Shown: positions 1-64,000 of the stretch, in pieces | Layout: every line of letters starts with the position of its first letter | Numbering within the stretch: position 1 is the first letter of the stretch | Assembly (NCBI GenBank): GCA_029246685.1 | Contig: JAQWMR010000003.1 | Location: forward strand, 3,964-67,963 | From: Acidimicrobiales bacterium | Lineage (GTDB): Bacteria; Actinomycetota; Acidimicrobiia; Acidimicrobiales; Aldehydirespiratoraceae | Reading direction: 5' to 3' | Length of the DNA: 64,000 nucleotides | The notes under the pieces: model-generated | Told to the model about the DNA's origin: nothing | What the model saw: only the letters and a program-made list of their open reading frames with translations | Databases searched by the model: none | Position numbers and translations under genes: made by a program

Positions 1-1
1 C

Positions 2-466
2 CAGGGGCTTCTCACGCTGACAGAACCCGACTTCACGATCCGACTGTTCGCGAACCCGACCGACCGGTCGGAACTGGCGGTCGGTCAGGTCGTCCAGGTC
101 GAGATCGAGGCAGGCGATCAGGACTCGAGCGGCATCATCACGCAACTCGACGACGCCGCGACGATCTCGGACAGCGGCAACGAGAGCTACGAGGGCGTCG
201 TCGAGGTGGACGACGATTTGGCCGCAGTTGACGGTGCGACCGTCCGCATCGAGGTGATCCTCGAAGAACGCGTCAATGCGGTCACAGTTCCGATCGCCGC
301 GATCAGCCTCGACGGTACGGGTAACGAGGTCGTCCAGGTCTTCGATCCCGAGACCAACTCCGTGACGCCGACGCAGATCGTCACCGGCCTGCAGGAGGGC
401 AGCTTCACCGAGGTCGTCTCAGGGCTCGACGGCGACGAGCTCGTCATCGTCAACGTCGACAACTGA
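2..466 (+). CDS. Efflux/ABC periplasmic adaptor (MacA/HlyD-like), C-terminal part; 5' end lies outside the window
   Basis: Frame open from base 2; ends ...AVTVPIAAI...IVTGLQEGSFTEVVSGLDGDELVIV, typical adaptor C-terminus; directly upstream of ABC ATPase and permease. Confidence 0.8.
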   Translation, partial: QGLLTLTEPDFTIRLFANPTDRSELAVGQVVQVEIEAGDQDSSGIITQLDDAATISDSGNESYEGVVEVDDDLAAVDGATVRIEVILEERVNAVTVPIAAISLDGTGNEVVQVFDPETNSVTPTQIVTGLQEGSFTEVVSGLDGDELVIVNVDN

Positions 467-473
467 GGCTCAG

Positions 474-1244
474 GTGTCAGACGGCTCGCTGCTCCAGCTC
501 GAAGAGGTCTCGCGAATCTACGGCGACGAAGTGAAGGTGCACGCGCTCGACCGCGTGTCGATGAGCATCGAGGCGGGCGAGTTCGTGTCGATCGTCGGCC
601 CTTCCGGCTCCGGGAAGTCCACAATGCTGGGACTCCTGGGCCTGCTCGATCTTCCGTCGATCGGCATCATGCGGGTGACCGGCACGTCGGTCCGTGATCT
701 CTCGGACTACGAACGCTCGCGCCTGCGGGGCGACGTCGTCGGCTTCATCTTCCAGCAGTTCCACCTCATCCCGCACCTCGACGCCCGCCGCAACGTCGAG
801 ACCGCCCTTCTCTACCGGAACCTCTCCCCCGGCGAGCGACGCCGCCGCGCCATGGAGGCGCTCGACATCGTCGGCTTGGCCCCCCGATCGGACCACCGCC
901 CGGTACAGCTCTCCGGTGGCGAGCAGCAGCGTGTCGCCATCGCCAGAGCGATCGTCACGAAGCCCAAGCTGCTCCTGGCCGACGAACCCACCGGCGCGCT
1001 GGACTCCAGCAACGCCGCCAACGTCATGGAGATCTTCCAGGACCTCCACACCCCAATCCGCGCGATCGCGATCGTGACGCACGATCCGGCCGTCGCCGCA
1101 ACGGCCCAACGTCGGATCTCGATGAAGGACGGCCAGATCGTCGCGGATGAGCAGCTCCGCGAGAGCAACGGCTCAACCAGCTTCGGCGGCACGATGGGCG
1201 ACGACGGCAACGGAACGCTGACCGCCCCCGAGGTCAGCGGCTGA
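474..1244 (+). CDS. ABC transporter ATP-binding protein (MacB/LolD type)
   Basis: Walker A GPSGSGKS, signature LSGGEQQR, Walker [14 protein letters not shown]-loop VTHD. Confidence 0.95.
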
Positions 1245-2479
1245 TGCGCAGCGTCCTCGATCTGATCAGCGTTGCGCTCAGTGGCCTCACCTCGCGCGTG
1301 AGCCGCACGCTGCTGATCATGCTCGGCCCGATCATCGGCGTGAGCGCCATCGTGGCGGCCGTCGGTCTCACCGAATCAGCGAAGGGCGACCTCCAGGCGG
1401 ATCTGGCCGAACTCGGTACCAACCTCATCACCGCCGACGCAGCCGGGTCGTTCGGCGCCCAGAACCCCTCGTTCCCGGAGGACGTGGTCGAGCGGGTGAG
1501 TTCCCTCAGCGGTGTAGAGAGCGTCACCGGCGTGCGAGCGCTCGATGGCATCATCACGTCCCCATACGACGCAGCCACCACCTACTACACCGCGTTCCCC
1601 ACCCCGGTCCTGACCGCTGACCCGGGCTTTCTCGAGGTGATGCAGATCGAGCTGTTGAGCGGCCGCTGGCTGAATGACTTCGACTATGAAAACGGCGCTC
1701 GCGTCGCCGTCATCGGCGTCGACATCGCCAACGAGTTCAACTATCTCGCCGGCGACAACCGGACGTTGCTGCTCGACGGGCTGGAGTTCGGCATCGTCGG
1801 CGTCTACGACAACGTTCGGCTGGCCGACGCGTTCAACACGTCGGTTCTGATCCCACCGCTCGCCGCCGACAACGAGTTCGACACCGGCCTCGAAACCAAC
1901 ACGCTCTACATCCGCGCCGACCCCGAGCGCGTCGAAGAGGTCGAAGACAACCTGCCGATCGCGATCAATCTTGGCGGATCCGAAGAGGTCAACACCTCCA
2001 TACCGTCCGACGCGCTTGAGGCATCAGCCAAGGCGGACTCCACGCTCCAGGTCATCGTGGCGTCAATGGGCATCCTGGCACTCATCGTCGGCGGCGTCGG
2101 TATCGCCAACGTGATGTCGATCTCCGTTATCCAGCGGTCAGCCGAGATCGGCATCCGTCGCGCCCTTGGTCATGGTCGCGGGCTCATCGCCTGGCAGTTC
2201 CTGCTCGAGGCAGTCGCCGTTGGCTTCTTCGGCGGCCTCGCGGGCGTGGGCGTCGGGATCTTCATCGTCGTCTTCGCATCGCGGATCTTCGACTGGACCC
2301 ATGTCCTGGATCCCGTACTGGTCATCGGGAGCCTCGAATTCTCGAGCCACAGCATGGGTGTGCCGACCGTGTACCTGCTGGGCATGGGTGCGGCGCTACT
2401 CACATCAGTCGTCGCTGGTTTGTACCCGTCGGTGAAGGCTGCTCGCCTCGAGCCGCTCGAGACGCTCCGTCTCGGCTAG
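1244..2479 (+). CDS. ABC transporter permease (MacB/FtsX type)
   Basis: N-terminal TM, large extracytoplasmic loop, [10 protein letters not shown] and EIGIRRALG motifs, ends [11 protein letters not shown]; TGATG overlap with ATPase. Confidence 0.93.
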
Positions 2480-2895
2480 ATCGCGAAGTCCTGGCGGCGA
2501 CGGATGCGGTCCGAGAGGATCCGGGTGGATCCGCCGAGGCAGAGAAGGAGAACCCCGAGGCCGACCAGCGCGTAGGTGGTGCGGCCCGTCACCGCGAGCA
2601 TCTCCGGCATCGGGTTGACCTCAGTTTCTCCCCGCACGTCGGGCTCCGGCACCGTGGTCGGCGATCCAAGATCCGGACCCGTGGGAGCGACAGCCTCGGG
2701 TGACGACAGCGCGACAGTGGTGGGGACCGTCGTCTCAGTGCCTTCACCGTCGACCGTCTCGCTCGCGGTGGCGTGCTGCACACCCGCGACGAGGCCGAGT
2801 AGAGAGAAGACCAGGCTTGCGGCCGTGAGCGCGCTCGCGTCCCGACGGCGATGACCATCCGAGCAGGTCTTCCGCAGAGCAATCAGCGGATCCAC
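2476..2895 (-). CDS. Small secreted protein with LAxTG sortase-like sorting signal (start uncertain)
   Basis: Signal-peptide-like stretch ending ATA, T/P/E-rich linker, LAVTG + hydrophobic helix + RRR tail. Confidence 0.6.
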   Translation of the reverse strand: MDPLIALRKTCSDGHRRRDASALTAASLVFSLLGLVAGVQHATASETVDGEGTETTVPTTVALSSPEAVAPTGPDLGSPTTVPEPDVRGETEVNPMPEMLAVTGRTTYALVGLGVLLLCLGGSTRILSDRIRRRQDFAI

Positions 2896-2921
2896 GCGAT
2901 CACCGCAAGACTTCGACCCCT

Positions 2922-2960
2922 GGAAAAGACGAGAACGGCACCCCCCTCGGGTGCCGTTCC
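2922..2960 (-). terminator. Intrinsic terminator downstream of cspA
   Basis: 11-bp stem GAACGGCACCC (2933-2943) / GGGTGCCGTTC (2949-2959) followed on the minus strand by TCGTCTTTT. Confidence 0.8.
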
Positions 2961-2998
2961 GCGTTCTGTTTCGATTAGAGATCGTGTGAGTCGGAGAC

Positions 2999-3199
2999 TC
3001 AGATCACCTTCACGCCGAGGGCTTCGTCACCCTTGCGGCCGGGTCCGACTTCGAACTCGACCTTCTGGCCTTCTTCGAGGGTCCGGAAGCCGGAGCCGTC
3101 GATGTTGGAGAAGTGGACGAAGACGTCGTCGCCGTCTTCGCGGGAGATGAACCCGTATCCCTTCTCGTTGTTGAAGAACTTCACTGTGCCCGTCGGCAT
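2999..3199 (-). CDS. cspA: Cold-shock protein
   Basis: [18 protein letters not shown]...DVFVHFSNI (RNP1/RNP2); GAAAGGAA RBS before ATG 3199. Confidence 0.97.
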
Positions 3200-3328
3200 A
3201 TGGGCATTCCTTTCGTATGACGCGCGTCCCAACGTGGAACCCTCTCTTCAACACTAAACACGACCGAGGTGCAAATGTCGTCAGGGTGGGGTTGGAGACC
3301 CGATCCGCGACCCGCGAGACTCCGCCTC

Positions 3329-5149
3329 ATGGATCCCATCGCGACCACTGCGCCCTCCGACTGCACTGTGGTTTCACTGCCGTTGGTACCGGGCCAGGAG
3401 GTCGCCGAAGGAGCCACCGTCGCCATCGTCGAGGTAATGAAGATCGAACAGTTGGTCGTCGCACCCTGCGACGGCGTCGTGGCCGCGGTCGCCGTCGCGG
3501 TCGGTGACGTGGTGAAGCGGGACGCTCCGCTGATGACGATCACACCCGGAACGATCGACGCGGTCCACACCGTCGACGAGGACACAGTTACCACCGGAAT
3601 CCGATTGGATCTGGCCGAAGTGCTGGCCCGCAGAGCGCTGCTCGGCGACGATGCCCGACCCGATGCCGTGGCAAAGGTCCACTCCCGTGGACGTCGTACG
3701 GCCCGCGAGAACCTCGCCGACCTCGTCGATGACGACAGCTTCGAAGAGTACGGGTCGTTCATGTACGCGGCGCAGACTCGTCGTCGCAGCCGCGAGGACT
3801 TGATCGCCAACACGCCCGGCGACGGCATCGTCGGCGGGATCGGGCGGATCAACGGCAACGAATTCGCCGACGACCAGAGTCGCTGCGCGGTGATGTCATA
3901 TGACTACACAGTGCTCGCCGGCACCCAAGGGCTGCGCGGCCACCAGAAGAAGGACCGTTTGTTCGAGGTGTGCGAGCGTCTCGAACTCCCGCTCGTTCTT
4001 TTTGCCGAGGGCGGCGGCGGACGACCCGGCGATACTGACGGGTCATCGATCGCCGGGCTCAACGTGCCGTCGTTCGCGGCAATCAGTCGCCTGAGCGGTC
4101 TTGTTCCGACGGTTGCCATCGTCTCGGGGCGTTGCTTCGCCGGCAACGCTGCGCTGGCCGGCGTGTGCGACGTCATCATCGCCACCCCGGACGCCAACCT
4201 CGGCATGGCCGGACCGGCGATGATCGAAGGCGGTGGACTCGGCGTCTTCGCGCCCGAAGACATCGGCCCGGTCGACGTGCAGACCGCCAACGGCGTCATC
4301 GACATCCTAGTTCCGGACGACGCGGCGGCCGTGGACGCAGCCAAGCGCTACCTGTCGTACTTCCAGGGCGCAACGAAGGACTGGACGGCGCACGACCAGG
4401 AACTGCTGCGCGGCGTCGTGCCGGAGAAGCGGAAGCGGGCCTACAACGTCCGCGATGCCATCGAGCTGCTCGCCGACGAGGGGTCCGTCATGGAGCTCCG
4501 GCCCGCCTACGCCGAAGGCATGATCACGAGCCTCGTCCGCCTCGAAGGTCGACCAGTCGGAGTGATCGCGAACAATCCGCTCCACCTAGGCGGCGCGATC
4601 GACGCGCCTGGCTCAGACAAAGCCGCCCGCTTCATGCAGCTCTGCGACGGCCACGGCATCCCACTCTTGTTCCTGTGCGACACGCCGGGCTTCATGGTCG
4701 GCCCGGAAGCCGAGAAGGACGCCCAGGTCCGCCGATTCGGGCGGATGTTCGTCGTCGGGGCCAGCCTGACCATTCCCTTCGCGACGGTCGTCCTCCGTAA
4801 GGCTGTCGGTCTCGGGGCGCAGGCTATGGCGGGAGGCAGCTTCCACGCACCGCTCATGACGATCTCTTGGCCGACGGGCGAGGTCAGCGGCATGGGCATC
4901 GAGGGGGCCATAACCCTCGGCGCCCGCCGCGAACTCGACGCGATCGACGACGCGGACGAACGGGCGGCGGCGTACGAGGAGCGAGTGGCGATGATGTACG
5001 AGCACTCGAAAGCCCTGAACGCGGCCGCCCACCACGAATTCGACGATGTGATCGACCCCGCCGAAACACGGCGACGCATCGTCAACCTGCTTCGGTCCGC
5101 TCCGGCCAACCCCGCCCGCCGACGGCGCCCCCACATCGACACCTGGTGA
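3329..5149 (+). CDS. Biotin carboxyl carrier + carboxyltransferase fusion (acyl-CoA carboxylase)
   Basis: EVMKIE biotinyl-Lys motif, then CT motifs YDYTVLAGT, EGGGGRPGD, DTPGFMVG, DDVIDPAETR. Confidence 0.9.
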   Translation: MDPIATTAPSDCTVVSLPLVPGQEVAEGATVAIVEVMKIEQLVVAPCDGVVAAVAVAVGDVVKRDAPLMTITPGTIDAVHTVDEDTVTTGIRLDLAEVLARRALLGDDARPDAVAKVHSRGRRTARENLADLVDDDSFEEYGSFMYAAQTRRRSREDLIANTPGDGIVGGIGRINGNEFADDQSRCAVMSYDYTVLAGTQGLRGHQKKDRLFEVCERLELPLVLFAEGGGGRPGDTDGSSIAGLNVPSFAAISRLSGLVPTVAIVSGRCFAGNAALAGVCDVIIATPDANLGMAGPAMIEGGGLGVFAPEDIGPVDVQTANGVIDILVPDDAAAVDAAKRYLSYFQGATKDWTAHDQELLRGVVPEKRKRAYNVRDAIELLADEGSVMELRPAYAEGMITSLVRLEGRPVGVIANNPLHLGGAIDAPGSDKAARFMQLCDGHGIPLLFLCDTPGFMVGPEAEKDAQVRRFGRMFVVGASLTIPFATVVLRKAVGLGAQAMAGGSFHAPLMTISWPTGEVSGMGIEGAITLGARRELDAIDDADERAAAYEERVAMMYEHSKALNAAAHHEFDDVIDPAETRRRIVNLLRSAPANPARRRRPHIDTW

Positions 5150-5162
5150 GAAAGACGCAGCC

Positions 5163-6320
5163 ATGGACTTTTCGGACAACGAAGACCACGAACTGATCGA
5201 GGACGCGATCAAGGCCATCTGCGCCGACTTCGACGACGACTACTGGTCTCGCCTCGATGAGGCCCACGAGTTCCCGTGGGACTTCTACAACCGACTGGCC
5301 GAGGGCGGCTGGATCGGCATCGCCATCCCCGAGGAGTACGGCGGAGGCGGACGAGGCATCACGGAGGCCGCGCTGATCCTGCGCACGATCGCGGCGAGTG
5401 GCGCGGCCATGAACGGTTGCTCCGCGGTCCACCTGACGATCTTCGGACTGAACCCGGTTATGGTCTTCGGCAACGACCGCCTAAAGGAGACCTTCCTCCC
5501 GCGCGCCGCAGCCGGCGACCTCCACGTCGCGTTCGGCGTGACCGAAGCGAACGCAGGCACAGACACGTCACAGATCCAGACCCGCGCGATCCGCGACGGC
5601 GAGAACTGGGTCATCCGAGGCCAGAAGATCTGGACGACGAAGGCGCTCGAGTCCGAAGTGGTGCTTCTGCTCGTCCGTACCGGTGAAGCGGACTCTGGGT
5701 TCGACGGTCTCAGCCTGTTCCTCGCCGACCTCGATCCGGATCATGTCGACATCCGACCGATTCCGAAGGCGGGCCGCAACGCGGTCGCCAGCTGCGAGGT
5801 CTTCTACGACGACCTGCCCGTCGAGGGATGGCGGCTCGTCGGCGAGGAAGGGAAAGGCTTTCGCCACATCCTCCACGGCCTGAACCCGGAGCGCATCCTG
5901 TTGGCGTCAGAGGCCACAGGAATCGGCGAGGTCGCGCTGCGGCGAGCCGTGGACTACGCCAAGGAGCGGGAAGTCTTCGGTGTCCCGATCGGCTCGAACC
6001 AGGCAATCAGTCACCCGTTGGCCAAGGCCCGCATCGAGCTCGCCGCCGCGTGGCGGGCCGCCCAGGAAGCTGCGTGGCGCTACGACAACGACCTGCCCTG
6101 CGGCGAGCACGCCAACAGCGCCAAGTACCTCGCCGCCGAGGCTGCCTTCTTCGCCGCCGACGCCGCGTTGCAGACCCACGGGGGCATGGGCTACGCCCGC
6201 GAGTACTACGTGGAGCGCTATTGGCGAGAAGCTCGCGTCCAACGCCTCGCTCCAGTGAGCCAGGAAATGACCCTCAACTTCATCGCCCAAACCGTGATGG
6301 GCCTCCCCCGCTCCTACTGA
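5163..6320 (+). CDS. Acyl-CoA dehydrogenase
   Basis: IPEEYGGGG, FGVTEANAGTD, GQKIWTT, QTHGGMGY, C-terminal MGLPRSY. Confidence 0.95.
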   Translation: MDFSDNEDHELIEDAIKAICADFDDDYWSRLDEAHEFPWDFYNRLAEGGWIGIAIPEEYGGGGRGITEAALILRTIAASGAAMNGCSAVHLTIFGLNPVMVFGNDRLKETFLPRAAAGDLHVAFGVTEANAGTDTSQIQTRAIRDGENWVIRGQKIWTTKALESEVVLLLVRTGEADSGFDGLSLFLADLDPDHVDIRPIPKAGRNAVASCEVFYDDLPVEGWRLVGEEGKGFRHILHGLNPERILLASEATGIGEVALRRAVDYAKEREVFGVPIGSNQAISHPLAKARIELAAAWRAAQEAAWRYDNDLPCGEHANSAKYLAAEAAFFAADAALQTHGGMGYAREYYVERYWREARVQRLAPVSQEMTLNFIAQTVMGLPRSY

Positions 6321-6321
6321 T

Positions 6322-6399
6322 CCACCCCACCCCCCAATCGTTCTGGTGCACCAATGGTGTCAATCGGACACCCCTCGTGCACCAGAACGGTGGGGTTGG
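6322..6399. repeat. Long imperfect palindrome (REP-like / bidirectional terminator) between convergent genes
   Basis: Perfect 13-bp IR CGTTCTGGTGCAC (6339-6351) / GTGCACCAGAACG (6377-6389), inner GGTGTC/GACACC stem, outer CCACCCCACC/GGTGGGGTTGG. Confidence 0.8.
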
Positions 6400-6400
6400 G

Positions 6401-7336
6401 TCAGTCGCGGCCGGTGGCGTCGCGGAAGTGGCCGACCATCTCGGCGATCTTCTCCTGGGCGTCGGGGGCATCGTTGGCGAGGCGCAGCATCGCCCGGAAG
6501 TCGGTGACGCCGGCCTCGACGAGCACGGGGACACCGGCCATCGTCGCTTCGTAGTCGGCCGCTCCGTCCCCATCGGTGGCGATGGGCAGGTTCGCGACAA
6601 CCTCGATGCAGGCAGGATCTCGACCCTCGGCCGCTACGGCCTCGCGCATCTTTGCGATCCCGGTGGTGAGATCGGCGGCGTCCGGGCCCCACGGGATCCA
6701 GCCGCTACCGAAGCGAGCGAGACGGCGCATGGACCGAGCGTTGACGGTGCCACTGACCCAGATCGGCACACCGCCCGACTGATGCGGCTTCGGCATCTGG
6801 TGGATCCCGTCGAACGACAGCCGGTCGCTCTCGTAGGTCGCCCGGTCGTTCTGCCAGAGCGTCTGCAGCACCTCGAGTGTGTGGTCGAGCTGGGCACCGC
6901 GATCATCGAAGTCGAGACCGCAGGCCTCGTATTCCTCTCGCTGCCAGCCTACGCCGATACCGAGATCGACTCGGCCGCCGCTCAACACGTCCATCGTGGA
7001 CAGTGTCTTGGCGAGTGCGGTGGGGCGCCGCAACGCGGCGATGAGGATGTTCGTACTGAACCGCAGCCGCGTCGTGACCGCGGTGAGGTGGGCGATGGTG
7101 GCCAACGGATCCAGCCAGTGACCGTCCGGTCCGGTGGGCTGGGTTCCGCCGGCGGTTCCCCCGGCCTTCGGATCGCCGTAGGCCTCGAGGTTCTCACCGA
7201 ACGCGACGTGGTCGGACAGCGCGAAGCGGTCGAGGCCGGCCTCGTCGGCCGCCTGTACACGATCCACGAGATGTGACCAGTCCCCGGGGTCTTCCGCGGC
7301 GAACGTGATCAGGGTCATCGAGAGCTTCGGCGTCAT
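6401..7336 (-). CDS. LLM-class F420-dependent oxidoreductase
   Basis: SDHV, DPLATIAHL, LSGGRVDLGIGVGWQREEY, PKPHQSGGVPIWVSG luciferase-like motifs. Confidence 0.92.
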   Translation of the reverse strand: MTPKLSMTLITFAAEDPGDWSHLVDRVQAADEAGLDRFALSDHVAFGENLEAYGDPKAGGTAGGTQPTGPDGHWLDPLATIAHLTAVTTRLRFSTNILIAALRRPTALAKTLSTMDVLSGGRVDLGIGVGWQREEYEACGLDFDDRGAQLDHTLEVLQTLWQNDRATYESDRLSFDGIHQMPKPHQSGGVPIWVSGTVNARSMRRLARFGSGWIPWGPDAADLTTGIAKMREAVAAEGRDPACIEVVANLPIATDGDGAADYEATMAGVPVLVEAGVTDFRAMLRLANDAPDAQEKIAEMVGHFRDATGRD

Positions 7337-7722
7337 GGCAAGACCCTACGCGGCCGTCGCGGGCGCCGTGTGTGGCGCCAGACGAGAAACGCGAAGAGGA
7401 ATTGGAACGGTAGCCGGACGAGATTGCGAGTTCGTACACCTTCGGCGTTCTCGACCCGCTCCATCTTCCCGTCGTCACCTGGCTCCATGTCGACGTCGTT
7501 CAGATACATGTCGAGGTTCGCGGGGAACACGCCGGCGAGAATCGCGAGCAAGCCGAAGGCGGCGACACGGCGAGTGCGACGCGGCGCCATGGCCAGCCCG
7601 CATGCGATCTCTGCAGCGCCAGACGCCTGGTTCGCCAGCTTCGGGTTCGGGAACCACCGCGGGACGATCGACTCGAAGAAATCAGGACGGGCGAAGTGCG
7701 CCACCCCGGCACCGGCGAACAT
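7333..7722 (-). CDS. DoxX-family membrane protein (probable true start 7760, separated by a 1-nt frameshift)
   Basis: AGVAHF..PDFF..IVP, SGAAEI, VFPAN, RLPFQ motifs. Confidence 0.8.
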   Translation of the reverse strand: MFAGAGVAHFARPDFFESIVPRWFPNPKLANQASGAAEIACGLAMAPRRTRRVAAFGLLAILAGVFPANLDMYLNDVDMEPGDDGKMERVENAEGVRTRNLVRLPFQFLFAFLVWRHTRRPRRPRRVLP

Positions 7723-7756
7723 CGCACCGCCGCGTAGGCCGAACGGTCGCTCGCGC

Positions 7757-8593
7757 TCATCGGCCCATCATGGCGAACGCGCCACCTTCGATGAGGCCGC
7801 CTCGAACCGGCTTGAGGAGATCGATGAACCGCCGCGTCTCGTCCGGGCCGACCGCGTCGACCATGGCGATGCACGCGTCGTTCGTCCGATGTTCGATGTC
7901 GTCGCGAAAAGCACGACCCTCGTCGGAGAACTGCCCGTCTCCGACCAGAAGGCCGCGCGCAATGAGGCGCTCCACGCCTGCGTTCCACTTGTCCTCTGGC
8001 CACTGGCGAGTGGCAACCAGCGCAGCCTTCGGCACTTGGTCGGTCGCGGCGTGCAGCGCCAGCGCTTCGACCGGGTCCACGGGTGCGGAGACGAGCGCGG
8101 AGACGTGAGCGTCGCCGCGCCACTCTCGCAGCACGGTGATCCGCTGCCACAGCCGTTCCCACGGGTCGTCCGGTTCCGGCACGGCCCGATTGGCTGCCGC
8201 GAGGGCGCGCCCCTCATCGCCGAGGCCGTCCATCATCTTTCCGGCAAGCGCCGTCGCTGCGTCGATGTCGACGTCACTGTCGGCGCACATTCTGGACAAC
8301 ACCCGGCCGGCGGCCCGCATCCGGGCGTCTTGGATGTCCGCCGGCGCGGCGAGCGTCCAGGCCTCCGGGATGACGTCGTGAACCAGTGCGGGATTGAAGT
8401 TGAAGAACGTCGCCACGATCACGCCGGCCGGCACCGGCCCGAAGCAGGCGCCACGGCTCGCAAAGTAGTGGTACGTCGCCGGAAGGCCGACTGCCTCGTA
8501 CTCCTCGCTGGCTTCCGGGGCGAAGTAGATGAACCCATGGGTCATGTTGGTGATCGCGCCGAGCTTGGCCACGAGGTCGAGGGAGTCGCTCAT
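7757..8593 (-). CDS. Conserved actinobacterial protein (SCO6745-like family)
   Basis: IYFAPEA, YFASRGA, ATFFNFNP, LREWRGDAH pattern recognised from memory; leaderless-type TACGGT before ATG. Confidence 0.75.
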   Translation of the reverse strand: MSDSLDLVAKLGAITNMTHGFIYFAPEASEEYEAVGLPATYHYFASRGACFGPVPAGVIVATFFNFNPALVHDVIPEAWTLAAPADIQDARMRAAGRVLSRMCADSDVDIDAATALAGKMMDGLGDEGRALAAANRAVPEPDDPWERLWQRITVLREWRGDAHVSALVSAPVDPVEALALHAATDQVPKAALVATRQWPEDKWNAGVERLIARGLLVGDGQFSDEGRAFRDDIEHRTNDACIAMVDAVGPDETRRFIDLLKPVRGGLIEGGAFAMMGR

Positions 8594-8646
8594 GGCGGGC
8601 ACCGTAGGCGCAAATGAGTGGAGGTCCCCAGGCGTGGCCTGCCACG

Positions 8647-9201
8647 ATGGCGCCTATTAGCGCCCCAGACCCAGTCCCGCCGAGTCCCGACGAGAAGGAC
8701 TGGACGTGGGTCTTGACCACACCGTGTCCGGAGTGTGGGTTCAACGCCGCCGAGTTCGAGGCAACCGATGTCGCCGACCTCCTGCACCAGAACAGCGCCG
8801 ACTGGGAGCAGATTCTCCGCGGTGATGACGCGGTGGTTCGCCGCCGGCCCTCCCCCGCCACATGGTCGCCACTCGGGTACGCGTGTCATGTGCGTGACGT
8901 CCACGTCCTGTACCTGGAGCGACTCGAGCTGATGTTGAACGAGGACGGGCCTCAATACCCCAACTGGGACCAGGACGAGACGGCTCTCGCCGAGCGCTAC
9001 CACGAGGTGGACCCCACAACCGTTGCCGTCGAGCTACGAGCAGCGGCCGATGCGCTGGCTGATCGCTTCCGAACGGCCGCTGACGGCGAGTGGGAGCAAA
9101 CCGGCTATCGCAACGACGGGGCGGAGTTCACCGTGACCACGTTCGCGAAGTACTTCATTCACGACCCGATCCACCACGTCCACGACGCGCGTATCGGCTG
9201 A
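8647..9201 (+). CDS. DinB-family protein with N-terminal CxxC
   Basis: KDWTWVL..PCPECGF, WSPLGYACHVRDV, terminal HDPIHHVHD; start could also be 8614. Confidence 0.85.
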   Translation: MAPISAPDPVPPSPDEKDWTWVLTTPCPECGFNAAEFEATDVADLLHQNSADWEQILRGDDAVVRRRPSPATWSPLGYACHVRDVHVLYLERLELMLNEDGPQYPNWDQDETALAERYHEVDPTTVAVELRAAADALADRFRTAADGEWEQTGYRNDGAEFTVTTFAKYFIHDPIHHVHDARIG

Positions 9202-9217
9202 CGTCGAGCCGAAGCGT

Positions 9218-10210
9218 TCAGCTACGGCGACGACGGTTGCGGCGAGGCGACCCATCGGTCGCCGCCCGCGTGGGCGCCTCGACAACCTCGACGTCGGGCA
9301 CCGGGACAGTGCCGTCGAGAACCGCTCGGATGGCGGCGACGTGGTCGGGCGAGTTGCCGCAGCAACCTCCGACGATCTGGATACCGGCCTCGCGCATGCG
9401 GTGCGCGTGGGCACCCATGATGTCGGGCGAGCCGCTATAGCTGAGCTCTGCGCCATGCCACTCCGGGATACCGGCGTTGGCCTTGGAAATCACCGGAAGG
9501 TGGGTGTTGGCGCGAATCTCGATGAGGGCGGCTTCCGTCTCCGGCAGGTTGTTGCCGCAGTTGGCGCCGATGGCGGAGACGCCGAGTTCGGTCAGCCGCT
9601 GCGCGGCCTGCGTGCCGGTGATGCCCATCATCGTGCGCCCCGCGGTGTCGAAGCTCAGGGTGACGGTGATCGGCAGATCGCTCGCCCGTTTTGCACCTTC
9701 GACGGCCGCCTCGATCTCTTCGAGCGCGCTCATCGTCTCGATCCAGAGCACATCAGCGCCACCCTGGGTGAGGCCTTCGGCCTGTTCGGCGAATGCGTCG
9801 GCGGCAGCGGCCGGCTCGAGTTCGCCGAGCGGAACGATCAGCTCACCCGTGGGCCCCATGGAACCGGCGACGAGGACTCGCTTGGAGGATGCATCGGCGG
9901 CGGCACGAGCATTGCCCGCGGCCGCTGCGTTGACCTCGATGACCCGATCGTCGAGCTTGTGCAGCGCCAGTCGGAAGCGGGTGCCACCGAAGCTGTTGGT
10001 GAGAATGATGTCGGATCCTGCGTCGACGTAGGCCCGGTGCATGTCCTGCACCGCGTCGGCCATATCGAGATTCATGCGCTCCGGCGCATCGCCGGCGGGC
10101 AGCCCTCGGGCGAACAGCTCCGTGCCCGTCGCCCCGTCGACGACGAGGTGGCTACGTTCGGCGATCAACTCATCGAGAACGGTCGCGCGGAAATCAGTGC
10201 TTGTCGTCAC
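9218..10210 (-). CDS. bmt: Betaine/homocysteine S-methyltransferase (stand-alone Hcy-binding module)
   Basis: DGATGT, AGSDIILTNSFGG, GSMGPTG, GANCG, GGCCG Zn ligands; GTG start 10210 preceded by TACGCT. Confidence 0.85.
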   Translation of the reverse strand: MTTSTDFRATVLDELIAERSHLVVDGATGTELFARGLPAGDAPERMNLDMADAVQDMHRAYVDAGSDIILTNSFGGTRFRLALHKLDDRVIEVNAAAAGNARAAADASSKRVLVAGSMGPTGELIVPLGELEPAAAADAFAEQAEGLTQGGADVLWIETMSALEEIEAAVEGAKRASDLPITVTLSFDTAGRTMMGITGTQAAQRLTELGVSAIGANCGNNLPETEAALIEIRANTHLPVISKANAGIPEWHGAELSYSGSPDIMGAHAHRMREAGIQIVGGCCGNSPDHVAAIRAVLDGTVPVPDVEVVEAPTRAATDGSPRRNRRRRS

Positions 10211-10352
10211 GCTACGTGAGCGTACCGGCGAGCCACCGGCTAACGGCAATGGGTATTTGGGCCATACTCGCGTGTCGATCGGCCTATCAGCCCCCAGCGA
10301 GCTTGTGAAAGCGAATCTGACACTAGCGAGCGTCCGTGCGAAAGTATGCGCA

Positions 10353-11174
10353 GTGTCGAGCCACCCGTGGAACACCGACTTTGCGTGGCTGCGACCCTCT
10401 GTAGCGCCACGGCGACTCACCGAGACGCAGATCGACCAGTTCCACGAGCAAGGCTTCTTCGTCATCGAGAACCTGATCGATGCCGAGACCGTGGCCGCAG
10501 TGACCGCCGAACTCGACGAGATCGAGGCCGAGGTCGACGCGCTCCTTCAAGGTCTGCCCGACGAGCGGATGTTCATCGCTGAGTCCGGAGCGATCACCTT
10601 CTCCCCCCACGCCGTCAAGCAGTCGCCCGCGGCGCAAGCCGTCAGCGCTCATCCGGCGATCGCGGACGTGTGCCACGACCTGCTCGGCCCAGACGTTCGG
10701 CTCTATTGGGACCAGCTCGTCTACAAGAAGCCGCAAAAGCCGCGGGAGTTCCCGTGGCATCAGGACAACGGGTACACCTACGTCGAACCCCAGCAGTACC
10801 TCACGATCTGGCTGTCCCTGACCGACGCGACCGTCGATGCGGGCTGCCCGTGGGTCGCGCCCGGTGAGCATCTCGGCGGCACGCTCGCACACGACTACGT
10901 GGACCCACTCGGCTTCCAGTGCTTCCCCGACCATCCGGACAAGGTCGCAGCGCCCGTCGGCCCGGGGGGTGCCGTCGTGTTCTCGTCGCTCACCCCTCAC
11001 AAGACGGGGCCGAACACGACCGACGGCGTCCGCAAGACCTACATCCTCCAGTACGCCCCCCATGGCGCGGACGTGCTCGAAGGCGATGTCACCGCGGCGC
11101 CCACCGGTCGGGTACGCCAGGACGACCCCGAGCGGCAGTACCCCGTCGTCGAAGGCGGGGTCCCGGTCGAATGA
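10353..11174 (+). CDS. Phytanoyl-CoA dioxygenase (PhyH) family Fe/2OG oxygenase
   Basis: QFHEQGFFV, WHQD, H.TGPN.T...R motifs; GTG start inferred. Confidence 0.9.
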   Translation: MSSHPWNTDFAWLRPSVAPRRLTETQIDQFHEQGFFVIENLIDAETVAAVTAELDEIEAEVDALLQGLPDERMFIAESGAITFSPHAVKQSPAAQAVSAHPAIADVCHDLLGPDVRLYWDQLVYKKPQKPREFPWHQDNGYTYVEPQQYLTIWLSLTDATVDAGCPWVAPGEHLGGTLAHDYVDPLGFQCFPDHPDKVAAPVGPGGAVVFSSLTPHKTGPNTTDGVRKTYILQYAPHGADVLEGDVTAAPTGRVRQDDPERQYPVVEGGVPVE

Positions 11175-13240
11175 CGCCGCTGCCGGCATGGACCGCGAAA
11201 GTCAGCTGGCTTTCGTGGCCGGCCGTGATCCTTGTTGTGCAGCAGGTGCTGTTTCCGGCTCCTGCGGGAAACATCGTCCAGGGCGTCATCCTCGGGCTGA
11301 TCACCGCGATGGTCGCGGTCGGGATGTGGCTCATCTTCCGAGCCAATCGCGTCATCAACTTCGCGACCGCCGAGTTCGGGTTCCTCCCGGGCATCATCGC
11401 GATGCTCCTGATCGTCGAGTCCGGGTGGGCATGGTGGGCCGGCTTCGGTGTCGGCGTCATCATCGCCGGCCTCTTGGGCGTCATCACCGAGTTCGTCATC
11501 ATCCGTCGATTCTTCGACTCGCCCCGCCTCGTCCTGACCGTCGCCACGATCGGTGTCGCGCAACTCTTCGGACTCATCGCGATCTTCGTGCCGGCGTGGT
11601 GGGACACCACGTTGCAGAACCAGCGCATCGAGCCGCCGTTCGGCAGCGTCCTCGACATCGGCAACTTCCGCTTTGACGCGAACGACCTGATGGTCGTCAT
11701 CATCGCGCCGACCATCCTGATCGCCGTCGGGCTTCTCCTTCGCTACACGCGGCTGGGAGTCGCGATTCGGGCCTCGGCGGAGCTCCCGTCGCGGGCAATG
11801 CTGCTGGGGATCCCGGTGAAGGGCCTCCAGTCAGTCGTGTGGGCGATCTTCGGCGTCCTGACCTTCACGGCGTTGTTCCTGCGGATCGGCGTGTTTGGCA
11901 CGCCGGTGGCGGGCCAACTCGGCCTGTTGTTCTTTCTCCGCGGGCTGGCGGCACTTACGCTCGGCCGCTTCACTCATCTCCCGACGATCATCGCCTCGGC
12001 ACTGGCGATCGGCGTGCTCCAGCAGGGCGTGGCGTGGAACACCGACGGCGAAGAAGCGCAACAGGTCATCGGCGCGGTGATCGGCGTGATCGTCGTGTTG
12101 TCGCTCGTCCTGCGGCGCGATCGCGGCCTTCGTTCCGCGATCGATGGGGCGTCCTGGCAGAGCGTCGGCGAGTCGCGGCCCGTCGCCGCCGTCTTCCGCC
12201 GGCTCCTGCTCGTCAGAGTCGGACGGATTGCCGGCTTCGCTGTCATCGCCTTCAGCCTGCTCTGGTGGCTGCCGTACTCGGGCCAGTTCGGTACGACCGT
12301 GCAACATCGATTCGCCATCATCTTCATCTTCACGATTCTGTTCATTTCGCTCGGAGTGCTCACCGGCTGGGCGGGGATGCTGTCGCTCGGCCAGCTCGGA
12401 TTCTTCGCGATCGGTGGCGTGGTCGCCGGAAAACTCACCGTCGAGTACGACCTCGACTACCTCCTCGCCCTGCTCGCGGCTGGAGCTGCCGGTGCCGCGG
12501 CGTCGCTGGTGGTCGGAGTACCGGCGTTGCGATTACGGGGCAACTATCTCGCCGTCGCGACGCTCGTCTTCTCGATCGCCGTCGCCGGCTACTTCCTCAA
12601 CCCGCAGTTCTTCGACTGGGTGCTACGGCCGACCGATCGCATCGAACGCAACCCGATCCTGGGGGTGGTCGATTGGCGAACGACCCGAGCCTCCTACTTC
12701 GTCGCGCTCGCCGTCACAGCCGTGATGATTCTCGCCGCGAACGCCATCCGGCGATCGCGAACCGGTCGCATCCTGATCGCGCTGCGAGACAACGAGGACG
12801 GCACCGAAGCGTTCGGCATCAGCGCGGTGCGGGCGAAGCTGACCGCATTCGCCATCTCCGGCTTCTTCGCGGCGGTCGCCGGCGGCGTGGCCGTGCATCA
12901 CGATCAGTTCTTCCAACCGGACAACCCGCTCTTCAACCTGAGCATCTTCACCGGTGCCGTACTCGGTGGGCTCGGCACTGCAGCCGGCGCGGCCTTGGGT
13001 GCGCTCTACTTCAACGGCACGTTCTTCTGGCTGCGCGAGGAGTGGCGCCTCTTCACAAGCGCGATCGGCACCCTGCTCATCCTGTGGCTCGCTCCCTCTG
13101 GTCTCCATGGTCTCTGGCAGACCGTTCGTGACATGTTCCTACGTTGGTACGGCGCACGACGGGGCGTCGTCGACGCGGATCTCTCCGAGGACCTCTTAGA
13201 CGTGTCCGCGCCGGAATCCCTCGAGGAGGTCGCCTCATGA
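11171..13240 (+). CDS. Fused LivH-LivM branched-chain-amino-acid-type ABC permease
   Basis: RVINFA..EFG, YTRLGVAIRA, GWAGMLSLGQ, LRLRGNYLAVATL, RSRTGRILIALRDNE, VLGGLGT; ATGA overlap with phyH. Confidence 0.92.
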   Translation: MTPLPAWTAKVSWLSWPAVILVVQQVLFPAPAGNIVQGVILGLITAMVAVGMWLIFRANRVINFATAEFGFLPGIIAMLLIVESGWAWWAGFGVGVIIAGLLGVITEFVIIRRFFDSPRLVLTVATIGVAQLFGLIAIFVPAWWDTTLQNQRIEPPFGSVLDIGNFRFDANDLMVVIIAPTILIAVGLLLRYTRLGVAIRASAELPSRAMLLGIPVKGLQSVVWAIFGVLTFTALFLRIGVFGTPVAGQLGLLFFLRGLAALTLGRFTHLPTIIASALAIGVLQQGVAWNTDGEEAQQVIGAVIGVIVVLSLVLRRDRGLRSAIDGASWQSVGESRPVAAVFRRLLLVRVGRIAGFAVIAFSLLWWLPYSGQFGTTVQHRFAIIFIFTILFISLGVLTGWAGMLSLGQLGFFAIGGVVAGKLTVEYDLDYLLALLAAGAAGAAASLVVGVPALRLRGNYLAVATLVFSIAVAGYFLNPQFFDWVLRPTDRIERNPILGVVDWRTTRASYFVALAVTAVMILAANAIRRSRTGRILIALRDNEDGTEAFGISAVRAKLTAFAISGFFAAVAGGVAVHHDQFFQPDNPLFNLSIFTGAVLGGLGTAAGAALGALYFNGTFFWLREEWRLFTSAIGTLLILWLAPSGLHGLWQTVRDMFLRWYGARRGVVDADLSEDLLDVSAPESLEEVAS

Positions 13241-16218
13241 CCGCAGTGGACGACGCACCGACAGAGTCGCCGAACGACGGACGCGTCCGCGGCTTCATGC
13301 GCAGCATCGTCGGGACCGGACCGATTCTTCCGCTCACGGTGCTGTTCGGTCTCAACGCGGTCGACGAACTGGATCGCGCCGCGGCCGCGATCCTTGCGCC
13401 GGAGATCCTCGAAGAGTTCGACCTGTCATTCGGCTCCTACTTCCTCATCATCGCCGTCGTCTCGTTCTTCGTCCTGATCGCCCAGCCACTCGTCGCTGGT
13501 CTTGCTGATCGCTACAACCGAGTCCGCATCGCTCTCGTCGGCGCAGTTGCGTGGGCGTTCTTCAGTTTCACGACCGGGCTGGCGATCGGCATCCTGACTT
13601 TCGTCGCCGCCCGCATCGGCTCGGGTGTCGGCAAGGCGGTCAACGACCCCACCCACGGTTCACTGCTCGCGGACTGGTACAAGCCCAACGACCGGCCGAA
13701 GGTCTACAGCTTCCACGGCGCGGCCAACGCCGTCGGTGCCGGCTTCGGTCCCCTCTTCGCCGGCATGCTCGCCTTCTCGTTTGGCTGGCGCACGCCCTTC
13801 CTGCTCTTCGCGTTCCCCACCATTGCGATCGTGCTCGTCGGACTACGTCTCAAGGAGCCGATCCGCGGGGCACTCGAACGAGCCGAGGTCGGTGGCGACG
13901 AGGAAGCGATCAACACCGAGGAGACACCACCGTCGTTCGCCGAGGCCTGGCGAATGTGCTGGAAGATCGAGGCGCTGCGCCGCATCTGGTTCGCCACCCC
14001 GTTCCTGTCCGCTTCCGTCATCGGCTTCAGCAGCCTGACGTTCTTCCTCTACGACCAGGAGTACGGGCTCGACGAGCGGGCCCGCGGCGTGATCGCAGCG
14101 GCCGGGCAACCGGCCCGCATCCTCGGACTGATCATCGGCGGCGTGGTCGGGGCTCGGCTCATCAAACGCGATCCCGGCCTTATCCTTCGCTTCCTGGCGA
14201 TCATCTCGCTCATCACGTCGGTGCTCTCCGCGATCTTCGCCCTCGTTCCCAACCTGGCGGTGGCGATTGCCGCCGACATGCTGATCGGGCTCTGCCTCTC
14301 GATCGTCGGACCGGGGATCGTCGCCTCGCTCTCGCTCGCGATTCCGCCGCGAGCCCGGGCAATGGGCTTTTCCATCGGCAACCTCTTCGTCATCCCCGGC
14401 CTGTTCAACCTGTGGCTTGTCGGCGAGATCGCGGACGCGTGGGGCATCCGCGCCGGCATGGCGATGATGACGCCCGTCTTCCTCATCGGTGGCCTCGTCA
14501 TCGCTTCCGGCGGCGGCGTGATCGGTCGAGACATCGACGACGTCCGCCATGCGACCCTCACGCGCTCCCAGGTGCTCGCGGCGCGGCGCCGAGGCGAAGT
14601 CAAGCTGCTCTACTGCCGTGGCCTCAACGCGGGCTACGACGGCGTACGGGTACTCCACGACATCGACTTCGAGATCGACGAGGGCCAGATCGTCGCCCTG
14701 CTCGGCACAAACGGTGCAGGAAAGTCCACGCTGTTGAAGACGATCTCCGGCGTCGTGCAAGCCGACTCCGGAGCGATCATGCTCGACGGGCGTGACACCA
14801 CCCACCCGCCTCCCAACGAGGTGACCGGCCTGGGGATCGTCCAGATCCCGGGCGGGGCCGGAGTCTTCCCGGGGCTGACTGTCCGAGAGAACCTCCAGGC
14901 CGCCGGATGGCTCAACCGCGGGAGTTCCACGGAGCTCGACGCTGCCCACGCCCGAGTCTTCGAGGCCTTCCCGGAGTTGGAGAACCGGCTGGACGAGTCC
15001 GCCGCGAATCTCTCCGGTGGAGAGCAACAGATGCTCGCCCTCGGGATGACGTTCCTGATGAAGCCGAAGCTGCTCATGATCGATGAGCTCTCGCTCGGTC
15101 TCGCGCCGATCGTCGTCGAGCGACTACTCGAGATGGTCCGTGAGATCGCCGCGACCGGCGTCACGGTGATCGTCGTCGAACAGTCCGTGAACGTCGCGCT
15201 CGAACTCGCCGACACGGCGTACTTCATGGAGCGGGGCCGCATCCGCTTCCACGGGCCGACCGAAGAGCTCCTCGAGCGCCGAGACCTGCTTCGCTCGGTC
15301 TTCCTCGGCGACCCGACGGAAGACAACGACCAGGCCGACGATGACCAGGCCGGCGACGACGCCACGTCCGAAACAGCAGCATTCGCAACGCCCGCGCCGA
15401 GCGAGGCAACGGGCGCCCCGAGGATGAGCGTGCACGGGCTCGCCCGGAGCTTCGGTGGCATTCAAGCCGTCTCCGGCGCATCGTTCGACGTGTACGACGA
15501 GGAGATCCTCGGCTTCATCGGGCCCAACGGCGCAGGCAAGACCACGCTGTTCGACCTGATCGGCGGATCCACGCCGGCCGATGCAGGGACGATCCACCTC
15601 GGCCACACGCCATTGCACAACCGCTCCGCCAGCGCACGAGCCCGGGCCGGATTGGGACGGTCGTTCCAGGACGCGCGCCTCTTCCCTGCGCTCACGGTCG
15701 AACAGACGATTGCCGTGTCGCTCGAACGTTGGATCCGCTGGGGTGGGCCAGTGACCGCGGCTCTTCACCTGCCGATGGCCTTCGACAGCGAGGCGAACGT
15801 CGCCATACGAGTCGATGAACTCGTCGAGTTGATGGGGTTGGAGCGATTCCGCCACAAGACGATCCGCGAGCTGTCGACCGGCACCCGCCGCATCGTGGAT
15901 ATCGCCTGCGTGGTCGCCCACCGCCCCACCGTCGTTTTGTTGGACGAGCCGTCGAGCGGTATCGCGCAGAGCGAAGTCGAGGCACTCGCTCCCGTCCTCG
16001 AGCGCATGCGCAGCGAGATGGGAGCATCGCTGCTCGTAATCGAACACGACATGAATCTGCTCAAGAGCATCGCTGACCGCGTCATCGCCATGGACCAGGG
16101 CACGATCATTGCGAACGGCAAGCCGGAGGCCGTCCTTTCGAACCCGGCCGTCGTCGCGGCCTACCTTGGAACCGACGAGGTCGCGATCTCGCGCTCAGGA
16201 AAGCGACGCGACAACTAA
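13237..16218 (+). CDS. MFS permease fused to two ABC ATPase domains (LivF-like then LivG-like)
   Basis: About 12 hydrophobic segments with motif A GLADRYNR; GTNGAGKS/LSGGEQQM/LLMIDE; second GPNGAGKT/LSTGTRR/VVLLDEP/IEHD; one uninterrupted frame. Confidence 0.92.
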   Translation: MTAVDDAPTESPNDGRVRGFMRSIVGTGPILPLTVLFGLNAVDELDRAAAAILAPEILEEFDLSFGSYFLIIAVVSFFVLIAQPLVAGLADRYNRVRIALVGAVAWAFFSFTTGLAIGILTFVAARIGSGVGKAVNDPTHGSLLADWYKPNDRPKVYSFHGAANAVGAGFGPLFAGMLAFSFGWRTPFLLFAFPTIAIVLVGLRLKEPIRGALERAEVGGDEEAINTEETPPSFAEAWRMCWKIEALRRIWFATPFLSASVIGFSSLTFFLYDQEYGLDERARGVIAAAGQPARILGLIIGGVVGARLIKRDPGLILRFLAIISLITSVLSAIFALVPNLAVAIAADMLIGLCLSIVGPGIVASLSLAIPPRARAMGFSIGNLFVIPGLFNLWLVGEIADAWGIRAGMAMMTPVFLIGGLVIASGGGVIGRDIDDVRHATLTRSQVLAARRRGEVKLLYCRGLNAGYDGVRVLHDIDFEIDEGQIVALLGTNGAGKSTLLKTISGVVQADSGAIMLDGRDTTHPPPNEVTGLGIVQIPGGAGVFPGLTVRENLQAAGWLNRGSSTELDAAHARVFEAFPELENRLDESAANLSGGEQQMLALGMTFLMKPKLLMIDELSLGLAPIVVERLLEMVREIAATGVTVIVVEQSVNVALELADTAYFMERGRIRFHGPTEELLERRDLLRSVFLGDPTEDNDQADDDQAGDDATSETAAFATPAPSEATGAPRMSVHGLARSFGGIQAVSGASFDVYDEEILGFIGPNGAGKTTLFDLIGGSTPADAGTIHLGHTPLHNRSASARARAGLGRSFQDARLFPALTVEQTIAVSLERWIRWGGPVTAALHLPMAFDSEANVAIRVDELVELMGLERFRHKTIRELSTGTRRIVDIACVVAHRPTVVLLDEPSSGIAQSEVEALAPVLERMRSEMGASLLVIEHDMNLLKSIADRVIAMDQGTIIANGKPEAVLSNPAVVAAYLGTDEVAISRSGKRRDN

Positions 16219-16264
16219 ATCGACTCGGGGCACGACCTCGACGAACGTGGAGGGGGATCCACAC

Positions 16265-18106
16265 ATGGAACCAGCATCAGCAGACGGAGGCGGGGGCGAC
16301 CTCAGCCGTCAACTCAAGCGCTACGGCCCACTCGGCCTGCTTGCGATCATCATCGTGGTGGTGGTCGTGGTAGTCATCGCATCGAGCGGAGGCGACGACG
16401 ACACTGTCACCGACGATGAGTCGAACGTCGATGTCGGCGACCCGGACGGACCGACGGATCCCGACGATCCTGTTGATCCCGTCGACCCCGATGCGCCGCT
16501 GAGCACCGACGGCTCCAGTGGTCCCCGTCTCGACGTGAACGGACGCGAACTCCTCGATGGCGTCGTCCCCCTCAGCTGGGCGGTCGAACAAGGCGTGGAA
16601 AGCCAGTACGAGTGGGGCGACCGTTGTGATCAGGACCGCGGCACCGTCGCGGTGCCCGACGCCTTTGCCGTCGAGTGTGTTGCCCTCTTCGACGACGACA
16701 ACGGCGGAGCGACGCACCAAGGCGTGACCGAGGACACGATCACGATCGCCTGGTTCCAGGCGCAGGAGGAGGACCCGATTCTGCGTTACGTGACGTCCGC
16801 GATCGTCAACGACGACACGAACGCGCAGGAGGAGGCCACGGTTCGCGGACTGATCTCCTACTTCGAGACGTATTACGAAACCTACGGGCGCAAGGTCGAG
16901 CTCGTCGTCGTCCCCGCCAGCGGCAATATCGCCGATGTGAGCGCCGCGGTCGCCGACGCGAAGTTCATCGTCGAGGACGTGAAGCCATTCATGGTCTGGG
17001 GCGGACCGTTGCTGACAAATGCCTACGCGCAGGAGCTCCACGCCAACGGCATCCCCTGTTTTAGCTGCCAGGTCGGCGTGAACTTCGACTACTACGAGGA
17101 GTTCCCAGGGCTCGCCTACGCCGTCGGCAAGGGCGGAGAACAGCTGGACCTGCTGATCGCCGAGTACGTCGCCAAGCGGCTGGCCGGTGATCCAGCGATC
17201 CACGCCGGCGATGAGTCCATGCACGGCACCGAACGAGTGTTCGGGCGGGTGTGGACAACCACGGGTGAAGGGTCCGAGCGGGCGAACGAGCGCTTCGAAG
17301 CGAACCTCGGGGCGCTCGGCGTCGAGATCACCGAATCACAGAGCTATGTTCTCGACCCGGCAACCCTGCAGGAGTCGGTGACTTCGATCGTCACGAAGCT
17401 CAAGGAAGCCGGTGTCACGTCGGTCATCGTCAGCACCGACCCGATCGGGCCTCGCGACTTGACGTTCGAAGCGACCGCTCAGAACTACTTCCCGGAGTGG
17501 ATCGTGACGGGCTCGGTTCTGGTGGACACGACCGCGTTCGCACGGTCCTACGACCAGGCACAGTGGAAGAATGCGTTCGGCATTTCGAACCTGTCGACCC
17601 GCATCGTCCAGAGCGAGGGCGGCATCTTCTCGATCTACGAGTGGTTCCATGGCGAGCGCCCGCCGGCGGACGACACGATCGGCGTCCTCTCACCCGACCC
17701 GCAGACGTTCTATTCGTTCCTCCAGGCCGTCGGCCCGGAGCTCAATGTGGAGAACTTCAACCACGCCGCGTTCTCCGGATTGCCGACGGCACGAGGGGTG
17801 ACCTCGCCGTCGCTCTCGTGGGGTTCCGAAGGCATCTGGCCTGATGACCTCGAACCCGACTACCGCGGCGTCGACGACGTCAGCGAGATCTGGTGGGACG
17901 CCGACCAGCCGGGAATCAACGAGATCGAGGACGAAGGGCTCGGCATGTACTTCTGGGTCGACGGCGGTGTGCGCTACAAGCCGACCGAGATCCCGGAGGG
18001 TCCACCCAAGGCGTTCGTCGCAGAGGGGGCAGTCGACATCTATCCCGAGCGGCCCGCCGACGAGCAGTATCCAGGCACCTACGAGCCGTTGACCCCCGCC
18101 AGCTGA
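16265..18106 (+). CDS. Membrane-anchored ABC substrate-binding protein (Liv-type periplasmic-binding fold)
   Basis: N-terminal TM anchor, acidic D/P linker, GGATHQGVTEDTITI, YETYGRKVEL, KLKEAGVTSV, QNYFPEWIV; last gene of the operon. Confidence 0.85.
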   Translation: MEPASADGGGGDLSRQLKRYGPLGLLAIIIVVVVVVVIASSGGDDDTVTDDESNVDVGDPDGPTDPDDPVDPVDPDAPLSTDGSSGPRLDVNGRELLDGVVPLSWAVEQGVESQYEWGDRCDQDRGTVAVPDAFAVECVALFDDDNGGATHQGVTEDTITIAWFQAQEEDPILRYVTSAIVNDDTNAQEEATVRGLISYFETYYETYGRKVELVVVPASGNIADVSAAVADAKFIVEDVKPFMVWGGPLLTNAYAQELHANGIPCFSCQVGVNFDYYEEFPGLAYAVGKGGEQLDLLIAEYVAKRLAGDPAIHAGDESMHGTERVFGRVWTTTGEGSERANERFEANLGALGVEITESQSYVLDPATLQESVTSIVTKLKEAGVTSVIVSTDPIGPRDLTFEATAQNYFPEWIVTGSVLVDTTAFARSYDQAQWKNAFGISNLSTRIVQSEGGIFSIYEWFHGERPPADDTIGVLSPDPQTFYSFLQAVGPELNVENFNHAAFSGLPTARGVTSPSLSWGSEGIWPDDLEPDYRGVDDVSEIWWDADQPGINEIEDEGLGMYFWVDGGVRYKPTEIPEGPPKAFVAEGAVDIYPERPADEQYPGTYEPLTPAS

Positions 18107-19155
18107 GGCAGTCCAGCCACCCAGGTCTGCTGCACCTGGAAGTCATCGGACATCGCAACTAAATCGGCTCGGCAGCCGGGGGTGATCGACCCCCGGTCGT
18201 CGAGGCCGAGCACGGACGCCGGCACAGCCGACGCAGCGTTCACGGCATCGATGAGGGAGATCCCCACCTCGTCGACCGTCCGTCGGACGGCCTCGTTCAT
18301 CCGCAGCGCGCTGCCCGCAAGCGTGCCGTCAGCGAGCCGGGGCGCCCAGTCGACCAGAGCCGCGTCGTCGAACGCGGCTGCGTCGGTGACCAGGGCAATC
18401 CGGTCAGACCCCTTGGCCCGCCAAGCGAGCCGCATCATTCGCACATCCACGTGCACGCCGTCGGCGATCAACCCACCCACGAGCCGATCATCCGTCAGGG
18501 CCACACCAAGAGCGCCCGGTTCACGATGGTGCAGCGGACCGGCGGCGTTGTACAGATGCGTGAACATGGTTGCCCCCGCCTCGATCGCGGCCTCGGTCTG
18601 CTCGGCGGTCGCTTGGGTGTGGCCCAGGGCGACAACGATGCCGCGCTCGCGAAGCAAGCGGATGGCATCGAGTGCCCCCTCGCGCTCGGGACCAAGCGTG
18701 ACGATCCCGACATGGGCAGGGAGCCCGGCGATCCACTCCATGTCGATGCGGTCAGCGGCAACCGCCTGATGCGCTCCATGCGCTGCTCCGAGGTAGGGAC
18801 CTTCGAGATGCACGCTGATCACGTTCGGGCCGGGTTGTCCAGCGCGATCACCGATCGCAGCGAGGCGAGCGTCGAGGACCGGCAGTGGAGCCGAGATCAG
18901 CGTCGGGCACCACGAGGTGACGCCTTGGCCGGCGACCTCGGCGAGAAGCCGTCTCCATGACGACTCGTCGGCAGTGGCCACGTCGACGTCGCGGTGGCCG
19001 TTGACCTGAAGGTCCACGAACCCCGGGGCGATGAGGTCGAACGTCGGCGCGTCCGCAGGTCGGAGGTCCGCGATGACGCCGTCATCGACAAGGACCTCGA
19101 GGTTCTCGGCGACTCCTTCCGGAAGAACGACCCGGCGTGCGCTGACCGTGGAGAT
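18079..19155 (-). CDS. nagA: N-acetylglucosamine-6-phosphate deacetylase; no canonical start (ATC at 19155; first GTG at 19017 is internal)
   Basis: PGFVDLQVNG, HLEGPYL, LGHT, THLYNA, IADGVH, LVTDA, GTLAGS, GCRADLV. Confidence 0.88.
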   Translation of the reverse strand: MSTVSARRVVLPEGVAENLEVLVDDGVIADLRPADAPTFDLIAPGFVDLQVNGHRDVDVATADESSWRRLLAEVAGQGVTSWCPTLISAPLPVLDARLAAIGDRAGQPGPNVISVHLEGPYLGAAHGAHQAVAADRIDMEWIAGLPAHVGIVTLGPEREGALDAIRLLRERGIVVALGHTQATAEQTEAAIEAGATMFTHLYNAAGPLHHREPGALGVALTDDRLVGGLIADGVHVDVRMMRLAWRAKGSDRIALVTDAAAFDDAALVDWAPRLADGTLAGSALRMNEAVRRTVDEVGISLIDAVNAASAVPASVLGLDDRGSITPGCRADLVAMSDDFQVQQTWVAGLPQLAGVNGS

Positions 19156-20703
19156 CTAGTTCACCGCGTCCCGCAGCTCGCGCCGCAGGATCTTGCCTGA
19201 CGCGCTCTTCGGGATGGCGTCGATCTCCTCGAGCAGACGAATCTGCTTGTAGCTGACGAGGTGTTCGCTCACGAAGGCCTGCACCTCGTCGAGGGTCACC
19301 GCGGCGCCGGGCATGAGCTGGACGAATGCCTTCGGAAGTTCGCCGACCGCTTCGTCGGGCACGCCGATGACCGCCACGTCCGCAATCAACGGATGCGTGA
19401 TCAACAGCGCCTCGAGCTCCGCCGGCGGCACCTGGAAGCCGTTGTACTTGATGAGCTCCTTGATGCGATCGACGATCGAGTAGTGGCCCGCCTCGTCGAT
19501 GATGGCGACATCGCCGGTGTGGACCCAGCCATCAGTGTCGATCGTCTCGGTCGTGGCCTCCTCGTTGTTGAGGTAGCCCTTCATCACCATCGGACCTCGG
19601 ACCCAGAGCTCGCCTCGCTCCCCCGCCGGCTGGTCCTCACCGGTCTCGGGATCGACGATCCGGCACTCGACGTTGGAGATCGCGACACCACTCGTGCCCG
19701 GCCGACCTTCCCCTTCGACGGTGCTGTGGGTGACAGGGCTCAGCTCGGTCATGCCGTAGCCCTGCACGACCTCGACGCCCATGCGCGACGCGGCCTCCTG
19801 GGCCAGGTCCGCACCAAGCGGTGCCGCCCCGGAGAAGACCATCTTCAACGAGGACAGGTCGTACTTCTCGACCTGCGGTGACTTGGCCAGTCCGAGCACC
19901 ATCGGTGGAACGGCGAAGAAGCGGGTGATCTTCTCTTCCTCAACGAGCCCGAGCGCCGCGTCGAGATCGAAGCGGGGCATCGTCACGACCTTGACGCCAT
20001 TGGCGATCAGACCGTTCATCAGCACCTGCATGCCGTAGATGTGGAAGAACGGGAGCGCAGCAAGCCCGGCTTCACCCGGCTGGTAGCGGATGACGTGTTC
20101 CATCTGCGCGATGTTCGCAACCAGGTTCCGATGCGTCAGCATCACGCCCTTCGGCAGCCCGGTGGTACCCGACGAGTACGGCAGGACGACCACATGGTCG
20201 GCGAAGTCGACCTCGACCTGGTCGATCGGCTCGCCGAACAGCGAGGCCACTGGCGTCGCTCCCTCGGCCTCGCCCATCAAGTAGAGCTCCGTGACGTCGG
20301 TCCCCTCGATTGCCTCGGTCGCGACCTTGAGGAACATCGGAACCGTGAGCAGCAGCGTCGCTCCGGCGTCCTGGAGCTGGAAGCGGACCTCCCCGGCCCC
20401 GTAGGTCGGGTTGATCGTGGTGATGGTGCCGCCGGCGACCGCAACGGCATGGAACGCGATCGCATACTCCGGAACGTTCGGCGCCATGATGCCGAGCACC
20501 GACCCCGGGCCGAACCCTCGGGCCTGGAGACCACCGGCCATGCGGTGAACGGCATCGCTCAGCTGGGCGAAGGTGTACGTCGAGGACGCCCCATCAGTGA
20601 TCGCAACGGCGTCCGGGCTGTCAGCCGCCATACGTAGCACGTGCGCGGTGATCGAGACATCAGGAATGTCGACATCGGGAAGCGGGCTTGTGTGGATGAT
20701 CAC
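19156..20703 (-). CDS. 4-coumarate-CoA-ligase-like acyl-CoA ligase
   Basis: LPYSSGTTGLPKGVMLTH, QGYGMTE, GWVHTGD, PKSASGKILR; GAAAGG RBS before GTG 20703. Confidence 0.93.
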   Translation of the reverse strand: MIIHTSPLPDVDIPDVSITAHVLRMAADSPDAVAITDGASSTYTFAQLSDAVHRMAGGLQARGFGPGSVLGIMAPNVPEYAIAFHAVAVAGGTITTINPTYGAGEVRFQLQDAGATLLLTVPMFLKVATEAIEGTDVTELYLMGEAEGATPVASLFGEPIDQVEVDFADHVVVLPYSSGTTGLPKGVMLTHRNLVANIAQMEHVIRYQPGEAGLAALPFFHIYGMQVLMNGLIANGVKVVTMPRFDLDAALGLVEEEKITRFFAVPPMVLGLAKSPQVEKYDLSSLKMVFSGAAPLGADLAQEAASRMGVEVVQGYGMTELSPVTHSTVEGEGRPGTSGVAISNVECRIVDPETGEDQPAGERGELWVRGPMVMKGYLNNEEATTETIDTDGWVHTGDVAIIDEAGHYSIVDRIKELIKYNGFQVPPAELEALLITHPLIADVAVIGVPDEAVGELPKAFVQLMPGAAVTLDEVQAFVSEHLVSYKQIRLLEEIDAIPKSASGKILRRELRDAVN

Positions 20704-20831
20704 GGGCCTTGCCTTTCGTCCAGGCCGCGCATCGTAGCAAGCCGCCTTCGAGCGGGCTGAATGGACCATTTGCCTGAGCCACCCGGCTCAACTGTCTTCC
20801 GCAACGGCGCGCGGGTTCTACCTTCAGGGTC

Positions 20832-21227
20832 ATGAACTTCGGGTCGAAACACACCGGTCGCCTCCTTCCCCGGCACGAGACCGCGGGCGACATCATCGTC
20901 ACGTGGAACGTTCACACGGCACGGGCCGGCCTCTTCAAGAAGGAGGAGCGCAGCGAGACGGCTGCGCTCCGCGATCTCTCGCTCGAGGGTGCGCTCGTCG
21001 AAGTCGTGGACGGCGCCCCCTTCGAGGTCGGCGACGTGGTTCCGGTCCGTTTCCGAGGCCTGGACGGCAACGCGATCGTACGCCACGTCCACACGGAAGG
21101 CGACGCATCGTTCTACGGCGTGAACTTCAGCCCGGAACAAGAGTTCAGTTCGGCCATCGACGCCGCCGTCGGCGAGCTACGCAGCCACTCTGCCGAGCTC
21201 TTGGCTGCCTGGCACCGCCAGAACTGA
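20832..21227 (+). CDS. Stand-alone PilZ-domain protein
   Basis: RLLPR (RxxxR) and DLSLEG (D/NxSxxG) c-di-GMP motifs, VRH...YGVNF C-terminal strands. Confidence 0.75.
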   Translation: MNFGSKHTGRLLPRHETAGDIIVTWNVHTARAGLFKKEERSETAALRDLSLEGALVEVVDGAPFEVGDVVPVRFRGLDGNAIVRHVHTEGDASFYGVNFSPEQEFSSAIDAAVGELRSHSAELLAAWHRQN

Positions 21228-21232
21228 TCCGC

Positions 21233-22249
21233 TCAGGCGGCAGCTTCGAACTCGGCGAGCACGCGATCGGCTTCGTCGTGCACGGCAATGCGGCCGTGGA
21301 GCATTTGGCGGGTTTCGTCCGCGGCGAGCTTCGGTTGCTCGACGGTGGCCCAGTTGACCAGCCCTGACCAGAAGCGGTCGATGAGCTCTGCGCCGCTGAC
21401 CGTTCCTCCGTCCAACGTTCGGAACGACAACGAGCGCATCTCGCCCAGGTAGAGGTTGAGCGAGCGGACGTGGATCGCCTCATCGATCCGGATTCGCTCG
21501 ACGATCTCTGCCGCGAGCTCGGCGTTGTCCCGCAGGTCGGTGAAGACGTCGGCGGTACGAAGGATCTGCTGGGTGTCGGCGAACCCGATCTCGGCCCGGA
21601 ACTCGATGATCAGCAGGTTGGCGAGAAACGACACCGTGCCCTCGATCTCGGGCGCGACTTCTGGGACATAGCGAGAGCCCGCGTCAGCCCGACCGATGTT
21701 CTCCGGCGGCTCGACGTCGGGAAAGGCTCCTGGGCCGAACACGAGATCGCGGGCCGCGAACCACATCGCGTCGTGCCCGCCGATGCCCTCGTCGGGCAGA
21801 CCGCCCTCATCGAGGCCGTGAGCGAGAAGCAGCCCCTTGTTGAGATGGCCGATGGCCATCTCGGAAATGTCGTCGACGATAACGGGTTGCAGATCTGGGA
21901 ACGCCATCTCTGCCAGCAGGCGACCCTTTGCTTCGATCTTGCCGGTGATCGTCAGCGAGTTCCAGAACGACTGGCCCAGGTCGTTGCGCAGCAGCACGAG
22001 CTGCTGCTCGGGGGTGGGCATCCGAAGACCGTCGAGGAGCTGCGCCGTCGCGCCAAACGGTTCGCCGCCTCGATCACGCAGCGCCGCCTCCCATGCGTCG
22101 AACGCCGGTTCGCGTACGAGCGCCCGGGGCGGCTGGTACGAGCCGTCGGCCAGCATCCCGCCGTGAAGTCGTTCGCCGAGCACGACGTGGTCCTCGGCGT
22201 AGTCGTGATCGGCGAGGAGTTCGTCTTGGGAGTACGTAAGGCGACTCAT
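21233..22249 (-). CDS. Conserved hypothetical protein, probable ferritin-like di-iron fold
   Basis: Helical acidic protein with IE.KG, DEGG...GH, IEFRAE, DEAIH candidate ligands; 5 bp behind the P450. Confidence 0.65.
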   Translation of the reverse strand: MSRLTYSQDELLADHDYAEDHVVLGERLHGGMLADGSYQPPRALVREPAFDAWEAALRDRGGEPFGATAQLLDGLRMPTPEQQLVLLRNDLGQSFWNSLTITGKIEAKGRLLAEMAFPDLQPVIVDDISEMAIGHLNKGLLLAHGLDEGGLPDEGIGGHDAMWFAARDLVFGPGAFPDVEPPENIGRADAGSRYVPEVAPEIEGTVSFLANLLIIEFRAEIGFADTQQILRTADVFTDLRDNAELAAEIVERIRIDEAIHVRSLNLYLGEMRSLSFRTLDGGTVSGAELIDRFWSGLVNWATVEQPKLAADETRQMLHGRIAVHDEADRVLAEFEAAA

Positions 22250-22254
22250 GGGGA

Positions 22255-23460
22255 TCAGTTTACGGCGACCTGAAGTTCGTCGAGGCCTCGCAGGTTGATG
22301 CGGCCGTTCCAGACGGGCTCCGCGGCGATCGCGGCATTGGGGAAGCGGCGGACGAAGCGGCCGATCGCAAACTGGCCCTCGAGCTTCGCAAGCGAGGCAC
22401 CAAGGCAATAGTGGATGCCACTCCCGAACGACACGTGTTGCCCGGCATCGGCACGGGCGAGGTCGAGCTCGCCCGCCGCCGGGCCGAACTTCTCCGGGTC
22501 TCGGTTGGCCGAAGCCAGCGACGTCGAGACGAACGCGCGGGCCGGGATCTCGACTCCGCGCACCTCGGTGGCCTTCAGCGTGATTCGTCGCGACATCTGT
22601 ACGGGGGCAACCCACCGGAGCAGCTCGTCCACGGCGTTGGCATCGAGCGACGGGTCGTCGCGCAGCAGGGTCGCCTGGTCCGGATGGTCGAGCAGCTCTC
22701 GAATGCCGGTACCGATGAGGTTCACTGTGGTCTCATGGCCGGCCACGAAGAGCAGATTCACTTGATCGCGTAGTTCCTTCGGCGACATCCGGTCGCCGGC
22801 CTCTTCCGCCTCGATCATCGCAGTGAGGATGTCCTCCGCCGGATTCTTGCGCTTCCACTCGATGACGTCGGCCAGGTAGCCATCGATGTTCCGGTTCGCC
22901 TCGAAGGCCGCCACCATCTCCTCGTCGCTGATGATCGGATCGAGGGTCTTGACGATCGCTCCGGACCAGTCGCGGATCTGCTCCTTGTCAACGTCGGGGA
23001 GCCCGAGCATCTCGGAGATGACATCGAACGGGAGCGGGAACGCGAGCTCGCCGACCACATCCGCCGTCCCGGCGTCGGCCATGCGATCGAGCGCATCGTC
23101 CACCATCTGCTCGATTCGGGGGCGAAGCGCCTCGATCGTGCGGGGGGTGAACGCCTTACTGATCAGGCGACGCAGTCGCGTGTGGTCCGGCGGGTCCAGG
23201 CCGAGAATCGACTCGAACTCCATGTCGTCGTCGAACTCCTCGAGAAGCGTGCCTCGGTCGAGCTCCGTGAGGTCGGCGTTGCGGTCATCGACACTCAGTT
23301 CCGGGTCTCGCAGGAGAGCGAAGACGTCGTCGTAGCGGAAGAGGGCGTAGCCGCCGGTGAGCAACGCATGGACGGGTTCGCTCTCGCGCAGCTCGGCGAG
23401 ATGGGTCCACGGATCCTCCGTGAAACCGTCCTGAAGGGGGTTGAAGAAGACGGCGGTCAT
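22255..23460 (-). CDS. Cytochrome P450
   Basis: DPPDHTRLR, AGHETT, ELLR, FGSGIHYCLG heme Cys. Confidence 0.97.
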   Translation of the reverse strand: MTAVFFNPLQDGFTEDPWTHLAELRESEPVHALLTGGYALFRYDDVFALLRDPELSVDDRNADLTELDRGTLLEEFDDDMEFESILGLDPPDHTRLRRLISKAFTPRTIEALRPRIEQMVDDALDRMADAGTADVVGELAFPLPFDVISEMLGLPDVDKEQIRDWSGAIVKTLDPIISDEEMVAAFEANRNIDGYLADVIEWKRKNPAEDILTAMIEAEEAGDRMSPKELRDQVNLLFVAGHETTVNLIGTGIRELLDHPDQATLLRDDPSLDANAVDELLRWVAPVQMSRRITLKATEVRGVEIPARAFVSTSLASANRDPEKFGPAAGELDLARADAGQHVSFGSGIHYCLGASLAKLEGQFAIGRFVRRFPNAAIAAEPVWNGRINLRGLDELQVAVN

Positions 23461-23490
23461 GGCGCGACCGTAGCGCTAGCGTCGTCTTCG

Positions 23491-24432
23491 GTGAATGAGA
23501 TCGGGCCTCCTGAGACGGATGACGCACCTGAGGTGATCGCGCCGTGGGACGGCCGCCGGGTGCCCGTGACCCTGCTCGGCGGCTACCTGGGCGCCGGAAA
23601 GACCACAGTCATCAACGCTGTTCTCGCCACCACCGATCGGCCCATCGCGGTGTTGGTGAACGACGTCGGCGCCGTGAACGTCGACGCCGCTCTCGTGCGC
23701 CGACGCCACGGCGACACGATCGAGCTGACCGACGGCTGCGTGTGCTGCAGCCTCGCCGGCGGGCTGAGTGCGGCGTTCGATGGTCTGCGGGAGCGGCCCG
23801 ATCCGCCGGACCACGTGATCCTCGAGCTCAGTGGTGTTGCCGATCCTGCCCGTGTGGCTCCGTGGGCCGACAGCGACGGGTTCCGCCTGGACGGAACCGT
23901 CGTCCTCGTGGACGCCGAGCAGTTTCCCGAGCGGGTCGACGACCCACTGACGCGTCCGGCCGTCACCACGCAGCTCGCGGCCGCCGACCTGGTGGTTCTG
24001 AGCAAGCTCGACCTCGCGACAGGTGAAGAGGAAGCCGCCACACGGGCGCTGCTCGATGACCTCTGCCCGACGACTCCCCTCCTTGCGAGCGACGACGCTG
24101 TGGCCACTGCGTCATTCCTCGATCTCGGGACCCGACGTCCGGGCGGCGTAGCCGACACACCGATGCCCGCGCTCTTCGATCCACACGACGTTGATCTCCA
24201 TCCGATCCCGCACCCCATCTCCCGGGCCGACTTCGAGGCGATGATCGCCGCGCTTCCCGACGATGTTCTCCGGGCGAAAGGCATCGCCGAGACTCCCGAC
24301 GGCGAACGCCTGCTCGCCCAGGTCGTCGGTCGACGCCGCATCGTCACCGACCTCCCCCACGCCGAGTCTCAACCCCCCACCGAGCTCGTCGTCATCACAC
24401 CCCGCCCCCAAAGCGCAACAACTGGTGCCTGA
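23491..24432 (+). CDS. CobW/COG0523 family GTPase metallochaperone
   Basis: GYLGAGKTT, VLVND.G, GCVCC, ELSGVADP, SKLD, RAKG. Confidence 0.92.
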   Translation: MNEIGPPETDDAPEVIAPWDGRRVPVTLLGGYLGAGKTTVINAVLATTDRPIAVLVNDVGAVNVDAALVRRRHGDTIELTDGCVCCSLAGGLSAAFDGLRERPDPPDHVILELSGVADPARVAPWADSDGFRLDGTVVLVDAEQFPERVDDPLTRPAVTTQLAAADLVVLSKLDLATGEEEAATRALLDDLCPTTPLLASDDAVATASFLDLGTRRPGGVADTPMPALFDPHDVDLHPIPHPISRADFEAMIAALPDDVLRAKGIAETPDGERLLAQVVGRRRIVTDLPHAESQPPTELVVITPRPQSATTGA

Positions 24433-24487
24433 CCCCGCTTCAACTGGTGTCAGACACCCGCTACATCTTGTGGCACCAGGACCACGT

Positions 24488-24665
24488 CTACATGAGGTCC
24501 TCGGTCCAGGGAGGTGAGGGGGCACCGTTCGCACGGATCTCGTCGATGAGGTCAGGCATCGCAGCGGGATAGACGACTTCTCCGTTTGTCCGCATCTCGT
24601 GTGCGCTGAGCCAGCGAAACACATCGATGACCGAAAGCTCGACGCGGAAATCGCCCGTCGGGCCT
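24488..24665 (-). pseudogene. C-terminal stub of a probable NUDIX hydrolase
   Basis: ELSVIDVFRWLSAHEM...EVVYPAAMPDLI resembles the tail of actinobacterial NUDIX proteins; no Nudix box or start before the next gene. Confidence 0.45.
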
Positions 24666-24684
24666 GAACCTATACTCCCTGCCG

Positions 24685-26301
24685 ATGGAGATGCACTTCG
24701 CAACCGTGTGGGAACAAATCGCCGATCGCATCGGCGACCGTCCCGCAATCACCCATGGCGCCACGACTCGAACGTGGCGGGAATACGACGACCGATCGGC
24801 CCGGATCGCGGCGGCGTACAACGCGGCTGGGCTCGGACCCGACTCCAAGGTCGGGCTCTTCATGTACAACTCGAACGAGTACATGGAAGCTCAGTTCGCG
24901 GCGATGAAGATGCGGGGCGTCCCCATCAACATCAACTATCGCTACATCGATGAGGAGCTCTGGTACCTCCTCGACAACAGCGACGCCGAGGCGCTCGTCT
25001 TTCACTCGTCGCTCGGCGACCGGGTGGCTCGCGTCGTTGACCGTCTCCCCGATCTGAAGGTCCTCATCGAGGTCGACGACGGAGGCGCCGGTCAGGTGCA
25101 GGTCGCTCGCCGCTACGAGGAGGCCGTTGCGTCTCATGAGCCGATGCCTCGCATCGAGCGGGCCGAGGACGACACGTACATGCTTTATACGGGCGGCACG
25201 ACCGGCATGCCGAAGGGCGTGATGTATGCGATGGGCGGGATGACGGCCGGCCTGGCCGGCGCCGCGTTCCCCGTGCTCGGCCTCCCCGCGCCGGAGAGCA
25301 CCGAGGCGCTCATCGAGGCGGCCTCTGGCACCGACGGTTCGTTGGTCTCGCTTCCTTGTGCACCGCTCATGCACGGCACCGGGCTTTGGCTCGGTTGCTT
25401 CATCCCCCATCTGCTCGGTTCCCACATCGTCACCGTCACGAACCGGAGCCTCGACGCCCACGAAGTCCTGGGCACGATCGAGGAGTACAAGGCCTCCACG
25501 ATCACGATCGTGGGCGATGCGTTCGCGAAGCCGCTGCTCGCGGCGATCGACGAGGGCAAGCCCGGTGGCGGCGCCTACGACCTGTCCTCGGTCGGCATCA
25601 TCCAGTCCTCTGGCGTGATGTGGACCACCGAGGTCAAGGAGCAGCTTCTCGAACGGATCGAGCAGGCAATGCTTCTCGATGCGATGGGCTCGACCGAAGG
25701 CTCGATGGGAATGCAGATCACGATGAAGGGGCTTGCCACGGAGACAGGCAAGTTCACCCAGAGCCCGACCACCAAGGTGTTCACCGACGACGACCGAGTC
25801 GTCGAGCCGGGCTCCGGCGAGATCGGAATGGTCGCGGCCGGCGGCAACGTTCCCCTCGGCTATTTCAAGGACGAGGAGAAGTCCGCCCGCACGTTCCGTG
25901 TGATCGACGGCGAGCGCTACAGCTTCCCGGGCGACCTGGCGATGGTGGCCGAGGACGGATCGCTGATCCTGCTCGGCCGAGGCAGCCAGGTCATCAATTC
26001 CGGCGGCGAGAAGATCTACCCCGAGGAAGTCGAGGAGGCGGTGAAGCGGGTCGACGGTGTCGTCGACTGCCTTGTCGTCGGCGTGGACGACGAGAAGTTC
26101 GGCCAGGCAGTCACCGCCGTCGCGAGTCGAGCCGAGGGGGCTGACGTGGACGGCGACACGATCATCGAGTCGGTGAAGAACGAGCTCGCCCGCTTCAAGG
26201 CTCCGAAGTCGGTTGTCTTCGTGGACACCGTGCCGCGCGCGCCGAACGGCAAGGCCGACTACAAGACGGCGCAGCAGTACGCGATCGACGCCAACGCCTG
26301 A
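24685..26301 (+). CDS. Acyl-CoA synthetase (FadD19-like)
   Basis: PININYRY, LYTGGTTGMPKGV, PLMHG, GSTE, INSGGEKIYPEEVE, RAPNGKADY. Confidence 0.93.
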   Translation: MEMHFATVWEQIADRIGDRPAITHGATTRTWREYDDRSARIAAAYNAAGLGPDSKVGLFMYNSNEYMEAQFAAMKMRGVPININYRYIDEELWYLLDNSDAEALVFHSSLGDRVARVVDRLPDLKVLIEVDDGGAGQVQVARRYEEAVASHEPMPRIERAEDDTYMLYTGGTTGMPKGVMYAMGGMTAGLAGAAFPVLGLPAPESTEALIEAASGTDGSLVSLPCAPLMHGTGLWLGCFIPHLLGSHIVTVTNRSLDAHEVLGTIEEYKASTITIVGDAFAKPLLAAIDEGKPGGGAYDLSSVGIIQSSGVMWTTEVKEQLLERIEQAMLLDAMGSTEGSMGMQITMKGLATETGKFTQSPTTKVFTDDDRVVEPGSGEIGMVAAGGNVPLGYFKDEEKSARTFRVIDGERYSFPGDLAMVAEDGSLILLGRGSQVINSGGEKIYPEEVEEAVKRVDGVVDCLVVGVDDEKFGQAVTAVASRAEGADVDGDTIIESVKNELARFKAPKSVVFVDTVPRAPNGKADYKTAQQYAIDANA

Positions 26302-26304
26302 GGA

Positions 26305-27411
26305 TCAGCCCAGAACGGCGGCCTCAACTGGGTCGTAGAGCTGCCCAGCGAGGGCGTTTCCCAGATCCGACGTGCGTTCGATGACGAGGTAGGCACCGAA
26401 GTTGTCGTCCAGTTGCAGCCAGGCCACCGCGCCGTAGGCGCCGGGGTCCGTGATGCGCTCGTTCGCCTCATCCACCCACCAGCCCATGCCGTAGCCGACG
26501 TCGGATCCGTAGACGCGGCCCGTGCGGTTTTCGTGTGTGGCCGCGAGAGCCTCCGGCGTGAGGACCTGATTGTCGCCACACTTGCCGCCGCGCAGGTTCA
26601 TCAGGAGCAGCGCCGCGTAGTCGCGAGCGGTCGTGTAGACGCCGCCCTCCATGTTGGGATTGTCCGTCGGCGGGAGCAGGGAGAGATCGCCATCCCAGTC
26701 CGGGTACTCGAATGAAGCACCGAGCGGCACGAACGGGCTGCTGTAGCCGAAGTTCGTGAGGCCGCACGGCTCCACGAAGATCTCGTCGACGAGCTCGTTC
26801 CACGACTTCCCGGCCGCGATCTCGGCCACGGCGCCGGCGACCTGCCACTGGGTGCCGCCGTACTGGAACGCTGTGTCCGGCGGTGTGATCAGGTGGTCAT
26901 CGGCCGTAGTGGTGAGGATGGTTGTCGCGCACTCTTGCAATGTTGTCAGCGAGTTGTACTGACAGAGCAGGTCCGGTACGTCGAGGCTTCCGCCGAGTCC
27001 AACCAGACCGGAGCTGTTGGAGACGAGCTGGGCAGGAGTGACCTCGGGGTGGTCCCCGGCGTAGTCGAGCACATCTGCGATCGGCGCATCGACGTCCAGT
27101 AGGCCCTGGTCGTCCAGAGCCATGAGTACGCCGGCGCTCACCATCTTCGATGTCGACATGATCAGCGAGACGCGGTCCTCGCCGAAAACTCCCCAATACT
27201 CCTCGTGGAGGATCCCCTCGTCACGCTCGACCACGATCAAGCCGGCGCCGTTCAACTCGTTCTCTTCGATGAACGACTCGACGATCGGGCTGATCGCGGA
27301 GAAGTCACGCTCCACGGGCTCCGGCTCCGGCTCGGGCTCAGATCCGTTCTCGTCCCCGCAGGCAGCGGCGATGAGAACGGACACGGTAAGGAGAGCGAGG
27401 AGGCGGCGCAT
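26305..27411 (-). CDS. Serine hydrolase (beta-lactamase/esterase family) lipoprotein
   Basis: Lipobox IAAAC, SxxK STSK, FQYGG, YGMGWW, PGAYG. Confidence 0.88.
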   Translation of the reverse strand: MRRLLALLTVSVLIAAACGDENGSEPEPEPEPVERDFSAISPIVESFIEENELNGAGLIVVERDEGILHEEYWGVFGEDRVSLIMSTSKMVSAGVLMALDDQGLLDVDAPIADVLDYAGDHPEVTPAQLVSNSSGLVGLGGSLDVPDLLCQYNSLTTLQECATTILTTTADDHLITPPDTAFQYGGTQWQVAGAVAEIAAGKSWNELVDEIFVEPCGLTNFGYSSPFVPLGASFEYPDWDGDLSLLPPTDNPNMEGGVYTTARDYAALLLMNLRGGKCGDNQVLTPEALAATHENRTGRVYGSDVGYGMGWWVDEANERITDPGAYGAVAWLQLDDNFGAYLVIERTSDLGNALAGQLYDPVEAAVLG

Positions 27412-27476
27412 GGCGCAGACGGTAGTTGACCCATCGCCACCGGCCGTCGTCGGTTTAACCGCGTAGGGTCGCGGCA

Positions 27477-27839
27477 GTGATGGCCGCCTTCTCCGCCTCC
27501 CTCGAAGCGCACACCTGCGCGTACTTCACCACGACTGGTCGTCAGTCGGGTACGCCGCATCGAGTCGAGATCTGGTTCTGCGTGGTCGACGATGTCCTGT
27601 GCGCGATCTCTGGCGGGCGTGACCGATCCGATTGGGTCCGGAACCTCTTGAAGCAACCGGAACTCACCATCGAGGTCGGCGATGCGAGCTGGACCGCGCA
27701 GGCGTCGATCCCGCCGGACGATCCGGACCATCCCGCCCGCGGTCGCCTGGCAGGGCGGTATCAGGGCTGGCAGGAGGGAACGCCGCTCACCGAGTGGGCG
27801 ACGCACGGGCTCGTCTTGGAGCTCCGTCCGGCGGGCTAG
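27477..27839 (+). CDS. Deazaflavin (F420)-dependent nitroreductase-family protein
   Basis: TTTGRQSG.PH.VEIWF, SDWVRNL...P motifs. Confidence 0.85.
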   Translation: MMAAFSASLEAHTCAYFTTTGRQSGTPHRVEIWFCVVDDVLCAISGGRDRSDWVRNLLKQPELTIEVGDASWTAQASIPPDDPDHPARGRLAGRYQGWQEGTPLTEWATHGLVLELRPAG

Positions 27840-28573
27840 CTGCCAGGCTTGCTCCATACGGAGACGTGGTGCTCGCTGTCACCGGTGAAGAGCGACCGCA
27901 CCCAGTCCTCCCAGCGCCCAACCGGCTCGAGCCCAGCGAGGCGCGCCATGAGGTCGAGTTCCGACAGCCACACATAGCGGAAGGGTGCAACGTGGTGCAG
28001 GGCGCCGTCCGTCGTCACGTAGTGATGGTGCGACTCGAACCGCTGATTCGCGATGTCGGTGAATCGATCGACGCCGATGTGGTGCGGCTCTGCGGCGAAG
28101 GCGACGGAGTTCTCTCTCGGCGGCAGACGTCGAAGATTCGGGACTCCGACCTCGAGCACAAAGCATCCGCCCGGGTCGAGATGGTCGGCCGCGTTCTGGA
28201 AGCAGGCCACCTGCTGATCCTGCGTCAGGAGGTTGTTGATCGTGTTGAACACCAGGAACACGAGCGCGTAGGTGCGGCCGGTCGTCGCCGTGGCGAAGTC
28301 GCCAGTGACCACCTCGAGGTCGACACCACCGGGCTTGTTCTTCAACTCCTCGAGCATCTCCGGCGAGAGCTCGATGCCGTCGACTTCGTGCCCGCGGGCG
28401 GCCAGTGGAAGAGCGACCCGACCGGTACCGATGCCGAATTCCAGCGCGGGTCCGGCTCCGACCAGTGCGTCGAGGAAGTCGATCGTCGGATCGAGCACGG
28501 CAGGATCGAATCGTTCCGCGTGTGTCTCGTCGTAGACCGGCGCGATGTTCGCGCCGAAGTGATTCTCCGTCAT
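27836..28573 (-). CDS. Class I SAM-dependent methyltransferase
   Basis: LEFGIGTGRVALPL, GIELS, VFNT..NL, RYVW.SELDLMARLAG. Confidence 0.92.
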   Translation of the reverse strand: MTENHFGANIAPVYDETHAERFDPAVLDPTIDFLDALVGAGPALEFGIGTGRVALPLAARGHEVDGIELSPEMLEELKNKPGGVDLEVVTGDFATATTGRTYALVFLVFNTINNLLTQDQQVACFQNAADHLDPGGCFVLEVGVPNLRRLPPRENSVAFAAEPHHIGVDRFTDIANQRFESHHHYVTTDGALHHVAPFRYVWLSELDLMARLAGLEPVGRWEDWVRSLFTGDSEHHVSVWSKPGS

Positions 28574-28574
28574 G

Positions 28575-28975
28575 TCAGTTGTTGCCTTCGATCAGCGGTA
28601 CGTCGGGCATCGGGTTGTGCGGTTGGGCCTAGTGGGAGAACCACACCTCTTTCAGCCAGAGCCCGTCGGCGTCGTCCATCGTGCCGACCATGATGCTGCA
28701 CTCGTCGGGCGTGTCCTCCGCCTGGAAGTAGAGCGTCGACCCGCAAGAGCGACAGGACCCGTAGCGTGCGAACCCGAGCTCATGCAGCCCGAGCTGCCCT
28801 GGTCATCGGCCCAGTGGACAGTGTCGTTCTCGGCCCGGGCTGCAGCGACGAAGTTTCCCGTCAGTCGACGGCAGCTGTCGCAGTGACATTGCAGAACGGC
28901 ATTCTTCGTCACTGCGTCGTATCGGACCGCACCGCAAAGACAGCCACCGGTTCGCTCACCGCTGATCTCCTGCAT
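28575..28975 (-). pseudogene. GFA (glutathione-dependent formaldehyde-activating) family gene with frameshift and internal stop
   Basis: GGCLCGAVRY, CHCDSCRR; the CRSCGSTLY half is in another frame after about 28797; TAG at 28631-28629 precedes the likely natural TGA at 28577-28575. Confidence 0.85.
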
Positions 28976-28984
28976 CGTCGGAGA

Positions 28985-30376
28985 CTAGAGCGGGCGCTGA
29001 AGGTGGAACGGGCGATTCTCTTCGATCGCCGCAGCGATGCCCAGGAGACGCCGTTCTTCTCCCCACGGCGCCACGAGCTGAAGTCCGGCGGGAAGCCCAG
29101 CATTCGTGAACCCGGCCGGAATCGAGATCGCCGGACATCCGGTGGCAGAGATCACGCAGCACGTGGTCATCCATTGGAGATAGTCGCTCATCGGATCGCC
29201 GTTGATCTCCGTTGGGAACTCCCGGTCTGCGGGGAACGGTGCAACCTGGGCGCTCGGCAATGCGAGCACATCGTGCTCTTCGAAGAACGATTCCATCGTC
29301 GCGACCAGGCCGAGCCGCATCTCCTCCGCTCGCACAACGTCGTCCCCGGTCAGCGAGAGGCCGTACTCGATGTTCGCCACCAGCGTCGACTTCATCGAGC
29401 GCCAGCCTTCGAGCGAAGAGAGGATCCGCATTGACCAGCCCCGCGCGATCCGGAACACCTCCATCGCTTCGCAGAGGTCCGGTGCGGCAGGCCGCGCCAC
29501 GCCGCCGACGTCGACGATCGCGGCCGCGGTCGACTCGCAGCACGCGAGCACTTCCGGCTCCACCGGGAACATCTCCATGTCGCCACCGAATGCCAGACGA
29601 ACATCGTCCGCCGCCGGTTCCAGGTCTCGAAACGAGCGGCCGTCCTCGGGCAGCGAGACGTCGTCATCCGGATGCGGACCGGCGAGAGCCGAGAGGAGAA
29701 GTGCGGCGTCGGCGACAGTCCGACCCATCGGCCCCTGCACGCCGAACCGATCGAGCTGGCGACGGGCCCCGAGCGGGCTCGGCACCCGGCCCATCGTGGG
29801 CCGCAGCCCGACCACGTTGTTGAACGCAGCCGGGTTTCGCAGCGAGCCGCCGAGGTCGCTGCCGTCCGCGATCGGGAGCATGCGAGCGCCGAGAGCAGCA
29901 GCAGCTCCCCCACTGCTCCCGCCCGCGGAATGATCGAGGTTCCACGGGTTGCGGGTGAGCCCGTAGACCTCGTTGAACGTGTGGGATCCGGCGCCGAATT
30001 CCGGCGTGTTCGTCTTGCCGATGATGATCGCTCCCGCCGCGCGGACTCGGCTGGCGACCAGGCCGTCCTCTTCCGCCGGTCGGTCAGAGGTGATCAAGGA
30101 TCCGGCCCGAGTCGGCAAGCCGGCGACATCGTCGAGGTCCTTCACCGCGATCGGCAGACCGTGGAGCGGGCCCACAGGCTCGCCAGCGTCCGCCGCTGCT
30201 GCAGCCGCGAGGATCTCCTCTCGCGAGAACATCGCGACGATGGCGTTCACATCGATGTTGACCTGCTCGATCCGGTCGAGGTGAGCGGTCACGACCTCCA
30301 CCACGGATACGTCGCCGGCCCGAATCAGCTCAGCCAGCTCGACAGCAGACCGCTCGGTCAGGTCGTCGACATCCAT
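28985..30376 (-). CDS. Amidase (amidase-signature family)
   Basis: GPLHGLPIAVKD, GKTNTPEFG, GGSSGG, GSDLGGSLRNPA. Confidence 0.95.
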   Translation of the reverse strand: MDVDDLTERSAVELAELIRAGDVSVVEVVTAHLDRIEQVNIDVNAIVAMFSREEILAAAAAADAGEPVGPLHGLPIAVKDLDDVAGLPTRAGSLITSDRPAEEDGLVASRVRAAGAIIIGKTNTPEFGAGSHTFNEVYGLTRNPWNLDHSAGGSSGGAAAALGARMLPIADGSDLGGSLRNPAAFNNVVGLRPTMGRVPSPLGARRQLDRFGVQGPMGRTVADAALLLSALAGPHPDDDVSLPEDGRSFRDLEPAADDVRLAFGGDMEMFPVEPEVLACCESTAAAIVDVGGVARPAAPDLCEAMEVFRIARGWSMRILSSLEGWRSMKSTLVANIEYGLSLTGDDVVRAEEMRLGLVATMESFFEEHDVLALPSAQVAPFPADREFPTEINGDPMSDYLQWMTTCCVISATGCPAISIPAGFTNAGLPAGLQLVAPWGEERRLLGIAAAIEENRPFHLQRPL

Positions 30377-30386
30377 GGGCGGCACG

Positions 30387-31193
30387 CTAGGCGTCTCGGG
30401 CGAGGACGAGCGCGGCCCAGTCACCGTCGAATTGTCGCTCGACGGTCACGAGCGGCGAAAGGTGACCGGCGACCTGGTCGCACTGCATCGGCGTCAACCC
30501 ACTCACCCCGAGCCAGCCGCTCGGCGCCACGAGACGCACGAGATCAGCGCGCAGTTCGACAATGCCGGCTCGGGCAATGTTGGCGAGGACGACGTCGAAG
30601 ACCTCGCCGTCAGCAATCGGCAGCTGGTCCGATGCAGTGAGCTCGTGGGTTCGATCGTTCAACGCGGCGTTGCGACGGGTCGCCTCGACCGCTTCGGCTT
30701 TGAGATCCACGCCGAGCCCACGTCCCGCACCCAGCTCGAGCGCGGCCAGTGCGAGCACGCCCGTCCCGCATCCCACGTCCAGGACGGACTCGCCGCCGCG
30801 CAGGCGCCGAGCGAGCGCCTCGATCAGGAGCCGGGTCGTCGGATGGTGACCGCTGCCGAACCCACCGGGACCGAGCTCCACGAGACCGGGAAGCTCGTGG
30901 CGCTCGTGCTCGGACCAGGCGAGGCACACCGTGACGCGATCGGCGACGGTGACCGGTGTGGTGTTTCGGTGCCACGCAGCGCCGGCGGCGCCGCCGTCCG
31001 GCCGCGCGACCGCCATCTCACCCTCGGCGCGGAGCAGAACCGCGATCGACTCCGTAGACGCCACCGGCACGGAGGCAACCACCACGCGTCGCCGTTCAGC
31101 CGGCGCGACAACCGCATCGATCCGCGCGCCGAGTTCGACGAGGCGCGTCTGGACGCGCTCCAGATCGGACGGGCTGGTGGCGACGACGAGCAC
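30387..31193 (-). CDS. prmA: PrmA-like (ribosomal protein L11) methyltransferase
   Basis: FGSGHHPTTRL, LDVGCGTGVLA, N..LN, FDVVLANI; may be a paralogue. Confidence 0.7.
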   Translation of the reverse strand: MLVVATSPSDLERVQTRLVELGARIDAVVAPAERRRVVVASVPVASTESIAVLLRAEGEMAVARPDGGAAGAAWHRNTTPVTVADRVTVCLAWSEHERHELPGLVELGPGGFGSGHHPTTRLLIEALARRLRGGESVLDVGCGTGVLALAALELGAGRGLGVDLKAEAVEATRRNAALNDRTHELTASDQLPIADGEVFDVVLANIARAGIVELRADLVRLVAPSGWLGVSGLTPMQCDQVAGHLSPLVTVERQFDGDWAALVLARDA

Positions 31194-31214
31194 CGCGAGT
31201 TTGTAGTTCGAACG

Positions 31215-32144
31215 TCAGGCGTCGAGCCAGGCCAGCAGCGTTGCCGAGTACTCCTCCGACAGATCCTCTTGCAGGAAGTGCCCTCCACCTTCGAGGATCA
31301 CGTGAGGCTGGCCGGCCGCGCCGGGGATGCCTTCCACGATCGGTCGCCAGCCGTTGGGAGCAACGACGTCCTTATCGCTGAAGATGGTCAACACGGGCTT
31401 GGTGAAGGTGTTGAGCACCTTCCACGCTTCGAAGTTTGCAAGGTACATCGGATTGTCGGGACGCGTCGGAAGGAGCTGCGTGAACGCCCGGCTCCCGACC
31501 GTCAGCGCCTCGTCCGGGTACGGCGAGCGGTAGCCGTTCACGACATCGTCCGATGGCTCGGTGACCATCACCATGGGCAGCAGGGTCCAGGGCTCCCACA
31601 CCGGCGCCGCGGCCGCCATCGCCTGGAAGTCCGCGAGCGGGCCGGAGGCCTCGATCACGTCCGGCAGTGGTTCCGCGATGTCTCGCCATGGAAGACCGGT
31701 GTTGCTGATCGCCATGCGGGCAACACGGTCAGGTTGTTGGGCGGTCAGGCGCATGCCGACAATGCCGCCCCAATCGTGGAGGACGAACGTGATGTCGGTC
31801 AGCTCGAGTTCGTCAAAGAGCACCGCGCTCATCCAGGAGACGTGGCGCTCCACCGAGTAGTCGGCCATGGCCGACGGCTTGTCGGACATCCCCATCCCGA
31901 CCAGGTCGGGTGCGATTGCGCGGTACCCGGCGTCGACCACCGCCGCGATCTGGTGCCGCCAGATGTACGACCACGACGGGTTGCCGTGGAGGAAGACGAC
32001 GACCGGAGCGTCCGGATCGCCGTCGTCGACCATGTGCACGCGTAGGTCACCACCCTCGCCGTCGGGAATCGTCACGTAGCGGCGAGCGGCCGGATAGCCG
32101 GCGACGTCGTCGACGGCTTCGGCTGGGGATGACAGGATCTGCAC
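31215..32144 (-). CDS. Haloalkane dehalogenase
   Basis: HGNPSWSYIWR, APDLVGMGMSDKP, nucleophile HDWGG, GHFLQED. Confidence 0.9.
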   Translation of the reverse strand: MQILSSPAEAVDDVAGYPAARRYVTIPDGEGGDLRVHMVDDGDPDAPVVVFLHGNPSWSYIWRHQIAAVVDAGYRAIAPDLVGMGMSDKPSAMADYSVERHVSWMSAVLFDELELTDITFVLHDWGGIVGMRLTAQQPDRVARMAISNTGLPWRDIAEPLPDVIEASGPLADFQAMAAAAPVWEPWTLLPMVMVTEPSDDVVNGYRSPYPDEALTVGSRAFTQLLPTRPDNPMYLANFEAWKVLNTFTKPVLTIFSDKDVVAPNGWRPIVEGIPGAAGQPHVILEGGGHFLQEDLSEEYSATLLAWLDA

Positions 32145-32229
32145 AGCCGCAAGCTACTCAACTGCTTGTGAAACTGGCAATAGTTTCAGTTGGCCCGGTA
32201 CCGTCGCCGACAGCCGAACTGGGAGAGCA

Positions 32230-33258
32230 ATGACCGAGCCAGAAATTGTGATCCGGGGCGCCCACAGCTCGCCCTACAGCCTCAAGATGCGGGCCGTCCT
32301 GCGCTATCGGCAGATCCCCCACCGCTGGGCGCTGCGCGGCTCACCGGTCGACGACCTCCCCCAGACCAAGGTGCCGGTCATCCCTGCGCTCGGTTGGACC
32401 GACGGACAGGGCGGCTACTCCCATGTGATGACCGACTCGTCGCCGCAGATCACCAAACTCGAAGAGGACTTCGCAGGCCGCAGCCTCGTGCCGAGCGATC
32501 CCGCGCTCGCATTCATCGACTTCCTTCTCGAGGACTTCGCCGACGAGTGGGTCACCAAGGCCATGTACCACTACCGCTGGACGTACGAGGCTGACATCGA
32601 GAAGGCCGGCTGGCTACTCCCCCTCGACGCGAACCTCCAGATGCCCGACGACGTTCACGCCGCGATGCACGACGGCATCATCGAGCGCCAGGTCGGACGG
32701 CGGGCCCTCGTCGGCTCGACGGACGGCAACCTCCCGATCATCGAGGGCTCCTACATCACGCTGCTCCAGATCCTGCAGGACCACCTCGGCCGTCACGACT
32801 TCGTACTCGGCGATCGGCCCGGTCGCGTCGACTTCGCGCTCTACGGACAGCTCAAGCCGATGCTCTGGTGGGACCCCACCCCGATGGCGCTCGGCGTCGA
32901 ACACGCGCCGCGAGCCGTGAACTGGATCGAGCGGGTCGACGACCTGTCGTGGATCGCCGTGGACGGCGACAACGGCTGGTTCGATCTCGATGGCCTCGAC
33001 GACTCCGTCAACGCCCTCCTGAAGGAGGCGGGCCACACGTACGCGCCATTCATGATCGCCAACGCGGCCGCGCTGGACTCAGGCGCCGACGAGATGAGGT
33101 GCGAGATCGAGGGAATCACCTACCGCCAGGCACCGTTCGGGTACCAGGGCAAGTGCCTGACGTGGCTCCGCGAGGCGTATGCCGCACTCGGTGCTGAGGA
33201 CCAGGCCCGCGTCGACGACGTCCTTGCGGGGACGGGCTGCGAGGCGTTGCTTGCCTGA
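32230..33258 (+). CDS. Glutathione S-transferase family protein
   Basis: SPYSLKMRAVLRY, DSSPQI, LEDFADEW, FVLGDRP..DFALYGQ. Confidence 0.88.
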   Translation: MTEPEIVIRGAHSSPYSLKMRAVLRYRQIPHRWALRGSPVDDLPQTKVPVIPALGWTDGQGGYSHVMTDSSPQITKLEEDFAGRSLVPSDPALAFIDFLLEDFADEWVTKAMYHYRWTYEADIEKAGWLLPLDANLQMPDDVHAAMHDGIIERQVGRRALVGSTDGNLPIIEGSYITLLQILQDHLGRHDFVLGDRPGRVDFALYGQLKPMLWWDPTPMALGVEHAPRAVNWIERVDDLSWIAVDGDNGWFDLDGLDDSVNALLKEAGHTYAPFMIANAAALDSGADEMRCEIEGITYRQAPFGYQGKCLTWLREAYAALGAEDQARVDDVLAGTGCEALLA

Positions 33259-33263
33259 GCCGC

Positions 33264-34046
33264 TCAGTGGATGGCGCCGTCGCCCTCCTTGAGGTTCGGC
33301 GCCGCTCGTCCCGCTCGCTGCGCGATGATCTCCGCGCAGATCGACACGGCTGTCTCTTCCGGGGTGCGCGCGCCGATGTCGAGACCGACCGGCGACATCA
33401 GTCGGGCGAGCTCCGCGTCGGTCACGCCGGCCTCGCGGAGACGACCCGTGCGGCTGTCGTGCGTCTTCCGGCTCCCCATGACGCCGATGTAGCCAACCTC
33501 GGTGACGAGTGCGCCCTGGATCGCGGGAACGTCGAACTTGTTGTCGTGCGTGAGCACGCAGACGGCGTCGCGGGGGCCGAGTGAGGCACCGATCTCGTCG
33601 AGCAGATCGTTCGGCCACTTCACGACGACGGCATCGGCAACCGGGAAGCGGGCGGGCGTGGCGAAGACAGGTCTGGCGTCGCACACCGTCACCCGGTAGC
33701 CGAGCACTTTCGCTACCCGAGCGAGCGCGGCGGTAAAATCGACTGCGCCGAAGATCACCATCTGGGGCGGCGGAGCGAAGGACTCGATGAACACGGCGAC
33801 CGTGTCTTCGCGCGCTTCACCATGCTCGCCGTAGTGGCGCACGCCGGTGCGTCCGGCAGCCAGCTCGCCAGCCATGTCGCGGGCGACGACACGGTCGAGA
33901 TCCGGGTGGCCGAGGGTGCCGGCCAACTCTTCGCCCGGTCGCAGAACGAGCTTTGAGCCGGTGTTCGGCCCCTCGATGACAGTCGCGACCGCGACGGGAT
34001 CCTCGGTCTCGGCGGCCGCCTTCACGAGCTCGAAGAGGTCAGCCAC
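33264..34046 (-). CDS. xdhC: XdhC/CoxI molybdoenzyme maturation factor, C-terminal (Rossmann) part
   Basis: IFGAVDF, CDARPVFAT..RFP, LTHD.KFD, YIGVMGSR, SPVGLDIGARTPEETAVSI. Confidence 0.92.
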   Translation of the reverse strand: MADLFELVKAAAETEDPVAVATVIEGPNTGSKLVLRPGEELAGTLGHPDLDRVVARDMAGELAAGRTGVRHYGEHGEAREDTVAVFIESFAPPPQMVIFGAVDFTAALARVAKVLGYRVTVCDARPVFATPARFPVADAVVVKWPNDLLDEIGASLGPRDAVCVLTHDNKFDVPAIQGALVTEVGYIGVMGSRKTHDSRTGRLREAGVTDAELARLMSPVGLDIGARTPEETAVSICAEIIAQRAGRAAPNLKEGDGAIH

Positions 34047-34052
34047 AAGCAG

Positions 34053-34367
34053 TCACCAGTCGAACGGCTCGATGAAGAGATGGATCGTTCCGCCGCAGGT
34101 GAGGCCGACGGCGAATGCCTCGTCGTCGCTGTAGCCGAAACTGACCATCCGCCGTTCACCCGTCTGGATGATCTGCAGCGCCTCCTCGACAACCGCTCCC
34201 TCGACGCAACCGCCAGAGACGGAGCCGACCACCGAACCGTCCTCACACACCGCCATGGCCGCGCCGGGATCGCGGGGCCCGGACCCCTCCAGCCGCACAA
34301 CCCGAGCGACGGCGGAGGACTTGCCGGCGGCCCGCCAACGGCTCAGGTCGTTCATGATCTCGCGCAC
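34053..34367 (-). CDS. XdhC/CoxI N-terminal domain protein
   Basis: GSGPRDPGA.M, GSVSGGCVEGAV, VGLTCGG. Confidence 0.92.
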   Translation of the reverse strand: MREIMNDLSRWRAAGKSSAVARVVRLEGSGPRDPGAAMAVCEDGSVVGSVSGGCVEGAVVEEALQIIQTGERRMVSFGYSDDEAFAVGLTCGGTIHLFIEPFDW

Positions 34368-34426
34368 ACTGCGAGGGTACCGGGCTGGCTCCGGCCGTCC
34401 TGATTCCCGATTGCTACGGCGCGAAG

Positions 34427-35359
34427 ATGGCGAAGGACCTCCAGCAATTCCTCGATGCCGAAGAGCGCGTATGGTCGAGCCTCGGGGTCCAACCCAAGGA
34501 CCGACGAGTCGCCCTTCCCTCGGGAGCGGGCGTCAGAGTGCAGGAGGTCGGCGACGGACAGCCGTTGATCTTCATCCACGGAGGTTCCGTCGGTGGAACC
34601 AGCTGGGCGCACCTCGCGGTGCGGCTCGAGGGCGTGCGCTGCATCCTGATCGATCGGCCGGGATGCGCCTTGTCCGACCCGGTACCCGGGGATCCGCCCC
34701 GGAGCATCGCCGAGATCCACACACACGCGGACGGCTTCCTCCCTGACCTGCTGGACGCTCTCGAACTCGAGCACGCCGCCATCGCCGCTTCGTCCTACGG
34801 CGGCTTCTTCGCCGTACGCGGCGCAGCGGCCGCCCCACAACGCGTCACGAAACTAGTCGAGTACAGCTGGGTCGTCGGTGCTCCCAGCGAGGCCGCCCCG
34901 CTTACGGTCCGGATCGGAGCCCTGCCAGGCATGCAGGCCCTGATGACCCGGATTCCGATGACGCGCAGCATGGTCAAGGGCGCGCTGTCCCAGTTCGGGA
35001 TGGGCAAGGCGATCGAGTCGGGGGCGTTCGACGACCTCATGCTCGACTGGGTCCACGCCTTGATGCGACACACCGAAACGCTCGCCAACGATGTGAGGTC
35101 GCTTCCCAAAGTCTTCACCCCGATTCGGGGGCAAAACCCCGACGTGCTCCACGCCGATGAGGTCCTCGCGAAGCTCAACATGCCTGCCCTGTTCCTCTGG
35201 GGCGAGGAAGACCCCAATGGCGGCGCAGCCGTTGCTCGTCAGTTCGCGCCGCGACTACCGGACGCAGAACTCGTGGTGATCCCCGGGGCGGAGCACGCAC
35301 CCTGGCTCGACGACATGGAGACGTGCGTGACGCACACCCAGGCGTTCCTCGATCAGTAG
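34427..35359 (+). CDS. Alpha/beta-fold hydrolase
   Basis: FIHGG, DRPGCALS, nucleophile ASSYGG, WGEED, AEHAPW. Confidence 0.9.
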   Translation: MAKDLQQFLDAEERVWSSLGVQPKDRRVALPSGAGVRVQEVGDGQPLIFIHGGSVGGTSWAHLAVRLEGVRCILIDRPGCALSDPVPGDPPRSIAEIHTHADGFLPDLLDALELEHAAIAASSYGGFFAVRGAAAAPQRVTKLVEYSWVVGAPSEAAPLTVRIGALPGMQALMTRIPMTRSMVKGALSQFGMGKAIESGAFDDLMLDWVHALMRHTETLANDVRSLPKVFTPIRGQNPDVLHADEVLAKLNMPALFLWGEEDPNGGAAVARQFAPRLPDAELVVIPGAEHAPWLDDMETCVTHTQAFLDQ

Positions 35360-35369
35360 AGTCCGTCTC

Positions 35370-36428
35370 ATGTCGACCTGCCGCGGCGTCGTCTTTCCTG
35401 GCGACGGCACCTACGAGACCCGAGAGTTCCCGATCCCCGAGCCAGTTTCCGGTGGCGCGGTCCTCAAGGTCGAGGCCGTCGGGCTGTGTGCGAGCGACGT
35501 CTCCCAGCTCCACGGCCATCACCACGTTCCGGGTGAGGTCTCACCGATCGTGCCGGGCCACGAGATCGTCGGCCGCGTCCACTCCTTGGCCGCCGATGCG
35601 GCGCTCGGCGTCGAGGTCGGCCAGCGGGTCGGCGTGGACCTCGTCCTCTTCGGAGGTCGGGAAGGCCACGGACTCGACGTCTACGGCTACACGATCGGCC
35701 CGGAGGTCGAGCACGGACTCTGGGGCGGCTACGGCGAGTACATGGGCGTCTTTCCCGGCACCCACCTCGTTCCGCTCACCGACGACGTGTCGGCTGCCGA
35801 GCTCAGCCTCTTCGAACCGCTCGCCAGCATCGTGAACTGGTCCGACATGCTCGACCTGCGGCCTCACGACCGGCTCGTCATCCAGGGTCCGGGCCACATG
35901 GGTCTGATCGCGGCGGCCTACGCAGCGAGCCAGATCGGCGTGCGCCAGATAATCGTCACGGGCACGTCGAAGGACGCCGTGCGGCTGGAGGCCGCGCTCG
36001 CCGTCGGTGCCCACGAGGTGATCAATGTGGACGAGGAACCGGACCTCGTCGGGCGAATCCACGAGCTGACCCGCGGCGGCGCGAGCGCTGTGATGGAGCT
36101 CACTGCTCTCGCGACGCAGCCGGTCGCCGACTCGATCGAGATGGCGGCCTTCGGAGGTCGAATCCTGCTTGCCGGCCTCAAGGACGATAGTCCGACGGAG
36201 ATCGTCAGCGACCACATCGTGTTCAAGTCCCTCCGCCTCATCGGCGGATCAGGCTCGACCGCACCCACCATGGAACGAGCCGGCGAGGTCCTCAACAGCG
36301 GAACGTTCCCGACCGAGGCCCTTCTCGGCGAGACGTACACGCTGGATGAGTTGGATACGGCCCTGCAGATGCTCGAGCGCAAGATCGACGGTCGCGACGC
36401 GGTTCGGGTCAGCCTCGTCCACCCGTAG
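35370..36428 (+). CDS. Zinc-binding alcohol dehydrogenase family
   Basis: GLCASD, GHEIVG, GPGHMGL; structural-Zn lobe absent. Confidence 0.92.
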   Translation: MSTCRGVVFPGDGTYETREFPIPEPVSGGAVLKVEAVGLCASDVSQLHGHHHVPGEVSPIVPGHEIVGRVHSLAADAALGVEVGQRVGVDLVLFGGREGHGLDVYGYTIGPEVEHGLWGGYGEYMGVFPGTHLVPLTDDVSAAELSLFEPLASIVNWSDMLDLRPHDRLVIQGPGHMGLIAAAYAASQIGVRQIIVTGTSKDAVRLEAALAVGAHEVINVDEEPDLVGRIHELTRGGASAVMELTALATQPVADSIEMAAFGGRILLAGLKDDSPTEIVSDHIVFKSLRLIGGSGSTAPTMERAGEVLNSGTFPTEALLGETYTLDELDTALQMLERKIDGRDAVRVSLVHP

Positions 36429-36431
36429 CTA

Positions 36432-37223
36432 CTAGGAGAACGGGGCGCCGGGCTCCACCTTGCCCGCGGTGAACGCGCCGTCGACGGTCAGGTCGATTCC
36501 CGACACGCAGCTGCTCTCGTCCGTCGCGAGCCAGAGGATGGCATTGGCGATGTCGTCGAGGTCCGCGCTCCGATGGAACGGACGCTGTGGTCGATCCGGC
36601 AGCCGTTCGGTTCGGTCCTTCAATCGCTCCATGGCCGCAGCAACGAACGGCTCGACCATCTCAGTACTGCCGCCACCCGGACACACGTTGTTCACGCGGA
36701 TCGCGTACATCCCGAGTTCGATCGCGGCGGCCTTCGTCAAGCCCCGCATCCCCCACTTGCTCGAGGTGTAGGCAGCCACGCCGTTGGAGCCCTCGATCGC
36801 GTCGATCGACGCGACGTTCACGATCGACCCGCCGCCGGCCTCGCGCATCGCTCCGATCACCGCTTGGATCCCGAGGTACGGGCCGACCTGGTTCACCATC
36901 ACGACGCGGCGAACCACGTCCGGGTCGGTGTCGGCGATCGCGCCGACGTCGAGCACCGCCGCGTTGTTGACGAGCACGTTGACTCCGCCGAAGCGATCCG
37001 TGCAGGTAGCGACTGCTGCCGCCCATTCATCGGGTTCGCGTACGTCGAGGCGCTGATAGACAGCCGAGTCGCCGAGCTCCGCAGCGACCTCGGCGCCGAG
37101 ATCGTCGAGCACGTCGGCCAGGAGAACATTGGCTCCCTCGGCGACAAATCGACGCGCTGTCGCTGCCCCCGTCCCGCGCGCTGCGCCAGTGATGATTGTC
37201 GTTCGTTCGTCGAGTTGTCCCAC
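36432..37223 (-). CDS. SDR oxidoreductase (3-alpha/20-beta-hydroxysteroid dehydrogenase-like)
   Basis: TGAARGTG, NNAA, YTSSK; GTG 37223 preceded by TACGTT. Confidence 0.92.
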   Translation of the reverse strand: MGQLDERTTIITGAARGTGAATARRFVAEGANVLLADVLDDLGAEVAAELGDSAVYQRLDVREPDEWAAAVATCTDRFGGVNVLVNNAAVLDVGAIADTDPDVVRRVVMVNQVGPYLGIQAVIGAMREAGGGSIVNVASIDAIEGSNGVAAYTSSKWGMRGLTKAAAIELGMYAIRVNNVCPGGGSTEMVEPFVAAAMERLKDRTERLPDRPQRPFHRSADLDDIANAILWLATDESSCVSGIDLTVDGAFTAGKVEPGAPFS

Positions 37224-37292
37224 AGACTGGAACGTAGGCGCGATGCGCCCGCCGATCGACCGCGACGCGTCGTTCGTGCCAGTGTTGGCGCC

Positions 37293-38582
37293 ATGACAAC
37301 GCTTGAGACCGCCCTCCCAAATCCGATCATGGGAGCGTTCTGGGCCCGACCTCAAGCCGAAATCGAGTCCGACCTGGCAACGTTGCGAGCGGTCGGCCAA
37401 CCTACGCATCACGAGATCGAGATCCCGGAAGGCATCGAGCTCCCGCCCGAACTCGACATGCTCGCGACCGGCGGCACCTGGGTGCTGACGAAGATGGATC
37501 AGATCCTCGAGGTCTCGAAGAACCCGCACCTCTACTCCTCCGCCCAGGGCATCACGATCCTCGACACGCCGCCGGAGTTCAACGAGTTCTTCAGTTCGAT
37601 GATCGCGATGGACGACCCTCGCCATGCCCGTCTTCGCAAGCTCGTGTCGGCCGGGTTCACGCCGAAGATGCTGAACCAGCTGCAGGAATCCGTGCAGGAC
37701 CAGGCGGCGATGATCGTCGACGAGGTGTCCGAGCGAGGTGAGTGCGACTTCGTGGTCGACGTTGCCGCCCGGCTGCCCCTCAAGATCGTGTGCGACCTCA
37801 TGGCGATCCCCGACAGTCAGCTCGACTTCGTCTTCCAACAGTCGAACGTCATCCTCGGAGCGGGGGATCCCGAGTACGCGCCCGCTCACGGTGTGGACCC
37901 GCTCACGTCGCTGCTCATGGCAGGCGGAGCTCTCGCCGAGCTGATGAACGACGTGGCCGCCACGAAGGAGGGCACCGACGCCGACGACCTCACCAGTCTG
38001 CTCGTGAACGCCGAAGTGGACGGTGAGAAACTGACCTATGGCGACATCGCCAGCTTCTTCATCCTGCTCGTCGTCGCCGGCAACGAGACCACGCGTAACG
38101 CCATCAGCTGGGGCCTCACCTACCTCACGGACAACCCAGACCAGCGAAAGATCTGGGCTGATGACGTCGAGGGCGTCGGCCCCAAGGCGATCGAGGAGAT
38201 CGTGCGTCTCGCGAGCCCGGTGACCTACATGCGTCGCACGGCGCTGGAGGACACCGAGTTGGGCGGCGCCTCGATCGCGGCCGGCGACAAGGTGTCGATG
38301 TTCTATCTCGCCGCCAACCGCGACGAGGACCACTTCGTCGACCCGTACCGCTTCGACGTCCGCCGCGACCCGAACAACCACGTCGGCTTCGGCGGCCCGG
38401 GGCCGCACTTCTGTCTCGGTGCCCATCTTGCCCGGCGCGAGATCTTCGTGATGTTCCGGGAACTCTTCGAGCGATTGCCCGACATCGAGGCCTCCGGAGA
38501 ACCGGACCCGCTCGAGTCGAGCTTCATCCACGGCGTCAAACATCTCCCCGCCACCTTCACCCCCGTCCCATCCCGCCGATAA
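37293..38582 (+). CDS. Cytochrome P450 (CYP124/CYP125-like)
   Basis: SMIAMDDPRH.RLR, AGNETTRN, EEIVR, GFGGPGPHFCLG. Confidence 0.95.
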   Translation: MTTLETALPNPIMGAFWARPQAEIESDLATLRAVGQPTHHEIEIPEGIELPPELDMLATGGTWVLTKMDQILEVSKNPHLYSSAQGITILDTPPEFNEFFSSMIAMDDPRHARLRKLVSAGFTPKMLNQLQESVQDQAAMIVDEVSERGECDFVVDVAARLPLKIVCDLMAIPDSQLDFVFQQSNVILGAGDPEYAPAHGVDPLTSLLMAGGALAELMNDVAATKEGTDADDLTSLLVNAEVDGEKLTYGDIASFFILLVVAGNETTRNAISWGLTYLTDNPDQRKIWADDVEGVGPKAIEEIVRLASPVTYMRRTALEDTELGGASIAAGDKVSMFYLAANRDEDHFVDPYRFDVRRDPNNHVGFGGPGPHFCLGAHLARREIFVMFRELFERLPDIEASGEPDPLESSFIHGVKHLPATFTPVPSRR

Positions 38583-38603
38583 CCGCGCGGTTCGGAGCGT
38601 CCT

Positions 38604-38846
38604 ATGGTCCGACTGAGCGACCTCAGCAACGCCGAACGTGACTACATCATGGGCAAGGATTTGCCGACCTATGACTCGGACCCGTGGGTGGAAGGGCCGC
38701 CGCTGAGCGAGCGTCGTGTCGCGCTCATCACCACCGCGGGGCTCCACCGGACGGACAGCGCCGCGTTCTCGTTCGTTGACCTCAGCTACCGAGTGATCCC
38801 GGGCGACGCTGACCTCGACGAGCTCACGATGACGCACTCGTCGGTC
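38604..38846 (+). pseudogene. N-terminal 81 aa of a glycine/betaine/sarcosine/D-proline reductase selenoprotein-B-like gene, truncated
   Basis: PLSERRVALITTAGLH, D.SYRVIP, L..TH motifs; after HSSV the frame runs into antisense CYP153 sequence. Confidence 0.75.
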
Positions 38847-38870
38847 ACATCGCCGGAGGTCATCGCCCAG

Positions 38871-40190
38871 TCAGCGGCGGGTGACCTTGACCGGCAGGCT
38901 CGCGTAGCCGTGAACGAACGAGGAGAAGGTGCGCTCTGGTTCGCCGACGACCTCAACGCGTTCAAACCGCTCCAGGAATTCCTCCCAGAGGACCCGGAGC
39001 TGAAGCTCCGCGAGTCGGCTACCCATGCAGTAATGGATGCCGTAGCCGAACGAGAGGTGACGGTCGGCGTTGGGTCGTTCGAGATCGATCTCGTCAGCGT
39101 TCGGGAAGACGTCCTCGTCCCTGTTGGCTGAGATGTACCACATCAGGATCTGGTCGCTCTCGAGGATCTGCTTGCCGCCGATCTCACAGTCTCGGGTGGC
39201 GGTACGGCGCATGTAGGAGAGCGGCGTCTGCCAGCGAATGATCTCGGGCACGAGGTTTGCGACGAGGCTCGGATCTGCGACGAGCTTGTCGTACTGGTCG
39301 GGGAACTTGTTCAGCCCGTAGACGCTGCCGGACATGGTGTTGCGCGTGGTGTCGTTGCCACCCACGATCAGGAGCAAGAGGTTGCCAAGGTGCGCCATTG
39401 TCGGCATGTCCTTGGTGGCTTCGCCGTTCGCGAGCATCGAGACGAGATCGAATCCCGGGTTCGCCCGGCGTTCGACCCAGAGGTTCTCGAAGTAGGCGAC
39501 GCACTCCAGCAGCTCTTCAACCTTCTGCTCCTGGCTCTCGACGACTCCACCGGGCTGCGGCACGGCGAAGACGATGTCCGACCACCGCGTGAGCTTGCGG
39601 CGGTCCTCCAGCGGGAAGTCGAACAGCGTGGCCAGAAGCAGTGTGGTGAGCTCGATCGAGACGGTGTCGACCCAGTCGAACGTCTCACCCTCGGGGAGCG
39701 AGTCCAACACCTTGATCGTGCGCTCGCGGATCTCGGGCTCGAGGTTCTTGAGGTTGCTCGGCGCAGAGACGCCTCGGACCGTCTTGCGCTGTTCGGTGTG
39801 CGTCGGCGGATCCATCGCGATGAACGACGTCACCCGCTGGAGCATCTCATCAGTTACTTCGCTCGGCTTGATCCCGAGCGTCATGCCTCGCGCCGACGAG
39901 AACGTCTCCCAATCGCCGTCCACGGCGCGGACGTCGTCGTACTTCGTGATCGACCAATACCGGCCCGACGTCTCGAGTTCGTTGAGGTGCACCGGATCTT
40001 CCGCCCGGAGGCGGGCGAAGTGCTCGTACCAGCGATCGTCCTTGAACAGATGAGGATTGGCCGGGTTGATGTCGGCAAGCGCGAGGTCCGCTGCATCGGG
40101 CACGCCGATGCCGAGCTCCGCCATCTCCATTTCGGGCGTGCGGAGAGTGGCCATCAGGAAGCCCGGTCGCTCCTCGGTCGCGTCGCTCAT
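38871..40190 (-). CDS. Cytochrome P450, CYP153-like alkane/omega-hydroxylase
   Basis: FIAMDPP, NLLLLIVGGNDTTRN, EIIRWQTPL, HLSFGYGIHYCMG; GAGGAG RBS. Confidence 0.93.
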   Translation of the reverse strand: MSDATEERPGFLMATLRTPEMEMAELGIGVPDAADLALADINPANPHLFKDDRWYEHFARLRAEDPVHLNELETSGRYWSITKYDDVRAVDGDWETFSSARGMTLGIKPSEVTDEMLQRVTSFIAMDPPTHTEQRKTVRGVSAPSNLKNLEPEIRERTIKVLDSLPEGETFDWVDTVSIELTTLLLATLFDFPLEDRRKLTRWSDIVFAVPQPGGVVESQEQKVEELLECVAYFENLWVERRANPGFDLVSMLANGEATKDMPTMAHLGNLLLLIVGGNDTTRNTMSGSVYGLNKFPDQYDKLVADPSLVANLVPEIIRWQTPLSYMRRTATRDCEIGGKQILESDQILMWYISANRDEDVFPNADEIDLERPNADRHLSFGYGIHYCMGSRLAELQLRVLWEEFLERFERVEVVGEPERTFSSFVHGYASLPVKVTRR

Positions 40191-40727
40191 CAGGTGTACT
40201 CCTCGGTAGACACCCAAGTGTGCACGATCTTGCTCTCCGGTCCCAACAGCCCGCACCGCTGCGGTCCATGCCGCGCGACCGAAACTCACTTGCGCGAACG
40301 CTGGAGAGGTCTACCTTGACGGCCATGGACATTCAGTACCTCTGAGCGAGTGGGCCCGCCGGGCCCGCTGTGTGGGCGCCCGAGCGCGCCCCCTCTGACG
40401 CACGAATCGAGTCCCTCGATGTCGTGCGGAGTCCAGTCTGTTGCTCCCTGAATGCCCTCGCCGTCGCGGCGTTGCCTGCACCGGAGCCGAAGCGAAGGAA
40501 ATCCCCATGCCGGCGTCACCTACGTCCGAGCGGTCGCCCGACGGCTCGGACGGCCCTGTCTCAGTCGAAGACATCGTCTCCCAGGCGGTGAGGGAACTGC
40601 GCCACACGCTCCCGACGTGGCGCAGTGTCGTCGCGTCTGACATCACGGCAAGCAAGGTAAGTGGCCTGGGGGGGCGGGCATACGTTCATCCTCACCATCG
40701 CCGGAGCGGCGGCAGACCCCCCCCCCG

Positions 40728-41291
40728 AAGCGAGCCCGGATCCAAGCTCATCTCGACGATGGGGACATCGACCTTTTCGGGATGACCTACCACCCGAGCT
40801 ACCCGTCGCTGACCGGCTACACCAACTGGATCGACTACGCCCTCGCCGAGAACCCTGACACTCGTATCTTTGTCGCCATCCCATGGCTGACGAACCCGGG
40901 CTCGAACAGCGCAACCGACTACAACACGATCTGGAACGCAGCCCACGTGACACTCGGGCACAGCATGATCGATGACCTCCGGAATCTCTACCCCGCCGTC
41001 GACATCTACGAGATTCCCTACGGGCAGGCCGCCGGCGAGCTCTACACCCTCTACGCGGCCGGGCAACTGCCCGACGTCGACCAGCTCAGCGGCTCCGGTG
41101 ACTCCATCTTCAGCGACAGCTTCGGCCACGCCAACGACATCCTCGAGGACCTCGCCGAACTCATCTGGCTACGAGCAATCTACGACGTCGACCTGTCGAC
41201 CTACGCATTCAACCCGGGGTATACCACCGACCTGAAGGCGATCGCCGACGCTGTCATGGACGCTCACGACCCTGCGTACGATGCGCCGTAG
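40728..41291 (+). pseudogene. Hypothetical acidic protein, apparently 5'-truncated or frameshifted at a C10 tract (ATG 40782 probably internal)
   Basis: Coding-like codon usage from KRARIQAHLDDGDIDLFGMTYHP on; SGNH-like tail DSFGH; no in-frame start between 40641 and 40782. Confidence 0.55.
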
Positions 41292-41305
41292 CGTCTGATC
41301 GCAGG

Positions 41306-42517
41306 TCAGCCGCCGGCACTGATTCCATCCAGAAGCGGCAGGGCTTCCAGCCCAAGCAGCTCACGGTAGGTGTTGTGGTAGTGGTGCAGGGCGGGCTCGT
41401 TGCGGCCGAAGACGATCTCGTCGAGCGATCCGGCGTTGGCCGCCGTCTGCTGACTGGAGCTCATGACGTAGTCCTCGTCACGGATGATCTCGCCGAAGTT
41501 CTGCGCGATGTTCGTGGCGATCTCAGAGAAGTCCGCTGTATCGAGACCGAGGGCCTTCGCCGCCTCCTCCTTCGACCGCAGGTAGAACTCCACCTTGCTC
41601 ACGTGACGGCCGGGGTCTCCTGGTGTGGGAATGGCCCGAACCACGAAAACGCCAACCTCGAATGGCATGAGAATCACGTTCGGGAAAATCCAGTAGACGG
41701 GCAACCCGGCGACCGTGATGTCCCACTCGTCCGCGGGAAGCTGGCGCATCTCGTCGATGGCGCGCTTGCACAGGATCATTCGGTGGAGATGGCCCTCCTC
41801 GTCGTAGCACTGGACGTTGCCGTGGAAAGTGAGCGCGAGTGTGTCCGAGTGGAGCGAGCTGAAGTGATACGTCTCGCCGAAGGTGTCCATCGCGAGTTTC
41901 CAGTTGCACGCGGTGTCGTACTCGGCGGTCGTGAGTAGCTCGAGTTCGTCGAACTTCCAGGTGGAGAACTCGTCGTTGAACCACTCGCCGAGCAGCCAGT
42001 CGAGATCGATCGCGCCATCTGGATCGGGGTTGACGAACAGGAGGCCGTGGCGCTCCTCGGCCGGAAGCGGCCGCAGCCCCATGCATTCCTTGTCGACGTC
42101 GCCGAAGTGCTCCGGCTTGGGCAGTCCAACGAGCGTCCCGCCGGGGTCGTAGCTCCATGAATGGAACGGGCACGTGAACCGACGCTTGGTGCCTCGCTCC
42201 TCGGTCTCGACAATGGCGCCGCGGTGCCGACACGAGTTCACGAAGGCTTTGAAGTCACCGTCGTCGTCGCGGGTGGCGAGAATCGGGATGCTGTAGTCGT
42301 TGTTCGTGAGAAACGAGCCGGGCCCGACCAGGTCGCCCGAGAGCCCGATGAGCTGCGGCATGCTCCGGAACCACTCGTTCCATTCGCGATCTGCCTGCGC
42401 TGGGTCGGTATAGGTCGCCGTGGGATTCCTGCGCAGCCCGCCGGCATCCACATTGGTGTCGCCATCGAGATGGGTGCACAGCTGCTTGATCAGACGGACC
42501 TGCTCATCGTGTCGCAT
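41306..42517 (-). CDS. Rieske ring-hydroxylating oxygenase, alpha subunit
   Basis: NSCRHRG, CPFHSWSY, NWKLAMDTFGETYHFSSLH, RDED. Confidence 0.95.
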   Translation of the reverse strand: MRHDEQVRLIKQLCTHLDGDTNVDAGGLRRNPTATYTDPAQADREWNEWFRSMPQLIGLSGDLVGPGSFLTNNDYSIPILATRDDDGDFKAFVNSCRHRGAIVETEERGTKRRFTCPFHSWSYDPGGTLVGLPKPEHFGDVDKECMGLRPLPAEERHGLLFVNPDPDGAIDLDWLLGEWFNDEFSTWKFDELELLTTAEYDTACNWKLAMDTFGETYHFSSLHSDTLALTFHGNVQCYDEEGHLHRMILCKRAIDEMRQLPADEWDITVAGLPVYWIFPNVILMPFEVGVFVVRAIPTPGDPGRHVSKVEFYLRSKEEAAKALGLDTADFSEIATNIAQNFGEIIRDEDYVMSSSQQTAANAGSLDEIVFGRNEPALHHYHNTYRELLGLEALPLLDGISAGG

Positions 42518-42562
42518 GAAAACACTTGACCAAAAACTTAGAGAGCTGTCAAACTTTCGCCC
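42518..42562. promoter_or_regulatory. Overlapping divergent promoters / TetR operator
   Basis: AT-rich 45-bp gap with TTGAC (42526-42530) ... GTCAA (42548-42552), i.e. a -35-like box on each strand. Confidence 0.6.
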
Positions 42563-43228
42563 ATGGTCGGTTTGCGGGAGAAGAACAAGGCGCTGCGCCG
42601 AGAGGCAATCCTCGACGCGACACTCCAGCTTCTCGGCAAGCATGACCCGTCGGAGATCACGACCAGTCAGATCGCCGCGCGGGCCGATGTGTCACCGGCG
42701 ACTGTCTTCAATCTGGTCGGCACCCGAGAACAACTCCTCGTTGCGCTCGGTGCTCGAGTCGTCGAAACCATCCTCGACGCACTGACCGAGCTCGAGAAGC
42801 AGACTGGCGGCGATCCGATCGCAGCGGCGCGACTGATCGTCGACGTCTCCGTTGCTGCTTTCGCCGTCGAGTCGACCGCGTATCGGCGTGTGGTCGCGGA
42901 GATCGTGTATCGCCACGACGTGGACGGCAGCTCTGGCTTCGATCCGGCTCGACTCCAAGAGGCGGCGATGCACGACGCACAAGAGAGAGGCATCGTCGAC
43001 GCGCGCTTCGATCCTGCTGGCCTCGGCAAGCAGATCTACGCGTCGTACTCCGCCGCCATGCTGCGCTGGTCAGTTGGCAAGATCGACGACGCCGGTTTCC
43101 TGATATTGGCCCGCCACGGCCTCCTCGCAGTCCTGGCCGCCACCGCGACCGACGACCATCGCGATGCGTTCTGCAATGAGCTCGTCGGGTTGTCAGCCTG
43201 CTTGGCTGAACTCTCACAGGCGAACTGA
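42563..43228 (+). CDS. TetR/AcrR family transcriptional regulator
   Basis: GLREKNK..RRE.IL, TT.QIA.RADVSPATVFN..GTRE HTH. Confidence 0.93.
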   Translation: MVGLREKNKALRREAILDATLQLLGKHDPSEITTSQIAARADVSPATVFNLVGTREQLLVALGARVVETILDALTELEKQTGGDPIAAARLIVDVSVAAFAVESTAYRRVVAEIVYRHDVDGSSGFDPARLQEAAMHDAQERGIVDARFDPAGLGKQIYASYSAAMLRWSVGKIDDAGFLILARHGLLAVLAATATDDHRDAFCNELVGLSACLAELSQAN

Positions 43229-43268
43229 CACGCTCGGAAGCAGACCATCGAACCACTAGGTTCGCGCC

Positions 43269-44186
43269 GTGCCGCACCTCCCAGGAAGCCCATACTGGCA
43301 GCGCGACGGTTCGCATTCACAGGTGCTCGACTACCACCTGAGCATGCTCCTCGACACGGCCCGAATGCAATCGTACCGGCGTGCGATCGAGGCCTCGGTG
43401 CAGCCCGGCGACGTGGTGGTCGATATCGGGTGCGGTACGGGCGTTCTGTCATTCATGGCCTGCGAGGCCGGCGCGAAGCAGGTCTACGCCATCGAAGGTG
43501 GACCGGTCATCGAGCTGGCCCGAGAGCTGGCCATCGACAACGGGTTCGCGGATCGGATCGAATTCCTCACTGGCTGGTCGATCGACGTCGGCATCCCCGA
43601 GCCCGCCGACGTACTCATCACGGAGACCCTCGGCAATGCGGGTCTCGACGAAGGGATCATTGCGTGGACCGCCGACGCCCGGCAGCGCCTGCTCCGCCCC
43701 GGGGCAGCGCTCCTGCCCGAAAGGCTTCGCCTCTGGGTCGCAGCTGCAGAATCGTTCGATGATCACGCGTTGGTCTCGGATTGGTTGATCCCAGACCTTC
43801 CGTACGACTACACCGCGGCCCACCGCCGGGCGGCGCGGACCTTGTGGTTCGCCGACGTCGAACCGGCCAAGCTCCTCGGTCAGCCGGAACTGGCCGCCGA
43901 CATAGACCTGACGACCGCCCTCAACGCATCGACAGCAGCGGCCGGCCGCCTGCGGGTCGACCGCGACGGCACCCTCCACGGGCTGGCTTGCTGGTTCGAT
44001 TCCCTCTTGTGTCCCGGCGTCACTGTCGACAATTCGCCGCCTCGCTCAGTCTCGAGTTGGTCCCAGGGATTCTTGCCCCTGGCCGCGCCCGTAGCCGTCT
44101 CCGCCGGCGACGATTTCAGCTGGGAGCTGTCGGTCTCCCCCGACGGCGAACACTGGACCTGGCAGGTCGAGCGCGTCAGCGATTGA
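43269..44186 (+). CDS. Protein-arginine-methyltransferase (PRMT)-like SAM methyltransferase
   Basis: YH.SML.D..R..SY..AI, VVDIGCGTGVLS, VYAIE, double-E loop ITETLGNAGLDE, HGLACWFD, P...SSW.Q. Confidence 0.82.
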   Translation: MPHLPGSPYWQRDGSHSQVLDYHLSMLLDTARMQSYRRAIEASVQPGDVVVDIGCGTGVLSFMACEAGAKQVYAIEGGPVIELARELAIDNGFADRIEFLTGWSIDVGIPEPADVLITETLGNAGLDEGIIAWTADARQRLLRPGAALLPERLRLWVAAAESFDDHALVSDWLIPDLPYDYTAAHRRAARTLWFADVEPAKLLGQPELAADIDLTTALNASTAAAGRLRVDRDGTLHGLACWFDSLLCPGVTVDNSPPRSVSSWSQGFLPLAAPVAVSAGDDFSWELSVSPDGEHWTWQVERVSD

Positions 44187-44263
44187 GGGTGAGCGATAGG
44201 CTCCGGCACGGTTGCGCACAGTCCCTGCGTAGCCGTCCAACCGCATTCAGGAGATCAGCCGTC

Positions 44264-44584
44264 TTGGCCACAAGGAAGCTCACCCCGCTGCAAGAATCAG
44301 AGGCTCGCCGCAAGGCAGCTGAGGAAGCGAAGAAGAACAAGAAGACGGTTGTCCGCTCGGACGAGGAGAAGGCTGTCCGCAAGGAACGCGTCGAGAAGGC
44401 GAAGGATGCCCTCGCCCGCTCGAGCGGCATGAAGGGCAACCACGTGGCTGCTGGCCGTTCCGCGCTCAAGGACTTTCTGCGCCGTCTCAATGAGCCGAAG
44501 CAGCCGGACGATGCGAGCTTCGACGCGCTCATCGAAGCTCCGTTCAAAGCTCCGCCGAAGAAAAAGTCAAACGACCGCTACTAG
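44264..44584 (+). CDS. Small Lys/Arg-rich hypothetical protein (106 aa)
   Basis: CAGGAG RBS then TTG 44264; AAG/GAG-rich coding-like sequence; 17 K + 11 R counted by hand. Confidence 0.7.
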   Translation: MATRKLTPLQESEARRKAAEEAKKNKKTVVRSDEEKAVRKERVEKAKDALARSSGMKGNHVAAGRSALKDFLRRLNEPKQPDDASFDALIEAPFKAPPKKKSNDRY

Positions 44585-44589
44585 CGCTG

Positions 44590-45248
44590 TCAGAGATCGA
44601 GACTCTCGAGTAGATCGAGAAAGTCGTACTCACGCGCGAGAAACGGCCGCAGATTCTGCACGGCCGCCGGAGTCAGCGTCGTCTTGAAGTTGGCCGGCGT
44701 CTCGTGGCGTCCGACCGGATCGCTGGTGAGGGTTGCCGCGATGCCCAAGACGTTGCAGAGCCGTTCGAAGTCCTCCTCGAGGCGCCCCTGACGCAGGACC
44801 ATGAGTACGTCTGAGCTTCGGGCGAGGAACGACTGCTCGTCATCGAGCCAGTCCCAGTACGACGACGAGACGTGCCTGATCGATCGGTACGCCTTCTCGG
44901 CCCCCTCCTCGCGGCCGAGCGCTTCAGCGAGCGCGCTCGGCGTCGAATATCTCGCGAACGCCGCGGCCTCACGTGGAAGCCACTGCTCGTCGTAGCGAGG
45001 ACGACCCTTTCGCGAGCGGCTATTGAAGCCGCTGACGAAGCGTTCGATCGGATCGCGCACCGCGAAGACGAACTGCTCCCCGACCGGAACGTCGCTCATC
45101 GTCACGCGATGCTTGTGTAGATGCAGTGGCACCCGGCACCCGGCACCCGGCACTCATCGAGCCGATCCTCGAGTGCCCCGTTGACCACGGTGCCACCGGT
45201 CTTGCCGATGTGGAGGAAGTGGATCGGGCGATAATCAGCGTCGCTCAT
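44590..45248 (-). pseudogene. Sulfotransferase family 2 gene frameshifted by a 7-bp tandem repeat
   Basis: 5'-PSB FLHIGKTGGT in the frame of ATG 45248; 3'-PB VRDPIERFVSGF and LEEDF in a different frame; shift lies in the repeat. Confidence 0.85.
45128..45153. repeat. Heptamer tandem repeat (GGCACCC)3 GGCAC
   Basis: Read directly: units at 45128, 45135, 45142 and a partial unit at 45149. Confidence 0.95.
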
Positions 45249-45292
45249 CGCCTCGAGCGCCTAGGCATGCCGACTCAGTCGGAGCGGCTCCA

Positions 45293-46531
45293 TCAACCCT
45301 CGTCGGCTTGGGCGTACGGACTCTCGAGAATGCTCTCGTGACCGTCGGTGATCGGCTGGTCGACTCGCTGGCCACTCCCGCCACCCGGGCCGAACGAGTC
45401 CACGACCTCTCGGAGCGCTTCGCGGTCGGGGACCTGCGGTAGCTGTTGGGGCTGACCTGGCATCTCGGCGATGTGCAGCGTCTGGGTGGGGAAGGCGAAG
45501 TCGACGTTGAGCGATTCCGCGAGCCGCATGATATCGAGGTTGAGGACGTGCCTGGTCCGCAGCTCCTCGGTCCAGTCGGCCGCGTCCATGAAGCAGTACA
45601 CCAGGACGTCGAGGCTGGTGGCGCCGAAGCCGTGAAACTCGACCATGTAGTAGTCCTGCCGCATGCCGGGGTTCGCCCGGATGATGGCCCGGATTCCTTC
45701 GACGAACGCCTGCATCTGGTCCGGCTTGGTGTGGTAGCCGACCCCGAGCGTGGTCTTGTAACGACGCCAACGGCGCTGACCCATGTTGTCGATGCCGGTG
45801 TTCATCAGATTGCCGTTGGGCACGCTGACGAGCGAGTTGTAGAAGGTGCGCACTCGGGTAGAGCGAAAGCCGACACTCTCGACGGTGCCCTCGACGCCAT
45901 CGACGACCACCCAGTCGCCGACCTCAAACGGCTTGTCGGCGAAGATCGTGGCGCCACCGAGAACGTTGCGAACCGTATCTTGTGCAGCCAGAGCGATCGC
46001 GAGACCGCCGAGACCCAGGCCGGCGATCAGCGACGAGACATTGACGTCGAGATTCTGCAGCACGAACAGGATGCCCACCGCAGTAACGAAGAGCCGCATC
46101 GTTGTTCGCAGCAACGGCACGAGGCTGTCGTCGAGCTTCGTTTCTGTCTCACCTGCGCGCCTCGCCAGCACGTCCACGGCGATGTCTATAGCGCGGTACG
46201 CAACCATGATGATCGCAACCGCGGCAATGAGGCTCGTCGCCTGATTCACGACGTTCTCGACGTCCGGATCGAAGTCGAGCGTCGGGAATCCGACCAGCAC
46301 CGTGATCCCGATCGCGAGCAGCAGAATGCCGCGGTTCAGCAGCCGCCGCTCGCCCTCCCAGAACGTGAGTTCCTCACCGTCGAATCGACGCCGCACAACG
46401 AGCGAGATCGCGCGTATCAGCGCGAAATGCAGCACGGCGGCGACAAGTACCAACACAGCGAGACCGATGTATTGCTCCACCTCGATCCCGAGGTACTCGT
46501 CGGTGAGCCAGTCGGGCGAAGCAACGATCAC
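45293..46531 (-). CDS. MscS-family mechanosensitive channel
   Basis: AGLGLGGLAIALAAQDT, DKPFEVGDW, GTVE.VGFRSTRVRT, VPN, FAFPTQTL. Confidence 0.95.
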   Translation of the reverse strand: MIVASPDWLTDEYLGIEVEQYIGLAVLVLVAAVLHFALIRAISLVVRRRFDGEELTFWEGERRLLNRGILLLAIGITVLVGFPTLDFDPDVENVVNQATSLIAAVAIIMVAYRAIDIAVDVLARRAGETETKLDDSLVPLLRTTMRLFVTAVGILFVLQNLDVNVSSLIAGLGLGGLAIALAAQDTVRNVLGGATIFADKPFEVGDWVVVDGVEGTVESVGFRSTRVRTFYNSLVSVPNGNLMNTGIDNMGQRRWRRYKTTLGVGYHTKPDQMQAFVEGIRAIIRANPGMRQDYYMVEFHGFGATSLDVLVYCFMDAADWTEELRTRHVLNLDIMRLAESLNVDFAFPTQTLHIAEMPGQPQQLPQVPDREALREVVDSFGPGGGSGQRVDQPITDGHESILESPYAQADEG

Positions 46532-46714
46532 CTCATCAACATAGTCAGCCGACGCGACCAGCTCTGAGACCCTCGCGTGGACTCGAGCTTCCGGCCGGAA
46601 GGAACGACAGGTTCTGGTGAGGAGCGAGGCGATAGCTTCGCCGCATGGCCGCGGTGTAAGACGTTCTCGATCGAGCTGGTCGAGTAGACGCTGAGCAGCC
46701 CTCGTCGAGCCGAG

Positions 46715-47482
46715 TCAGCGCGCGGTGTAGCCGGCGTCGACGTGGACGATCTCACCGGTCATGTAGCTCGCTTCGTCCGACGCGAGGAACACGACCACCT
46801 TTGCGATCTCCTCAGGTCGAGCCAGACGCTTCATAGGGATCGTCGCATCGGCCAGTGCCTGCAGATCTTCCGCGGTCGGGGGCGCGTCGCGCTGCGACGA
46901 GAGCATCGGCGTGTCCACCTCGCCCGGCGCGACAGCATTCACCCGGATCCCATCCTCGGCGTGGTCGAGCGCGAGCGCCCGGGTGAGTTGATGGACAGCT
47001 CCCTTGGACACGCAGTACGCGGTCGACCCTGCGGAACCCACCCCACCCCAGATGGAACCGAAGTTCACGATTGCCCCGGTACTGGCGCTCGTCATGTGTC
47101 GAAGGGCGGCCCGACACATGAAGAACATGCCGTCCACGTTCACGCTCATCACCCGACGCCAGTCGTCGTCGCCGGTACCAAGTGCGTCCGCCCGGTGGAT
47201 CGTGCCAGCGGCTGTGACGAGGACATCGACCGAGCCGTGCTCGGCGAACGTCGCGTCGACCGTCGCGTCGCAGAATGCCGAATCGCGCACATCGCCGGCG
47301 GCCACCGACACTGCCGGTGAGCCCGCGGCACGACACTCCCCCGCCATGGACTCCGCTCCACCCTCGTCGAGGTCGACGAGGGTCAGCGTCGCACCTCTCG
47401 CGGCGAACTCTCGCGCCGACGCGGCGCCCATCCCCGACGCTGCACCCGTGATGACGACTGACCGACCGGTGAAGTCGCTCAT
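46715..47482 (-). CDS. SDR oxidoreductase
   Basis: TGAASGMG, YCVSK, IRVNAVAPG, VDAG. Confidence 0.93.
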   Translation of the reverse strand: MSDFTGRSVVITGAASGMGAASAREFAARGATLTLVDLDEGGAESMAGECRAAGSPAVSVAAGDVRDSAFCDATVDATFAEHGSVDVLVTAAGTIHRADALGTGDDDWRRVMSVNVDGMFFMCRAALRHMTSASTGAIVNFGSIWGGVGSAGSTAYCVSKGAVHQLTRALALDHAEDGIRVNAVAPGEVDTPMLSSQRDAPPTAEDLQALADATIPMKRLARPEEIAKVVVFLASDEASYMTGEIVHVDAGYTAR

Positions 47483-48249
47483 GCCACGTCGCCCTCGCCT
47501 GGCGGCACAGCATCGAACGACATCCCGCCGTAGGTCTGCCCCGTGGGCTGGAGTTCGATCCGATTGATGTTGACGTGGGCGGGGACGGTGACGGCGTAGT
47601 GGATTGCGTCTGCGACCTCGTCGGCGGTCACCTCCTGCACGCCACTGTCCTTCACTCTCGCCCGCTGCGTGGGATCGCTCACGGCCACGTCGTAGAACTC
47701 AGTCGCGACCCGACCCGGGTTTATCTCGGTGACGCGCACTCCCGTCCCCCGGAGTTCGATGCGGAGGTTCGTGCAGAATCGATGCACCGCTGCCTTGGAC
47801 GCTCCGTAGGTCGCGGACGACAGCGGATACAGGCCGGCCATCGACCCGATGTTGACGATGTGGCCGCTCCGTCGCTCGATCATCGGCGGCAGGAAGACCT
47901 TCGTGGCGACCATCAACGCGGTCACGTTCGTGTCGATCGTCTGGGTGATGTCCTCGATCGTCCCCTCGGCGAGCGGCGCATCCAGCCGTCCGAGCCCGGC
48001 GTTGTTCACGAGCAGGTCGACAGGCCCGACGGAGCCCGCGAGCGCCACAAGCGCGTCAGAGTCCGTGACGTCGAGGGAATGAATGACACAACCCGTCTCT
48101 TCGGCGAGCTGTCCGAGCCGATCACCGCGTCGGGCCACGGCATGGATCCGCACTCCCTCTGCGGCCAGCCGACGTAAGGTCGCCGCTCCGATTCCGCTGG
48201 ACGCACCCGTCACGAGGGCGGACGACGGTAGAGATCCGGAGCCACTCAT
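47479..48249 (-). CDS. SDR oxidoreductase (YdfG-like NADP-dependent)
   Basis: [30 protein letters not shown]. Confidence 0.92.
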
Positions 48250-48392
48250 TTCTCGCTCGCCATACGCGTTCCCATCCCTCTCGGCTGCAGGCAGACAACG
48301 CTACCTCGCCGGACCAGCGGCCCAAGACGACAGTCAAGTCCGGACTGGCCTACCTTTCCCTCGCTGACCCCTGCACGACAAGAGACAAAACG

Positions 48393-50639
48393 ATGGCGTT
48401 TCTCGACTCAGAAATCGAAGCAACAGAAGCCTGGTTCGGCTCGGATCGCTTCTCGGAGATCACCCGACTCTTCACGGCCCGTCAGGTTGTCGAACAGCGG
48501 GGAACCATCGACCAGGACTACACCGTTGCCCGGGTCGCAGCCGAGCGATTCCACACGCGGCTACGCGAGCTTCGTTCGCAGGGCAAGAGCATCACCACGT
48601 ACGGCCCCTACTCCCCCGGCCAGGCCGTCGCCATGAAGCGATCGGGCATCGAAGGGATCTACCTGGGCGGCTGGGCCACATCGGCCAAGGGCTCGATGTC
48701 GGAAGATCCGGGCGCTGACCTCGCGAGCTACCCGCTGAGCGCAGTGCCGGATGAGGCGGCCCCCATCGTCCGGGCCCTTCTCGCGGCCGACAAGAACCAG
48801 CGTTTCGCCCGAACCCGCATGAGCGAGGAGCAGCGAGACAGCACCCCTGAGGTCGACTTCCTGCCGTACATCATCGCCGATGCCGACACCGGCCACGGCG
48901 GCGACGGACACGTCCGCAATCTCGTGCGCCGCTTCGTCGAGGTCGGGGTCCCCGGGTACCACATCGAGGACCAGAAGCCGGGCGTGAAGAAGTGCGGTCA
49001 CCAGGGCGGCAAGGTGCTCGTCCCGGTCGATGAGCAGATCAAGCGCCTCAACGCGGCAAGGTTCCAGCTCGACATCATGACCGTCGGCGGCATCATCGTG
49101 GCTCGCACCGACGCGGAGGCGGCGACACTGCTCGACGGCTCCGGCGACGAACGCGACCAAGCCTTCATTCTCGGCGCCACCAAGCTCGACGTTCCGAGCT
49201 ACAAGAACGCCTTCCTGGCGATCATGGAGAGCCTGAACAGCGCCGGCGTCTCCGATCTCAACGGCCATCTGCTCTACGGCATCCCGGACGACCAGAAGGC
49301 CGAGGCGATCGCGTGGATCAAGTCGAACGGTCTCAACGCCAACATCGCCGACGCTGCCGCGGCGGTCGGCGCCGGCACCCTCACCGCCGAGCAGGCGCTC
49401 GACACCGTGGGCGATGCCTTCGTCGACGCCTGGCAGTCGGCAGCCGGCCTCATGACCTACCGCGAAGCCGTCGCCGAGGCGATGGCGTTCCGCGCCGAGG
49501 AGGGCGTCGAACTCTCGATGACCCTCGATGAATGGGACGCCTTCTCCGAGCCCGCCTCCTGGCACGTCGCCCAGGCCAAGGCCGATGAGATGGGCCTCGA
49601 TGTCCACTGGGACGCTCGAATCGCAAAGACGCCCGAGGGCTACTACCAGATCCGAGGCGGCATCCCGTTCGCCATCGCCAAGTCGCTCGCGGTCGCTCCG
49701 TTCTGCGACATCATCTGGATGGAAACGAAGACTGCCGACCTCGAGGACGCAAAGGTGTTCGCCGAGGCCATCAAGGCCGTGTACCCCGACAAGATGATGG
49801 CCTACAACCTGTCGCCGTCCTTCAACTGGGACACCACGGGCATGACCGATGACGAGATGCGGGCGTTCCCAGCTGAGATCGGCAAGCTCGGATTCGTGTT
49901 CAACTTCATCACGTACGGCGGCCATCAGATCGACGGCCTCGCGAGCGAAGAGTTCTCCGCCTCGCTGCAGGAAGACGGCATGTTGGCCTTGGCCCGGCTC
50001 CAGCGGAAGTTCCGCTTGGTGGAGTCCCCGTACGCGACCCCGCAGACACTCGTCGGCGGGCCCCGCCTCGATGCCGCCCTCATGGGCTCGTCCGGACGCA
50101 CCGCCACCACCAAGGCCATGGGCAAGGGTTCCACCCAGTTCCAGCACCTGGTGCAGACCGAAGTGCCGCCGCGGCTGCTCGAGGAGTGGCTCGCCGAGTG
50201 GGCCGGAGCCCACGGCGTCGATGCCGCATTGTCCGTGCAGTTGCGCCCCCACACCCCGGGCTCAGAGATCCTCGAGCTCCAGGTCAACGGGGCCGATGAG
50301 ACCTTCGCCAACGTGGTGTTCTCCGTCATCCACGATCGTCGGAACCGTCCGATCCTGCTGGTGCGCGACCAGAACAACCATCGTCAAGAGATGCGCCGCA
50401 AGCGGCTCATGACGCTGATGCACCTGTTCCTGATCCATCGCTACAAGATCGCCGCGATCCACTTCCTCAGCCCCACGGACGACAACCACAAGCAGGCAGA
50501 GGGCATGCGGAACAACGGCATCTTCGGAAATGTCACCGATGAGGTGGGCGAGATCATCGTCGCCGAAGTCAGCGAGACCGACGTCGGACCGCTCCTGGGC
50601 GAGGACCGCAGCGCGCTCTCATCGTTCATCGCGGTTTGA
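48393..50639 (+). CDS. aceA: Isocitrate lyase, long ICL2 type
   Basis: [39 protein letters not shown]; 748 aa with internal insertion and C-terminal extension. Confidence 0.95.
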
Positions 50640-50640
50640 G

Positions 50641-50667
50641 CGCTCCCGCGGTGTGGACCGCGGTGCG
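50641..50667. terminator. GC-rich hairpin after aceA
   Basis: CCGCGGT-GTGG-ACCGCGG (50646-50663) between convergent genes; no clear U tract. Confidence 0.5.
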
Positions 50668-50693
50668 TTCGTGTGCCGTGGTGGTCCGGGTCG

Positions 50694-51066
50694 TCAGGCC
50701 GGCACACCGCCGGCAACCACCGAGCGGTACATCACCCGACGTTCCGAGTAGTCGCGGATCGGGCTGTGCATGACCGAGCGGTTGTCCCAGATGACGAGGT
50801 CACCGACCTCCCACGAATGTTGGCAGGTGAACTCCGGGCGTGTGCCGTGCAGCACAGCACGAAGAATGATGTTGCGTCCGGCCGCCTCGTCCATCCCGTC
50901 GATCTCCTTCGTGAAGGGGTCGTTCACATACAGCGCCTTGCGACCGGTCTCGTCGTGGGTCCGTATGGCGGGATGCAAATTGACCGGCATGTCCGGGCCG
51001 AAGTTCTTGCCGGAGTGCCACGCCTTCGCTTCATCGAGCTGCGAGCGCAACGCCTCGGGCAGCGTA
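50694..51066 (-). pseudogene. TauD/TfdA Fe/2OG dioxygenase, C-terminal half only
   Basis: HPAIRTHDETGRKALYVN, HSWEVGDLVIWDNRSVMH, R.MYR; HxD half and start missing. Confidence 0.88.
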
Positions 51067-51617
51067 AGGTCGCGTCGCAGCCGATGAGATCCGGCTCGGC
51101 GCGCACGACGAGTCGGGCCGGCGTGACGCTGGTGCCGGATCACCGGGCCCTGTTCACGCGCCTCACAACGCTCGAGAACCTCCGCGTCGCCGACCCGTCG
51201 GGTGGCAAGGGCGTCGAGGACATGCTCGACCTCTTTCCCCCGCTCCGAACGAAAGCTGGCGTGGCGGCGGGAAAGCTCTCCGGAGGAGAGCAGTAGATGC
51301 TGGCGCTCGCGCGGGCCCTAGTGCAGCGTCCGCAGGTGCTCTTGATCGACGAGATGAGCATGGGCCTCGCACCGCTGATCGTCGAGTCCCTCATCGGGGC
51401 GATCCGCAGCTACGCATCTGCCGCCGGAGCTGCGGTGGTCCTCGTCGAACAGCACGTTCCAGTCGCCCTCGTGGCCTCCGACCGCGTGCTCGTGATGGTT
51501 CACGGCGACATCGTTCTCGACGGCGCGCCAGAAGATGCCGGCGCCCATCCCGAACTCGAGTCCCTGTACCTCGGCGGTGCCCGTCCGGAATCGTCACCCA
51601 GTGACACAACATCCTGA
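51066..51617 (+). pseudogene. LivF-like ABC ATPase, 5'-truncated with internal TAG
   Basis: LVPD.RALF..LT..ENL, LSGGEQ*MLALARAL (TAG 51294-51296), IDEMSMGLAP, VEQ; no Walker A. Confidence 0.88.
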
Positions 51618-51685
51618 GTTGCCCAGACGCGCAACCGTGGTCAGTCCCTGATGCGGGACAGGAACCTGCTCAGAACAGCGGAATC

Positions 51686-51736
51686 GTTGTGAGATTCACA
51701 ACAGCGAGTGGACGCTATAGGACAGCTTTCAAACCC
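51686..51736. repeat. Degenerate copy of the tRNA-Val 3' end plus flanking hairpin (putative distal att site)
   Basis: 51687-51723 matches 59717-59753 at 24/37 ungapped, core CGAGTGG, followed by TCAAACCC vs TCGAACCC. Confidence 0.7.
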
Positions 51737-51841
51737 TAAACTGCCTGTTCACAGCGTTGCGGCCTCTAGGGATCGCGCCCAAAGCGGCAGATGAACCACG
51801 TTGGGTTACGACGACACCGCTCGGAGCACTGGGTTCTGACG

Positions 51842-54106
51842 CTACTGGCGCGACCACTCGCGCCTCGCAGTGGCCTCGTCCTGAGTCGCGTCACGACCAC
51901 CGGCGAGTTGGATGGTGACGTCGTGGAGGGTGCCGCTGAAGGCGAAGGGAGCTGAGTATCGGTCCGAGACGGCCGAGCCGTGATCCTCGCCGACGCTGGC
52001 GCCGGTCGAGGTGAATGTCGACAGGTAGAGCGGGATCGTCGCTCGTCCACACGTGCTCCCGTCGATCGACAGTTCGACCCGGCCCGCCGAGACGTCTCGC
52101 TCCAGGCGCACCGCGAGCGTGCAGTCACCGGTCGGCACGTCGATGCTCGACTCCACGATGGTGTGGTCACCGAACGCGTTGTAGTCGACGACGAGACGCC
52201 TGTTCTGCACGAAGACGGACAACCCGCAGTTCTCGTTGCCGGTGGCGATCAACACGCCGTGGTCGTCGGCCGCGCTGGTGACGCGAGCGCTGATGTCGAC
52301 GACGGTGTCGGTGAGCGACGCAGCCGTTCTCGTCGGGATCGGCGTCATCGGCGGTCGGTAGGTGTAGCGGCGGGTGGGCCGGTGGACCTCGTGGTCGCCG
52401 ATCCGGGGGATGAACAGCTCGAGGCGGCGCTCGTCGAGCGGCAACACGCCGTGACGTTCCGCTTCCTGCCACCAGAGGTCGATCAGCTCGGCCAGACGAT
52501 CCGGATCACGCTCAGCAAGGTCGTTGCACTCCGACGGATCGGCCGAGAGGTCGTAGAGCTCCCAACGGTCGTCGTCGAAATCGGTGCCGGGGAGATGCCG
52601 GGTGACTGCCTTCCACGACACGCCATCGAGTTCGGTGACCAACGCCCGGTTTCCGCCGAACTCGAAGTACTGCAGCGTGTTGGTCGCCGGCGCATCGGCA
52701 TCATCGAGCACCGACGCGAACGAGTGCCCGGTCACCGGCATCTGCTCGACGCCCCGATATGTCTCGGGCGGTGCGACGCCCAGCAACTCGTAGATCGTCG
52801 GCACGATGTCGGAGACGTAGGCGAACTGATTCCGCTTCGTCCCGGCCTGTTCGTCGCCGAGGCCGGCGGGCCAGTGCACGACCAACGGCACGTGCACCCC
52901 GCCCTCGTGGGTGAGCGTCTTGTACCAACGGAACGGCGAGTTGCCGCACTGGGCCCAACCCCACGGATAGTTGGTGTGACTGCGGGGACTGCCGATGTCG
53001 TCGATCCGCTCGATCGCTTCGTCGGGCGACTCCTTGATGCCTTGGAAATGCTTCATCTCGTGCATCGTTCCGGCCGCACCTCCCTCCTGGGAGGCGCCGT
53101 TGTCGGACAAGAGCACCAGGATCGTGTTGTCCAATTCCCCCATGGCCCGAAGCCCATCGACGAACCGGCCGATCTGGTCGTCGGTGTGGTCGAGAAACGC
53201 TGCGAACGCCTCTTGCAGGCGAGCGGCGAGCCGCTGCTGATTGTCGGAAAGGTCGTCCCATGGCTCGACGCCCGGGTTGCGGGGCGCAAGGGTCGTGTCG
53301 GAGTCGATCACGCCCAGCTCGACCTGGCGCTCGAACCAGCGCTGCCGTACGACATCCCAGCCCTCGTCGTAGCGACCCCGGTACTTGTCGAGATACTCCT
53401 GGGGCGCCTGGTGCGGGGCGTGTGTCGCGCCGAACGGCAGATAGGCGAAGAACGGGCGATCGGGGCGCACGCTCTTGTTGTCGTTGATCATCAGCAAGAG
53501 CTGGTCGACCAGGTCTTCGGAGAGGTGGTAGCCCTCCTCGGGGGTCGCCGGCGGATCGATGTGCGAGTTGTCGCGCACGAGCTCCGGGTAGAACTGATCG
53601 GTCTCCCCCGGCAGGAACCCGTAGAAGCGTTCGAAGCCACGACCCAGTGGCCACTGGTCGAACGGGCCCGCCGCAGACACGGCGGTGCCCGGATTGAGGT
53701 GCCACTTGCCGGCACACAACGTGGCATACCCCTGGTCGCGGAGAACCTCGGCCACCGTCGCGGCAGCGTCGGAGATGTGGCCGATCGAGTGGGGAAAGCC
53801 CGTCTCCCAGCCTGCCAGACCCCGCATCCCCACCGCGTGCTGGGACCGGCCGGTCAGAAGGGCCGCTCGGGTCGGCGAACACACCGGTGTCACGTGGAAG
53901 TTCGTGAACTGCACGCCGCCGCCGGCGAGGACGTCGATGTTGGGCGTGTCGATGTCGGATCCGTAGCAGCCGAACTGCGCGAACCCGGTGTCGTCGAGCA
54001 ACACGAACACCACATTCGGCGCACCGTCACCAGGGTGCGGTCGCTCCTCGAAATGCGGCTCCGAATCGGCGAGCGTGCGGCCGATCGTTCCCTTGAAGTC
54101 GGTCAT
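51842..54106 (-). CDS. Arylsulfatase (formylglycine-dependent)
   Basis: LDDTG, CSPTRAALLTG, GKWH, GATHAPH, SDNGAS, C-terminal extension. Confidence 0.96.
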   Translation of the reverse strand: MTDFKGTIGRTLADSEPHFEERPHPGDGAPNVVFVLLDDTGFAQFGCYGSDIDTPNIDVLAGGGVQFTNFHVTPVCSPTRAALLTGRSQHAVGMRGLAGWETGFPHSIGHISDAAATVAEVLRDQGYATLCAGKWHLNPGTAVSAAGPFDQWPLGRGFERFYGFLPGETDQFYPELVRDNSHIDPPATPEEGYHLSEDLVDQLLLMINDNKSVRPDRPFFAYLPFGATHAPHQAPQEYLDKYRGRYDEGWDVVRQRWFERQVELGVIDSDTTLAPRNPGVEPWDDLSDNQQRLAARLQEAFAAFLDHTDDQIGRFVDGLRAMGELDNTILVLLSDNGASQEGGAAGTMHEMKHFQGIKESPDEAIERIDDIGSPRSHTNYPWGWAQCGNSPFRWYKTLTHEGGVHVPLVVHWPAGLGDEQAGTKRNQFAYVSDIVPTIYELLGVAPPETYRGVEQMPVTGHSFASVLDDADAPATNTLQYFEFGGNRALVTELDGVSWKAVTRHLPGTDFDDDRWELYDLSADPSECNDLAERDPDRLAELIDLWWQEAERHGVLPLDERRLELFIPRIGDHEVHRPTRRYTYRPPMTPIPTRTAASLTDTVVDISARVTSAADDHGVLIATGNENCGLSVFVQNRRLVVDYNAFGDHTIVESSIDVPTGDCTLAVRLERDVSAGRVELSIDGSTCGRATIPLYLSTFTSTGASVGEDHGSAVSDRYSAPFAFSGTLHDVTIQLAGGRDATQDEATARREWSRQ

Positions 54107-54133
54107 GTGTACTCCCTGTCTCGGATGGTGATC

Positions 54134-54955
54134 TCAGATGGTGATGGTGGTCAGGTCGTCGCCGATGATCACGTCGCCGTCGTAGTGTGCGGCGGCCCGA
54201 GCGACCCATTCCGGATACTGGTCGGGCGTCGGCGCGGGAACCATGTGGGTCAGGGCAAGCCGCTTGGCTCCCACTCGGGCTGCGGTCTGTGCGGCCTCGA
54301 TGACTCCTGAGTGGTACTCGAGGATGTCCTGCGCCATTTCGCCCGGGAGCAGCTCGACGATGTCGCGGCGCAGGACCGTCTGTACGTACACGTCCGCACC
54401 GTCGGCAAGTTCGTCGACGCCGTCACACGGAATCGTGTCGCCGACCAGCGCCGCCGACGCGCCTTCGTATTCCAGGCGGAACCCGATGGTCGGGCGGACC
54501 GGCGCGTGCATCGTCGCTGCGGTGGTGATGCTCACGTCGCCGATGCGGAACGCATCGCCGGGCTGCAGCTCGGTGACCTCGACCTGCGGGCCTTTCGTGA
54601 GCGGGTCGTGGTGTTCGATGCGGTAGCCGATGTCGTCCTCCAGCGCGTGAAGCTGGCGCTCCACGAAACGGGCCGTACCGATCGGGCCGTAGATCTGGAG
54701 GACCTTCTCCTCTCGGGTTCTGATCCAGTGGGTGGTGATCACGTCGTTGAGGGCACAGATGTGATCGCTGTGCAGGTGCGTGATCAGCACACCGGCCAGG
54801 CGAGCCGGGTCCGATCCGGCGCCCGCCAAACGCATGACGACGCCTCGACCGGCGTCGACGAGGATGTGTGCGTCGCCCGCCTTCACGAGGGTCGAGGGTC
54901 CGGCGCGGTTCGCGTCCGGCAGGGGCGATCCCGTTCCGGTCAGGATGATGTCCAT
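54134..54955 (-). CDS. MBL-fold hydrolase, RNase Z/AtsA-like
   Basis: GTGSPLP, VDAGRG, THLHSDH, HAPV.P, GDT, YHS, LTHMVP. Confidence 0.9.
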   Translation of the reverse strand: MDIILTGTGSPLPDANRAGPSTLVKAGDAHILVDAGRGVVMRLAGAGSDPARLAGVLITHLHSDHICALNDVITTHWIRTREEKVLQIYGPIGTARFVERQLHALEDDIGYRIEHHDPLTKGPQVEVTELQPGDAFRIGDVSITTAATMHAPVRPTIGFRLEYEGASAALVGDTIPCDGVDELADGADVYVQTVLRRDIVELLPGEMAQDILEYHSGVIEAAQTAARVGAKRLALTHMVPAPTPDQYPEWVARAAAHYDGDVIIGDDLTTITI

Positions 54956-54999
54956 CGGTCGTGTGTGTCCTTGATCCCAGCCGGAGGTCCGGCGGCCGC

Positions 55000-55036
55000 T
55001 TGACCGTAGCAAACAATTTGCATACTGTGCGAAATT
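55000..55036 (+). promoter_or_regulatory. SigA-type promoter with overlapping imperfect palindrome (candidate TetR operator)
   Basis: TTGACC (55000-55005) -17 bp- TACTGT (55023-55028); AATTTGCATACTGTGCGAAATT spans the -10. Confidence 0.6.
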
Positions 55037-55057
55037 ACTCTGAAGAAGGTGGTCACG

Positions 55058-56275
55058 ATGAGCGAGCGAGCGAGTGTGGAAGTGACGCCGGGAGTCTGGG
55101 TGTTGGCGGCCCAAGGCAATGCGTTCGCGGTCGAGACTCCCGACGGCGTGGTGCTCGTCGATACAGGCCCTGGCGGCCGCAAGACCGACGAGATGATCGT
55201 CGAGCTGCGGACCCGCACCGACGCCCCCGTCTGGGCGATCTGCTACTCCCACGGACACTTCGGCTACAACTTCGGCGTTCCCCAGTGGCTCGACCACAAC
55301 GCCGAGCGGGGCCATGCGCCGCCTCGACTCATTGCCCACCGCAACCTGCCGCTCCGCTACGCGAGGTACCGGGAGACCGACGGTTACCAGGCCATCCTCA
55401 ACGAGATGCAGTTCCCCGGCATCACGCAGATGTTCACGCCCGAAAAGGTCGACCCGACCGAGACGTTCGACGACCAGATGCTGCTGTGCGAGTCGCCCCG
55501 CGTCGAGCTGCTGTGGACGCCGTCCGAGACCGACGACGCCATCTCGATGTGGCTGCCCGAGACCCGCACGCTCTTCACCGGACCGGCGGTCCCCGCCGAC
55601 TTCATCCCCAACGTCGGCACGCCGCAGCGCTCGCTCCGCCTCACAGGGCGGTGGGCCGACACGCTCGATCGGCTGATCGAGCTGCGCCCCGAAGTGCTCG
55701 TCATCGAGTTCGGCGACCATGTCACCGGCGAGGACCTCATCAACGAGCGACTCACGACAACGGCGCGTGCGCTGCGCTGGCTTCGCGCCGCGGTCGTCGA
55801 CCGGCTCAACCGGGGCCTGAACGAGCGCGAGATCCTCGCTGACCTCGAGTACCCACCCGAGGTGTTCGACTATCCCTGGCTCACCTGGTTCTACGGCAGC
55901 CCAGAGTACATCGTGCGCGATCTCGTGCGTGAGGAGAGCGGCTGGTGGGACAGAAACCCGACCTCGCTGCATCCGTCGCCCCCGGACGAAGTGGCCCGGG
56001 CGACCTTCGATGCCATTGCGGACCCGGACGCGGTGATCGCCCAAGCCGAAGCGTTGGCCGCCGATGGGAACCCGCAACTAGCGATGCATGTCATCGATCT
56101 GGTGGCCCTCGGTCCCGACGAAGAGCCCGCCGTGGTGCGGGCCCGAGCGATCAAGTCCGACCTCTGCCGAGCACGATCCAAGGAGATCGAGCCCGTCCCC
56201 AGCAAAGGCCTCTACAAGTCGAGTGGCATCCGACTCAAGCAGGGGATCATCTCCTGGGAAGGTGTGGTGCAATGA
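55058..56275 (+). CDS. Alkyl-sulfatase (SdsA-like) MBL-fold protein with dimerisation domain; metal motif degenerate
   Basis: VLVDTG, YSHGHFGY, SETDD, PNVGTP...R, YG....IVR, GWWD.NP..L.P. Confidence 0.85.
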   Translation: MSERASVEVTPGVWVLAAQGNAFAVETPDGVVLVDTGPGGRKTDEMIVELRTRTDAPVWAICYSHGHFGYNFGVPQWLDHNAERGHAPPRLIAHRNLPLRYARYRETDGYQAILNEMQFPGITQMFTPEKVDPTETFDDQMLLCESPRVELLWTPSETDDAISMWLPETRTLFTGPAVPADFIPNVGTPQRSLRLTGRWADTLDRLIELRPEVLVIEFGDHVTGEDLINERLTTTARALRWLRAAVVDRLNRGLNEREILADLEYPPEVFDYPWLTWFYGSPEYIVRDLVREESGWWDRNPTSLHPSPPDEVARATFDAIADPDAVIAQAEALAADGNPQLAMHVIDLVALGPDEEPAVVRARAIKSDLCRARSKEIEPVPSKGLYKSSGIRLKQGIISWEGVVQ

Positions 56276-57699
56276 GCGACGAAAGGTCCAGCAACCAGCC
56301 GAATCTGCTGTTTCTCTACGCCGATCAGCATCGAGCCGACGTGTTGGGCTCTGCCGGCAACGCCATCGTCGCCACTCCCCACCTCGACCGACTCGCGGCC
56401 GAGGGGGTCCTCTTCGACCAGGCCTGGACCGAGAGCCCGATCTGCCAGCCGGCCCGAGCGTCGATGCTCACCGGGCGCTACCCGAACGACCATGGCGTGC
56501 TCGGCAACTTCGCGGGCGACTGCCTGCCCGAGTGGGACACCTTCCCTCGCCGCCTACAGGACGCCGGCTACACGACGGCCACCATCGGCAAGACCCACTT
56601 CGACTCGTGGCCCATGACAGCCGAGCCCGGCACCCCTCCTCCGAGCGAGGAGTTCATCGGCAGCTTCGGGTTCGATCACGTCGTCGAGGAGTTCGACCGG
56701 TACGTCCACGTCGGCGACCAGCTGACGCCGTACATGCGCTTTCTGGACGAGCACGGCGAGCTCGAGACGTATCGCGACGTGATCAGGGACAACTTCCGGG
56801 GCGGCGACCGCCACTGGAACGGGGTCACCTCTCCCCTCCCCCAGGAACTCGACCTCACCTGCTTCCTCGCCGACGAAGCGCAGCAGTGGGTCGGCCGCCA
56901 GTCGGGCGACCGACCGTGGATGTTGCACCTGTCGTTCGTGCAGCCCCACGTGCCGTTGATCGGCGACCCCATCTGGGCCGACTACTACGCGGGCGCCCAG
57001 ATCGAACGCACCGCACCGGCGGAGCCCACCGCCGACAACGAGGCCTGGGCCCAGCAGCTCATGTTCATGCGCAATCACTCCCAGAGCCACATGATGAGCG
57101 ACGAGTTCGTGCTCGCCGGCGCCCGCCAGTACTACGCGATGGTGTCGCTGATCGACCAGCGCGTGGGTGACCTGCTCGCCCAGCTCGAGCGAACGGGCCA
57201 GCTCGACAACACCTGGATCGTCTACTGCGCCGACCACGGCGAGATGCTCGGCGACCACGGCGTGATGGCGAAGATGAACTTCTACCGGTCGTCGGTGCGC
57301 GTGCCCCTCATCGTGCGCCCACCCGGCGGGACCGACGGGCGGGTCGAGACCGCGCCGGTTCAGGCGTTCGATGTCGCCGCCACCCTGCTCGACGCCGGCT
57401 CCGCCGCCCCCCTCGACGGCGCACCGGCGCGATCGCTGGTTCCGATGGTTACCGGCGACGGTGTCGCCCGCGAGGCTGCGCTGAGCATGATTCGCATGCG
57501 CCCCGACCTGACGACCTGGCACGCCGTCACCGACGGCGAGTGGCGGGCCACGTTCAGCGCCGACACCGGCGAAGCCGTCGAACTCTTCGATCTGGTCAGC
57601 GATCCGGACGAGGCCGCCAATCGGGTGAGCGACCCGGCTGCGGCCGACGAACTGGCGGGCATGGCCGCGCTGCTCGCCGCGACCCTGGAGGCCGTATGA
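56272..57699 (+). CDS. Sulfatase (formylglycine type, choline-sulfatase-like)
   Basis: YADQHR, TPHLDRLA.EG, CQPARAS.LTG, GKTH, PHVP, ADHGEMLGDHG...K, RVPLI. Confidence 0.93.
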   Translation: MSDERSSNQPNLLFLYADQHRADVLGSAGNAIVATPHLDRLAAEGVLFDQAWTESPICQPARASMLTGRYPNDHGVLGNFAGDCLPEWDTFPRRLQDAGYTTATIGKTHFDSWPMTAEPGTPPPSEEFIGSFGFDHVVEEFDRYVHVGDQLTPYMRFLDEHGELETYRDVIRDNFRGGDRHWNGVTSPLPQELDLTCFLADEAQQWVGRQSGDRPWMLHLSFVQPHVPLIGDPIWADYYAGAQIERTAPAEPTADNEAWAQQLMFMRNHSQSHMMSDEFVLAGARQYYAMVSLIDQRVGDLLAQLERTGQLDNTWIVYCADHGEMLGDHGVMAKMNFYRSSVRVPLIVRPPGGTDGRVETAPVQAFDVAATLLDAGSAAPLDGAPARSLVPMVTGDGVAREAALSMIRMRPDLTTWHAVTDGEWRATFSADTGEAVELFDLVSDPDEAANRVSDPAAADELAGMAALLAATLEAV

Positions 57700-58304
57700 A
57701 CGCGATCCCGATCGACGGCCGCGTGGCCCGAGGCGAGCGAACGCGCCAGGCCGTGGTCGACGCGCTTCTCAGCCTCTACGCCGAGGACAACCTCACCCCC
57801 ACGATCGACGACATCGCCGGGCGGGTGGGAATGACCGCGCGCACGATCTACCACCACTTCGACGACCACGATGCGATCGCAGAGGCGCTGACAGAGCACC
57901 AGCGGCAACAACTCGGGCATCTCACGAAGCTCGAGTTGTCCGGAACCCTCGCCGAACGAATCGACGCGCTGGTCGCCCAGCGAGCCGAGCTCTTCGAGAC
58001 GGTGGCGCCGGTGCGCCGGGCTGCGCTGGCCAACATGCACGCGTCACCGCGGATCCGCAAAGGCCAGGGAAACCTGGCCGCTCGCCTCCGTCGGCAGCTG
58101 ACCCGGACGTTCGAACCCGAGCTCTCGGCCCTCGATCGCAGCACAAAGGCCGAGACCATCGAGCTCCTCGACCTCCACACGAGCTGGGACACCTGGGAGC
58201 GGCTGCGGCGCTGGCAGCGCCTCTCCGTCCCACACAGCCGCGAACTCGTGAACCGACTCGTAACGCAGACCCTCGACACCTCGATCATCGGAGACCCAGA
58301 ATGA
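57696..58304 (+). CDS. TetR/AcrR family transcriptional regulator
   Basis: DGR.ARGERTR, PT..DIA.RVG.T.RTIYHHF; ATGA overlaps on both sides. Confidence 0.93.
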   Translation: MNAIPIDGRVARGERTRQAVVDALLSLYAEDNLTPTIDDIAGRVGMTARTIYHHFDDHDAIAEALTEHQRQQLGHLTKLELSGTLAERIDALVAQRAELFETVAPVRRAALANMHASPRIRKGQGNLAARLRRQLTRTFEPELSALDRSTKAETIELLDLHTSWDTWERLRRWQRLSVPHSRELVNRLVTQTLDTSIIGDPE

Positions 58305-59662
58305 ACCGATCCCGACGCCTCCTCCTCGCCCTCGCGCTCGCCGCGCTCGTCGCCGCGGGGTGCTCGAGCGGGGACAACACCACCGACGTCGCGGACCCGG
58401 ACACAACGACATCGACTCCTGATGCCACCGACACCAGCGCGGTCGACGAGCCGGCTCCCGATGACACAACGGCACCTGACGAAGCGCCGGTCGAACTGAC
58501 CGCGAGTTTCCGCGGTGTCACGGAAGACGTCATCCGGGTCGGGGTCGTGGCGATCGATTTCGACCGACTCGCCGCCGCCGGCGTGGAGATCAACTCGGGC
58601 GACGCGGGCGCCATCTACACCGCCGCGCTCGAGGCCGTCAACGACCGCGGCGGGATCCTAGGACGCCGCCTGGAGATCACCACCGAGACGTACCTTCCCA
58701 TCGGCGGTACGGAGGCCGACGAAGTCTGCCTGCGACTGACCGAGGATGTCGAAGTCTTCGTGGTGGTCGGCGCCATCCGGCTCGATGAGGTGCTCTGCTA
58801 CACGGAAACGCACGACACCGCCGCAGTCACCATCAGCCAGCAGAACCAGGCACGAATCGAACGCTCGAACGCTCCCTACGTGTCGGTTCGAGGCCGCACC
58901 GACACCCGATCCACCGAATGGGTCGACGCCATGGTGGAGGTAGGTGTCTTCGACGGCGAGACCATCGGCGTTTTCGGACTCGCCGACGTCGACGAGGAGC
59001 TCTACTACGAGACCGTTGCGGCCCTCCGCGCCGCGGGAATCGATCCCGTGGACGGTCTGGTCGCCCCGAACGGCGGCGACGTCGTCGCCAATCGAGCCGC
59101 AGCCGAGATCACCCTCGAGAAGCTCCGCGCAGAGGGCGTCACGGTGACCGTCCACGCCAGCTCCATTGCCGATGGCCTCGAGATCGCCGGCAGCATCGAT
59201 TACCAGACGACGTGGCTGCAGAACCCGGCGATCGGCGCCGGATCGCTGACGGCCGGCGGCGTCGACCTCTCCTACGTCGATGGCATGTTGACGTTGATGC
59301 CCACCCCGGTCGGCACGGTCGACCAGTCCGCCATGGCCGACGACCCCGCCGTCGCCGAATGTGTCGCCGTCATCGAAGACCGCACCGACGAGACCGTCGA
59401 CTACGCGCTCGATGCCGAGGAAGGCAACCTCAACCTCGCGATCAACGCGTGCGGCGCCGCCACCATCCTCGAACCCGCTCTGACCGCGGCCGGACCGGTC
59501 CTGACCAACGACTCCTTCGCGGCAGCGCTCGCCGGACTCGGCGAGTTCTCCATGGCCGGATTCCCCTCGGCGTCGCTCGGCCCCGACGACTACGACGCAG
59601 CCGGTGCCGGCCAACTCGCCCGCTTCTCCGCAGCCGAGGAGGCATGGGAATTCGTGGACTGA
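58301..59662 (+). CDS. ABC substrate-binding lipoprotein (Liv-type)
   Basis: Lipobox VAAGC, D/T/P linker, RGVTEDVIRVG, NDRGGILGRRLE. Confidence 0.88.
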   Translation: MNRSRRLLLALALAALVAAGCSSGDNTTDVADPDTTTSTPDATDTSAVDEPAPDDTTAPDEAPVELTASFRGVTEDVIRVGVVAIDFDRLAAAGVEINSGDAGAIYTAALEAVNDRGGILGRRLEITTETYLPIGGTEADEVCLRLTEDVEVFVVVGAIRLDEVLCYTETHDTAAVTISQQNQARIERSNAPYVSVRGRTDTRSTEWVDAMVEVGVFDGETIGVFGLADVDEELYYETVAALRAAGIDPVDGLVAPNGGDVVANRAAAEITLEKLRAEGVTVTVHASSIADGLEIAGSIDYQTTWLQNPAIGAGSLTAGGVDLSYVDGMLTLMPTPVGTVDQSAMADDPAVAECVAVIEDRTDETVDYALDAEEGNLNLAINACGAATILEPALTAAGPVLTNDSFAAALAGLGEFSMAGFPSASLGPDDYDAAGAGQLARFSAAEEAWEFVD

Positions 59663-59738
59663 CTCCTTGCTCGGCCCGGAGATGGACAGACCACGATCGG
59701 GCTTCTTGACCGACCATTGTCGTTTCGACAACGACGAG

Positions 59739-59812
59739 TGGGCGCGGAGGGACTCGAACCCCCGACATCTTCCTTGTAAGGGAAGCGCTCTAGCCAGCTG
59801 AGCTACGCGCCC
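59739..59812 (-). tRNA. tRNA-Val (anticodon TAC), CCA not encoded
   Basis: GGGCGCG TAGCTCAGCTGGCTAGAGC G CTTCC CTTACAA GGAAG ATGTC GGGGG TTCGAGT CCCTC CGCGCCC A; full cloverleaf, 74 nt. Confidence 0.97.
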
Positions 59813-59824
59813 GGAACCTTGAAA

Positions 59825-60265
59825 CTAAAGGGCAGACGGCAGTTTCACCACCTCGGCTAGTTTGGGGTCGATCCCGCGCGAAATCCCGCGCGACATTGCC
59901 GCCATCGCGTTTGCGGCGCTTCGTTCGTTGCCGGGAACGGCCCACGAGTAGCGGGCGAGTGTGATGGCCGGTGTCTTGTGCCCGACCCGTGCCGATACCT
60001 CGGTGACCGGCTCGCCGGCGGCGAGAAGCCACGAGACGTGAGAGTGGCGCAGCCAGTGGAACGTGAACCCGTCGGGCAACCCAGCACGTCTCACGGCCGG
60101 TGCGAGTACGCGGGCTGCGAAGTGGGATCGGCGAAGCATCTTGTCGTTTTCAGACGTGAACAGTAGGCCCAACCCGGCACCGTGAACCCGGCGGGTCCAC
60201 GCGATGTGATCGCGGAGCGTATCGACGACGGCATCGTCGACCGTGATCTCCCGCCGCTCTCGCAG
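59825..60265 (-). pseudogene. Tyrosine integrase, C-terminal catalytic fragment
   Basis: LLFTS, FHWLRHS..SWLL.AG, VS.RVGH, IT..RYS; N-terminal domains and first catalytic Arg missing. Confidence 0.88.
59871..59893. repeat. Two 11-bp direct repeats ATCCCGCGCGA (candidate integrase arm-type sites)
   Basis: Copies at 59871-59881 and 59883-59893 at the integrase 3' end. Confidence 0.6.
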
Positions 60266-60268
60266 GCC

Positions 60269-60577
60269 ATGATCCGCCGATGACTCAAGGCCGACAAGCT
60301 CGAGGCAGCCGAGCGCACCGATGCGGGAGGGAGCATCCCTGCCGCGTCGCTCGTGGCTGAGGGCATCTGGTCCGGCACCACCGACGCCGACGACCAGGAC
60401 GACGACGCACCGCCCGCAGCAGCAACGCCAGACTTGGAAGCCGATCTGGTCGCTATGAGACACCGGGCCGAGCTAGCCGAACAGGACGTCGCCCGCCTGG
60501 AGCAGCACCTGGCCACGGCGACCACCGCAATGCGGATGCTGGAAGCCGGACCGCATCGCCGACGACGCCGGTTCCGA
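60269..60577 (+). pseudogene. Remnant of a plasmid/ICE-type HTH + coiled-coil protein
   Basis: IRR*LKADKLE.AERTDAG.SIPAASLVAEG ... RAELAE..VARLE.HL.....AMRMLEAG..RRRR; TGA at 60281-60283. Confidence 0.6.
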
Positions 60578-61636
60578 TCAGTCCACGAGCACGATTGCGC
60601 GGCCCGTCGTTCGCCGATGAGCCATGTCGTTGATCAGATTCGGAAGGTCGTCGAAGCCGACCGTCGAGCCGATCAGCGGTTTCACTGCGCCTGACCGGAC
60701 GAGTTCCACGATCTTCGCCATGATCTGCTCGCCGAGCGAAGTCGGCGACACGTTCCACCCGAGCGCCGTCTTCATCATGTCGATCATGTCGTCGCCCGCG
60801 TAGTTCAAGAGCACGCCGCAGAGCTTAAAGTTGCCGAGGGCGAGACGGCGGGGCACGACGAAGGGTTCGTCGGCGACGGCCTTGTTGGAGGCGAATCCCA
60901 TCATCACGTAGCGGCCGTTATACGCCGTGCAAGCCATGGACTTCTCCATCACTGCCTCGCCGACATTGTCGAACACGACGTCGACGCCACGGTTGCCGGT
61001 CTCAGCGAGGACCATCTCGGCGAAGTCGGCGTCATTGTAGTTGATCGCCACGTCGGCTCCGAGCGCAAGGCACTGAGCGACCTTCACGTCAGTCCCGGCT
61101 GTCGCGAAGACTCGAGCACCGGCGTTGGCGGCCAACTGCACGGCGGCTGACCCGGAGCCGCCGGCCGCCGCGTGGATGAGGACGCTCTCGCCGGCCTGGA
61201 GATCGGCTCGGTCGAAGAGGCCGAGCCACGCCAGATGGAACGGGAAGTAGAGCGCGGCCGCACCGGGAAGGGCAATGTCGTCGGGCATCTCGAAGACGGC
61301 CGCCGTGGAGCAGATCGCCTGCTCAGCGAACCCGCCGAAGGCGCGACGAGTGGTAGCGACCACTCGCTTCCCAGCCCAGGCCTCGGCATCGGGCCCGCAG
61401 GCGTCGACGATTCCCATGGCCTCCATGCCCGGGCTGTACGGGAACGCCGGCGGCGCCATCATGTTGCCGCCGGTGATGCGTTCGAGATCGTTGAGGTTGA
61501 GCGGGATGGCCTGCACCCGGACTCGCACCTCGTTGGCTTCCGGCTCGGGCACTTCCACCGTCTCGAGCTGGAGGACGTCGAGCGGGTCGCCGTATTCGTG
61601 GACTCGCCATGCCCGCATCGTTGCTGCGTCCGTCAC
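60578..61636 (-). CDS. NADPH:quinone oxidoreductase (zinc-independent MDR)
   Basis: PGMEAMG, GGFAEQ, HAAAGGSGSAAVQLA, GVDVVFDNVG, GFAS. Confidence 0.93.
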   Translation of the reverse strand: MTDAATMRAWRVHEYGDPLDVLQLETVEVPEPEANEVRVRVQAIPLNLNDLERITGGNMMAPPAFPYSPGMEAMGIVDACGPDAEAWAGKRVVATTRRAFGGFAEQAICSTAAVFEMPDDIALPGAAALYFPFHLAWLGLFDRADLQAGESVLIHAAAGGSGSAAVQLAANAGARVFATAGTDVKVAQCLALGADVAINYNDADFAEMVLAETGNRGVDVVFDNVGEAVMEKSMACTAYNGRYVMMGFASNKAVADEPFVVPRRLALGNFKLCGVLLNYAGDDMIDMMKTALGWNVSPTSLGEQIMAKIVELVRSGAVKPLIGSTVGFDDLPNLINDMAHRRTTGRAIVLVD

Positions 61637-61648
61637 CGTCTCTCCCCG

Positions 61649-62824
61649 TCACTCCTCGACCAGTCCGAAGTGGTCAATATAGGTCCGGAACTCCGACCTC
61701 ACGGTCGCAGGGTCGACGCCGAACTCCTCGGGCGAGTAGCGGTGGATGCCATGCTTGCCGGGCGGGTTGTCGTCAATGAAGAAGTTCATCGCGTCGGCGC
61801 CCTCGCCCGTCATCGGCAGGCCGAGCGCCTCGTAGATCTTCTCGACCTCGGTGAACTGATCGGCGATGAAGTCCGGGAAGTACATGTCATAGAAGATCGC
61901 ATCGGGGTACTCGCTGGCCTGGCGAATCTCGATACCCCGGAGCAGGACCCGGCGGAGCCGCTCGATCCAGTCACCGGCCACCTCGAGTGGATCCACATCG
62001 TCGCTGCCGACTCGCCGCACGATCGTGGTCAAGCTCGAGTACGACGTCATCGACTTCACGGGATCGCGGTGGGTGAACACGATCCGGGCGTCGGGGTACG
62101 TCTCCAACAGCCGATCTAGTCCCCACAGGTGCGCGCCGGTCTTGAGCACCCATCGATCACCCGCGTGGCGGGCCTGAAGATGTTGCAGTTGGCGGCGATG
62201 GAAGTCGTAGACCGGGCCGAAGTCCGCCTCGGTGTCGAGCCAGTCCTCGTAGCCGGGAACCCGGAATTGGTTGTGGAACAGAGGCGTACACATCGTCTCC
62301 CCCATCATCACCACACACTCCTGGGTGAGTTGCGGGCCCATCGGGTGGATGGCGTCGAACCCGGGAAGCTGCAGGTCGCGGTCGGGGAAGGTGGCCGCGC
62401 AGTCCGCGATCCGGGAGTCGGTCTTGAACGACGCCGTCTCCGGAGGCGGCGACGGGAACATCACCTCCCAGGTGAGCGGCGCGCGGCTCTGCGAGTCACA
62501 GGCGAGGATGTCGTGGAGGATCGTGGTGCCCGTGCGGGGCATGCCGATGATGAACACCGGCTTCTCAGTCGTCTGCTCGGCGATCTCGGGAAAGCGGCTG
62601 CGGTCGTCGACGTAGCGCAGCCGATTGACCGTGTGGAGCAACATGCGCTCGTTGCTGATCAGCCGGCCAATGTCGTTGAGCCGACCGTCGGCGGCGAGCG
62701 AGTCGACCAGTCGGCCCAGCGGCTCGACGAACGGGCCGTCGCCGAGATCTTCGAGCCCGCCGGCGCGCGCCGTGGCACCGCGCAATACGCCGTCGACACC
62801 GAGGGCCTCGATCTCGTGTCCCAT
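61649..62824 (-). CDS. Sulfotransferase (mycobacterial Stf-like, Sulfotransfer_3)
   Basis: PVFIIGMPRTGTT, WVLK, YPDARIVFTHRDP...S, HRYSPEEFG. Confidence 0.93.
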   Translation of the reverse strand: MGHEIEALGVDGVLRGATARAGGLEDLGDGPFVEPLGRLVDSLAADGRLNDIGRLISNERMLLHTVNRLRYVDDRSRFPEIAEQTTEKPVFIIGMPRTGTTILHDILACDSQSRAPLTWEVMFPSPPPETASFKTDSRIADCAATFPDRDLQLPGFDAIHPMGPQLTQECVVMMGETMCTPLFHNQFRVPGYEDWLDTEADFGPVYDFHRRQLQHLQARHAGDRWVLKTGAHLWGLDRLLETYPDARIVFTHRDPVKSMTSYSSLTTIVRRVGSDDVDPLEVAGDWIERLRRVLLRGIEIRQASEYPDAIFYDMYFPDFIADQFTEVEKIYEALGLPMTGEGADAMNFFIDDNPPGKHGIHRYSPEEFGVDPATVRSEFRTYIDHFGLVEE

Positions 62825-62970
62825 CCGGTCCCCCACCCCTCGTGGCCGTGGCGAAGTGTAGGACTCGACGCCAGGTGAGACGAAAGTACGACGTGTGGCC
62901 GGGATCCATCGCCGCGACGGCCCATGGCACAATGCAGCAGGCTCAGCTTCACCCGAAGGGTTCTCGGACC

Positions 62971-63048
62971 ATGGACGAGCTACCACCGATTCGCTACACG
63001 CTGGCAGGGGAGATCGGCTTCGCGTACCAAGTGGTGGGCGATGGACCG
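62971..63048 (+). pseudogene. N-terminal stub of an alpha/beta-hydrolase-cyclase (LipJ-like) gene
   Basis: MDELPPIRYT..GEI..AYQVVGDGP is the characteristic start; nothing further follows. Confidence 0.65.
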
Positions 63049-63063
63049 ACGACGCCGGGAGAA

Positions 63064-63192
63064 ATGGCGACAGTGCAAGATGCCCCGAGCGTTGCGTGGT
63101 TTCGGCGAGATCTGCGCTTAGCTGACAACCCGGCGTGGGATACAGCCACGGCCGCCCACCGCTCGGTCGTCGCATGCTTCGTGTGGGAACCC
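63064..63192 (+). pseudogene. N-terminal stub of DNA photolyase/cryptochrome
   Basis: VAWFRRDLRLADNPAW...VV.CFVWEP then abrupt loss of similarity. Confidence 0.8.
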
Positions 63193-63275
63193 GCGCCCAC
63201 AGGACCGGCCGGCGACAGCACCGCCCCCGCCACGAGGACGACAAAGACGGTGAATACGGACAGCAGGCGCCTCAT
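63192..63275 (-). pseudogene. Signal-peptide-only stub of a secreted protein
   Basis: MRRLLSVFTVFVVLVAGAVLSPAGPVGA, then the frame runs into antisense photolyase sequence. Confidence 0.55.
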
Positions 63276-63300
63276 GACCGCCGAACGTACCGCTTCACGG

Positions 63301-63822
63301 TCAACTGCTGTCGTCGCCCAGGATCCGCAGCGTCGACCCGCCCTCCACCGCGCCGAGAACGAGTGCGAGCACCTCGGCGGTCTCCCGTTCCAGTTCCGGA
63401 GGGCTGTGGGGGTCGCGCCACTGCAATCCGCTGAGTTCGGCTGTGGTGACCTGGAGGTCATCGGCGCTCTGACCGGATGTTAGTGAGACGCGAAAGACCG
63501 TCTCGAGGCGCCGATACTGCGGATCGAGCGCGACGAGTCCCGGCCCGGTTACCTCGACGGTGGCACCGATCTCCTCCGCCATCTCTCGCACGACGGTGGC
63601 GGCCGGCGACTCACCTCGGTCGACGAGGCCGCCGGGAAGCGTCCATCCGTCGCGATAAACGGGCTTCACGAAAAGCCAGCGGCCATCGGGCCGCTCGATG
63701 ACGGCGACCGAGCCCGCCGTCCAGGACGGTTGCAGGGTGCGGATCAGTAGTCGCCGGAACGGTTTGGGGAGCGTGCCGAACGCCCGGAAGACCAACCGCT
63801 TTGCGCCATCCGCCGCGCTCAT
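63301..63822 (-). CDS. NUDIX hydrolase
   Basis: Nudix box WTLPGGLVDRGESPAATVVREMAEEIG; ATGA overlap with upstream gene. Confidence 0.92.
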   Translation of the reverse strand: MSAADGAKRLVFRAFGTLPKPFRRLLIRTLQPSWTAGSVAVIERPDGRWLFVKPVYRDGWTLPGGLVDRGESPAATVVREMAEEIGATVEVTGPGLVALDPQYRRLETVFRVSLTSGQSADDLQVTTAELSGLQWRDPHSPPELERETAEVLALVLGAVEGGSTLRILGDDSS

Positions 63823-63998
63823 GCCTCCACCCGGATCGCGACCAACTCGGCCAGCAGCGCAGGCGGCGCGGCCACGGGCGCCCGCCGAGCCGTGTGGTCG
63901 ACGATGAACAAGTCGCGGCCGCCGGCATCGACGATCTCCACGCCGGCCTCCAGACAGACCAGCGCTGCGCCGGCGTAATCCCACACGCCGAGCCCGCC
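63819..63998 (-). CDS. Inositol monophosphatase family protein, C-terminal part (5' end outside window)
   Basis: GVWDYAGAALVCLEAG matches the IMPase WDxAA...EAG motif. Confidence 0.8.
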   Translation of the reverse strand, partial: GGLGVWDYAGAALVCLEAGVEIVDAGGRDLFIVDHTARRAPVAAPPALLAELVAIRVEA

Positions 63999-64000
63999 GT

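Follow-up and report, generated by a model that had tools for sequence, protein, structure and literature searches.

Is the sulfatase gene cluster beside a tRNA-Val(TAC) gene of an Acidimicrobiales bacterium (genome G000) a mobile island, and what kind of recombinase would have placed it there? The window analyzed here, a stretch of 64,000 nucleotides of this genome, contains two similar sites about 8 kb apart, at 51687 and 59717. A previous reading of the letters alone (the sequence-only reading) had taken them for attL and attR of a single integrated element that later lost its recombinase.

The paired sites of the window

The 37-mers at 51687 and 59717 align ungapped with 24/37 identities, and a perfect hairpin opens each of the sites (left, GTTGTGA-gat-TCACAAC; right, TTGTCG-ttt-CGACAA). 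TCAAAC lies 17 nt past GTGG in the left site and TCGAAC, in the tRNA, 12 nt past GTGG in the right site, which is the 5-nt gap of the sequence-only reading. The minus-strand gene for tRNA-Val(tac) spans 59738..59812, which places its 3' end inside the right site. From GTG 51708 the short ORF (VDAIGQLSNPKLPVHSVAASRDRAQSGR) stays open up to its stop codon at 51792-51794, and the antisense frame of the tRNA translates as VGAEGLEPPTSSL. The paired sites with their hairpins and offset motif, and both reading frames, are thus real features, as had been claimed.

The alignment is the top non-self match within the window (next best 23, 23 and 22). Markov-1 shuffling of the window (both strands) also gave a maximum of at least 24 in 46 of 200 cases, shuffling of 20 kb (one strand) did so in 7 of 200, and the whole G000 genome has 18 non-self matches of at least 24, indicating that the 24/37 alignment alone is not significant. 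Moreover, 19.6% of random 38-mers contain a perfect stem of at least 5 bp, and an Rfam search gave no match at 51.7 kb. All this would suit the view that the hairpin is a tRNA trailer or terminator, a similar one having arisen by accident in a convergent intergenic region. That view, to which we assign practically no probability, is refuted by an exact 19-mer conserved across genera, by the linkage of this 19-mer to tRNA-Val, and by a large serine recombinase (LSR) frame that continues into the half-site bearing it. The comparison with shuffled sequence, named in the sequence-only reading as a possible refutation of the pair, went against the 24/37 match; the exact 19-mer is beyond chance.

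A conserved motif linked to tRNA-Val

The 19-mer TAGGACAGCTTTCAAACCC has a single occurrence in the window, where 0.01 would be expected with up to 3 mismatches allowed, and a single one in the entire G000 genome. It is exact across five genera, with exact copies in G006, G104, G086, G088, G085, G092, G081 and G123, and a 17-mer version (at most 1 mismatch) was detected in 21 of 401 genomes from this order, with the reversed control matching 1 of 401. In all seven contigs with enough context (G000, G004, G006, G104, G086, G088 and G123) the motif is oriented as in the window and is separated from tRNA-Val(TAC) by 3.9-20 kb; four copies on short or split contigs were left out of this count. A weaker copy with 1 mismatch (G009:C6) has no tRNA within 20 kb.

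The left site as a hybrid junction

Comparison with the relatives resolves 51687-51794 into a predicted host-type half (from the hairpin to GAGTGG), an element-type half carrying the 19-mer, and a tail relic:

51687..51711, plus strand: host-type (B-type) left half, hairpin GTTGTGA-gat-TCACAAC followed by AGCGAGTGG; the motif ends 9 nt before GTGG, attB-like
51708..51713, plus strand: core region GTGGAC; (G)TGGGC is the sole sequence common to both junctions in intact elements
51712..51741, plus strand: element-type (P-type) right half, with the exact 19-mer at 51718-51736 and TCAAAC 17 nt after GTGG
51708..51794, plus strand: putative relic of the recombinase's alternative C-terminal tail (VDAIGQLSNP...*), from frame comparison with the LSRs of G006 and G104

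The host-type half appears to be a diverged copy of the sequence directly downstream of tRNA-Val, and the same kind of left half adjoins the true tRNA in G004, G005, G001, G088 and G033. The crossover probably fell within GTGG. The LSR frames of G006 and G104 run on as LIGQLSNP over the element-type half, and in a circular form the LSR frame would pass from ...ILVG into the tail sequence at 51708..51794. Homology between G000 and G004 stops at 51787, and that between G000 and G009 restarts at about 51798. Motif-tRNA linkage, spacing and the LSR frame together support the earlier claim that the left site is a genuine recombination junction in an island hot spot beside tRNA-Val. The host-type half differs from the present attB half at 8 of 25 positions, which, together with a motif spacing of 6 nt in G004 and G088, suggests that the left-type junction may no longer work.

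The recombinase in relatives

Intact elements are present in G006, G104 and G123, where an LSR is encoded between the motif and the tRNA and its frame crosses the junction into the antisense tRNA to end in the same residues as the window's antisense frame. The LSRs of intact relatives end ...ILVGAEGLEPPTSSL or ...ILVGVEGLEPPTPSL, in agreement with the ending predicted by the sequence-only reading. The G006 enzyme (575 aa) has the domains Resolvase (PF00239, 1.4e-31), Recombinase (PF07508) and Zn_ribbon_recom (PF13408), and the sole Resolvase-domain gene of G006, and likewise of G104, is the one inside the island adjoining the tRNA. Relatives of this LSR are encoded at 38 loci; at 29 of these the projected 3' end falls on an antisense tRNA or tmRNA, and ORF extension revealed this ending at three more. 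The G006 element also carries ImmA/HTH, ArdA, Replic_Relax, a TraG/TrwB-type ATPase and defence genes; G006 and G104, which belong to different genera, have 8.8 kb in common at 85% identity, and a decayed junction lies about 60 nt outside the intact element of G006.

The G000 genome itself has no LSR: it gave 0 Resolvase matches and tblastn found no LSR remnant, in line with the recombinase loss that had been proposed.

A Phage_integrase fragment at 59825-60463 (Pfam 1.7e-9; a 212-aa ORF ending 13 nt from the tRNA) raises the question of whether a tyrosine integrase made the island and left this remnant. It is located beyond the segment, 5' of the tRNA, in a flank of which part is conserved in G004, G001, G005 and G008 whatever the 3' side, and no direct repeat of the tRNA body extends past the terminal GTGGGC. 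The Islander-type pattern, a displaced 3' tRNA repeat with a tyrosine integrase inside the island, was not found, and the related islands checked (G004, G006, G104 and G086) contain no Phage_integrase (PF00589) gene. We consider a tyrosine integrase exceedingly improbable; the LSRs of the intact relatives point to a serine recombinase, as the sequence-only reading had argued.

Site geometry

The account of LSR sites in PMC3783163 describes a zinc-ribbon-domain motif common to attP and attB half-sites and lying 5 bp nearer the center in attB. The same 5-bp shift was found here, the right motif lying 17 nt from GTGG in 6/6 element-type halves versus 12 nt in 11/11 tRNA halves. The left motif is 14 nt from GTGG at 5/5 occupied junctions and 8-9 nt at 6/6 unoccupied tRNA sites; at distal junctions it is 8-9 nt in 3 of the 5 that could be scored and 6 nt in G004 and G088, and the spacing scan found no left-side motif at the distal junction of G123. 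The partner sites have very little sequence in common, only (G)TGGGC at the G006 and G104 junctions. An LSR with Resolvase, Recombinase and zinc-ribbon domains at the element end was found in the relatives and not in G000. By these spacings the left site of the window is B-type on its left and P-type on its right (9 and 17 nt), and the right site is B-type on both sides (9 and 12 nt).

The right site as an unoccupied attB

59738..59812, minus strand: tRNA-Val(TAC), the target gene (ARAGORN; Rfam tRNA, 71.3 bits)
59717..59759, plus strand: predicted unoccupied attB, with hairpin TTGTCG-ttt-CGACAA, CGACGAGTGG and the tRNA-Val 3' end with TCGAAC

The region 59717-59812 is 97% identical to the G005 site, and the left half of the right site is of the hairpin type, like the tRNA flank in G004, G005 and G001. 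Occupied tRNA-side junctions carry a ...GGGGTTTGAA[A/C]TACGACATTT left half in 5/5 cases, in place of which G000, G004, G005, G001, G088 and G033 have the hairpin type. These comparisons identify 59717-59759 as a predicted attB that is intact and unoccupied, not as the complementary junction.

The attL/attR interpretation of the sequence-only reading, in which both junctions are recombinant, draws on the 24/37 similarity, the common hairpin architecture and orientation, and the lack of a recombinase in the G000 genome. Its attR is contradicted by the host-type spacing on both sides of the right site, which matches the empty sites of relatives, and by the missing element-type left half of the occupied sites; nor does an LSR pseudogene lie upstream of 59717. 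We regard a single event with later loss of its enzyme as very unlikely. As the right site is host-type on both sides, the left-right similarity is not that of attL to attR of one event; it would rather be that of two host-type left halves, followed by an element-type and a host-type right half with one motif offset by 5 nt.

The sulfatase unit and rows of units

Between the two sites lie six genes:

51842..54106, minus strand: sulfatase, 754 aa, first gene of the unit (Pfam Sulfatase 3.1e-61; 89% aa identity to the G009 copy)
54134..55003, minus strand: metallo-beta-lactamase-fold gene, start uncertain (Pfam Lactamase_B_2 4.3e-23)
55049..56275, plus strand: alkyl-sulfatase-like gene (MBL domain and Alkyl_sulf_dimr)
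56299..57699, plus strand: second sulfatase, start approximate (Pfam Sulfatase 2.9e-49)
57696..58304, plus strand: TetR-family regulator, start approximate (Pfam TetR_N 2.1e-6)
58301..59662, plus strand: 453-aa protein, last gene of the unit (no Pfam family)

The metallo-beta-lactamase-fold gene is missing from the cluster copies of G009 and G001, and paralogues of the 453-aa protein (about 30% identical) adjoin tRNA-Val in G007 and lie elsewhere in G009. As in a CIME, integration and transfer genes are absent from 51842-59662, which encodes sulfatases, MBL-fold proteins, TetR and an unknown protein; in place of functional attL and attR flanks there is a predicted hybrid junction on the left and a complete attB on the right.

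The tandem accretion suspected in the sequence-only reading has counterparts in relatives: three junctions in direct order were found in each of G086, G411, G292 and G033:C5, and the units of G004, G088 and G086 contain metabolic or regulatory genes only. The row of G033:C5 has no tRNA in the 15 kb fetched, and no composite of a gene-bearing unit and an LSR element was found among the genomes examined; the former result, like the flat GC over both boundaries of the window's segment (0.63-0.69), counts against a mobile unit at this hot spot.

The G009 genome would allow a different history. There the same cluster (77-89% aa identity) directly follows SDR1-SDR2, with a tRNA-Val on its other side, and its left edge bears no junction, so that the sulfatase cluster could be vertically inherited flank and not cargo. 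The 8-kb segment would then never have been mobile, and 51687-51794 would be the sole remnant of an LSR element deleted from an older attB copy or a pseudo-attB. The flat GC, the absence of a mobility gene and the conservation of left backbone genes (38871-40140 and 40726-41291) in G004, G006 and G009 fit this history as well. It leaves unaccounted for the three-junction rows with short metabolic units (G086, G411, G292 and G033), the host-type half that ends each unit and regenerates attB, the 82-85% intergenus conservation of such right-end sequences, and the junction-tRNA distance of 7.5-8 kb in both G000 and G004, with unrelated content in that interval. G009 also lacks this ICL, which makes a deletion in G009 plausible. 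We consider an immobile flank unlikely. Synteny of the sulfatase genes without a boundary, named in the sequence-only reading as evidence against an island, is seen in G009, where SDR2 abuts SulfA; taken overall, it holds only in part.

A proposed history of the locus

The whole is probably best explained by an LSR-element hot spot at tRNA-Val(TAC), comprising a left scar, an empty attB and an accreted unit without a recombinase. Integrative (conjugative or mobilisable) elements would insert at the tRNA 3' end by means of an LSR, with attP embedded in the final codons of the LSR gene, as the intact elements of relatives indicate, and with crossover in the short GTGG core at the tRNA end. In the integrated state the LSR frame would end in the antisense tRNA, and in the circle its tail would be encoded at the opposite end of the element. 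The 8-kb sulfatase unit may be what remained after an LSR element on its tRNA side had excised by way of the inner junction, regenerating attB. Were a helper to integrate again, the unit could travel with it, using the outer junction and the tRNA-side junction of the helper (cis-mobilisation by accretion). The unit would thus be an accretion remnant, mobilisable only in cis. We infer all of these recombination steps from sequence comparisons; the contigs of 4 runs showed neither a circle nor a joint of an empty site, and no directionality factor was identified. Against this explanation, no helper LSR was found in the G000 genome, and the canonical attP x attB and attL x attR reactions leave the first outer junction of a row unaccounted for.

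A wider reading, which we offer tentatively and hold to be somewhat doubtful as a whole, joins two proposals. An LSR family spread over several phyla (Acidimicrobiia, Saccharibacteria, Lachnospiraceae, Oscillospiraceae and Microbacteriaceae, as annotated) would target the T-arm/acceptor end of tRNA and tmRNA genes with attP in its own last codons, so that integration swaps the C-terminal tail of the enzyme. At tRNA-Val it would serve an integron-like platform of recombinase-less metabolic units with a P-type half at one end and a B-type half at the other; each helper excision would then regenerate attB, and units would pile up in rows and move with a helper by canonical LSR reactions only.

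Comparison with known systems

The closest known analogues of the putative tRNA-Val unit appear to be the Dehalococcoides ssrA islands, the CIMEs and phage Shimadzu. SCCmec/CcrAB cassettes at rlmH are also alike: LSRs drive these tandem cassettes, which occupy the 3' end of a conserved gene, and recombinase-less pseudo-SCC units are mobilised in trans. They differ in having two recombinases and another target.

The sites of the Listeria A118-family LSR, as described by Rutherford et al. (2013, PMC3783163), show a motif shifted by 5 bp, a short core and hybrid attL/attR. Unlike these canonical sites, the tRNA-Val attB is the end of a tRNA gene and its host left half varies among hosts. According to the 2015 Islander paper (PMC4383910), tRNA genes were not among the known targets of serine integrases.

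In the streptococcal ICEs described by Ambroset et al. (2016, PMC4701971), a single serine integrase targets rumA; a repeat lies in the target gene at one end and in the integrase gene at the other, and integration exchanges the 3' ends, changing the integrase C-terminus. Their protein-coding target is altered by insertion, whereas the tRNA-Val target is kept intact, the element supplying CCA and a hairpin.

The Roseburia intestinalis phage Shimadzu (bioRxiv 10.1101/575076) is described as having its integration site inside the LSR gene, two integrase forms that differ in their last residues (22 aa in Shimadzu), and a second copy inserted in a tRNA. It differs in being a phage of a Firmicute, and the account of its integration describes no recombinase-less units. 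Relatives at 47-49% are encoded at two loci of Roseburia (L051 and L067).

For the Dehalococcoides ssrA islands, McMurdie et al. (2011, PMC3146451) describe a CcrB-like serine recombinase (DsiB) and 15 islands without an integration module, proposed to be cis-mobilisable. These islands resemble the tRNA-Val system in their serine recombinase, in insertion at the T-loop/acceptor portion of the 3' end of a tRNA-like gene, in tandem rows downstream of the target, and in metabolic cargo. They have a 20-bp ssrA direct repeat and a module of DsiA and DsiB (PMC3146451), whereas the tRNA-Val system would have a core of about 4-6 nt, a single LSR, attP inside the LSR ORF and a full attB regenerated by its units.

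CIMEs and accretion, reviewed for ICESt1/ICESt3 of Streptococcus thermophilus by Guedon et al. (2017, PMC5704250), likewise involve a recombinase-less unit with att-type bounds, beside which a helper integrates to give a co-excisable composite. Classic CIMEs, as described there, depend on tyrosine integrases, and the cores of their attL and attR are identical; the sulfatase unit would differ in having a hybrid junction at one end and a complete attB at the other, as canonical LSR reactions require.

Attachment sites and genes of the locus

The two 37-mers of the sequence-only reading lie at the positions it gave and match without gaps at 24 of 37 positions. By ARAGORN and Rfam, tRNA-Val(tac) occupies 59738..59812 of the minus strand, and the right site covers the tRNA 3' end and 21 nt downstream. 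As described in that reading, both sites begin with a perfect hairpin (GTTGTGA-gat-TCACAAC on the left, TTGTCG-ttt-CGACAA on the right), the short ORF starting with GTG at 51708 is open until the stop at 51792-51794, and the frame antisense to the tRNA reads VGAEGLEPPTSSL. GC content is flat across the locus (0.63-0.69).

Genes and sites of the locus (coordinates, strand, feature)
46715-48249, minus: short-chain dehydrogenases SDR1 and SDR2
48393-50639, plus: isocitrate lyase (ICL)
50673-51617, plus: two small ORFs
51687-51794, plus: left site
51842-54106, minus: sulfatase (SulfA)
54134-~55003, minus: MBL-fold gene
55049-56275, plus: alkyl-sulfatase-like gene
~56299-57699, plus: second sulfatase
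to 58304, plus: TetR regulator
58301-59662, plus: unknown 453-aa protein
59717-59759, plus: right site
59738-59812, minus: tRNA-Val(tac)
59825-60463, minus: C-terminal Phage_integrase fragment on the tRNA 5' side
60578-61636, minus: zinc alcohol dehydrogenase
61649-63244, minus: sulfotransferase
63301-63999, minus: NUDIX hydrolase

The 24/37 match is not significant alone, since matches this good were common in shuffled sequence: 46 of 200 Markov-1 shuffles of the window reached a maximum of at least 24, as did 7 of 200 one-strand shuffles of 20 kb. The runner-up matches in the window score 23, 23 and 22, and the genome holds 18 further matches of at least 24. The statistical case therefore rests on comparative data and not on this alignment. 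An Rfam search of 50000-64000 at E up to 1 returned the tRNA only, with no match at the left site. A decayed full-length tRNA copy was considered for the left site and dropped: ARAGORN and Rfam detect no tRNA there, and the homologues show an element-derived motif.

The genome of the window (G000) was compared with those of relatives (other G numbers) by tblastn with defined proteins; tblastx of the window was too noisy. ICL (748 aa) shows 84-87% DNA identity in most genomes of the genus, with different neighbours in each, and lies 9 kb from tRNA-Val in G000, 15 kb in G005, 20 kb in G008 and 1.5 Mb in G006. The abutting ORFs of 207 and 106 aa at 50673-51617 (plus strand) gave one weak, sub-cut-off AAA_21 match, and stretches such as DEMSMGLAPLIVE are reminiscent of an ABC-transporter ATPase, which may be split in two here. 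Compared with the OLD-like nuclease of the G006 element, these ORFs (50673-51296 and 51297-51617) proved unrelated. The MBL-fold gene (54134-55003, minus strand) is absent from the clusters of G009 and G001, which are collinear with that of the window in other respects, and has relatives of 76% DNA identity elsewhere in other genomes, indicating an insertion or deletion within the sulfatase unit. On the 5' side of the tRNA, the 212-aa ORF at 59825-60463 (minus strand) encodes no more than the C-terminal part of a tyrosine recombinase (Phage_integrase), and 13 nt separate the end of the ORF from the tRNA-Val 5' end. Conservation in G004, G001, G005 and G008 covers the first 40-260 nt of this flank, and part of 60271-60581 has paralogues at C2:48961 and C10:387995 of G000. 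The NUDIX gene is about 120 nt from the tRNA in G104 versus 3.5 kb in the window, so the tRNA 5' side is variable too.

Distribution of the left-site motif

With 51660-51800 as query, homologues of the left site were found in 10 of the 106 other genomes of the family (107 searched including G000), spanning 5 of 11 genera when the genus of G000 is counted. Among them TAGGACAGCTTTCAAACCC is invariant or nearly so, with a GAGTGG-type core before it. The 19-mer at 51718-51736 occurs once in the window, against 0.01 copies expected at up to 3 mismatches, and once in the entire G000 genome. Over the order, the motif taken as a 17-mer at up to 1 mismatch had 32 copies in 21 of 401 genomes, while the reversed control was found in 1 of 401. 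Wherever the contig permits the check, tRNA-Val(tac) matches the window in side and orientation, and lies 8.0 kb from the motif in G000, 7.5 kb in G004, 20 kb in G006, 18 kb in G104, 5 kb in G086, 3.9 kb in G088 and 18.5 kb in G123. The mismatched copy on contig C6 of G009 has no tRNA within 20 kb, and four more copies lie on short or split contigs.

Intact elements and their recombinase

No Phage_integrase gene was found in the islands checked (G004, G006, G104 and G086). G006 and G104 each carry a single Resolvase-domain gene, inside the island, adjoining the tRNA and oriented toward it. The G006 product is a large serine recombinase (LSR) of 575 aa with Resolvase, Recombinase and Zn_ribbon_recom domains, whose ORF crosses the junction to end in ...RRGLKYDILVGAEGLEPPTSSL; the G104 enzyme ends in ...ILVGVEGLEPPTPSL, and the last 11-13 residues of both are encoded by the antisense tRNA. 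These C-termini bear out the prediction, made from the window, of an LSR ending in antisense tRNA.

Besides the recombinase, the 20-kb G006 element has genes for an ImmA-like peptidase together with an XRE-type HTH protein, and for ArdA, a Replic_Relax protein and a TraG/TrwB-type ATPase. As cargo it carries HsdR (the R subunit of a type I restriction enzyme), YgjP, an IS3 transposase, and an OLD-like ATPase accompanied by a UvrD helicase. This gene content marks it as an integrative element, either conjugative or mobilisable. The 8.8 kb nearest the recombinase share 85% identity with G104, a genome of a different genus.

When one genome per species was scanned with the G006 LSR, 38 loci encoding relatives were obtained; some of them may come from genomes compared here, so that the counts are not all independent. 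The closest relatives are labelled Acidimicrobiales, Acidimicrobiia and Candidatus Microthrix MAGs, together with one short contig labelled Deltaproteobacteria; relatives of 44-52% identity come from Saccharibacteria, Lachnospiraceae, Oscillospiraceae and Pseudolysinimonas. An antisense tRNA or tmRNA (Val, Ala, Leu, Lys, Ser or tmRNA) lies at the projected 3' end in 29 of the 38, and in three more (fetched loci L077, L079 and L080) the ORF ends within a tRNA once extended, giving 32/38; two run off the contig, and four have no antisense tRNA or tmRNA at the LSR 3' end. The relevant part of the 2015 Islander paper (PMC4383910) states that serine-family integrases were not then known to target tRNA genes. 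A known exception, with a serine recombinase at a tRNA-like gene, appears in an account of the Dehalococcoides ssrA islands (PMC3146451, in part). Our literature search found no account of this LSR family at tRNA-Val, a result on which att-site tables in supplements could bear as regards priority; analogues of the system are already published.

Within the last LSR codons of G006 (L021:9600-9660), and likewise in L044, L045, L047 and L052, a hairpin with a 12-bp stem was seen by eye, and a T-rich run follows it on the tRNA strand. The integrated element also supplies CCA to the tRNA. From these features the element seems likely to provide a terminator for tRNA-Val after integration.

Half-site spacing

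The tRNA-distal junction of the intact elements runs from the hairpin through CGACGAG and TGGGC into CTTATAGGACAGCTTTCAAACCCC, and the tRNA-side junction from ...GGGGTTTGAAATACGACATTTTGG through TGGGC into the tRNA, (G)TGGGC alone being common to both. The same tRNA-side left half is shared by 5/5 occupied sites.

Motif gaps of the half-sites, measured from GTGG
Right half, element-type: TCAAAC, gap 17 nt, 6/6 distal junctions
Right half, host-type: TCGAAC (TTGAAC in G123), gap 12 nt, 11/11 tRNA sides
Left half, element-type: GTTTGA, gap 14 nt, 5/5 occupied junctions
Left half, host-type: hairpin ...TCGA, gap 8-9 nt, 6/6 unoccupied tRNA sites
Left half, host-type: gap 8-9 nt in 3/5 scorable distal junctions, 6 nt in G004 and G088, none found in G123

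On both sides the element-derived halves carry the same motif 5 nt farther out, and the 5-nt gap that the sequence-only reading had noticed is this offset between element-type and host-type motifs. For serine integrases, Rutherford et al. (PMC3783163), in the passage concerned, describe the zinc-ribbon-domain motif of attB as "shifted by 5 bp toward the center"; the tRNA-Val half-sites show the same 5-nt offset as this attP/attB rule. The gaps of the left site of the window are 9 and 17 nt, those of a host/element hybrid, and those of the right site are 9 and 12 nt, host-type on both sides, which makes the right site an empty attB. The proposal of serine-recombinase att sites at a tRNA island hot spot thus held, and the assignment of the right site as attR gave way to this 9/12-nt spacing. 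We are confident that the sites and the enzyme family are correctly identified as a serine-recombinase att system. The spacing rule for LSR attP and attB can be read from genome scars, and a hybrid junction told from an empty site without experiment.

G005 is 97% identical to the window over 59717-59812, and the hairpin-type attB is common to G004, G001, G088 and G033, the last of another family. A decayed copy of the element-type motif, with a small palindrome after it, lies immediately left of the attB hairpins in G033 (L024), G005, G004 and G000 (59690-59716). The G033 copy, about 60 nt left of tRNA-Val, reads GGGACAGATTTCAAACC. It looks as if a minimal empty unit may lie left of several attB hairpins.

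The short ORF at the left core

Followed across the core into the element-type half, the LSR frame of G006 and G104 reads ...ILVG-LIGQLSNP..., and the window ORF VDAIGQLSNP... is in the same frame as this continuation. On this frame match, 51708-51794 is the putative remnant of the tail expected for the recombinase of the circular element. Homology between G000 and G004 ends at 51787 and that between G000 and G009 begins at about 51798, so that the relic is a module of its own. The frame goes on, in G004 and G085, into a stretch with weak HTH character (every Pfam HTH match falls below its curated cut-off), and three database proteins (P0001-P0003, 176-269 aa) read through GQLSNP into an HTH region; this continuation could be either a tail or a separate small gene. 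An LSR fused to a GQLSNP tail was sought among longer proteins, and none of the 3 matches was an LSR, which is weak evidence. An att site within a serine-integrase gene, with two protein forms, is described in the sections concerned for Roseburia phage Shimadzu (bioRxiv 10.1101/575076) and for rumA-targeting streptococcal ICEs (PMC4701971).

Origin of the sulfatase unit

The genome of the window has no Resolvase-domain gene and no LSR remnant, and the stretches from junction to tRNA in G004, G088 and G086 have no mobility genes. The latter units encode TetR regulators, hydrolases, dehydrogenases, an MBL-fold protein, an enolase-superfamily enzyme and SnoaL or cyclase-like proteins.

It is compatible with the data that the sulfatase cluster is an inherited flank and the left junction a dead scar. 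Synteny of the sulfatase genes without a boundary, which the sequence-only reading had named as counting against an island, does occur in G009, where the same cluster, minus the MBL gene, directly follows SDR2 with no junction. The host-type half at 51687-51711 also differs from the current attB half at 8/25 positions, and the counterpart halves in G004 and G088 have a spacing off by 3 nt. However, this ICL is missing from G009 though present in most genomes of the genus, so that a deletion of 48250-51797 in G009 is the simpler reading. The tRNA of G009 (L016 8076-8150) is called tRNA-Cys(aca) by ARAGORN, its anticodon loop being TAC (Val) by eye; with only 82% identity to the tRNA-Val genes in the rest of the genus, it looks like the G104/G088 type, and the tRNA locus of G009 may have been replaced.

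G086 has a row of three junctions ahead of attB, with a different host-type left half in each; the left half closest to the tRNA is almost identical to the attB half. Three junctions in direct order are also found in G411, G292 and contig C5 of G033. A stretch of about 80 nt on the left of the attB hairpin shows 82-85% conservation across genera when G004 is compared with G088 and with the outer flank of the G006 element. The G033 row (L088, G033:C5:234646-239585) has near-identical host-type halves and no tRNA in the 15 kb fetched; junction rows may occur away from tRNA-Val, or the tRNA of this contig may be farther off.

An accretion model would have units travel carrying a host-type half at the tRNA-proximal end. 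An LSR element would integrate into attB and then excise alone via the inner junction, regenerating attB and leaving the unit behind, or alternatively via an outer junction, carrying units along; each step would be a canonical attP x attB or attL x attR reaction. Among the loci examined, none combined a gene-bearing unit with an LSR element. We put the origin of the sulfatase unit by accretion at slightly under an even chance. The predicted joint of ~51705 to ~59735 was absent from the contigs of four marine/estuary runs over 48000-62000, but contigs drop rare forms and joint-free contigs say little on rare excision. The joints listed in these runs had sides of 21-30 letters (one of 60) and all lay elsewhere. 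Two contigs of run X1 stop at 51741 and 59742 respectively, perhaps because the assembly graph branches at shared sequence.

Islands at tRNA genes are routinely attributed to tyrosine integrases, and Islander and similar island finders rest on that rule, as set out in part of the Islander description (PMC4383910). Since 32/38 loci of LSR relatives end in antisense tRNA or tmRNA, a considerable share of tRNA islands may escape detection or be mis-assigned. The system would supply natural LSR/attB pairs with a near-universal target, the tRNA end, for genome engineering. If the accretion model is true, metabolic operons (sulfatases, hydrolases, dehydrogenases) would be portable without a recombinase of their own. 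The same scheme of accretion and cis-mobilisation as proposed here for the tRNA-Val units is presented for CIMEs in the portion of PMC5704250 that deals with them, and was likewise proposed, in the corresponding portion of PMC3146451, for the integrase-less Dehalococcoides ssrA islands.
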